Origin: Balanoglossus misakiensis
Lineage: Eukaryota; Animalia; Hemichordata
Direction of reading: 5' to 3'
DNA length: 64,000 nucleotides
Assembly: GCA_040954595.2 (NCBI GenBank)
Contig: CM082588.2
Span: 9,346,844 to 9,410,843 of the forward strand
The notes under the pieces were generated by a model that was given only the letters and a program-made list of their open reading frames with translations, made no database searches and was not told where the DNA came from. The translations under genes were made by a program, and so were the position numbers. Positions 1 to 64,000 of this stretch are shown piece by piece. Each line of letters starts with the position of its first letter. The stretch's first letter is position 1.

Positions 1-85
1 ATGTATGTATGTATGTATGTCTCTGTCTGTCTGTATGTATGTATGTATGTATGTATGTATGTATGTATGTATGCATGCATGTATG
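1..85. repeat. (ATGT)n / (GTCT)n microsatellite, truncated by window edge
   Basis: Direct tetranucleotide runs atgtatgt... with a short gtct stretch. Confidence 0.95.
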
Positions 86-104
86 AATATTTTCAAATTT
101 TTTG

Positions 105-3070
105 GATGTCTCGGAGTACTCTCTGTGTTGTGTTTTCGAATTCATATTCAAATTGTCAACATTTTTGGTTGTCTGTGACTACTCTCTCGTCACATTCTGG
201 CCTCTGTGTTTGCCATGGTTGTGTTTTCGAATTCTTATTCGAATTGTCAACATTTTTGGGTTTGCCGTGGTTGTGTTTTCGAATTCTTAACATTTTTGGG
301 TGTCTGTGACTACTCTCTCGTCACATTCTGGCCTCTGTGTTTGCCGTTGTTGTGTTTTCGAATTCTTGTTCGAATTGTCAACATTTTTGGGTGTCTGTGA
401 CTACTCTCGTGTCACATTCTGGCCTCTGTGTTTGCCGTGGTTGTGTTTTCGAATTCATGTTCGAATTGTCAACATTTTTGGGTGTCTGTGACTACTCTCT
501 CGTCACATTCTGGCCTCTGTGTTTGCCGTTGTTGTGTTTTCGAATTCTTGTTCGAATTGTCAACATTTTTGGGTGTCTGTGACTACTCTCGTGTCACATT
601 CTGGCCTCTGTGTTTGCCGTGGTTGTGTTTTCGAATTCATGTTCGAATTGTCAACATTTTTGGGTGTCTGTGACTACTCTCTCGTCACATTCTGGCCTCT
701 GTGTTTGCCGTTGTTGTGTTTTCGAATTCTTGTTCGAATTGTCAACATTTTTGGGTGTCTGTGACTACTCTCTCGTCACATTCTAGCCTCTGTGTTTGCC
801 GTGGTTGTGTTTTCGAATTCATGTTCGAATTGTCAACATTTTTGGGTGTCTGTGACTACTCTCTCGTCACATTCTGGCCTCTGTGTTTGCCGTGGTTTTG
901 TTTTCGAATTCTTATTCGAATTGTCAACATTTTTGGGTGTCTGTGACTACTCTCTCGTCACATTCTGGCCTCTGTGTTTGCCGTGGTTGTGTTTTCGAAT
1001 TCGTATTCGAATTGTCAACATTTTTGGGTGTCTGTGACTACTCTCTCGTCACATTCTGGCCTCTGTGTTTGCAGTGGTTGTGTTTTCGAATTCTTATTCG
1101 AATTGTCAACATTTTTGGGTGTCTGTGACTACTCTCTCGTCACATTCTGGCCTCTGTGTTTGCTGTGGTTGTGTTTTCGAATTATTATTCGAATTGTCAA
1201 CATTTTTGGGTGTCTGTGACTACTCTCTCGTCACATTCTGGCCTCTGTGTTTGCCGTGGTTGTGTTTTCGAATTCTTATTCAAATTGTTGACATTTTTGG
1301 GTGTCTGTGACTACTCTCTCGTCACATTCTGGCCTCTGTGTTTGCCTTGGTTGTGTTTTCGAAGTCTTATTCGAATTGTCAACATTTTTGGGTGTCTGTG
1401 ACTACATCTCGTCACATTCTGGCCTCTGTGTTTGCCGTGGTTGTGTTTTCGAATTCTTATTCGAATTGTCAACATTTTTGGGTTTGCCGTGGTTGTGTTT
1501 TCGAATTCTTAACATTTTTGGGTGTCTGTGACTACTCTCTCGTCACATTCTGGCCTCTGTGTTTGCCGTTGTTGTGTTTTCGAATTCTTGTTCGAATTGT
1601 CAACATTTTTGGGTGTCTGTGACTACTCTCGTGTCACATTCTGGCCTCTGTGTTTGCCGTGGTTGTGTTTTCGAATTCTTATTCGAATTGTCAACATTTT
1701 TGGGTGTCTGTGACTACTCTCTCGTCACATTCTGGCCTCTGTGTTTGCCGTTGTTGTGTTTTCGAATTCTTGTTCGAATTGTCAACATTTTTGGGTGTCT
1801 GTGACTACTCTCGTGTCACATTCTGGCCTCTGTGTTTGCCGTGGTTGTGTTTTCGAATTCTTATTCGAATTGTCAACATTTTTGGGTGTCTGTGACTACT
1901 CTCTCGTCACATTCTGGCCTCTGTGTTTGCTGTGGTTGTGTTTTCGAATTATTATTCGAATTGTCAACATTTTTGGGTGTCTGTGACTACTCTCTCGTCA
2001 CATTCTGGCCTCTGTGTTTGCCGTGGTTGTGTTTTCGAATTCTTATTCAAATTGTTGACATTTTTGGGTGTCTGTGACTACTCTCTCGTCACATTCTGGC
2101 CTCTGTGTTTGCCTTGGTTGTGTTTTCGAAGTCTTATTCGAATTGTCAACATTTTTGGGTGTCTGTGACTACATCTCGTCACATTCTGGCCTCTGTGTTT
2201 GCCGTGGTTGTGTTTTCGAATTCTTATTCGAATTGTCAACATTTTTGGGTTTGCCGTGGTTGTGTTTTCGAATTCTTAACATTTTTGGGTGTCTGTGACT
2301 ACTCTCTCGTCACATTCTGGCCTCTGTGTTTGCCGTTGTTGTGTTTTCGAATTCTTGTTCGAATTGTCAACATTTTTGGGTGTCTGTGACTACTCTCGTG
2401 TCACATTCTGGCCTCTGTGTTTGCCGTGGTTGTGTTTTCGAATTCTTATTCGAATTGTCAACATTTTTGGGTGTCTGTGACTACTCTCTCGTCACATTCT
2501 GGCCTCTGTGTTTGCCGTTGTTGTGTTTTCGAATTCTTGTTCGAATTGTTGACATTTTTGGGTGTCTGTGACTACTCTCTCGTCACATTCTGGCCTCTGT
2601 GTTTGCCGTTGTTGTGTTTTCGAATTCTTGTTCGAATTGTCAACATTTTTGGGTGTCTGTGACTACTCTCTCGTCACATTCTGGCCTCTGTGTTTGCCGT
2701 GGTTGTGTTTTCGAATTCTTATTCAAATTGTTGACATTTTTGGGTGTCTGTGACTACTCTCTCGTTACATTCTGGCCTCTGTGTTTGCCTTGGTTGTGTT
2801 TTCGAAGTCTTATTCGAATTGTCAACATTTTTGGGTGTCTGTGACTACTCTCTCGTCACATTCTGGCCTCTGTGTTTGCCGTGGTTGTGTTTTCGAATTC
2901 TTATTCGAATTGTCAACATTTTTGGGTGTCTGTGACTACTCTCTCGTCACATTCTGGCCTCTGTGTTTGCCGTGGTTGTGTTTTCGAATTCGTATTCGTA
3001 TTGTCAACATTTTTGGGTGTCTGTGACTACTCTCTTGTCACATTCTAGCCTCTGTGTTTGCCGTGGTTGT
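105..3070. repeat. 91-bp tandem satellite (~32 monomers) with higher-order structure
   Basis: Monomer gtgtctgtgactactctctcgtcacattctggcctctgtgtttgccgtggttgtgttttcgaattcttattcgaattgtcaacatttttgg. ORF-track ends step by exactly 91 nt. Truncated ~40-bp variant units lie near 260, 1484 and 2251. Confidence 0.97.
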
Positions 3071-3879
3071 ATTCTCTCCGCACCTGGGATGTTTTTGGTC
3101 ATCTGATGAAGCTGGTTCTCTACAAGATCCCAAGAATCCCCAGATTGCAGTCTGTCTTCAAGCAATTTATGTTTTTGCGCGCTCTCTACACTTGCAGGAG
3201 AAGTCCCAAAATTGCAGTCCGTCTTCAACCAATTTATGTTCTTGCGCGCGCGCGTCTGTCGCTTTCTCCGTTGTACTTTCCCATATTATAAATAAAGAAT
3301 ACGGTATGTATGTGTGTGCATTTAAAAATTTCTAGGATTTTATTATCTGTCTGTGTTTTTTTTCCTATTTTTTTTAGGGTATGTCTTTAATGAATTTTTT
3401 CCAATGGCTATAACAGACGAGAAGGTTTCAATTGCAATATGTTTTGATAATACCATAGTTAAGCATGACAAACTTAAAAAAATTACACTAAATACTTCAA
3501 GTCCAGTAAAACTTGCAATAGATCCTTCAAGTCCAGTGTAGTTTCCTGGGATCAGTTCATTAGTTGGGGGTTTTTTTGTGTGTGTAGTGTTCAACAGTTT
3601 GATTGCATTTCTATTTTATTGGTCACGTCTTGCCACTGAGTCTGTCGATAATAGATTTTCCCCACATTGCTAGCGAGTCCCACACAATGACAGCCCCTAT
3701 CAACAGATTCAGTGCGCAAGTGGGTTCACTTTAATATTACCTTTATGATTTTGCTTTTACTTGACATAATTAAGTATTTTTATATCACACTTTTAATGTG
3801 TTTGCATCATTGCATGCATATGCATTGTGTGAGTGCTAGTAGGTTTATAGTGCTTTGATTTTTGATGATTTTTTTTTTT

Positions 3880-5040
3880 AAATACAGAAATAATGTGTTT
3901 GCAGTAGCCATTTAGGCATAATTGTTTTTTTTTGGCAGGGGGGATTATAGGGGTGAATTTGCTCTTAAATTGAATGGCATTGAGCCTATGCAACATGGCT
4001 TACAGGCAACACATTATTTAAACTTTTTGGACATTAAAAAAAATTCACATTGTGGAGTTTACTTTAACTATAAAGTTTTCTTTATTTTATATACTTTCAG
4101 TTTTGAGTTATTTAAAGGTTCATCTTTAGCCTTTTTCCTCAATGTTTGAGGGTCTTTAATGAACTTTTCTCCAATGGCTGTATCAGACAAGGTAATTTGC
4201 TGTGGCTTGACATTGCCAAGTATTTATGCATCGTCTGAGTGTTTACAGTCCTTTGATTTTATTGATAAAAATTTCCTTTATAAAAACATAAATAATGTGT
4301 TTGCAGAAGCCATGTATTCATAATTGTTTTGTTTTGTTTGTATTTGAGGGGGGGGGAGGGGCAGTAAATTCGCTAAAAAATTGAATGGCATGGAGATCAT
4401 GCATCATGGCTTACAAGCAACACATTATTTACACTTTTTGAACAATACAAAACTTTTCAATAATATACTTCTTTTTAAGAAGTTTTATACACACTCAGTT
4501 TTCAGTTATTTTACATTTGAACATTCCTCTTTTTCCTTGATTTGTGAGGATCTTTAACATTTTCAAGTCTTTATCAGATGAGATTTTAATTTGCTAAATA
4601 ATGTGTTTGCAGAAGCCATATATTCATAATTGTTTTGTTTGTATTTCGGGGGGAGGGTAGTAAATCAGTAAATTTGCTCATAAATTGAATGGCATGGAGA
4701 TCATGCATCATGGCTTACAGGCAACACATTATTTACAATGATATACTTCTTTTTACGAAGTTTTATACACATTCAGTTTTCAGTTATTTTACATTTTAAC
4801 ATTCCTCTTTTTCCTCAATTTGAGAGGGTCTTTCACATTTTCAAGTGACTTTATCAGATAAGATTTTAATTTGCTAAATAATGTGTTTGCAGAAGCCATA
4901 TATTCATAATTGTTTTGTTTTGTTTGTATTTCGGGGGGAGGGTAGTAAATCAGTAAATTCGCTCATAAATTGAATGGCATGGAGATCATGCATCATGGCT
5001 TACAGGCAACACATTATTTACACTTTTTTGACAGTAAAAT
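3880..5040. repeat. Degenerate tandem repeat, 4 copies of ~280-400 bp
   Basis: aaataatgtgtttgcag(t/a)agccat...aaattgaatggcat...catggcttacaggcaacacattattta recurs at ~3888, 4291, 4597 and 4877. Confidence 0.85.
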
Positions 5041-6122
5041 ACTTTCAATTTGCTTTTGAAGATTTCAACATTCATCTACATTTCTCCCCCAATTTTGGGG
5101 GATCATCAATGAAGTCTTCCCAGTGGCTGTAACTGATGAGGTTTCCTGCGTATATCTCTTCAAGTCCAGCACAGTTTCATTTTATCACAGGGGCCATCCC
5201 AAGGAGAAAGGGGTCTTTATAAGGGTGGGGGATATTTATGACTATATGACCCGTTTCTGTTTGGGATCGCCCCCAGTACATTAGTCACTTTAGACTCAAC
5301 TGCTGTGTGCAGTGTTCAATAGTATGACTTAATTTATCCTTTTTGTATTTTAATATGAAATTTAAGATTTAGCATTTGCTTGACATTGTTTGAGATTTAT
5401 ACTTATAGACATTAAGGTCCACTTTGTGTTACATTTGACGACTTTTTCAGTAATTTTGGTTTATGTATACACCACGATTTCTGGTGTGCATAATCAGCAT
5501 TGTTATTGTTAACAATTGTATTCAAGTCAATTGAATGCATTTGTCAATAGTAACAATTCTGTACAAAAAATTACAGTTAGTTGCCCTTTAATTGTAAATG
5601 CTACATGTAGAACATTGTCACACCAAACCTGTTATGATTTATTGAGAACACTTTATTCATTCAGAGATGAAATATTAATTTTTGCCAGTTTTACTTTAGA
5701 CTTACAATACCAAATTTTGCTTGGTATTGTAAAACTTCCAATATTTTCTTTCTGTGAACCTGCTATTTTGTGTAACAGATTAGCATCTTCATTTGAAAGT
5801 AGTGTTTTCAAAGAGGCATGACTTTAGAAATAGAATTTTTTGTAAAGTTGGTGAATTACCTACGCTTTCCCAGAGTTTTTTCCCTTATCCTGAAAAAAGG
5901 GTTTTTATCTCTGGGTTTTGGTGCGGGGTAAATTTTCAGTATTTACAATAAAGTACATGCTCCTCATGTAAAATTGACATGTATTGTGTGTGTGTATGTA
6001 TTTGGATGTGGTAGCCTGCAGGCCAGGTGGCATGGACATGGAGACTACACGTGGAGTGGGTTGGGTCTTTGTATGTATGTGTTGAGAGCTGTGTGCGCCA
6101 GTCAACAGTACATGTGTATGAA

Positions 6123-6307
6123 AGGTATACGGTCACCTATGGAAATTTAGCTACAGTTACCACGGTAACTTGAGATCTAGCCAATCACAGATTTTTAGTG
6201 GGTGGCACATGCGAAAAAAAGAGCGCCACCATATGTTCTTTTGAACCCGCAAATACGCCATTTCAGCCATATATGGGTGTATGTAAATTGGCGGTGACCG
6301 TATACCT
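6123..6307. mobile_element. 185-bp MITE, Kolobok-like termini
   Basis: 15-bp TIR aggtatacggtcacc / ggtgaccgtatacct flanked by TGAA on both sides. A second copy lies at 18306-18489. Confidence 0.8.
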
Positions 6308-8899
6308 TGAAAATGGTAGCTTCTATCACAGTGATAGTTGATGTGTAGATGTGATGTCGTGGTAGAATGTGAACTTGTTGACATGAAATTGTGAATCAAC
6401 ATGGAGACCTTAAAAAATGGGGAAATATCAAAGCCTCTATAGCTGCCACGTACTTTGCATTATTTTCACAATTTTATTTTACTGATAGGTATATGTGAAC
6501 ACTTTACCGATGCCCGATTATGGCTGTATGTAGCGATTTGAAAACGCTATGTATTAAAACGGTTTAATCAGCCTCCATACAAACAGTATACAGCTATCGT
6601 CGTATGCATCACCAAAAGATGACAAACTGATGCAAATGCAAGTAATATGGCTTAATCTGATTTGGAAATATAGCCATGCACCCCTATCCGACAGTTCAGA
6701 CCAGTTTTCTGACAGTGCAGACACCTAAATCAGGGTATTGTGGTCAAAGTGGAACGTACCTGTCCTCTTTGATAAGGGCTCCAATTTAAACTTTCAAGCT
6801 GATTTCAAGCCTTCTCTCAGACCTTTTCTCACAAACCACAGGTATATTTGCTTATAAGCATCCAGAGCCATGTGTGGGCGATCTGACAATGGGATTTTTA
6901 TATGTTTTGTAATACCGTATCCTTATCACACTGAGGACCAGTTATATTTGTTTCATTGAAGTGATAAACATGTATTTTTGGTCAGTTTGTCAGACTCATC
7001 TTGACAAATTCATGCTAGTGTCAATGAACCTCATTTCGGGACAGTATTTTATATGTTTTAAAATCTATAACATTGAAATCTAACCATAAACACTTGAAGA
7101 CATGCGTCATGCTTTGATTTATTGATGTTCACCTATGTCATAAATATTAAGTTGACAAATACCAAATGTTTGTCTACGTGCAAAAAATCCTACCACCTCC
7201 TCATGGCCTAAAAAATCCAGTGTGAGTTTGTAGTTGCTTGAGCCTCCAAAGGGAAGATGGCGAAAAAAGTCAAATTTCTCATTTTATTCTACAGTGCGAG
7301 GGAGGAAAATGCTACAGGGCTGATTGATCATACTCCTTTAAATATTGAATTTCAATATCTCAGAATTGATTTTTTAATTAGAGGTTGTAAACAGCTAGCG
7401 AGTTTTTGGTACATGTATAAGACTTCAAAGGTGAAAAGTAGCATATTTGGTGGGAAATAATCACCAAGCGAAGCATTTATGTATTTCTGTTTTCCCCAAA
7501 TTATGAAGGGATGTATAATGGTTGCTTGGTGATATCACACCTGTCTGAAATTGGCCGTACTTTATTGAAATAAAAATTGTTTATGTTAAATTTATTGCAT
7601 TCCATGACACCTGATAATATGCTATCAACCAAAATATTTTGTATAAGGAAACTCCTTGCAATTCAAAATTGAATATTTTGTCTCAAATTAATGAAGCCTT
7701 GCAACCATAATCCCTGTACCATGAAATGAAATACCTAATCTTGATTGACAAGTCTTTGGATTTATCATTTAGCTACCAGAGTCATGTATTTGCGGCCTGA
7801 CACAGGGGTTTTAATTTATTGACAGATGTCTACAGCTTTCAAGATAACTGATACTTATTTATGGTCATTTTTCTTCTAATCTTAAAAAGTAGACAGAGTG
7901 TCTTGTGTAAATAATTTAACCATTTATAAATGCCAGTGCTTAGTGACATACAGTTTGCCTATGTGCAGGAGATCAACCTAGCTAGTATCACTGAAGCATA
8001 ATGAATGAGAGAGTGGGGGAGGGAAAGAGGGAGAGAGAGTACCCTAGTTTATATTCTTAGTAACGAGGAAGTAAGACACTACTTGAGACTGTGCATTTTA
8101 TGGTCTACATACCAGCACAAAGAATTGTTGCTACACATTCCTTTGTGTACTCTTAGAAATTTTAAGTTTTATTTTACAATCTGGTTGTACAAATACCTGG
8201 TTTAATGGAGTATAAAATATTAACCAGAAAAAGAAAGTACACTTACTTAGACATGATGTACTGCACCTTAGGGATGTCTGGAACAAGGAACTCAGAAGAG
8301 AAATTCTACAGGGTGCCAATGCTGTTATAATTAATTAATTAATTAATTAGTGTTAATTAATTAATTATGAATGAAACTGTTATGCTGTTATGACGAATAT
8401 CATTGGGTTGGTTTCAGTAGACAACTTATAGTAATATGTTCTCAAATGCATAGAAAGTTTGGTGGAGTTGGTAATGTTTATCAAGCAAACACAGTAACAC
8501 TGTATTTATTGATTGTTATTTTTCTAGTTGCAGTTTATCATGATATTTTAGATTTTCTTTTACAATTAAGAAATCTGGGTATTCAATATTTTATTTTGTG
8601 CTGCATGCGGTAAATTTGTTGAGTGTATTGTGCAAATATTTAGGGCTGTGTGCAAAAAATTCCTCAGGCTGTGACATATCTCATCATGATTTTGATTAAT
8701 ATCTGATTGTATATTCTGACGTCCCTTGTAGTGTATAGGGTGGTGTATTTACTTATAGTTACTTTATAACTTTTTACACCCCCTCCAGTCTTCAAGATCA
8801 CATGATTATGACCAGAAGACACCATCTTAGAACGAAGTAAAAGTTGTTGGGCTCGAGACCAGTGCAAAAGTTGGTGGATTTTCTTTTGGTGTGTTTCAG

Positions 8900-9917
8900 C
8901 TGCATGATGGGCAATATTTGGTGCAAGAAAACCAGGGTTTCCCGGAAATATAAAGACCCACAGGTAAGTGCTAGTGACCAGTTGAACTGAAGTTATGGGC
9001 ATATGCTTTGCTGCTATTTGTCTGTCTGCAAGAGGAAAATGGTAAAGAGCACTAACAAGATTGTCAGTATACTAAGATTATTCATGATTCCATTGCATTG
9101 AAGCATTTGATGGACAAAATGCCGTAAAGTACATGTATGTCATATCAACACAGCTAAATTGTGACTGTGAAAGCTAATTGACAAATTGTCGATGCACTGC
9201 AACACTTTAAATGCAGTGAAGTGCAGTTTTATAAATCCAACAGTCACAAAACTTGCCATTTACATGGCAAAATGTTTGTGTTAATATTAACTAAACTGTT
9301 TTGACACCTGTGAGTGGGTGAGCGAGTGAGTGAGTGAGTGAGTGAGTGAGTGAGAGTGTTGGAGGGTGATGGAGTCAGTTGTCGAGTTGATCACTGAAAA
9401 TGTAATGCAAACGGTAATGTGTGGAAACAAATGCACTTCATCAGATTGAGAAACGTAGTACATCACAGTAATTGTTCATCATGACCATGATTTTATTGAC
9501 CAGAATGTGTGCTGGACACTTCACATACTTCACAAAACCCAAACTTTTGTGGAATGTTGTTCAATGGCATAAGTGGGTGCTAGTGTTTTAAGCTTTTGGT
9601 GTGTTTTGGGGATATTTCAGGTACACCTAACAGAGAGTGATTTGGTGCAGGAACAACCGCTTCACAGGGAAATAATGATCCACAGGTTAGTGACTTTTGA
9701 ACTGAAGTTAAGTCAGCTGGTTGCACAAGTGAAAAATAATCTGATCAAGAGGAAGTTTTTAACACCAAATTGTAATTAACTGGTGTTTCACAATAATATA
9801 AGTATAGTGAGATTCATGATGACATTTTACTATTTTGACAAAATGCTTTGTGTTTTTGGGCTATTTCAGGTACACCCAACAGACAGTGAATCTAGGCAGG
9901 AATATAAAGACCCAGAG
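8900..9917 (+). other. Three paralogous small exon-like units (8900-8963, 9621-9685, 9870-9917) of an unidentified or decayed gene
   Basis: Each has a tttcag acceptor and a gtaagt/gttagt donor, ends in related sequence (gacccacag, gatccacag, gacccagag; ..YKDPQ/E), and shares the intron start gtgacc..ttgaactgaagtta. Confidence 0.45.
9322..9356. repeat. (GAGT)n microsatellite
   Basis: gagtgagtgagt run. Confidence 0.9.
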
Positions 9918-10635
9918 GTTAGTGACCGTTGAACTATAATAATAATAATAATAATAATATAATAATATTTCTTTATTTCAGGATATAGAAAAAAATCCCA
10001 TAGATTTGACAGATATTTAAAAAAGAAAACACCACATAAAAAATAATAATAAAAAATGGTTAAAAATACATCAGTTGTCTGTACATTTTATAAGTTTTTG
10101 AGTAGGATAGAGCATCCGATCTAAAAACCGTCGAGACCAGAACATTGGTGCTATTATTAACACGCTCATAGAAATTAAACATAGCTTTCCGTCTAAGGGC
10201 TTCAAAAGTTGGTATTCTGTTGCAGACAAACATAGCACTCGCACTACAATCGCGAGCATAACCCATAATTATCCGGAGAGAATTATTATATGCCACCCGA
10301 AGTGAATTCATTTTTTTCTTAGTGTACGTAGACCACAAACTCAGACAATACATGTTGGTGCAAAAACTCCTGAAAAGGACAAGTTTGACATGAGCAGAGC
10401 AATATATAAAAATTTACGCAGCAGGGTATTTGCGCGTGCATACAAACATCTGGTTTGTTGCATAATAGCAAGGTCATCAAATGAGTTGTCAGTTAAACAA
10501 CATAACCCAAATACGTATACAGATGCACAACTTGCAGTTGGCTGGTGCCAATTTTCACCAGAGGCAGATTCTCCTTTTTGAGTGAACTCTTGTTCGGTAT
10601 AAAATACATACACTTCGATTTTGTTTTGTGATAGA

Positions 10636-10793
10636 TGAACTGTTCCAACTAGATATTTAGTCTAGATGAATCGGATTAAACACAGACACATGATTTAACA
10701 TCTATACACAGCCGCCATCATGGCCCAAGAACTTTATTGTGTTCTGCATATATAATGAGGTGACCTGATGTGACCTCAGGTCAATACACTACA
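10636..10793 (-). repeat. 3' LTR
   Basis: Direct repeat of 14926-15083 with 5 mismatches counted by eye. Adjacent PPT ggagaaaaggaggga at 10794-10808 on the minus strand. Confidence 0.95.
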
Positions 10794-11033
10794 TCCCTCC
10801 TTTTCTCCAAATGCTGAGTCTCATATAACAAGTTTTCCAAAACTTTCCGTTTTAACAGACTAACAGTCAACAATATGCAAATCTAAGATGCAGTGTTCAT
10901 CTCGTGGCCGGTTTTCTAACGTTTTCGAAATTCAACAAACAAACGAGGCAAAATTCAAACAAACATGCAAATATGCAAATTTGGGTTCGGTCTGTACACC
11001 AAAAGTACAGTAAACATGATCACACATGATCGT

Positions 11034-12470
11034 TCAATATCTTTCATAGTCCTCTAAATACTTTGGAGCTCGAACAGCACGCTGTGGCCTATTGGACAGT
11101 TTATCCTGGGCGGTCACACTGCTTTCCTCAGTTGGCGCTGCACAATCTTCCTTTTCAACAATGGAGTCTGGAACATCGTCCTCATCTGTCGTTTCCAGGT
11201 ACTTCTTCACATGAGATGTATTCCGTCTGTATCTGACACCAACCGGCAACTGTATAGTGACCTGACTGCCACATTTATCCACAACTTCATAAGGAGTTTC
11301 CTCAAAGCGTGTAGACATCTTGTTCTTCGGAGTCTGCTGCAGAAGAACTTTGTCGCCTAACTGGATACTGCTCCTTCGGGCACCTCTGTATTCATCTATG
11401 TAGTCTTTGGACTTCTGTTTCATCTCCAAGTCTCTATCATACACGTTTCTATACTCGTCTCTGCTGCTTTGTTCAAGGACATCGGGTAGCTTGGTTCTGA
11501 TCTTTCTCTTGAACATCAACTCGGCTGGTGCTACTCCAGTGGTGGAGTGTGGTGTCGTTCTGTACGCTAACAGAAACTTATTCAGCTCTCTCTGAATATC
11601 CCGCTTCTGGACTTGAGCAATCTTCAGAGTTTTCAGAAGAGTTTTGTTCTGTCTTTCCACCTCTCCGTTCGCTTGAGGCCATAACGGAGTTGTGTGTCTA
11701 TGTTTTATGTTACAGTCTTTCAGGTAACTTTCAAACTCTGACAACGTGAACTCCGGACCGTTGTCCGTCTTCATGGTAACCGGGTAACCATGTGTTGTGA
11801 ATCTGCTATCCAGACGGGCTATGACTTTGTCGGAGGTTACAGACTTCATGATATCCACTTCAAAGTATCTGCTGAAGTAGTCGACTGTAACCAGGATGTA
11901 TTCCCCTGAAGGAATTGGACCCAGCAAATCCACTGCAACATCCTGCCACGGACCTGTAGGCATCTCGGTTGGCACAACTGGCTCTTTAACTGATGGCTGA
12001 CCAACAAGCTGGCACTCATGGCACTTTCTACACTTGTTTTCTGCTTCACGGTCTATTCCAGGCCACCACACTTTCGTACGCAAACGTTGCTTGGTTTTAA
12101 CTATTCCCTGGTGTCCCTCATGTGCTAGGCTGATCACATGTTTCCTCAGACTTCTGGGAATAACCAAACGAGTGTCTCTCAACACCAGTTGGCCCAACAC
12201 AGTGAGGTCATTTCTCACCGATTTGTATTCCGTGGGACAATGGCTCCAGTCACCAAGGAAAATACATTTCCTGAGTATCTGCATTTCCTCATCGTTGGCA
12301 GCTTCTCGCTCAATCTCTTGGATGGGTAGAGCATGTGGGGCTGCATTCACTGCTACATATCTAATGTACTCTTCGGCATCATTTCTCAAGGGTTGCATTG
12401 GTTTCTCTGTGCTACTGATGAGACGTGACAATGCATCAGCAATGTTCTGCCGACCGGGTATATACACCAC
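11034..12470 (-). pseudogene. Gypsy pol, integrase portion
   Basis: HHCC zinc finger (AHEGHQG...CHECQ) and DDE motifs VAVDLLGP, TDNGPEF, NGEVER. Separated from RNase H by frameshifts. Confidence 0.92.
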
Positions 12471-12479
12471 CGTGAAATC

Positions 12480-14832
12480 GTAGGGCTGAGTACCCAGCGC
12501 TCAATTCTCGCTGACGGTTTTGGCTTCTCTGAGTATATCACTTGTAGTGGCTTGTGATCTGTCAACAGTTTAAATTTCACTCCGTATAGATACACATGAA
12601 ACCTCTCACACTAAGGCTAGAGCCTCCTTCTCCGTCTGCGAATATCTTCTTTCAACGTCTGTCAAACTACGGCTGGCATAACATACCACTCTGTTTTCGC
12701 CACGTTGTTCCTGTATCAATACAGCACCCAATCCAACCGGGCTGGCATCGGCTATCACTTTGGTTTCTGCATTTCTATCAAAGTATGCGAGTGTCTAGCT
12801 GCATTTGCCAATGCATCTTTAAGACGATTGAAAGCTACTTCCTGTTCAGTTCCCCATTCAAACTTCGTTCCTTGCCTGGTCAATCTCCGTAGGGGTTCTG
12901 CAATTGTTGCAAAATCCAGTATGTACCGGGCAGAGAAGTTCACCAAACCTAGAAAGCTTCTGACTTCAGTCGCACTTTCTGGTCTTCTCGCATTCGCCAA
13001 TGCCTGCACTTTCGTTGTTGTCGGACCGATACCTTGTTTCGACAACAAGTGTCCCATGAACTCAAGCTGAGACATCCGGAGTACACATTTCTCCCTGTTC
13101 AATGTGAGACCATTCCGCTCGAAGCATTCCATGACCTTAATCAGTCGGTCGTCATGGTTACCATCATCCCCAAGTATGATTACATCATCGGATATGTTGT
13201 AAGCACCTTCACATTCAGCTAACACCCCACTTGAGATCTAGTTTTGTGAATACTGTGCTCTTATTCACATTCTCCAAAACTTCGTCAATGGTAGGTAGGG
13301 GTGTCTCTTCCTAATCACAGCTTTATTTGCACACCGCATGTCCACACAAAGTCGTATGTCTCCTGATAGTTTCGGAATGATAACAACTGGGCTGACCCAT
13401 GGGGTGGGTCCATCAACTCTCTCTATGATGTCTAGCTTTAACAGTTCATCTATCTTCGACTCCAACTTCTCCCTCAAACTAAAAGGTACTCGCCTTGGTT
13501 TCTGGGCAACGGGGGGTACAGTCGGGTCAATGTGGAGCTTCGCCTGGTATTTCTTCAGTTTTCCCAGTCCTTGAAAACAGCCAGGAAATCTGCTGAATAT
13601 TTCCTCCGCATCTATTGCATTCACCTGCAAACCAAGCTTCAGTACTCCCAGCTTCTCAGCTGTAGATCGCCCTAAAAGGGATTTTCCATCGCCTTTAACA
13701 ACAACAAAGTCGGCTGTTGTTGCCTTTCCAGCAATTTCAACATCTGCCTGAAATTTGCCTAAAATTTCTAGCGGCTTCGATGATCCGTATGCATACAGTT
13801 TCTGTCTGGTTTTCTCAGACTGGTATCGAATGTGTTTCCGTTTCAAATCAGACCACGTGACTTCACTCAACACATTGCATGTTGCTCCAGAGTCAATCAA
13901 CATGTCTCGGACAGCAACTCCACCAATGTTGGCATCTACCACACCGCTGTTATTCGAGTTTTTCCCTGGCCAAACTGTAAAAACGTAATTACTGATTTCC
14001 TCTACCCAGTTCAGCCTGTCTTTGATAGTCTTGTACTGTCCACTATCTCTTTCTAGTTTGGTACCACTGTCTTGCTTCGTCTTACAAACAGCTGCAAAAT
14101 GTCCCACTGTGTGACATTTATTACAGGTAGCTGCTCTAGCAGGGCAATCTTTATCTCGCTGGAAATGTCCCTGACGCCCAACGTCTTTTAATCTTCTTAC
14201 CCTGTTTACCGGACGCCTGTTTTCCCTTCGATCTGGCCTGCTGGACATGGTTGACCTCCTGTTTTGTATCACCCTCCATTTTCTTTATTTGTACATCGAC
14301 GGCTTCCATCGATCTCGCTATCTCTTGCACTCTTTTCAATGTGAGGGCGCCACCTTTTTTCCAGTAATTTCCGACGTAAGGCAGACGATCTGCATTTGTC
14401 TATGATCTGATCACGTATTTGTTCATCAGTGTCCCGAAATTCGCAATTCTTAGCCTGACTTCTAAGTCTCGCGAGGAACTGATCGATACTTTCAGATTCT
14501 TCTTGTTTCAATTGACGGAAGAGGTGTCGTTCATATGGAATGTTAACTTGAGGGGTGAAATTAGCCTCTAATGTGCGCATGGCTATTTCACATTCACCTG
14601 CTGTGTCTACGGCACCATCCGCCAAATTACTAGGTCCGGGATCTTCCAGATCATCAAAACTGTCCTGAACTTCCGTCCCAGCAGAGTGTAACAGAAGCGA
14701 TTTCTTCTGATGATCGTCTCTCACTCCCTTCCCATCGACGTAGAACTCAAATGGCAAATGCCTTTCGCCATTTTTTCCAACGTATCGCCACTGTAGATGG
14801 GTCGCTCTTACAGTCGAACGCTTGTATACCAT
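12480..14832 (-). pseudogene. Gypsy gag, protease, RT and RNase H (frameshifted; internal RT deletion)
   Basis: Gag ERHLFRQLKQ...DQII; CCHC knuckle CNKCHTVGHFAAVC; protease LIDSGATCN; RT SPVVIIPK..GDIRLCVDMR and NISDDVII; RNase H IADASPVGLGAVLIQ, TDHKPL. Confidence 0.9.
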
Positions 14833-14910
14833 CTATTTCGATATTTACTGCCATCGTACATCGCAGGTCAACTCAAACTAGTTAACAGCTTTCTCGAGTT
14901 TTTTCGGTTT

Positions 14911-14923
14911 ATCCTCGTCGCCA
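14911..14923 (-). promoter_or_regulatory. Primer-binding site, tRNA-Ser(GCT)-type
   Basis: TGGCGACGAGGAT lies 2 nt inside the 5' LTR and is complementary to the metazoan tRNA-Ser(GCT) 3' end ...AUCCUCGUCGCCA (recalled sequence). Confidence 0.85.
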
Positions 14924-14925
14924 AT

Positions 14926-15083
14926 TGAACTGTTCCAACTATATATTTAGTCTAGATGAATCGGATTAAACACAGGCACATGATTTAACAACTATACACG
15001 GCCGCCATCATGGCCCAAGAACTTTATTGTGTTCTACATATATAATGAGGTGACCTGATGTGACCTCAGGTCAATACACTACA
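14926..15083 (-). repeat. 5' LTR
   Basis: Direct repeat of 10636-10793. Confidence 0.95.
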
Positions 15084-16439
15084 ATAGACAATGTCATGTT
15101 CGATTCCATAACTCTCACAAATTGAAACTAGATGACGTAAACCTTTTATCGACGGGCACAGAAGTGACAAATCATCGGCGTACATGAGATGATTAAACAT
15201 TTGACCACCTATATTACAGCCAAATTTTGACGAACTAAGACGAATGCTTAGCTCATCCATGTAGACATTGAACAGCAGAGGAGATAGAACTGAAGTTATG
15301 GGCAGCTAGGTTGCGCTAGAGGAAATATTGTCTGTCTGATTGAGAGGAAAACTTTAAATTGTAACACTCAAGTATGTGTTTCAGAATAATGTCTTTCAGT
15401 ATGCTGAGATTATTTATCATTCCTTTCAGGGAGCCATATGGTGTTACAAATACCCCTTCGTGAACCCTGTCTGTTGTCATTTTAGTGGATCTATGAACTT
15501 TGGTACCAAAGTTTTCAGTTGGTAGAGAACAAGGCGTTCATAACGCAACATGGCGGAAATCATTCATACAGGTATAGACACTAGGTGAAGATGGTGTCCC
15601 TTTTGAACTGGGACAACGCAGGATGTTTTCCAGATATATGAATTTGAATATGTCCGTCATGCCGTTGGCGTCCCTGTACGATTTGGAGATTCCTGGCCAG
15701 GGAAAGGCTATATGTTCAATTAATTTAATAATTGTACCAGTCAGATAGTAGTTTAAGTAGTTTCATATTAACATACCTGTACATTCGAACTTGACTATAC
15801 TACCATGTTAACGTTTAATTATACTGGTATATTGGTCATCCATTGATGTACCCGGACATGCACTTATCTATCTTTTGTTAATCTGTCTCCGTGCTTCAAA
15901 GGCATTGTCATAGAATGTGTTATTCTTACATTACAAGTGATTTCTGTAATATGCCCCGCAACGCTGTGATCTTTGCTCTTGCCCCGATGTAATCTACTGT
16001 GATTTATATACAGATTTATCCAATGGGATTTGAGCTTGAGTAGCTGTTCTCGAGTTGACTGCGCATCTATACCATTGCCCTGCCTGACAGAGTACACATT
16101 TTGTCTCCGGCAGCTGTTTGGAACTTTGGCGGAGTTGCGAACTGGGCCGTCTCAAATCACAGTTACCCGTACGTGTTAGTCTGGTAAGTGTGGTAAAATT
16201 TCAGTTAGAGCTCTTACTTTATTTAATTTTATCCTCATCAACAGCACCTGAGGAAGCCGCGTACAGGCAAGTGAATTAGTAAATAACTTAATAAGGACTT
16301 AATAGCGAACCAAGAAATTTACAGATAGAATGAACACCGTGCGAAAAATTACTTCACCAAACTCGGTGAAATGTGCAACATATGTTCTCATAGAGATCTG
16401 CACTGTAAGACATCCAGCAGTGTCATATCAATCCATTAA

Positions 16440-16791
16440 AGGGACAAAGTCTCTTTCTTCTTCCCCATTCCCATTAATTATGTTTGATACAAGACACCGT
16501 TTATGGTCTTCTACATGTGGATGTATAGTGATTCATCGTTCGACCACACACAACTTCAATCCCACTTAGACGCGAGAATGAAAAAAATCGCCAAAATGAG
16601 TAATCGGTCTCTACCATTTATTCATTTTGGGCAAGTTTTTCTCTCATGTCATACAGGCGGGATGGAAGTTGTGTATGGTTGACTGTTGATTCACTGCATA
16701 TCCACATGTGGAATAACATAAACGGTGCCTTGTATCAATTTGAACAAAATTAATGGAATACAGGGCAGTGAGACAGAGAGACTTTGTACCT
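16440..16791. mobile_element. Foldback MITE with TTAA target (Kolobok-like)
   Basis: TTAA|agggacaaagtctct...agagactttgtacct|TTAA. Arms are complementary over most of the length, e.g. gatacaagacaccgtttatg / cataaacggtgccttgtatc. Confidence 0.8.
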
Positions 16792-16929
16792 TTAATTATG
16801 TGGTTACAAAGAGACGACGCCACTATAATGACACTTATTTATGAAGTTTTAATGAAACTTGCTCCATATATTGATCTGACACACTGCTGATTGCACTATG
16901 AAAATATTTTATTGATTATGTACAATCAG

Positions 16930-17640
16930 TACAATTGAAAGTATTGTCATTTCTTTTAATTGTGGATTTTTGGTCTCTCATGTGTATGTATAATGAAAAC
17001 CAGTAATAAAATTAGGGATCGCCGAGCTTGATTTCGAAATACAAGACCGCGAATTTAGTCGATTATTGGAGAAACGCGTACATTCTTAATTTGCATGTAT
17101 ATCGTATTGTTAAAAAAACACCACCAACAACAGAAAGTCCCTTCGAGAGAAAATCAAGCGACTTTTATTCCGGCTTGGAGTATTCTATAGACAACCAATA
17201 TAACACAGTTGTTATTCAATATGAACAGGGCCAGTTGTTAAACGATTGAAGGAAAGTCCATTAAGAGTTTGGGAATGCTGCTGTATTACATGCAACAAAG
17301 AAATCGGAACTTCATTTGGACATGTCAATAGTACCAGTCAGAAGACGTTTGACAGCCGATCACAGTTGTAACCAAAATACATTTCCTATAAAATGTGCCA
17401 GAAAAAAATCCCAGATCAATTTGTCTTGAGGATGTTCGATCAGTAACATTGAAAGTATTTTCATTTCTTCCACTTATGCGTTTTGGGTTGAATTTTATTT
17501 TACCAAACTTCGTGCAAAATTTCATAAAAATGACAATAGTAGAAGTGAGTTAACTAGCTATAATAAATATAATCCTATGGGAGGTGACAAATACGCACAC
17601 ATTTGCGCAGTTTGCTAGTTTGCATTCTGCACGTACAGCC
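16930..17640. mobile_element. Degenerate copy of the TTAA MITE found at 22355-22755
   Basis: Shares tgtcatttct...gtggatttttgg...tgtatgtataatgaaaa and aaaatttc.taaaaatgacaatag. Right end is cgtacagcc|TTAA; left end is not resolved. Confidence 0.7.
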
Positions 17641-17939
17641 TTAATGTGAAATTTGGACAAATCGCGGTATCAACTGAAGTGCCAGCTTGAAAGAGAAATT
17701 TGCCACAAAACAAGCAAAATGCTCTTGTACGGCATTCTTAAAAAAACTGCCAATCTGAAGTTGTAAACGAACGCCAAACAACAAGCGAACGCCTGAAGTC
17801 ATCAACACCTGACGATAGCGCGCAAACACTAAGGAACTATCCATTCGTGGACTCCCATCTTAATATCCTTAGTGCTCAATCCACTCCAGGATTAAACATA
17901 ATCTTACGAAAGATTGGTGGAGTCCGATCAGTGACAGTA

Positions 17940-18005
17940 GACAGAAACAGACACACTGACTGACTGACTGACAGTCAGTCAGACAGACAGACAGACTGAC
18001 TGACT
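17940..18005. repeat. Mixed (GACT)/(CAGT)/(GACA) microsatellite, partly self-complementary
   Basis: gactgactgactgacagtcagtcagacagacagacagactgactgact. Confidence 0.85.
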
Positions 18006-18305
18006 TCATTCATACAGTATTGGAAGCCGTGAATGAACACCTACGTTACAGATCCTAATGTAAAATAGTTTCAAAGTTTGAAACTTCGTGGTCCAATGTA
18101 CGAAGTTTACGGGCTGTAAGTAGTCATCACCTGATAAAGACGCGTGTGTACCAGATTCGACCGTCTTCTTTTAGGTTATATACCGCGGTATCACAATTTC
18201 GGGGGTTTCCCCATCTTTGCCCGCCAAGGCAAGGGACCGTTAGCGAGATAACTCTCCGTACAAGCGGACGATGGGTTTTTCCCTTCATAGGACAGTTCAG
18301 GTTAA

Positions 18306-18489
18306 AGGTATACGGTCACCTATGGAAAATGACCTATAGTTAACATGGTGAATTGAGATCTAGCCAATCACGGATTTTCAGTGGGTGGCACACGCTTAAA
18401 AAGAGCGCCACCTTATGTTCTTTAAAACGCTCAGATACGCCATTTCAGCCAAATATGGCGATATGTAAATTGGACGTGACAGTATACCT
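18306..18489. mobile_element. Second copy of the 185-bp MITE
   Basis: TTAA|aggtatacggtcacc ... gtgacagtatacct, colinear with 6123-6307. Confidence 0.8.
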
Positions 18490-19839
18490 TCATTCGGTGG
18501 ATGCTCTTTCTGTTTGTGATGGCAAATTAAGATAACACACGCAGCGTGTCACTGTCATAGCTAAATCCCTGCTTCACGATCGTGGGTGACACGGACCAAA
18601 TTATCTGATTAAACGGGACATACTTGAAAATCCGGACTTTGATAATAAACTGGCCACACCCTATGAAATGTCAAATGGCGGTGATAACATCCATCATGGG
18701 TCAAGGATAGTTTGAATAGTACAGATTTGTCGACATTTATTTGTTTATTTTCTTCATATATTTGTATTATGTTCTGTTTACTGAAACAGACTCATTAACT
18801 GACTCGTCAAAACTGAACTCACACCTTGTGTATAATATGATCCTAACATCCGAATACTACATGGTTTGGGTTGTATTCTGAGAAGCTTTTTTTTTCCTTT
18901 TGATACACATGCACTATGCATATTCGATGTCTTTTTCGACCCCCAAAACAACAAATTTAACGAGAAAATGATATAATATCAGTTTCTTGTATCTACTTGC
19001 CCCTGAATACTCATCGTAGATGTACCCAATGGTACATTTGTGGAAGTCTCTATACGGAAAGTCTGTTTGAGGAATAGGTGTGTGCCCTGCTCAAAGAATA
19101 GCTTACAGGTCTGCACGAGAACTCTGACCTACTAGTAGACCATTTCGAGTGCTAGTGTTTTAATGGCGTCAGGGAGGGACTATGCGTCATCAAAATGCAA
19201 GCAAGTGAAAACAATAACAAAGTTCGATTTCACATCAGTACATAATATATTATTGATAAACACCGAATTGCAAGGTAAATTTCCCTTTAAGTATATGAAA
19301 TCAGCAGTTTGGCATCTTGCTAAGCAAAACTATCACATGCGGATAGGGTGAGTCAGAGTCGGGGGTAATAGTCCGGTTGTCTCATGCACAAGTATCGCGT
19401 GTGTGTTCTGTTTGCATTATGGTGGTGTTTGCATTGAGGTCATCAGAAATGTTCTTATAAACAAAACCGCCCGTGTCTCTATATACACAACGTTCACAGA
19501 TACGTAAATCAAAGTTCATCACTTGACTCCAACACCAGTATGGGCCAACGCCTATAATCACTGCATTGATAAGGTGTACCGACCAGACACTGACACGGAC
19601 CTAGAATGAGGCCAACTCTAAGAAACTGTGGCTAGCAACGGTCCTGGAGGTGCCTCACTTGACAAGACAAACAACATGCAGACAGGCAAGCTCACGCGCG
19701 CCCTTCAACATTCAGAACGTTGCCGCCGCGGCGTGCGTTCACTGGATTGTGCACATAAACCACGTAAAAACTGATACAGTATACACATATTGACTGGCCA
19801 TGAGAACATCAGCATACGTCTGTAATCCGAGGAACTGTG

Positions 19840-20455
19840 AGTCACCCCCAAAACAGACTGCTTGTCTAGGCTGAAGGCCGAGTGAAACAGTCTGTTTTGG
19901 GGGTGACTGACAGTCCCGAGGGGTGGAAGACGTATGCTGTTGCCCGAAAAGCCAGTCAATATGTGTTTTGTAACACACCTGATCCGCAGCCATGCATAAG
20001 AAGAACTCACCATACACAAAGTGAGCGGGCATCATTTTTCGGAACAGATGCCCGGCGGGCAACAGCACAAAAAGAACACACACCACATAACTAGCAATTG
20101 AAGAATAAGAACACAGTGTGCGGATGAAGTGTGTTGCAACTTTTATTATAACACACCATGCAGTTAACCCTCGACCGTGATTCGTCAATACGCCATCACG
20201 TGACCTTAGTCATTTCGAACTGTTCCCTAGGGAATCAGTTCGATCGGTTTCTGCCCGGTACTGTTGCCTGGATGTGGTGTGTGTGGTGTTTGGTGTTTTA
20301 TAAAACACATGATGACTGACATATTCGGGCAACAGTGTACTTTTGATGACCTCGGGACTGCCAGTCACACCAAAACAGTCTGTTTTAGTTGTGACTAGTA
20401 GTGCCCTCGGTCATCAAAATACACTGTTGCCCTCATTGTCAGTCATCATGTGTAT
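19840..20455. repeat. Pair of related long inverted repeats (probable non-autonomous element)
   Basis: Perfect 21-bp IR agtcacccccaaaacagactg / cagtctgttttgggggtgact at ~19840-19908, and a ~150-bp imperfect palindrome at ~20305-20453. Confidence 0.7.
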
Positions 20456-21969
20456 ATTGTTCCATGATGCCCTTGATTCAACCAAGTGACGTTACAACGT
20501 CAGTATGTTCAGGGTTTGCATCAGAACAGTTAGCACACATGGAATGCTATCACGTCCTGAATAATTGTCAACATGTGACATGTGGTGGATTGACGTGAAT
20601 TCTCCCGGCAATGTTCAGGACAGCAGTACTGAACAGAAACTCAGAACGAATCAAATGAGTTTGGTAATGGCCTGCCTGTGGCGGTGTATTGTGGCATAAT
20701 AAGGTCATGAAGCGGTCACCCCCACAGTTGGCGGACCTCACACGCATCATTATACATCGCCACAGCAAATCTGCGTATCCACAGCTAGTAATGGTCAAGC
20801 GGTTCTAGCTGCTCTGAAAACTTCAAGCAAATGTTTTCGACCATGTGCTTTAAGCCGCACAACCATAGCACATCTGGTATCCACGACCCCTTTTGAATTA
20901 TCATCCATTGTTATATACAACTGGTCTTGTTAACGATTGTGATTTGTAAATTGGCCTAACCAAAACAAATGCAGAGATGAAATATATTAGACCGAAATCC
21001 AGGTTATCGCTGCTATACAGCAATATTTGATAAATATGTCATTACGGAACATCACCCAAGTAAATGAACAATGCCGAGTAATAGGTTATCAATAGATGCC
21101 GATCGACAACGTTACGTTGCTAGTGTCTCTGCTCAATGTTCAATTAGCGTGGCGAAGTAAGGTTTCCTAATCAAACAGTCACATAGACTATTGTCCGGCA
21201 ACAATGGTGAAGTACATTGCATAGCGAATGTGTGTAGTCTGCACGTATACCGGTCACCGAGTCCAAATCTGTCGGTCTGCACCTTTCTGTTTGAGTAACA
21301 AATTCAATAAAATACCTTGGGATGTTCGCACGGGTTCTTTACTCAAAAGTTGTTAAAGAATTACCCTTTTCATAAAAACTATTCCTTTTTACAATAGTCT
21401 TAGGTGAAAACTCAACTCATCAATAATGAAAAGGATGCTGAATGCATGCTATGTGAGTTTGAAACAGTGTGTTAACGGAGTGTGCGCAATCTTTCCCTTT
21501 AACTAGTATGTTTTCGGTTTGTAATTTGTAATGTTTATTTTGTCTTCTAAATATTATAGCCCAGAATGGATAATCGGAATCTACTAAACAAATGTTGTAA
21601 ACGATTCACGTCTCTGAATATTCTAGCCTAACTGTCTAAGAATTAGAATTATCGATGTTTAATCAGACTAATGACAAATTTGACTGGTTATTTTGAAGCA
21701 AAAAACATTTTTTTTGAGAAGTACGCACTTTTTGGATTTCTTTGTTACAGCTGGCCATTGGTTGTGTGTTACTGTAAATAGTTTTCGGTGTAAATTATTA
21801 CTTGGTCCTAGAATTTTTATAAAAATATGTTGTGATGAACCGTATAAGCAACCTAAATTTAAAATCGGGTTAAGTGTCACAATTGTGGTGACGCAGTCAT
21901 CAGAGCAACTGTGACCACAATAGACTCAAACTCTATTGTTTTTATTTCACAAGGAATTCGTCATTTGCG

Positions 21970-29521
<7,552 letters not shown>

Positions 29522-29834
29522 AAGAAGCTTTTCCAAATATGACATGAAACATATATTGAGACCAACTCTATAATAGTTTGGTTTCAATATATAAGCTTAT
29601 AAGTACTAATTTGAAATCTTCCATTTGTGATAAATTGTGAACAAAGCCTAAACATTTATACTCCAACTTTCCTCACACAGAAACATGGCAGTTTGGATTA
29701 ATCACCCTGATCAAATCCTTTTGTTCTGGATTTTTCCCCCGCAGTCTTAAATAATATACCTATCAATTGCCTTTCCTGAATACTTCAAGAAGATCGTCAT
29801 ATGGCTGTACCATATTAAAAGATCACCTTCTGAT

Positions 29835-29842
29835 AAATAAAG
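29835..29842 (+). promoter_or_regulatory. Candidate polyadenylation signal of the TSP1-EGF gene
   Basis: AATAAA about 315 nt after the stop codon. Confidence 0.45.
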
Positions 29843-31005
29843 TACAAACATAAAACTCTAACTAGCAGTTTCACGAGCTACAACAAGGACACTTGTAAAC
29901 CACATTTGAGTTAATCTTTCAGGAAAATATGCCATATGCCAGTACTATCCACCCAACTGATGCATAAAAAAATATAAGGATTACCCGTCTAACTCCCTAG
30001 TCGCCTGTTCTTATCAATGTGAAAGAAAAACTTGCAGAGTAAATACATGAATACTAACAGACGTGTCCAAAACAGACGTTTACAGACAAACTACGACCCG
30101 GCCACGCCTTTACCTGTGTGGGAAAAATCCATGAGAATTGTAATGTCGTATTAACAATTGTAATTTTTGACAATAAAATTATCCTTTTATTCTGCACTTC
30201 ATGATTACCGAACTTTTATAATACGCGTATAACAAGATTTCCAACATATGTACTACCGCATACTTGCAACGGAGCGCTAGATAAAAATATCCATAACAAA
30301 GTGACACTACAAATCCAATGAACTTTGGAAACGAAAGTTTCGTTATTGTTTATAATGTAGACAAGCTCGATGAGATGCGTATGTCCAGTAGTGGACGATT
30401 ATTCTAAAGACTGGGTGCAACAACACCGAATGGTGGCACACAAATATGTGGACCAAAGCCGTAGCGGAAGGGAATTCGAAGCAGAGGCTGGGATGGGTAC
30501 TTGCTGTAACGATGGCGGAATTCGTAGTGCGAATTTGCCCACCGAAGTCGTTCCAGCATCGGAAAGGCGGCGGATTTGAGTTTGGGAGTGATCAGAAGGA
30601 TTAGGACGACTACTGTCAGTGAAAGCAGGAAAAATGTAAACGGAATGGTGTTCATACCCCAGGGCATAGCGAATCATTACAAGTCACTCCCTCCTTTTCC
30701 GGTACTTGCTTGTAAATGACACACAGCAGTACTCGCCGTTTGCGGGGGAAAAATGAAAGACTCATTCGATGTGTACAATTCCATATCAAACAGTGGTTAG
30801 TTGACACATTTCCGTATAGTCACGTCTGTGTCATTTTGCGTTGAACGGTAGCAAACGTTATGATGGACGTTCATTAGTTCTGATTGACATACTCAATATT
30901 TGTCATAGATGATGAAGAGTCCAAGATCAAGAGAAACTTAATCACCGTAGCTCAACACCTTACCTCAGCTAACAAACTGTGATCTTGTGGAGAGATGCAG
31001 CCTTA

Positions 31006-31456
31006 GGGACCGTTCAGTTTTTACGGCTGGGGGGGGGGGGGCAAAATCCAGCGGGGTCACTTAAATTTTGAAATCCAAAAGGGGGGGGGGTCATCTTTTT
31101 TTGAAACGTTTAGGGGGTCTCAAACTTTTGCTTTTGAGTCCACAAAATTGCAGTTTCGCGCCCTTTATTTTACAAAATTTTCTAATGTGGGAAAGGGACA
31201 CCCCCTTCCACACCCAACCCCTTCATTCGTTGCCACATTTCATTAATTGGCTGGTTTGTCTAGTGACTCAGGCCAGAATACTTGGCACCTCACCCACCTA
31301 TGCTTACTTAGAGTGGAGTGGCAAAAGTAAAATTGGTCCTCCTAAGCATTTAGTTAATTTGCTTTTGAGTTCATTAAAATGCAACTTTGAGCTCCATATT
31401 TAAAAAAAATTCCCACACCCATCCCACCGCCCCAGCCGTAAAAACTGAACAGTCCC
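31006..31456. mobile_element. PIF/Harbinger-type (Tourist-like) MITE
   Basis: 26-bp TIR gggaccgttcagtttttacggctggg / cccagccgtaaaaactgaacagtccc (1 mismatch), TSD TTA on both sides. Confidence 0.88.
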
Positions 31457-31768
31457 TTACAACATTCGCCATTAAAGCCGTATTTAAATTGGCCTACCCA
31501 GATAATCAACATCTAAAGCAAGTTTCATCAAATTTGGTATAGCCGCTGCTCATGCATTGAAACGCCTTTGTTTTTGAAAGCATTTCCTTCCTTCGAACGC
31601 ACACGAAACACGCGGCCAATGGATGCGCCTTGCAGTGTTGCACGATGGAAGTTAATTTTTGACGACGTCACAGACGTGATCTTAGAACGAATAAGAATTA
31701 GAATTGTTTGGTAAGAGTGTGAACGCCGCATCTTACTAATACTGCAAAAGTCCAACATACAACTTGAC

Positions 31769-32212
31769 GATGATTTGTGTGTGTTTGACTATTATCTTGG
31801 CATTACTGGTGCCTGGCGTGCCAACTGGTTGGCGAGTATTGTGAGTTGCTGGACAGCCAACCAAGTACCAGTACAGGAATCCGCCGATTCGGAAGTTTGA
31901 CTCGGAGTCAGACAGTGACGACGACAAGTCAGGGGATCCAAAAAAAACTACGATTCCGGCGTGTTCACCGAAAGGGGTGAGACTCCTTAGTTTTTGTTCT
32001 CCGAGGAGGAGGAGGAGGACCACAAAAAGAGACGAGGAAAGGGAAAGGGGAATAAATCGGCGGACGTTGCCCCCGAGAAAAATGCCGAAGAGTCCCCGAA
32101 CCCGGACGAGGAAGAAACGCCAACCCGCTGTGTACCGTTTTGCGGACAGCGTCTTCTTCGTTGGATTTTGAAGAAGTTTGGAAAGAGGAGCGTTCGAGTG
32201 GGTCCACATTAA
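31769..32212 (+). pseudogene. Copy A of an unknown small acidic/basic protein gene (disabled)
   Basis: ..ELLDSQPSTST..DSESDSDDD..FSEEEEEDHKKRRGKGKG..CVPFCGQRLLRWILKKFGKRSVRVGPH*. Has a frameshift and an internal stop. AATAAA at ~32290. Confidence 0.6.
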
Positions 32213-32664
32213 GAACAGTGTTGATGACTCTATGTGACGGGACCGCTGCCTGTTTACTTATATTTTATCATTTCAATTCTCCTTTTATAAATAAACATTT
32301 CGAAAAATACATAGCCTTGTTGTTGTGCAATGTTTATTGGAATGTGTTTTATCAGGATAAACTTTGATGCAAGTGGTTGGCACTGAATTATAACAATCCC
32401 TCCAACTGAAGTCCACTCTCATCACGACCCTGTCTTATATTCTCCGTGAACATGAATAACACGAATATCTAATATCAAATATCTCAAGCATACCCTCCTA
32501 AATTATCAAACGTTCGCAAACCTTACTTCGGAATTCGTCTTTGTTTATTTCTATATCCAAGACAACATTTGTTTGGTTTGGAGTTCGTTTCTATTAATGA
32601 TTAGTATTAGTTGTTTTGTGTGTGCTTGACCATTGTCTTGGCATTGATGGTGCCTGGCGTGCCA

Positions 32665-33108
32665 ATGGGTGAAAGTGATTACTACGAGTGGTTGGATAGC
32701 CAACCGAGTAGAGTACCGGGATTTATGGTTTCCCTAATTATCATGTCCTTCCTCTGATCCGGAAGTTTGATTCGGAGTCAGACAGCGGCGACGACAATGC
32801 GGAGAATCCGAGAAACGATGATTCTGGTGTTTTCACCGTAATTTTTGTTCTCCGAGGAGGAGGAGGAGGAGGAGGACGACGACAAAAAGAGAAGAGGAAA
32901 GGGAAACGGGAAGAAGTCGACGGACGTCACCCAGGAGAAAAAGACCGAAGAGTACCCGAACCCGGTTCAGAACGAGGAAGAAACGCCAACCGGCTGTCTA
33001 TCGGTGCTGCGGACAGCATTTTGTCCGATGGTTTTTAAAGAATGGGAGGAGGAGCGTGCGAGTCGGTCCGAATTAAATGCCTACAAGGACAGTGACGACT
33101 CCACGTGA
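32665..33108 (+). pseudogene. Copy B of the same small gene (disabled)
   Basis: MGESDYYEWLDSQPS..FSEEEEEEEDDDKKRRGKG..; a +1 shift precedes CCGQHFVRWFLKNGRRSVRVGPN*. The 3' UTR with aataaacatttcgaaaa is shared with copy A. Confidence 0.6.
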
Positions 33109-33448
33109 CCGGACCGCTGACTTTTTACTTATGCAATGTATTTTATCATTTCTTTTCTCTTTTTTAAATAAACATTTCGAAAAGTACATAACCTTGTTGT
33201 TGTGCAGTGTTTATTGGAATGTGTTTTATTGAGTTAAACTTTTGTGCAAGTATAACAATCCCTCAAATTGGAAATTCATTTTGTCGACGTCACAGACACG
33301 TTCTTGGAAGAACGAATAAGGATTATAATTTTTGGCAATAGTTTCAGCGGAGCGTACCAAAAAGATTGCCAACGACTTCACCATCACCATAATTTGTGTA
33401 TTGCTAACGATTATCCTCTGCCTGGTAGTAGGACTACCTGGCGTACCC

Positions 33449-33786
33449 ATGGGTACTGACCACGCTGACTTTTACGAGTGGTTGGACAGCCAGCCGAGTA
33501 CCAGTACTGACGAGGATGCGGAAAACCAGGGCTTTAGTTTTTTCACGGAAGGAAACGAGGCGTTAAAACACTGGTAAAGGAAAAGGGAAAGAAGGGGAAA
33601 GGAAAAGGAAAGGGGAAGAAGTCGGCGGTCGTCGTGGAGACGGAGAAGACTGGAGAGTCCCCGCGGCCGAACTCGGTCCACGAAGCCGAAGAGAAATCAA
33701 CCGGTTGTCTACCATGCTGCGGATAGCGTTTTGTCCGGAGGGTTTGGAAGAAGTTTGGAAGGCGGAGGATCCGAGCGTCTCTATGA
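33449..33786 (+). pseudogene. Copy C of the same small gene (disabled)
   Basis: MGTDHADFYEWLDSQPSTST..(frameshift)..KKGKGKGKGKK..CLPCCG*RFVRRVWKKFGRRRIRASL*. Confidence 0.6.
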
Positions 33787-35919
33787 ATACGACACGAAAA
33801 TGAATTCGGATACGAATACGAATACGAAGATAACTTTAGTGAAGCAACTAGTCTCTGAATGTATACTGCCGCATTCAAATAAATAATCCTCTTTGATTTA
33901 GGGCTCTTGTTGTTAATAAATTGAAGTACTATAATTTCAGTAACAGAATATTGCATCGAAATATTGTTTGTTGTTAGCTCATCGCTAATGTAATATTATG
34001 AACAAGCAATATCTTACACTGTCCCTTAAATTAAATACCTAGCGCGAAGCAATCCATTGACTGTACGTGTAAACAGGTGCGCGGTGGTGTGGTAACACGT
34101 TAAACACCGCCACGTCAACAGCTGTACGCGGTATGCGGGGCTGATAGGCAGTTATCGCATATAGACCCTAGTTATTCCAAGGAATTTAACCAAAGAGGCT
34201 ATATCAGGGGTTTCTCGACCGTTGCGAACACTCCGGCTTATAGTGTCCGTCATCTGACGACTTAATTTTCAATGGAAGCTTGTGAAAAGCTCGGCGACAG
34301 CGTCACTCAATCATGAAGAATGCCTCAATCAATGGCGCATTGCTCTGTCACATTTCGGTTTTGAAAATTGACTAATTTTTTTTACTCCACCCAATGATCT
34401 ACGTACTCTGGGCACCGTACTCCTCACGGGGTCTGACTTGTCAGATCAGTACATGGTCTTTGGTCACAGTTTAAAAACTCAGTCATGGTTTAAGATTTCG
34501 GTTAGGGCAAAAAATCTGATGTAGTGTATTAGGCGCGCGCCGTGACCTTTGTTGTTTATCATTTTGGCTTTTCCGTTCTCTTTCTGTGAGTGTTCGGCTC
34601 TTTCAGTGCAGTGTGGTAGTCCGTCCGAACACAGCAGCAAACGATTTAGCCAAGCCTGCATCAGATTTTAAGCAAATCGAAGGCCACGGTATTTGCTGTG
34701 CATGTAAGCTTATCAATATCATGCTGATGTACTGCAACGGATGTGATGATGTATTTTATTCCCTGTACAATTCAACCCGCTTGTGTTCTTTGCAAATGCG
34801 CCGTCATTCGGCCATAAAAATCAACGCACTTCCACGTCTACATAACGTTTTCACCCCCTCTGAGCAGACATACTTGAATTACAGGAGCAAAAATATTGTA
34901 AATACCGAGCGCTTCCATTCAGTGATCCGACAAACGAGTAAATGGCGAGTTTGACCTTGAACAGCCTGGTAGACTAAAAATAACTGATGAGGCAGCGTAA
35001 ATAACCAACATTCGCAATTGGTAACCTGTTTATCATTGATACGATTTTCACGATCTCTCACTCTTAGTCTTACATTTCAAAATCCCTTTTGTTAGGGAAT
35101 GTTCCGAATTTACTTCCAGGGTGGGGGCCGGAGGTTTAATTTAATATTTATTTTTTTGGTGATTTTTTTCCATGGTCCCCTAGTAAATTGTGGTGGAAAT
35201 CTGTGGTCCCCCCTTATATTTCCTGTGGTTTTTCCATGGTCACCCCAATATATACATGCATGCTTACACACTAAGGCACATACAGTCTGACAAGTTCATC
35301 ATCCTTTGCAAGAACAATCAAGAGATTGTTACTCACTGATATAACCAATTTTACAGGGGACAGTTAAGTAGTCATAAAAAACATGTTTTTGCAGGAACTG
35401 CAAGTGGCACATAGGAAGCCTAGCAGTGGGCAACTAAGAGTGTAGTTTTCTGAAAAAACAGTTAATTATAACAAAAATTCCTGTCACTATGTCCACTATA
35501 TCAAACACTTTAATTGTAAATGAGACATGTCAAAAAACACTGAGTCAGCACTTCTGCATGAGAGGTTTTTCAAAGGAAAATATCATTGTATCTAATTATC
35601 AAGCAGAGTGACATGGTATTTGTTTTATATTTAACCATAGTTTAGCTGCATGAAATATGCATATTAATTTACATACTAATTTAAATACATTTGCATATTG
35701 AGACAAACATACACAAAATGCAATGACACTGGTATATGTTTGAACACCAAATTGAATCTTTATTATAACACTGGAGAGAAACCACTTTAATACTTACAAG
35801 GCAGTAATTATTCAAGAAAGCTATCAGTACTGAGACTATTTAATTCTTTCAAAGAAGGCATCAGGAAAGCAATATATACATGTCCACACCTCTTATTCTC
35901 CCTCTTCTTACAATTCATT

Positions 35920-36297
35920 TAATCCAGACAAATTCTTCTGGCTTTTTCTGCTTACCCCACTCCTCAGCTGCTCTGCTAGTCAAACTTCTCAGTGTCATCA
36001 CCCTCAACACTGATGATAAGCAATGCTTTCAATATCTTCTCAGACAGCCTGTTCCTCAGGGATATCTTAATTCTGGACACTGCTGAAAAACACAATCTGA
36101 AAGGTAAAAAAGAAATAAAGGTTACTGAATGGAGGAGAAATATTGATTCTCACCCATCAAAACAATAAGATTCCAGAAAGTTTTCTGGAATGAAGCACTG
36201 TTTTAACTGTACATCTTAAAGCAGCATTCTTGCCCCATGTTTTGTAATAATAATGGTGAAATATAACTACTTACCTGTTGTTGAGACAGGTATTGTT
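35920..36297 (-). pseudogene. hAT-family (ZNF862-like) transposase C-terminal dimerisation-domain remnant, spliced; upstream part resumes at ~57263-57330
   Basis: Minus-strand TIPVSTT|gtaagt ... tttcag|..CFSAVSRIKISLRNRLSEKILKALLIISVEG..KFD resembles the hAT consensus PVSTAxCERxFS...IKTxLRNRL. Contains a stop and frameshifts. Confidence 0.75.
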
Positions 36298-39200
36298 GGG
36301 GGCACAAGCGCCCTCAGGCGGCTTGTGCCCCCATTGGTATTGTTGGAATTTTTACGGGCCCAAGCCAAGCCAGGCTTGGGCCCGTATTGGTTTCGTTGGG
36401 GTTTTTTAGGGCCCAAGCGCACGCAAGCGCTTGGGCCCTATTGGTTTCGTTGGAATTTTTAGGGCCCAAGCGCATACCAGCGCTTGGGCCCTATTGGTTT
36501 CGTTGGGGTTTTTAGGGCCCAAGCGCAAGCCAGCGCTTGGGCCCTATTGGTTTCGTTGGGGTTTTTTAGGGCCCAAGCCAAGCCAGGCTTGGGCCCTATT
36601 GGTTTCGTTGGAATTTTTCAGTCTTTCTTTCTTTATTCTTATGTCAATTCTTTGTCGCTCTAGATCTCAGACACTGCTGCAGGTACACATCTCAAACTTG
36701 CTACAGTGGTCAAGGTCAATGAGTAGTCGTGCATTGAACCCATGAATTTTTAATTAGTCACGTGACCTGGCGGCCATCTTGGATTTTCTGAAAAAATGCA
36801 AATCTCAGATCTCAGAAACTACAAGTCAGATCGACTTCAAATTTGGCGTGCAGGTAGACTATCTTCTGCCCATCATTTTTGTAATTGGAAATTATGCTGT
36901 CAATGTTGCAGTTTTTTTGCTACAGTTGTTTTTCTGAAATCTGGTCAAAATTTCAAAAATCTTCTTCTCCAGAACCGGCGATAACCGAGTCACGCGGTTT
37001 GGGGTATGTGGTCACCAAACTGAGGTCTATCAAGTTTGCGAAGATCATTGTGATTGGTCGAAGATTATGGCGGCCATATTGGATTTTCGAAAAACCTAGT
37101 AAAATTTCAAAAATCTTCTTCTCAAGAACCGGCGATAACTGAGTCACAAGATTTGGTGTGTGTGGTCATTAAACAGATGTCTATCAAGTTTGCGAAGGGG
37201 AATGTGATTGGTCGAAGATTATGGCGGCCATATTGGATTTTGTGAAAAACAATTAAAAAGTAAAAATTCCCTTTCTAGCCTAAAAATTGATAGCACAGAA
37301 ATTCTTTTTATGGATATGAATCATCATATGCCAAGAATAAGCTATAAATATTTTGATAATTTTGGCAATGACCTTTGACCTACTTTTGACGCATCATTTT
37401 TCTGCATATCTAATTTCAGGCTAACCTTTAAGGCTATCATTTTGGTTTTTGATGTATGTGGATTTGTATGTGATCAAAAATTTTTGCTACTTTTCATGAC
37501 CCCTTTGACCTCTGCTGACCTCATTAAATATGCACATACCTAATTACAGATGAACCAATAGACCTAGAGGTTTTGTTTTTGTTATACATGGACCAGTAAC
37601 GGGTCAAAATATTTTGCCCAAATGTTGGGTGACCTCGGGTGACCTTTGACCTACTTAACACTATATCAGCATCAGATCAGATAATAGAGCTTGGGCCCGG
37701 ACAATGCTGCTTGCAGCTTTAATTAGGGCCCAAGCGCAAGCCAGCGCTTGGGCCCTATTGGTTTCGTTGGGGTTTTTCTGTCTTTCCTTCTTAGGGCCCA
37801 AGCCAAGCCAGGCTTGGGCCCTATTGGTTTCGTTGGAATTTTTCAGTCTTTCTTTCTTTATTCTTATGTCAATTCTTTGTCGCTCTAGATCTCAGACACT
37901 GCTGCAGGTACACTTCTCAAACTTGCTACAATGGTCAAGGTCAATGAGTAGTCGTGCATTGAACCCTTGAATTTTTAATTAGTCACGTGACCTGGCGGCC
38001 ATCTTGGATTTTCTGAAAAAATGCAAATCTCAGATCTCAGAAACTACAAGTCAGATCGACTTCAAATTTGGCGTGCAGGTAGACTATCTTCTGCCCATCA
38101 TTTTTGTAATTGGAAATTATGCTGTCAATGTTGCAGTTTTTTTGCTACAGTTGTTTTTCTGAAATCTGGTCAAAATTTCAAAAATCTTCTTCTCCAGAAC
38201 CGGCGATAACCGAGTCACGCGGTTTGGGGTATGTGGTCACTAAACTGAGTTCTATCAAGTTTGCGAAGATCATTGTGATTGGTCGAAGATTATGGCGGCC
38301 ATATTGGATTTTCGAAAAACCTAGTAAAATTTCAAAAATCTTCTTCTCAAGAACCTGCGATAACTGAGTCACAAGATTTGGTGTGTGTGGTCATTAAACA
38401 GATGTCTATCAAGTTTGCGAAGAGGAATGTGATTGGTCGAAGATTATGGCGGCCATATTGGATTTTGTGAAAAACAATTAAAAAGTAAAAATTCCCTTTC
38501 TAGCCTAAAAATTGATAGCACAGAAATTCTTTTTTATGGATATGAATCATCATATGCCAAGAATAAGCTATAAATATTTTGGTAATTTTGGCAATGACCT
38601 TTGACCTACTTTTGACGCATCATTTTTCTGCATATCTAATTTCAGGCTAACCTTTAAGGCTATCATTTTGGTTTTTGATGTATGTGGATTTGTATGTGAT
38701 CAAAAATTTTTGCTACTTTTCATGACCCCTTTGACCTCTGCTGACCTCATTAAATATGCACATACCTAATTACAGATGAACCAATAGACCTAGAGGTTTT
38801 GTTTTTGTTATACATGGACCAATATCGGGTCAAAATATTTTGCCCAAATGTTGGGTGACCTCGGGTGACCTTTGACCTACTTAACACTATATCAGCATCA
38901 GATCAGATAATAGAGCTTGGGCCCGGACAATGCTGCTTGCAGCTTTAATTTCTTTCTTCTTTCTTTATTCTTCTGTCAATTCTTTGTCGCTCTAGATCTC
39001 AGACACCACTGCAGGTACAGTTCTCAAACTTGCTACAGTGGTCAAGGTCAATGAGTAGTCATGCATTGAACCCATGAATTTTTAATTAGTCACATGACCT
39101 GGCGGCCATCTTGGATTTTCTGAAAAAATGCAAATCTCAGATCTCAGAAACTACAAGTCAGATCAACTTCAAATTTGGCGTGCAGGTAGACTACCTTCTG

Positions 39201-42200
39201 TCAAACATTTTTGTAATTGGAAATTATGCTGTCAATGTTGCAGTTTTTTTGCTACAATTTTTTTTCTGAAATCTGGCTTAAATTTCAAAAATCTTCTTCT
39301 CCAGAACCGGTGATAACCGAGACACGGGGTTTGGGGTATGTGGTCACCTAACTGATGTCTATCAAGTTTGCGAAGATCATTGTGATTGGTTGAAGATTAT
39401 GGCGGCCATATTGGATTTTCGAAAAACCCTAGTAAAATTTCAAAAATCTTCTTCTCGAGAACCGGCGATAACCGAGTCACAAGATTTTGTGTGTGTGGTC
39501 ATTCAACAGATGTCTATCACGTTTGCGAAGAGGAATGTGATTGGTCGAAGATTATGGCGGCCATATTGGATTTTGTGAAAAACGATTAAAAAGTAAAAAT
39601 TCCCTTTCTAGCCTAAAAATTGATAGCACAGAAATTCTTTTTATGGATATGAATCATCATATAACAAGAATAAGCTATAAATATTTTGGTAATTTTGGCA
39701 ATGACCTTTGACCTACTTTTGACGCATCAATTTTATGCATATCTAATTCCAGGCTAACCAATAGGGCTATAAGTTTGGTTTTTGATGTATGTGGATTTGT
39801 ATGTGATCAAAAAATTTTGCTACTTTTCATGACCCCTTTGACCTCTGCTGACCTCATTAAATATGCGCATATCTAATTATAGATGAACCAATAGACCTAG
39901 AGGTTTTGTTTTTGTTGGACAGGACAAGTATGGGGTCAAAATTTTTTACGCAAATTTTGGGTGACCTCTGGTGACCTTTGACCTACTTTCGCAAATCTCA
40001 GCATCCACAGCAGATACAGCCTTGGCGTTTGGAGGTATGGGGCCATAATGAAAAGCCAAAGTTTTGGGTCACCTGTGACACCTGCTTAACTCATTATTTA
40101 TGTGCATACCTAATTCCGGGCTAACCAAAAGGGTTAGAGGTCTGGTTTTTGTTGGACATGGACCACTATGGGTCAAAATTTTCTGCCCAAACTGTGGGTG
40201 ACCTCTGGGTGACCTCTGACCTACTTAACACTATATCAGCACTAAACATAGATATAATCTTGATATTTCATGGGATAAAACACAGCATTATGTGTCTACT
40301 CATTAATTATGTGCATATCTAATAATCAAATCAGATAATAGAGCTTGGGCCCGGACAATGCTGCTTGCAGCTTTAATTAGGGCCCAAGCGCAAGCCAGCG
40401 CTTGGGCCCTATTGGTTTCGTTGGGGTTTTTCTTTCTTCTTTCTTTATTCTTGTGTCAATTCTTTGTCGCTCTAGATCTCAGACACCACTGCAGGTACAG
40501 TTCTCAAACTTGCTACAGTGGTCAAGGTCAATGAGTAGTCGTGCATTGAACCCATGAATTTTTAATTAGTCACATGACCTGGCGGCCATCTTGGATTTTC
40601 TGAAAAAATGCAAATCTCAGATCTCAGAAACTACAAGTCAGATCGACTTCAAATTTGGCGTGCAGGTAGACTACCTTCTGTCAAACATTTTTGTAATTGG
40701 AAATTATGCTGTCAATGTTTCAGTTTTTTTGCTACAATTTTTTTTCTGAAATCTGGCTTAAATTTCAAAAATCTTCTTCTCCAGAACCGGTGATAACCGA
40801 GACATGGGGTTTGGGGTATGTGGTCACCTAACTGATGTCTATCAAGTTTGCGAAGATCATTGTGATTGGTCGAAGATTATGGCGGCCATATTGGATTTTC
40901 GAAAAACCCTAGTAAAATTTCAAAAATCTTCTTCTCGAGAACCGGCGATAACCGAGTCACAAGATTTTGTGTGTGTGGTCATTCAACAGATGTCTATCAA
41001 GTTTGCGAAGAGGAATGTGATTGGTCGAAGATTATGGCGGCCATATTGGATTTTGTGAAAAACGATTAAAAAGTAAAAATTCCCTTTCTAGCCTAAAAAT
41101 TGATAGCACAGAAATTCTTTTTATGGATATGAATCATCATATAACAAGAATAAGCTATAAATATTTTGGTAATTTTGGCAATGACCTTTGACCTACTTTT
41201 GACGCATTAATTTTCTGCATATCTAATTCCAGGCTAACCAATAGGGCTATAAGTTTGGTTTTTGATGTATGTGGATTTGTATGTGATCAAAAAATTTTGG
41301 TACTTTTCATGACCCCTTTGACCTCTGCTGACCTCATTAAATATGCGCATACCTAATTACAGATGAACCAATAGACCTAGAGGTTTTGTTTTTGTTGGAC
41401 AGGACAAGTATAGGGTCAAAATTTTTTACCCAAATTTTGGGTGACCTCTGGTGACCTTTGACCTAATTTCGCAAATCTCAGCATCCACAGCAGATACAGC
41501 CTTGGCGTTTGGAGGTATGGGGTCATAATGAAAAGCCAAAGTTTTGGGTCACCTGTGACACCTGCTTAACTCATTATTTATGTGCATACCTAATTCCGGG
41601 CTAACCAAAAGGGTTAGAGGTCTGGTTTTTGTTGGACATGGACCACTATGGGTCAAAATTTTCTGCCCAAACTGTGGGTGACCTCTGACCTACTTAACAC
41701 TATATCAGCACTAAACATTGATATAATCTTGATATTTCATGGGATAAAACACAGCATTATGTTTCTACTCATTAATTATGTGCATATCTAATAATCAGAT
41801 CAGATAATAGAGCTTGGGCCCGGACAATGCTGCTTGCAGCTTTAATCTGTCTTTCTTTCTTCTTTCTTTATTCTTCTGTCAATTCTTTGTCGCTCTAGAT
41901 CTCAGACACCACTGCAGGTACAGTTCTCAAACTTGCTACAGTGGTCAAGGTCAATGAGTAGTCGTGCATTGAACCCATGAATTTTTAATTAGTCACATGA
42001 CCTGGCGGCCATCTTGGATTTTCTGAAAAAATGCAAATCTCAGATCTCAGAAACTACAAGTCAGATCAACTTCAAATTTGGCGTGCAGGTAGACTACCTT
42101 CTGTCAATCATTTTTGTAATTGGAAATTATGCTGACAAAGTTGCAGTTTTTTTGCTACAATTTTTTTTCTGAAATCAGGCTTAAATTTCAAAAATCTTCT

Positions 42201-45200
42201 TCTCCAGAACCGGTGATAACCGAGACACGGGGTTTGGGGTATGTGGTCACCTAACTGATGTCTATCAAGTTTGCGAAGATCATTGTGATTGGTCGAAGAT
42301 TATGGCGGCCATATTGGATTTTCGAAAAACCCGAGTAAATATTCAAAAATCTTCTTCTCAAGAACCGGCAATAACCGAGTCGCAAGATTTGGTGTGTGTG
42401 GTCATTAAACAGATGTCTATCAAGTTTGGGAAGAGGAATGTGATTGGTCGAAGATTATGGCGGCCATATTGGATTTTGTAAAAAGCAGTGAAAAATTAAA
42501 ATTCCTTTTTCTAGTATAAAAATTAATAGCATACAAATTCTTTTTATGGATATCAATCGTCATATGACTACAATATGTTACAAATTTTTGGCGATTTTTC
42601 ACATGACCTTTGACCTACTTTTCACACATTATTATTTCTGCATATCTATTTCCAGGCTAACCTATAGGGCTAGACGTTTTGTTTTTGATGCATGTGGATT
42701 AGTGTGTGATCAAAATATTTTGCTACTTTTCATGACCCCTTTGACCTCTGCTGACCTCATTAATTATGTGCATAGCTAATTACAGGCGAACCAATTGAGC
42801 TAGAGGTTTGGTTTTTGTTGGACATGGACCAGTATGGGGTCAAAATTTTTTGCCCAAATTTTGGATGACCTCAGATGACCTTTGACCTACTTTTGCATAT
42901 CTCAGCATCCAAAGCAGGCACAGCCTTGGCATTTGGAGGTATGGGGCCATAATGAAAAGCCAAAGTTTTGGGTCACCTTTGACGCCTGCTTTACTCACTA
43001 TTTATGTGCATACCTAATTCCGGGCTAACCAAAAGGGCTAGAGGTCTGGTTTTTGTTGGACATGGACCACTATGGGTCAAAATTTTCTGCCCAAATTTTG
43101 GATGACCTCAGATGACCTTTGACCTACTTTTGCATATCTCGGCATCCAAAGCAGGTACAGCCTTGGCATTTGGAGGTATGGGGCCATAATGAAAAGCCAA
43201 AGTTTTGGGTCACCTGTGACACCTGCTTAACTCATTATTTATGTGCATACCTAATTCCGGGCTAACCAAAAGGGTTAGAGGTCTGGTTTTTGTTGGACAT
43301 GGACCACTATGGGTCAAAATTTTCTGCCCAAACTGTGGGTGACCTCTGGGTGACCTCTGACCTACTTAACACTATATCAGCACTAAACATAGATATAATC
43401 TTGATATTTCATGGGATAAAACACAGCATTATGTGTCTACTCATTAATTATGTGCATATCTAATAATCAAATCAGATAATAGAGCTTGGGCCCGGACAAT
43501 GCTGCTTGCAGCTTTAATCTGTCTTTCTTTCTTCTTTCTTTATTCTTCTGTCAATTCTTTGTCGCTCTAGATCTCAGACACCACTGCAGGTACAGTTCTC
43601 AAACTTGCTACAGTGGTCAAGGTCAATGAGTAGTCGTGCATTGAACCCATGAATTTTTAATTAGTCACATGACCTGGCGGCCATCTTGGATTTTCTGAAA
43701 AAATGCAAATCTCAGATCTCAGAAACTACAAGTCAGATCAACTTCAAATTTGGCGTGCAGGTAGACTACCTTCTGTCAATCATTTTTGTAATTGGAAATT
43801 ATGCTGACAAAGTTGCAGTTTTTTTGCTACAATTTTTTTTCTGAAATCAGGCTTAAATTTCAAAAATCTTCTTCTCCAGAACCGGTGATAACCGAGACAC
43901 GGGGTTTGGGGTATGTGGTCACCTAACTGATGTCTATCAAGTTTGCGAAGATCATTGTGATTGGTCGAAGATTATGGCGGCCATATTGGATTTTCGAAAA
44001 ACCCGAGTAAATATTCAAAAATCTTCTTCTCAAGAACCGGCAATAACCGAGTCGCAAGATTTGGTGTGTGTGGTCATTAAACAGATGTCTATCAAGTTTG
44101 GGAAGAGGAATGTGATTGGTCGAAGATTATGGCGGCCATATTGGATTTTGTAAAAAGCAGTGAAAAATTAAAATTCCTTTTTCTAGTATAAAAATTAATA
44201 GCATACAAATTCTTTTTATGGATATCAATCGTCATATGACTACAATATGTTACAAATTTTTGGCGATTTTTCACATGACCTTTGACCTACTTTTCACACA
44301 TTATTATTTCTGCATATCTATTTCCAGGCTAACCTATAGGGCTAGACGTTTTGTTTTTGATGCATGTGGATTAGTGTGTGATCAAAATATTTTGCTACTT
44401 TTCATGACCCCTTTGACCTCTGCTGACCTCATTAATTATGTGCATAGCTAATTACAGGCGAACCAATTGAGCTAGAGGTTTGGTTTTTGTTGGACATGGA
44501 CCAGTATGGGGTCAAAATTTTTTGCCCAAATTTTGGATGACCTCAGATGACCTTTGACCTACTTTTGCATATCTCAGCATCCAAAGCAGGCACAGCCTTG
44601 GCATTTGGAGGTATGGGGCCATAATGAAAAGCCAAAGTTTTGGGTCACCTTTGACGCCTGCTTTACTCACTATTTATGTGCATACCTAATTCCGGGCTAA
44701 CCAAAAGGGCTAGAGGTCTGGTTTTTGTTGGACATGGACCACTATGGGTCAAAATTTTCTGCCCAAATTTTGGATGACCTCAGATGACCTTTGACCTACT
44801 TTTGCATATCTCGGCATCCAAAGCAGGTACAGCCTTGGCATTTGGAGGTATGGGGCCATAATGAAAAGCCAAAGTTTTGGGTCACATGTGACACCTGCTT
44901 TACACATTATTTATCTGCATACCTAATTCCGGGCTAACCAAAAGGGCTAGAGGTCTGGTTTTTGTTGGACATGGACCACTATGGGTCAAAATTTTCTGCC
45001 CAAATTTTGGCTGACCTCGGGTGACCTTTGACCTACTTTTGCATATCTCGACATCCACAGCAGATACAGCCTTGGTATTTGGAGGTAAGGGGCAATAATG
45101 AAAAACCAAAGTTTTGGGTCACCTATGACACCTGCTTAACTCATTATTTATGTGCATACCTAATTCCGGGCTAACCAAAAGGGCTAGAGGTCTGGTTTTT

Positions 45201-48200
45201 GTTGGACATGGACCACTATGGGTCAAAATTTTCTGCCCAAATTTTGGGTGACCTCAGATGACCTTTGACCTACTTAACACAATATCAGCACCAAACATAG
45301 ATATAACCTTGATATGTCATGGGATAAAACACAGCATTATGTTTCTACTCATTAATTATGTGCAGATCAGATAATAGAGCTTGGGCCCGGACAATGCTGC
45401 TTGCAGCTTTAATCTTTCTTTCTTCTTTCTTTATTCTTGTGTCAATTCTTTGTCGCTCTAGATCTCAGACACCACTGCAGGTACACTTCTGAAACTTGCT
45501 ACAGTGGTCAAGGTCAATGAGTAGTCGTGCATTGAACCCATGAATTTTTAATTAGTCACATGACCTGGCGGCCATCTTGGATTTTCTGAAAAAATGCAAA
45601 TCTCAGATCTCAGAAACTACAAGTCAGATCGACTTCAAATTTGGCGTGAAGGTAGACTACCTTCTGGCAAACATTTTTGTAATTGGAAATTATGCTGTCA
45701 ATGTTGCAGTTTTTTTTGCTACAGTTGTTTTTCTGAAATCTGGTCAAAATTTCAAAAATCTTCTTCTCCAGAACCGGCGATAACCGAGTCACGCGGTTTG
45801 GGGTATGTGGTCACCAAACTGAGGTCTATCAAGTTTGCGAAGATCATTGTGATTGGTCGAAGATTTTGGCGGCCATATTGGATTTTTGAAAAACCCTAGT
45901 AAAATTTCAAAAATCTTCTTCTCAAGAACCGGCGATAACTGAGTCACAAGATTTGGTGTGTGTGGTCATTAAACAGATGTCTATCAAGTTTGCGAAGGTG
46001 AATGTGATTGGTCGAAGATTATGGCGGCCATATTGGATTTTGTGAAAAACGATTAAAAAGTAAAAATTCCCTTTCTGGCCTAAAAATTGATAGCACAGAA
46101 ATTCTTTTTATGGATATGAATCATCATATGCCAAGAATAAGCTATAAATATTTTGGTAATTTTGGCAATGACCTTTGACCTACTTTTGACACATGATTTT
46201 TCTGCATATCTAATTCCAGGCTAACCAATAGGGCTATAAGTTTGGTTTTTGATGTATGTGGATTTGTATGTGATCCAAAAATTTTGCTATTTTTCATGAC
46301 CCCATTGACCTCTGGTGACCTCATTAAATATGCACATACCTAATTACAGATGAACCAATAGACCTAGAAGTTTTGTTTTTGTTATACATGGACCAGTATG
46401 GGGTCAAAATATTTTGCCCAAATGTTGGGTGACCTCGGGTGACCTTTGACCTACTTTTGCATATCTTGACATCCACAGCAGATACAGCCTTGGCGTTTGG
46501 AGGTATGGGGCCATAATGAAAAGCCAAAGTTTTGGGTCACCTGTGACACCTGCTTAACTCATTAATTATGTGCATACCTAATTCTAGGGTAACCAAAAGG
46601 GCTAGAGGTCTGTTTTTTGTTGGACATGGACCACTATGGGTCAAAATTTTCTGCCCAAATTTTGGATGACCTAAGATGACCTTTGACGTACTTTTGCATA
46701 TCTCGACATCCAAAGCAGGTACAGCCTTGGCATTTGGAGGTATGGGGCCATAATGAAAAGCCAAAGTTTTGGGTCACCTGTGACACCTGCTTTACGCATT
46801 ATTTATGTGCATACCTAATTCCAGGCTAACAAAAAGGGCTAGAGGTCTGGTTTTTGTTGGACATGGACCACTATGGGTCAAAATTTTCTGCCCAAATGTT
46901 GGGTGACCTCTGGGTGACCTTTGACCTACTTAACACTTTAACAGCACCAAACATACATATAACCTTGATATTTCATGGGATAAAACAGCATTATGTTTCT
47001 ACTCATTAATTATGTGCATATCTAATATCAGATCAGATAATAGAGCTTGGGCCCGAACAATGCTGCTTGCAGCTTTAATTCTGTCTTTCTTTCTTTCTTT
47101 ATTCTTCTGTCATTTCTTTGTCGTTCTAGATCTCAGACACCACTGCAGGTACAGTTCTCAAACTTGCTACAGTGGTCAAGGTCAATGAGTAGTCGTGCAT
47201 TGAACCCATGAATTTTTAATTAGTCACATGACCTGGCGGCCATCTTGGATTTTCTGAAAAAATGCAAATCTCAGATCTCAGAAACTACAAGTCAGATCAA
47301 CTTCAAATTTGGCGTGCAGGTAGACTACCTTCTGTCAAACATTTTTGTAATTGGAAATTATGCTGTCAATGTTGCAGTTTTTTTGCTACAATTTTTTTTC
47401 TGAAATCTGGCTTAAATTTCAAAAATCTTCTTCTCCAGAACCGGTGATAACCGAGACACGGGGTTTGGGGTATGTGGTCACCTAACTGATGTCTATCAAG
47501 TTTGCGAAGATCATTGTGATTGGTCGAAGATTATGGCAGCCATATTGGATTTTCAAAAAACCCCATTAAAATTTCAAAAATCTTCTTCTCGAGAACCGGC
47601 GATAACCGAGTCACAAGATTTTGTTTGTGTGGTCATTCAACAGATGTCTATCAAGTTTGCGAAGAAGAATGTGATTGGTCGAAGATTATGGCGGCCATAT
47701 TGGATTTTGTGAAAAACGATTAAAAAGTAAAAATTCCCTTTCTAGCCTAAAAATTGATAGCACAGAAATTCTTTTTATGGATATGAATCATCATATGACA
47801 AGAATAAGCTATAAATATTTTGGTAATTTTGGCAATGACCTTTGACCTACTTTTGACGAATCATTTTTCTGCATATCTAATTCCAGGCTAACCAATAGGG
47901 CTATAAGTTTGGTTTTTGATGTATGTGGATTTGTATGTGATCAAAAAATTTTGCTACTTTTCATGACCCCTTTGACCTCTGGTGACCTCATTAAATATGC
48001 GCATACCTAATTAATGATGGACCAATAGATCAAGAGGTTTTGTTTTTGTTATACATGGACCAGTATGGGGTCAAAATATTTTGCCCAAATGTTGGGTGAC
48101 CTCGGGTGACCTTTGACCTACTTTTCCATATCTCGACATCCACAGCAGATACAGCCTTGGTGTTTGGAGGAATGGGGCCATAATGAAAAGCCAAAGTTTT

Positions 48201-51200
48201 GGGTCACCTGTGACACCTGTTTAACTCATTATTTATGTGCATACCTAATTCCGGGCTAACCAAAAGGGCTAGAGGTCTGGTTTTTGTTGGACATGGACCA
48301 CTATGGGTCAAAATTTTCTGCCAAAATTGTGGGTGACCTCTGACCTACTTAACACTATATCAACACCAAACAAAGATATAACCTTGATATTTCATGGGAT
48401 AAAACACAGCATTATGTTTCTACTCATTAATTATATGCATATCTAATAATCAGATCAGATAATAGAGCTTGGGCCCGGACAATGCTGCTTGCAGCTTTAA
48501 TTACGGGCCCAAGCCAAGCCAGGCTTGGGCCCGTATTGGTTTCGTTGGAGTTTTTAGGGCCCAAGCGCATACCAGCGCTTGGGCCCTATTGGTTTCGTTG
48601 GGGTTTTTCAGTCTTTCTTTCTTTCCTTCTTTATTCTTGGTTCCATTTTTCGGCCACCTAAATCTCAAAAACTGCAGCACCAACCAGGCTGAAACTTGGT
48701 AGGCAGATAGGGGCCAATGAGTAGATGTGCAGTGGCTCGTGAATATTTAATTAGTCACGTGACCTGGCGGCCATATTGGATTTTCTGAAAAAAATGCAAA
48801 TCTCAGATCTCAGAAACTACAAGTCAGATTGACTTCAAATTTGGTGTGCAGCTAGTATACCTTATGCCCATCATTTTTGTAATTGAATATTATGCTGTCA
48901 ATGTTGCAGTTTTTTTGCTACAGTTGTTTTTCTGAAATCTGGTCAAATTTTCAAAAATCTTCTTCTCCAGAACCGGCGATAACCGAGTCACGCCATTTGG
49001 GGTATGTGGTCACCTAACTGATGTCTATCAAGTTTGCGAAGATCATTGTGATTGGTCGAAGATTATGGCGGCCATATTGGATTTTCGAAAAACCATAGTA
49101 AAACTTCAAAAATCTTCTTCTCCAGAACGGGCGATAACCGAGTCACAAGATTTCGTGTGTGTGGTCATTAAACAGATGTCTATCAAGTTTGCGAAGGGGA
49201 ATGTGATTGGTCGAAGATTATGGCGGCCATATTGGATTTTGTGAAAATCGATTAAAAAGTAAAAATTCCCTTTCTAGCCTAAACATTGATAGCACAGAAA
49301 TTCTTTTTATGGATATGAATCATCATATGACAAGAATTAGCTATAAATATTTTGGTAATTTTGGCAATGACCTTTGACCTACTTTTGACGCATCATTTTT
49401 CTGCATATCTAATTCCAGGCTAACCAATAGGGCTATAAGTTTGGTTTTTGATGTATGTGGATTTGTATGTGATCAAAAAATTTTGCTACTTTTCATGACC
49501 TCTGCTGACCTCATTAAATATGCACATTCCTAATTAATGATGAACCAATAGACCTAGAGGTTTTGTTTTTGTTATACATGGACCAGTATGGGGTCAAAAT
49601 ATTTTGCCCAAATGTTGGGTGACCTTGGGTGACCTTTGACCTACTTTTGCATATCTCGACATCCACAGCAGATACAGCCTTGGCGTTTGGAGGCATAGGG
49701 CCATAATTAAAAGCCAAAGTTTTGGGTCACCTGTGACACCTGCTTAACTCATTATTTATGTGAATACCTAATTCCAGGCTAACCAAAAGGGCTAGAGGTC
49801 TGGCTTTTGTTGAACATGGACCACTATGGGTCAAAATGTTCTGCCAAAATTGTGGGTGACCCCTGGGTGACCTTTGACCTACTTAAGACTATATCAGCAC
49901 CAAACAGATATAACCTTGATATTTCATGCGATAAAACACAGCATTATGTTTCTACTCATTAATAATGTGCATATCTAATAATCAGATCAGATAATAGAGC
50001 TTGGGCCCGGACAATGCTGCTTGCAGCTTTAATTCTTTCTTTATTCTTATGTCAATCTTTGCTCTCCTAGATCTCTGAAACGGCTACAGGTACACTTCTC
50101 AAACTTGCTACAGTGGTCAAGGTCAATGAGTAGATGTGCAGTGGCTTGTGAATATTTAATTAGTCACATGACCTGGCGGCCATATTGGATTTTCTGAAAA
50201 TCTTTAAATGGCTTCTTCTCAAAAACCACAGGGCCAATCAAGTTCAAATTTGGTGTATGGTACACATGTCCTCTGCCCTTCAAAGTTTGACAATAAAATC
50301 CTGAGCGGTCACGTGACTTTGGCCGCCATATTGGATTTTCGAAAAAGTACAGTAAAATCTTCAAAAATCTTCTTCTCCAGAACCGGCAATAACCGAGTCA
50401 TGGGATTTAGGGTATGACATCACCTAACTGATGTCTATCAAGTTTGCGAAGAGCGTTGTGATTGGTCGAAGATTATGGCGGCCATATTGGATTTTGTAAA
50501 AACCAGCGAAAATTAAGAAATCATTTTTCTAGTCTAAAAATAGATAGCATACAAATTCTTTTTATGGATATGAGTCGTGATATGACTAGAATATGTTGCA
50601 AATATTTTGGAAATTTTCACATGACCTTTGACCTACTTTTTTAAGAACCTGCATATATGCATATATAGCTCATACTACGTGTTCTAAATGTACCAGAGTT
50701 CTGATTTTTGTGCACATTGGTACCATCCCTGCCAGGACCTACCCCAAATATTTTGGTAATTTTGGCAATGACCTTTGACCTACTTTTGACACATCATTTT
50801 TTACTGCATATCTAATTACAGGCTAACCTATAGGGCTATGATTTTGGTTTTTGATGTATGTGGATTTGTATGTGATCAAAAAATTTCGCTACTTTTCATG
50901 ACCCCTTTGACCTCTGCTGACCTCATTAAATATGTGCATACCTAATTACAGATGAACCAATAGACCTAGAGGTTTGGTTTCTGTTGGACATGGACCAGTA
51001 TTGGGTCGAAAATTTTTGCCCAAATTTTGGGTGACCTCGGGTGACCTTTGACCTACTTTTGCATATCTCGACATCCACAGCAGATACAGCCTTGGCGTTT
51101 GAAGGTATGGGGCCATAATGAAAAGCCAAAGTTTTGGGTCACCTGTGACACCTGCTTAACTCATTATTTATGTGCATACCTAATTCCGGGCTAACCAAAA

Positions 51201-54200
51201 GGGCTAGAGGTCTGGTTTTTGTTGGACATGGACCACTATGGGTCAACATTTTCTGCCCAAATTTTGGGTGACCTTACTTGACCTTTGACCTACTTAACAC
51301 TATATCAGCACCAAACATAGATATAACCTTGATATTTCTTGGGATAAAACACAGCATTATGTTTCTACTCATTAATTATGTGCATATCTAATAATCTGAT
51401 CAGATAATAGAGCTTGGGCCCGGACAATGCTGCTTGCAGCTTTAATTCTTTCTTTCTTTCTTTCTTTATTCTTGTGTCAATTCTTTGGGCAACGAGATCT
51501 CAGACACCGCTGCAGGTACACTTCTCAAACTTGCTACAGTGGTCAAGGTCAATGAGTAGATGTGCAGTGACTTGTGAATACTTAATTAGTCACGTGACCT
51601 GGCGGCCATATTGGATTTTCTGAAAAAAATCAAATCTCAGATCTCAGAAACTACAAGTCAGATCGACTTCAAATTTGGCATGCAGGTAGACTACCTTCTA
51701 CCCATCATTTGTGTAATTGGAAATTTTGCTGTCAATGTTGCAGTTTTTTTGCTACAGTTGTTTTTCTCAAATCTGGCTTAAATTTCAAAAATCTTCTTCT
51801 CCAGAACCAGTGATAACCGAGACACGGGGTTTGGGGTATGTGGTCACCTAACTGATGTCTATCAAGTTTGCGAAGATCATTGTGATTGGTTGAAGATTAT
51901 GGCGGCCATATTGGATTTTCGAAAAACCATAGTAAAACTGCAAAAATCTTCTTCTCCAGAACGACCGATGACTGAGTCGCAAGATTCGGGGAGTATGGTC
52001 ACTACACTGATGTCTATCAAGTTTGCAAAGAGCATTGTGATTGGTCGAAGATTATGGCGGCCATATTGGATTTTGTAAAAAGCAGTGACAAATTGAAATT
52101 CCTTTTTCTAGTCTAAAAATTGATAGCATACAAATTCTTTTTATGGATATCAGTCGTCATGTGACTAAAATATGCTACAATTTTTTGGTGATTTTTCACA
52201 TGACCTTTGACCTACTTATCATGCGTTATTATTTCTGCATATCTAATTCCAGGCTAACCTATAGGGCTAGAGGTTTGGTTTTTGATGAATGTGGATTAGT
52301 GTGTGATCAAAATATTTTGCTACTTTTCATGACCCCTTTGACCTCTGCTGACCTCATTAATTATGTGCATAGCTAATTTCAGGCGAACCAATAGAGCTAG
52401 AGGTTTGATTTTTGTTGGACATGGACCAGTATGGGATCAAAATTTTTGCCCAAATTTTGGGTGACCTCTGGTGACCTTTGACCTACTTTCGCATATCTCA
52501 GCATCCAGAGCAGATACAGCCATGGCATTTGGCAGGATGGGACCAAAATGTAAAGCACATTTTTTGGTCACCTGTTACACCTGCTGACCTCATTAAATAT
52601 GCACATACCTAATTACAGGCGAACCAATAGAGCTAGAGTTTTGGTTTTTGTTGGACATGGACCAGTATGGGTAAAAAAAAAATTGCCCAAATGTTGGGTG
52701 ACCTCAGGTGACCTTTGACCTACTTCACCCTATTTCAGCAGCAAAAATACATACGTCCTTCTTATGTCATGAGATAATACACCCGATAGAAAATTATATT
52801 TCTTCTCATTCATACTGTGCATATATAATTCGAGATCAGCGCTTGGGCCCGACAATGCTGCTTGCAGCTTTAATCTTTCTTTATTCTTGGCTCACTTCTT
52901 TGTCGCTCTAGATCTCAGACACCACTGCAGGTACAGTTCTCAAACTTGCTACAGTGGTCAAGGTCAATGAGTAGTAGTGCATTGAACCCATGAATTTTTA
53001 ATTAGTCACATGACCTGGCGGCCATCTTGGATTTTCTGAAAAAATGCAAATCTCAGATCTCAGAAACTACAAGTCAGATCGACTTCAAATTTGGCGTGCA
53101 GGTAGACTACCTTCTGGCAATCATTTTTGTAATTGGAAATTATGCTGTCAATGTTGCAGTTTTTTTGCTACAATTTTTTTTCTGAAATCTGGCTTAAATT
53201 TCAAAAATCTTCTTCTCCAGAACCGGTGATAACCGAGACACGGGGTTTGGGGTATGTGGTCACCTAACTGATGTCTATCAAGTTTGCGAAGATCATTGTG
53301 ATTGGTCGAAGATTATGGCGGCCATATTGGATTTTCGAAAAACCCTAGTAAAATTTCAAAAATCTTCTTCTCGAGAACCGGCGATAACCGAGTCACAAGA
53401 TTTGGTGTGTGTGGTCATTCAACAGATGTCTATCAAGTTTGCGAAGAGGAATGTGATTGGTCGAAGATTATGGCGGCCATATTGGATTTTGTGAAAAACG
53501 ATTAAAAAGTAAAAATTCCCTTTCTAGCCTAAAAATTGATAGCGCAGAAATTCTTTTTATGGATATGAATCATCATATAACAAGAATAAGCTATAAATAT
53601 TTTGGTAATTTTGGCAATGACCTTTGACCTATTTTTGACGCATCAATTTTCTGCATATCTAATTCCAGGCTAATCAATAGGGCTATAAGTTTGGTTTTTG
53701 ATGTATGTGGATTTGTGTGTGATCAAAAAATGTTGCTACTTTTCATGACCCATTTTTGGGTCACCTGTGACACCTGCTGACCTCATTAAATATGCACATA
53801 CCTAATTACAGATGAACCAATAGACCTAGAGATTTTGTTTTGGTTATACATGGACCAGTATGGGGTCAAAATATTTTGCCCAAATGTTGGGTGACCTCGG
53901 ATGACCTTTGACCTACTTTGGCATATCTTGACATCCACAGCAGATACAGCCTTGGCGTTTGGAGGTATAGGGCCATAATGAAAAGCCAAAGTTTTGGGTC
54001 ACCTGTGACACCTGCTTAACTCATTATTTATGTGCATACCTAATTCCGGGCTAACCAAAAGGGCTAGAGCTCTGGTTTTTGTTGGACATGGACCACTATG
54101 GGTCAAAATATTCTGCCCAAATTTTGGGTGACCTCTGGGTGACCTTTGACCTACTTAACACTATGTCAACACCAAACCTAGATATAACCTTGATATTTCA

Positions 54201-57200
54201 TGGGATAAAACACAGCATTATGTTTCTACTCATTAATAATGTGCATAACTAATAATCAGATCAGATAATAGAGCTTGGGCCCGGACAATGCTGCTTGCAG
54301 CTTTAATTAGGGCCCAAGCGCAAGCAAGCGCTTGGGCCCTATTGGTTTCGTTGGGGTTTTTCTGTCTTTCCTTCTTTCTTTCTTTCTTTATTCTTCTGTC
54401 ATTTCTTTGTCGCTCTAGATCTCAGACACCACTGCAGGTACAGTTCTCAAACTTGCTACAGTGGTCAAGGTCAATGAGTAGTCGTGCATTGAACCCATGA
54501 ATTTTTAATTAGTCACATGACCTGGCGGCCATCTTGGATTTTCTGAAAAAATGCAAATCTCAGATCTCAGAAACTACAAGTCAGATCGACTTCAAATTTG
54601 GCGTGCAGGTAGACTACCTTCTGATAAACATTTTTGTAATTGGAAATTATGCTGTCAATGTTGCAGTTTTTTTGCTACAATTTTTTTTCTGAAATCTCGC
54701 TTAAATTTCAAAAATCTTCTTCTCCAGAACCGGTGATAACCGAGACACGGGGTTTGGGATATGTGGTGACCTAACTAATGTCTATCAAGTTTGCGGAGAT
54801 CATTGTGATTGGTCGAAGATTATGGCAGCCATATTGGATTTTCGAAAAACCCTAGTAAAATTTCAAAATTCTTCTTCTCGAGAACCGGCAATAACCGAGT
54901 CACAAGATTTTGTGTGTGTGGTCATTCAACAGATGTCTATTAAGTTTGCGAAGAGGAATGTGATTGGTCGAAGATTATGGCGGCCATATTGGATTTTGTG
55001 AAAAACAATTTAAAAGTAAAAATTCCCTTTCTAGCCTAAAAATTTATAGCACAGAAATTCTTTTTATGGATATGAATCATCATATGACAAGAATAAGCTA
55101 TAAATATTTTGGTAATTTTGGCAATGACCTTTGACCTACTTTTGACGCATCATTTTTCTGCATATCTAATTCCAGGCTAACCAAAAGGGCTATAAGTTTG
55201 TTTTTTGATGTATGTTGATTTGTATGTGATCAAAAAATTTTGCTACTTTTCATGACTCCTTTGACCTCTGCTGACCTCATTAAATATGTGCATAGCTAAT
55301 TACAGGCGAACCAATAGAGCTAGAGGTTTGGTTTTTGTTGGACATGGACCAGTATGGGATCAAAAATTTTTGCCCAAATGTTGGGTGACCTCTGGTGACC
55401 TTTGACCTACTTTCGCATATCTCAGCATCCAGAGCAGATACAGCCATGGCATTTGGAGGTATGGGGCCATAATGAAAAGCCAAAGTTTTGGGTCACCTGT
55501 GACACCTGCTTTACTCATTATTTATGTGCATACCTAATTCCGGGCTAACCAAAATGGCTAGAGGTCTGGTTTTTGTTGGACATGTACCACTATGGGTCAA
55601 AATTTTCTGCCCAAATTTTGGATGACCTCAGATGACCTTTGACCTACTTTTGCATATCTCAGCATCCAAAGCAGGTACAGCCTTGGCATTTGGCGGTATG
55701 GGGCCATAATGAAAAGCCAAAGTTTTGGGTCACCTGTGACACCTGCTTTACTCATTATTTATGTGCATACCTAATTCCGGGCTAACCAAAAAGGGCTAGA
55801 GGTCTGGTTTTCGTTGGACATGGACCACTATGGGTCAAAATTATCTGCCCAAATTGTGGATGACCTCAGATGACCTTTGACCTACTTTTGCACTATATCA
55901 GCACCAAACATAGATATAACCTTGATATTTCATGGGATAAAACACAGCATTATGTCTCTACTCATTAATTATGTGCATATCTAATAATCAGATCAGATAA
56001 TAGAGCTTGGGCCCGGACAATGCTGCTTGCAGCTTTAATTCTTTATTATTCTTCTTCTTCTTCTTCTTCTTCCGAGAAATTCGGCCAGGTAGATCTGGAA
56101 AACCGCAGCACCTAGGGGGCTGAAACTTGGTAGGGTGATAGGGGCCAATGAGTAGACGTGCAGTGGCCTGTGAATATTTAATTAGTCATGTGACCTGGCG
56201 GCCATATTGGATTTCCTGAAAACCGTTAAATGAGTCCTTCTCAAAAACTACAGGGCCGATCGAGTTCAAATTTGGTGTGCAGGTAGCCTACCTTCTGCCC
56301 ATCATTTTACCCCATTGAAATCATGACGTCATACATAAAGTTTTTTTGCTACAATTGTTTTTCTGAAAAACTACTTCAAACTTTAAAAATCTTCTTCTCC
56401 AGAACCAGCGGTTACCGAGTCTCGGGATTTGGGATATGTGGTCACCTAACCTATGTCTATCAAGTTTGCGAAGCGCACTGTGATTGGTCGATCATTATGG
56501 CGGCCATGTTGGATTTTCGGAAAACCATTGAAAAATGAAAATTCTGTTTTGTAGCCAAAATGTTGACAGCACGGAAATTCTTTTTTTGGATATGAGTCAT
56601 CATATGACCGGAAGTAGTCACAATTTTTCGGGGCAATTTTCACATGACCTTTGACCCAGTTTTAAAACAACTAATTATATATGCATATTCCCCATACCTC
56701 CTCTTGTAAAAGCACCACAGTCATGAATTTTGTGGACATGGGTACCAATGCTGCCAGGACATGACACAAATATTTTGGTAATTTTGGCAATGACCTTTGA
56801 CCTATTTCTGTAACATCATTTTTCTGCATATCTAATTCCATGCTACCCAATAGGGCTAGAGGTCTGGTATTGGTTGGACATCGCCCAGTCTGGGGTCAAA
56901 ATTTTATGCCCTAATTTTGGGTGACCTTGGGTGACCTTTGATCTACTTTCCCATATCTCAGCATCCAGAGCAGTTAGAGCCCTGGCTTTTATGGGTATTG
57001 AGCACATAATGGAGTCTTACACAAGACCTCATTAATTATGTGCATACCTAATTTCAGGCGAACCAATAGGGCTAGGGGTCTCGTTTTTTGTTGGATCTAG
57101 ACTAGTATGGGGTCCAATTTTTTTGCCCAAATTTGGGTTGACCTCAGGTGACCTTTGACCTACTTTCCCATATCTTGGTATCCCCAGCAGATACAGCCGT

Positions 57201-57262
57201 GGCATTTGCTGGTCACCATGGGAACCGCTTGTGCCCCGCCAACGCTGCTTGCAGCTTTAATT
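36298..57262 (+). mobile_element. ~21-kb nested/tandem cluster of non-autonomous Helentron-like (HINE/DINE-1-type) elements: 14 bodies of ~1.1-1.9 kb
   Basis: 5' hairpin containing subTIR gggcccaagc, then a (CTTT)n tract, internal subrepeats, 3' subTIR gcttgggccc and small hairpin gctgc-tt-gcagc ending in tttaat(t). Inserted at TT with no TSD. Tails end at ~37724, 38950, 40378, 41846, 43518, 45413, 47080, 48502, 50034, 51447, 52874, 54308, 56040 and 57262. Confidence 0.85.
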
Positions 57263-57899
57263 AATCCTTATTTTTATTAGAAATTTCAAATCAAACATGA
57301 GATCGTGTCCTTTACAGTATTTTCAAAGTTTTGGCAAATACATAAATAAAATGTTTCTTGTGTTTCAATGGGTAAACTAAAAAAATTAAGTAGTCAGCCA
57401 CAATTTTATGTTTATTTTATAACTTTCAAACAATTTTGGCTGGCACAAAACAAACAAAGGGACTGCCACTGAAAGCAAAAATCATGAGGGGTATTTCAAA
57501 ACTTTTCTTGAAAAAGAACACCTCATTCATAACATGAAATCACATATAGAGTGATTGTTATATTTATGTTAGTTTTGTTCACATGTGACATGTCAAAAAA
57601 ACTGAGTTGGTAAATATTAACTGTGGTTATTATATTCAGCTATTACCCTGAAACTATTTGAAAGTGCTTGTTACAATTTTAACGCCATTAATCAATGAAA
57701 ATTGTGGGTAATTCCATTCACTAAATTAGTCACTATCATAATTGATATCCCAATAACTCAACCAGTCGACAACAATACCCCATCCACTTTCATCAAAGAG
57801 ACCCTCCTTATGCAATTCTTTCAGTATTTTGACTCTATGTTGTTGTATATTAATGGAGTCACTTTAAAGTTGGCGACAGCCAGTCATAGCTGGTTCATA

Positions 57900-58265
57900 T
57901 TCCCCACAGACAACTGTTGACCCAAGGAGTTCAGCTACTTTTAGCTTGGACGATTCCGGTCTTGCTTGTTTTCGTTTGTGGCAACAGGAGTCGGGCAAAT
58001 CCCTTAATGGACCTGCCTGTAGTACCTGATCTGGGGTATGGTAGTCACTACGAGGTCGATATTTTGGTAAATAAATGGAAGCTCAAGGGTGACCATCTCG
58101 GCCATACTGCAGCGAGTGCCCAGATGTCCTTTGCCGTGCTGAGCTGTGGTTTCAGGGCCAGTACTTCTGGTAAAAGACTGTTCCTTCTCTGGGATATTTT
58201 GTATCAGAAATTCTCGTACTGACGCTGAAGTCCGAAATTTTGACGTTCATCCCAGGAACGCTAAT
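57900..58265 (-). pseudogene. Decayed protein-kinase exon (subdomains VII-IX)
   Basis: ttgcag|ISVPGMNVKISDFSVSTRISDTKYPREGTVFY..(frameshift)PEVLALKPQLSTAKDIWALAAV..(frameshift)AEMVTLELPF, matching VKISDFG / PE / DIW motifs with DFG changed to DFS. Confidence 0.65.
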
Positions 58266-61112
58266 CTGCAATAATTGGGATAAAGCATACACTGTATACA
58301 GTTGAGCTGGGCTCTCGGTGATTTGGTCCTGTTCATGATCATGACTGAAATCCCATCAATGGTACCGATCAAATGATTCTTGACCTGTCCCAGTGCGTGA
58401 TCTTAAATGATCAGGGGCAGGAGCCACATCTTCTGGAAAGCCAGAATCATTGATCGAACAGGTACCATTGATCAGAATGTGGGAGTATCAAAGCTCAGAT
58501 TTCCTTCTTGTATTGGTAGAAGTAAATGTATTGATTAATAAGCAGAGCCATTCTTAGCTCTTCCATCAAACCAATATATTATGATTTCTGTATGTTTTAT
58601 GATTTTTTTGTCTTTTGCCTCATTATTGGTAAATCATATTTTCTTTAAGTAATCAGCCGACTTATGTGAAATTTAGTATGAAGCTTTCTATAGGTGATCT
58701 GAGTTACAGTAGTTTCAAATTGTTGCAAAATTTGTAATTTACAATTTTGGAGCAAATTTGCTTTTAAGTTTTTAAAAGGCTTAATTTATGGAAGTATGTC
58801 ACTACTTTTAGTGAACAATTTTTTTCCCAGAATCAGTGGTCTTGTCATTAACTTTTAGTGGCAAATTGCTTTAAAATTATTTTCTACTATTTCTCACTGA
58901 ACTTACCCTTGATAGAAATATTTCTATCACAAAGGCACCCAATACAAACATGTTAGAATATGCAATAAGAATTTAAGATATCTAAAACATTATGATTATT
59001 TTTATGATTTATAATTATGAAAAGAATATCCGACAATTTCTTGAGGTGTAAAGGTTTTTTTTTCATGACAGGTTGATGACCTGTTCATGTACAAATGCAC
59101 ATTGTGAAGTTCAACACTATCTGAACTTACAAGAATACGTGTGGTATATTATATGCATTTGACCTAAAAAATATCCACAGCACCAGAACAAGAAGTGCGT
59201 TTGACCAATTGTTTACATCATTGGAGCCAGTCTTTTTTAAGCTGGTTTGCAAGAGCCTTCTGTAAGACATAGAACACAAGATGAAATAGTGTTATGGTTC
59301 GCCGTTGGTCTGTAAGCTGGTTGATGAGTTGAATGCAGAAACTCAACATGCTTTGCTTTCAGTGATGTTCCTCGATGTGTGGTGTGATGATTATGTAGGC
59401 CTCCTCTATGCAGTAAAATAGGACATGTTGTGCTGAACTAAATCTGACTTCCACAAAGCAATGTACCCTGTTGGTAAAGATTGTTAGCTACCCTAACACT
59501 TGTATTAAAGTTGTCTGATGTTGGCCTAAATTTTGTAAACCCAGCAAAAGATAAAAAATACTCGCCTTGCTTGTTGTCCTCTTTCCCTGAACGTGAATAA
59601 ACACACAAAAATAAACATTACTCTGGAAATTTTGTAAGATTATAAGCAATTCACTCTGTGTCAATGAATAATGGACTCCTGCCATGATCAGTGAACTTGT
59701 AAAATACAAATTTGTTTTTAGTAACAATCAAGTCACTATTCCCAATCAAACCAACACCCCTTTCAGTATCCTTCGATGTTATATTCTGAATGAATGAAAC
59801 ATTGGCAGGATTTCTATTTTGTCTTAATTGTACTAATTAAGCCATTCATAGAAGATTTTAAATAGTTTTTCCTTTTTTTTCTGTGACACAAGGTTTACAG
59901 GTTTTGATACAAACAGCTATTTTCAAGCATTGCAAATTGTTGTACAGGATTCGCTCGCTTTTCCTTGCGTATCATAAATTGTGTCTTAGTTTCTGTTCGA
60001 ACTTGTGATTCTGATCTGTGAAATTGTTTTCCTTCTGCAGTTTTGTGTTTTCATTTCTCAAGCCTGTGACTTCTTCATAAAGTTCATTTTGATGTCAAAG
60101 CAACTAAGGCTTCATCATAATAAGATACCCTGTGTTGCACATCATCAATGTCTTCAATCCACACGGCTACACCAAACTTTTCACATGTCAAAATACACAA
60201 ACGAACACTTACTTATTCATACAATGTATTAATTTAATGCTTTATTTCCCTGCATACTGGTACATATAAAATACTCTCTAGATTAATGATTACATATAAA
60301 AAATTTGTTTAGTCTGTAATATGGGTATAATTTATTATGTATGAATTTCTTTTTGTACATGATTGGATTTGTTTTACTTGTAAGCAGTCTACACGTTGTC
60401 CTTTCACAAATGTGCTGGATACATGCATGTCCGAACATGTTCATGGACCCAAAACATTCTACATCCTTTTCAAGACTTTGCAATTATATGGACAAAGTCT
60501 ATTGATATTAGTAAATTTCTAGAGATCAATACACATATTCCTGTCAGCTGCCACACACCTCCTGACGATTCTATAGGCGCTACATGAAATAAAAAAGGGG
60601 GTCCGCAAACGTCTTTCATTATACCAGACTTGAATGAGCTCTATTCAAACTTGCCTGTGGACAGTTAAAGGGAGAAACCATGACAAATGGCTTTCTGGTG
60701 GTTGTTTTATATTGTTGGGTGGATTTTATCTTTTCTCTTATATATACCAAGTTTGAATGAAATCTCTTCTTGCATAGTGGCTAAATCCTATGCAGCCCAG
60801 CTCATTTGCATAACAATGCAAAGTGGAGACCATAACTTTCCACTCAAATTATAAAATATTCAATGACTGACTGATTTCTTTTCTTCAATATAACTAAAAA
60901 TGAGCTAAAAAATGACTATAGCAACAAATTTTCATATGAAAGCTAAAAAAATTGGCTTTCAAATGATGCTAAAGTAAAAATAAAAGTAAAATAATTCCAT
61001 GACACTTTACCTGTGTGAACCTGTTGGAATACTGTTGGGGCGAATTTTAAACTCTTTTCAGTTTCAGCAACTACAGTTGGATTTCGAGAAAACATAATTA
61101 TAACAACATACC

Positions 61113-61261
61113 GGTATATACAGTCTGGTTAGCTTATTTACAATATTCATTAGTGCCTTTACACTTCTAGCTGTCACACTGGTATTCGGTATATACAGTC
61201 TGGTTAGCTTATTTACAATATTCATTAGTGCCTTTACACTTCTAGCTGTCACACTGGTATT
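61113..61261. repeat. Exact two-copy tandem duplication, 75-bp period
   Basis: ggtatatacagtctggttagc...gtcacactggtatt occurs twice. A separate 27-bp-period duplication lies at ~61338-61389. Confidence 0.9.
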
Positions 61262-61899
61262 AATGTCCGTAGCCAGTCACCTGAACTGCGTGGTACATGG
61301 CAATGCATCTGTCAAAATGGGGGTTTGGTTTCTTGACTTGCCTTTTTCTGTGTCTAATAGGCCATTGCCTTTTTCTGTGTCTAATAGGCAAGCGCCGTGT
61401 AAACAAACAACCCTCATGCGACTGTGGGTTAGGTCGCGTCGAGGAGGCTGCAGCTGCAGCCGCAGGTCAAGTCGGTGTGTGTTGTAAATAAACATGGTCA
61501 ATGCGTCCAGCACGTTTCCATGTCAGTTTCACGCTTACTCATTATAATGCCCCTATCATGCCTATCCTAATCCCGGGATCGTAATGTCTTCATGATATGA
61601 CGGTCCCACTGATATGACAATGCTCGCTTGTATTACTGAGGTTGGGAAGTGGACATGTATTTTCTAAGGCATGTGAAGAATGCCTTTGAAGACAATATAG
61701 AAATGTATTTTTTTCTAGCATTTCAAGTGTTTTTTGTTCATGATCAGTGAGTTTGATTAGTCACCAAGAGCATGATTTGATCGTGATGGAAATAAATATG
61801 AACCAACATCTGGCAAGAAATGCTGGATTTCATCAATCGATGCTTTGACCGACTGTAGGTTTGATACAACTTTCCTTCTCTTTTGTGCAGGAGATTTAT

Positions 61900-63337
61900 C
61901 ATCAGTACTAAAACTAGCACTTGCACCTGGAAATGTACTTTCTCCCTACACTTCACTCATGGACTGTTTCACTAGCTCAGATTTGATTAAGCGAACATTT
62001 GAAACAAACCAGGGTTTAAGTAGCATGTGTACCTGTTTGAGTTTCTTCAGGCAAACATGTGTAGTTAATTGAAGCTTGGTTAAATGTGTGGTGGACTGCT
62101 TCTTTGCCCTGCTCCCCGAAGAACCCTAGTCCTCGTTTATACAATCTGACCTTTTCCATTGTGTGGCACTCCAGCATGTGTAATTTGGGAAATACACTTT
62201 CATCGGGAAAATGCTTCCGATACAGGCTCATGAACCTTGATGTGGCAGTATCTGAAATAAATTGTATTTGAAAATGTCAATATTTTTTACTTCAAAGTTA
62301 TAAATTAGTAATTAAATGTTACAATAGTGATGTGCCATTTTTGATAAGCATTATGTATTTTGCTTCATGGAGCAAAGTATTTTGTATGGCTACATGCATG
62401 GTATCTAAAAAGCTGTCATCCTCTTTTTATTACCGTAAGAGCCCCCGTATGGGAAAACACCCCCTTTGTTTTTCAGGCCCATTTGTTGAATTATGAAGTT
62501 AGATTCTGTATAACGCACCCCCCCCCCCTCCCTCGGCCGAATATCCATTACATTTCTTAGAAATTTAATAAAGTCTTGTTTAAACTGTGTATGCAAAATT
62601 TGTGGTGTATGCTTTATAAGATAATAAACAGTAACTCTTTCGAATATGTGCTGGCCATGAAAAGGGGCTTTTGGTTTGTGGAGTATGATGAACTGCGTAA
62701 TTTACGTCATCGTAATTGTGAAGGTCGATCGATGACTCTGGAGAATTTGTTTCATTCTCTCCACTTTCTCAGCTTTCACCATAAAGCCGATGTTACAGAG
62801 CTGTAGCACTCAATACCTAAGGGAATGATACGATGCCGGTTGCTTTGGCTTTAGATAGTACGTGCGCTTTGTTGCAACATCGGCATCCATATTGACAGAT
62901 ATGAGTTTAGCGATGTCACGCCATAAACTTGCTACTTTCTTTTCATTGTATATCTTCCTTGTTCCCTATCTTCCCTGTGAGTGTGATTGTCTGTGTCTAC
63001 TGTGTGTGTATGAAAGACCTACCTAAGTGTTCCATATCTGCTCTGTGTACGTTGGTTTGTGCTTGTCTGACTTATTCCCTGCCTGCTGTGTGTATATGTG
63101 TGCAAGTGGAAGAGGTGGTGGGGGTGGGGGTACCTGCATGCATGCTGTACTTACCCAATTCTTCAATTTCAATATTCTCAATTTCCTGCGGAGGGAATAT
63201 TTGTTGTGGCAGTTTGCAAATTCAGTGAACAGTGGTTGATGATTGAGAACAATTTCCCGGGCTTTTGGAAGCAACTCTGGGCATACCTGCTCTGTCACAT
63301 TTACCCCACTGTTGCACAGTAGATTCACATTTTGTGG
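61900..63337 (-). pseudogene. Intron-containing Chapaev-like (CMC/Transib-RAG1-related) DDE transposase remnant; exons 63155-63337 and ~61900-62251
   Basis: LFTEFANCHNKY..EEL|DTATSRFMSLYRKHFPDESVFPKLHMLECH...GLGFFGEQGKEAVHHTFN carries the PKxHxLxxH...EQGxExxH catalytic-Glu signature. Canonical splice sites; frameshifts. Confidence 0.7.
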
Positions 63338-64000
63338 CTGAAAAATAGGCAGTCCTATCATTAATCTTTTCATTCTCAGGGCAAGTTTTTTTCACTATGA
63401 ATTAAGTCTGTATTTCAAGACTGTAAATGATATACTTAACATTTATACTTAAAATAAAATCAAATGGATGTTATAAATGTTCTGTTAAATTATATTTGAT
63501 TAATGTATTTATTAATCAACGTTTGGTTACTCACCAACCTGAAAAATATTGTTCAACGTCCAACCTAAAAATAAAAAAACTAACAGAAAAATGAAAAATA
63601 AAGATAAAATGTCCACAGGAACTTTGCTATGTATCAACTTTCAGTACAGTTTATTGTCTCTCTCTTTAATGTGGAAAATGTCGATCATTCAGTGTTATTG
63701 CTGACCAAAGAGTTCTAGTCAAGACCTGAATAAATTTTCAAAAATAAATATGATAACAATCTTTTGTCAACAATAACATTGCTTGTATTGCCTATATTGA
63801 CCCTGGTGACAACCTGAATACTTGGCTTATCAACATGTTGTAGGGAGCATAACAAGAAACTGTAGATAAAAACACACAGAACACAGATACTGCAAATCTT
63901 ATCAAAAGTTACGGCTACTGTGACATTCCAATAATTTTTTTTAAATGAAATTATTCTCTGAAAGTACAGTGTTACAGTGTGTGGTCTGTTACAGCAAAGC

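What the first reader, a model, noticed from the sequence alone, without database searches (positions are those of the whole stretch)
36298..57262. Self-targeting 'Russian-doll' nest of Helentron-like elements whose heads and tails pair like brackets
Seen: six 5' hairpin heads are stacked back-to-back (36298, 36354, 36408, 36461, 36514, 36568), each starting in the T-run ~20 nt behind the previous hairpin. More heads occur at 37725, 37793, 40379, 48503, 48556 and 54309. After many tails the sequence resumes headless, mid-(CTTT)n tract. For example, head 37725 is cut at ...ctttccttctt and continues at 38951; compare the uninterrupted head at 54309. Only the first head (ggggcacaagc) and the last tail (gcttgtgcccc, 57227) share a distinct subTIR, 21 kb apart, and the last body is the most divergent. 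Inference: elements repeatedly insert into the T-rich tract just behind the 5' hairpin of their own family, creating a self-renewing landing pad. This differs from ordinary head-to-tail rolling-circle concatemers. I cannot confirm whether it has been described before.
Basis: partly seen in the sequence, partly recalled or inferred. Interest (0 to 1): 0.85.

Follow-up and report, generated by a model that had tools for sequence, protein, structure and literature searches.

The report
One-allele stack of self-inserting transposons
This 21-kb block is a stack of about a dozen small non-coding repeats, likely rolling-circle (Helentron-type) transposons that likely jumped one inside another just behind each copy's front hairpin, and it is likely present on only one of the animal's two chromosome copies, so the stack would have grown or arrived fast; self-insertion was already proposed for fungal relatives.

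Summary
The structure is real, but the brackets do not balance: 12 heads, 14 tails. One extra tail is a near-exact local duplication; the other body has lost its head. All 11 inner heads sit in, or at the edge of an earlier insert in, the T-rich tract behind a hairpin; none is in a body. A contig from another locus joins the outermost head directly to the last body, which confirms the outer bracket. Contig ends and half-depths match a filled/empty heterozygote to the base, so the whole nest is likely on one homolog only. The elements have HINE/DINE-1 (non-autonomous Helitron2/Helentron) anatomy; no transposase partner could be sought. The last body is a separate subfamily, about 2% from copies elsewhere, so its divergence is not age. 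Middle pairings are weakly supported and one conflicts. No long reads span the interior. Self-insertion and multiple 5' ends were proposed for Fusarium Helitrons (PMC5148889). This scan noted the same habit in 7 other pieces of this genome and in other genomes (unchecked notes).

The parts
36298..57260 (+). Whole nest, bounded by TT on each side; likely absent from the other homolog
36298..36353 (+). Head 1 (distinct subfamily), cut in its 5-T run; partner is body 14
36354..36567 (+). Heads 2-5, each cut in the T run about 20 nt behind its hairpin (5 or 6 T left)
36568..37722 (+). Head 6 + body 1, complete element
37725..37792 (+). Head 7, tail-adjacent, cut inside the CTTT tract
37793..38948 (+). 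Head 8 + body 2, complete; 99.2% to body 1
38949..40376 (+). Body 3, remainder of head 7
40379..41845 (+). Head 9 + body 4, complete, tail-adjacent; missing from the duplicated junction
41846..43517 (+). Body 5: chimeric duplicate (front = body 6, last 350 bp = body 3); surplus tail
43518..47078 (+). Bodies 6 and 7; both need a 6-T head and only head 5 is left, so one head is lost
47079..48500 (+). Body 8, partner of head 4 by order and T count; subtype conflicts with head 11/body 9
48503..51445 (+). Head 10 [head 11 + body 9] body 10: two-level sub-nest, tail-adjacent
51446..54306 (+). Bodies 11 and 12, inferred partners of heads 3 and 2
54309..56038 (+). Head 12 + body 13, complete, tail-adjacent
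56039..57260 (+). Body 14 with the distinct 3' subTIR at 57227; remainder of head 1
35982..36297 (-). Left flank: likely decayed hAT-transposase-like exons; weak lead only
   Evidence: no Pfam hit; rank-17 cluster, PF05699 in 38% of members, score 0.89

Best explanation
The block is a stack of 12 heads and 14 bodies of a high-copy non-coding repeat family, likely non-autonomous Helitron2/Helentron (HINE) transposons, likely built by repeated in-trans insertion into the T-rich tract behind a resident copy's 5' hairpin, then likely remodelled by one duplication and one head loss, likely on a single allele. Steps: (1) A head-1/body-14 element landed at a TT (pair shown at another locus; empty site inferred). 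(2) Copies of other subtypes inserted at T^T or T^C in that tract, each adding one full element plus 2 T. Each new copy carries a fresh tract, so heads pile up on the left and cut-off bodies on the right (pattern shown, order inferred). (3) Some copies landed at the right edge of an earlier insert, giving tail-to-head joints of non-identical copies (shown). (4) Unequal exchange between bodies 6 and 3 made body 5, and one head like head 5 was lost (chimera shown, cause inferred). Why the tract is chosen: most likely (about 55% within this model) a RepHel transposase bound at a resident hairpin end delivers incoming single-stranded circles to the nearest T run; T-richness alone does not explain it, because body T runs are untouched. 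This step is untested.
For: A 259-nt X3 contig with another flank matches head 1 with 0 differences over 58 nt and continues into the start of body 14; a contig of the same length, depth and strand aligns to body 14 at 56080-56201. 1 X1 and 4 X2 contigs show the same continuation. 11 of 11 inner heads lie in the head tract or at a tail edge; 0 in bodies that hold 8-10 T5+ runs each (5 of 5 complete elements counted). T bookkeeping: 6 of 6 uncut T runs have 5 T; left + right - 2 = 5 for 6 of 6 pairs in 3 of 28 possible parses, all of which drop two of bodies 5-7. Seven X1 contigs laid on head 2 go on without the CTGTC/CAGTC start, as bodies 12 and 10 do. Flank contigs end at 36297 (X1, X2) and start at 57261 (X1); simulation gives exactly these for filled/empty and 36321/57238 for homozygous. 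Flank depth 46.6 splits into 23.6 + 24.6 from 36268. Deeper bodies have fewer private differences (rho -0.74, n=13; -0.67 without body 14). Anatomy matches HINE/Helitron2.
Against: Heads and tails do not balance (12 vs 14). The T-count test is weak alone: 144 of 5,040 random pairings (0.029), and 5 of 35 label shuffles (0.14) when the dropped body is chosen freely. Head 4 has the same hairpin as head 11, but its predicted body 8 differs from body 9 in start and first 150 columns. Bodies are mosaics (nearest neighbour changes along them; tree support mostly 20-50), so subtype cannot confirm middle pairs. The depth/divergence trend is confounded by which subfamilies have sisters in the nest. The empty allele's letters were not displayed, and X2 shows no half-depth contigs and uneven flank depth (36.7 vs 158.7). 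The 3' hairpin is weak (z 0.58 and 1.24). No transposase partner was seen.
Confidence: 0.78

Rival explanations
1. The nest was built elsewhere and copied here in one jump from head 1 to tail 14, reading through inner tails because only tail 14 pairs perfectly with head 1's subTIR. This differs from the best explanation in where, not how, the nest grew.
For: Likely hemizygous, so 11 further hits on one allele are otherwise needed. PMC3627910 suggests 5'/3' ATIR pairing sets the end point. A head-1-to-head-2-type junction with 1 difference has depth 250, about ten times one haplotype (32 and 25 letters on the two sides, under the tool's 31-letter bridging rule).
Against: 21 kb with 13 internal tails that share the terminal 3' motif; no donor seen; no genome to search.
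Confidence: 0.12
2. Multi-headed composites (outer head + inner head + inner body + first tail, as modelled for FoHeli) moved as units, so there were fewer independent events and the pairing is partly illusory.
For: Head-to-head junction variants with 1-5 differences occur in contigs from other loci. Heads 10-11 resemble heads 2 and 4. Head 4/body 8 mismatch. Model in PMC5148889.
Against: Composites give surplus heads; this locus has surplus tails. Head 1's own body is present.
Confidence: 0.12
3. No nesting: a head array made by slippage next to a body array made by unequal crossing-over or rolling-circle concatemerisation.
For: The head stack scores as a 53-bp tandem repeat. Body 5 shows that duplication happens here. 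Multi-5' truncated Helitron arrays are reported for plants (via review PMC12628747).
Against: The six stacked heads are six distinct hairpin variants. Tail-to-head neighbours are 82.6-98.7% identical, never identical. Headless bodies restart at different points that fit their cut heads. The outer pair is confirmed.
Confidence: 0.04
4. The interior is partly an assembly artefact (false duplication of body 5/6, collapsed head).
For: 1,415 bp and 350 bp of exact identity. No listed contig spans the interior; no raw long reads were offered.
Against: The left junction is in an X1 contig with 0 differences. Other bodies differ by 0.8% or more. If the other homolog is empty, a haplotype mis-join cannot make body 5. 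An artefact would explain only the surplus tails.
Confidence: 0.1

Closest known systems
HINE / DINE-1 non-autonomous Helentrons (PMC4067079, PMC2374699, oyster Cg_HINE PMC7492417; passages read)
   Same: 5' subTIR with inner inverted repeat, microsatellite, central tandem repeats (155 and 237 bp here), subterminal 3' subTIR, no coding capacity, TT/T-rich target, high copy number.
   Different: The passages read describe no nests in the element's own head tract ('nested' occurs 0 times in two of the papers; in the passages shown from the third it refers to the inverted repeat). The 3' hairpin here is weak.
Helitron2 (PMC3627910; passages) and HLE2 (PMC11417382; passages)
   Same: 5' hairpin using the 5' ATIR, 3' ATIR 20-30 bp from the end, insertion between T and T. 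The TTTT^T/C target of Helitron-1N1_CRe fits the six cuts in the 5-T run.
   Different: The outer site and head 7's cut have only one T to the left; no autonomous partner was seen here.
FoHeli multiple 5' termini and self-insertion model, Fusarium (PMC5148889; section 10 and passages; supplements not read)
   Same: Short duplicated 5' ends (31-85 nt there, 53-68 nt here), explained by self-insertion.
   Different: There, several heads with one tail, and the nest is a proposed intermediate. Here most cut-off bodies are still in place, up to 7 levels deep, in an animal.
MITE multimers with self-insertion preference (review PMC5172404) and TE double insertion seeding satellites (PMC5932611)
   Same: Same-family nesting by independent insertions; side-by-side double insertion followed by unequal exchange.
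   Different: Those are cut-and-paste or retro elements, mostly dimers, with target duplications; not a fixed site behind a terminal hairpin.

Membership tests
HINE/DINE-1 (non-autonomous Helitron2/Helentron) | 5' subTIR at the end, pairing with an inner repeat to form a hairpin | tested here: met
   12 of 12 heads; z -5.4 to -6.1 in 3 of 3 folded
HINE/DINE-1 (non-autonomous Helitron2/Helentron) | Subterminal 3' subTIR | tested here: met
   14 of 14 tails, starting about 33 bp before the end
HINE/DINE-1 (non-autonomous Helitron2/Helentron) | 3' palindrome/hairpin after the 3' subTIR | tested here: inconclusive
   5-bp arms GCTGC/GCAGC in all tails, but no better than shuffles in 2 of 2 folded
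HINE/DINE-1 (non-autonomous Helitron2/Helentron) | Microsatellite near the 5' end and central tandem repeats | tested here: met
   CTTT/CTT tract; 155-bp and 237-bp repeats
HINE/DINE-1 (non-autonomous Helitron2/Helentron) | No coding capacity | tested here: met
   Longest stop-to-stop frame in the nest is 111 aa; 2 frames scanned, 0 Pfam hits; 0 Rfam hits
HINE/DINE-1 (non-autonomous Helitron2/Helentron) | Insertion at TT without target modification | tested here: inconclusive
   TT flanks and a constant +2 T; element-borne T cannot be told from a TT duplication, and the empty site is inferred
Helentron | Autonomous partner with RepHel plus endonuclease and the same ends | not testable with these tools
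   No genome held; none in the window's ORF list
Helitron superfamily | Rolling-circle transposition via a single-stranded circle | not testable with these tools
   Needs bench work
Rolling-circle concatemer | Identical head-to-tail copies | tested here: not met
   4 of 4 tail-to-head neighbours differ (82.6-98.7%)
FoHeli-type multi-head composite | Several 5' ends with a single 3' end | tested here: not met
   14 tails for 12 heads

The most novel reading that the evidence does not exclude
Resident 5' hairpins of Helitron2-type elements act as transposase-loaded landing pads, so one insertion starts an autocatalytic pile-up that grows to 21 kb on a single allele before the empty allele is lost. 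This would be a general, insertion-driven route to large hemizygous structural variants and satellite-like arrays in animals, with subTIR pairing possibly letting whole nests move.
Probability: 0.4. Interest if true: 0.72.

Novelty: new variant of a known kind. Interest (0 to 1): 0.52.

Why it matters
How Helitron2/Helentron elements choose targets is open: only a TT or poly-T preference is on record in the papers read. A site fixed about 20 nt behind the family's own hairpin, with body T runs ignored, gives a direct assay for end-guided targeting. It shows the nested intermediate that the Fusarium model predicted. If the nest is hemizygous, it gives a measurable case of rapid allele-specific expansion. 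Such nests would also be mis-annotated as satellites.

Tried and rejected
No whole genome is held, so no genome-wide count and no RepHel search. No other copy of the family lies in the window outside the nest (0 of 390 BLAST rows). The body tree was uninformative (most support 20-50). Rfam: 0 hits. Pfam on 8 flank frames: 0 hits, so the hAT label stays a weak lead. Look-up of earlier findings by sequence: nothing. Campbell-type integration of a circle was rejected by reasoning: it gives head-body-tail tandems, not stacked heads. A fixed target sequence outside the element is not supported: the few flanks shown from other loci share little beyond T. Nine paper searches found no description of deep, site-fixed HINE nests in animals; the library lacks most subscription papers, and no supplements were read.
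Full report
Observation. Reading 35,500-58,500 and pattern searches give 12 heads and 14 tails between 36,298 and 57,260, all on the + strand. Each head is a 32-36-nt hairpin (z -5.4 to -6.1 in 3 of 3 tested), then about 20 nt ending in a T run, then a CTTT-type tract. Bodies are 1.1-1.9 kb with 155-bp and 237-bp internal repeats. Tails carry a subTIR about 33 bp from the end and a weak 5-bp palindrome. The nest has no frame over 111 aa and no Rfam hit. This is the anatomy described for HINE/DINE-1 and Helitron2 (passages). 'Head = 5' end' follows those papers' convention.

The brackets do not balance. Body 5 shares 1,415 bp exactly with body 6 and its last 350 bp exactly with body 3. It is a recombinant duplicate, and it preserves a junction from body 3's tail straight to body 6's start without the element at 40,379-41,845. 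That element is therefore likely a later insert, or absent from one template. After removing body 5, one headless body remains in surplus. Six of 6 uncut T runs have 5 T. If each insertion adds 2 T, heads cut with 6 T need bodies resuming with 1 T, and heads with 5 T need 2. Three of 28 ways of dropping two headless bodies satisfy 6 of 6 pairs; all drop two of bodies 5-7 and give head 4/body 8, 10/10, 3/11, 2/12, 1/14. The simplest reading is that one more head like head 5 was lost. Alone this test is weak (0.029 for fixed pairs; 0.14 with a free drop). One pair conflicts: heads 4 and 11 share a hairpin, but bodies 8 and 9 differ at the start. Bodies are mosaics and the tree is unresolved.

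Outside evidence. No genome is held. Three runs of one sample, kept as contigs, hold the flank; they may be the source of the assembly and are not independent. The family is very abundant: summed depth on heads is about 40,000-270,000 in X1 against 47 on the flank (the tool warns this is no copy number). A 259-nt X3 contig has another flank, matches head 1 with 0 differences over 58 nt and runs on for 152 nt that begin like body 14. A contig of the same length, depth and strand aligns to body 14 from its base 138; I infer it is the same record. So a solo head-1/body-14 element exists and the outer bracket holds. Body 14 differs by 2.2% from six listed X3 pieces: it is a different subfamily, not an ancient copy. 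Head-to-head junctions with 1-5 differences also occur, one at about ten times single-haplotype depth, so stacks exist at other loci; none of these short contigs meets the tool's 31-letters-each-side rule.

Likely hemizygous. The left-flank contig stops at 36,297 in X1 and X2, and the right-flank contig starts at 57,261 in X1. A k=31 simulation gives exactly these two places for a filled/empty heterozygote with the TT kept once, and 36,321/57,238 for a homozygote. In X1 the flank depth is 46.6; a listed junction contig of depth 23.6 starts at 36,268, and the bin arithmetic requires a second of 24.6 starting at the same base (68.0 predicted, 68 seen). The second contig's letters were not displayed, and X2 shows no such pair, so the empty allele is inferred (about 85%). 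Rejoining the flanks with one TT also gives a 9-codon stretch between an AG and a GT that resembles a hAT dimerisation motif (motif recalled, Pfam negative, weak Atlas lead).

Targeting. Of 11 inner heads, 6 are in the 5-T run, 1 in the CTTT tract and 4 at the right edge of an earlier insert; 0 are in bodies. Five complete elements hold 1 T5+ run and 15-20 TT in the head tract against 8-10 runs and 135-199 TT in the body. Seven hits of 7 in the tract has a chance near 1e-7, subject to the window having been picked and to composites reducing the number of events. Tail-to-head neighbours are 82.6-98.7% identical, so they are separate insertions. Deeper bodies have fewer private differences (rho -0.74, n=13, body 5 left out), as expected if inner is younger, but this is confounded by subfamily sampling.

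Mechanism. Shown: layout, outer pair, duplication, target clustering. Inferred: order of middle layers, empty allele, mobilisation in trans by a RepHel protein, and recruitment to resident hairpins. I favour recruitment over plain T preference because body T runs are spared. A one-step arrival of the whole nest and multi-head composites remain open.

Known and new. Self-insertion giving short repeated 5' ends was proposed for Fusarium Helitron2 elements (PMC5148889). TT/poly-T targets, MITE self-insertion and double insertion as a seed for satellites are in print. Nine searches found no paper on deep, site-fixed HINE nests in animals, within a library that lacks most subscription journals; no supplements were read, and those of PMC5148889 may hold more. 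PMC5907723 was seen as abstract and outline only (non-nested arrays). This scan's own unchecked notes report the same habit in 7 other pieces of this genome and in other genomes; they are not independent support. What this locus adds is the solo-copy check of the outer pair, a dated-by-identity duplication, and the likely one-allele state. Verdict: a real, remodelled nest; new variant of a known kind; interest 0.52.

Noticed in passing
window 11034-14832 (-): Broken LTR-retrotransposon-like region in several frames; integrase (rve, Integrase_H2C2) and a weak aspartyl protease hit.
   Followed up: partly
window 278-3070: 91-bp tandem array, about 31 copies, with longer periods.
   Followed up: no
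window 21892-27501 (+): Exons of a likely secreted protein with a thrombospondin type 1 domain (Pfam) and EGF-like exons (by eye).
   Followed up: partly
window 35982-36297 and 57263-58460 (-): Likely decayed hAT-transposase-like gene interrupted by the nest; Pfam negative, weak Atlas lead.
   Followed up: partly
window 36289-36299 and 36335-36345: The 11-mer GGTATTGTTGG occurs both across the outer insertion site and just behind head 1's hairpin. Chance, or a hint of element-guided target choice; the few other flanks seen do not show it.
   Followed up: partly
window 31646-33775: Diverged direct repeat of about 600-670 bp at 73% identity.
   Followed up: no
window 61112-61261: Exact 75-bp tandem duplication.
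   Followed up: no
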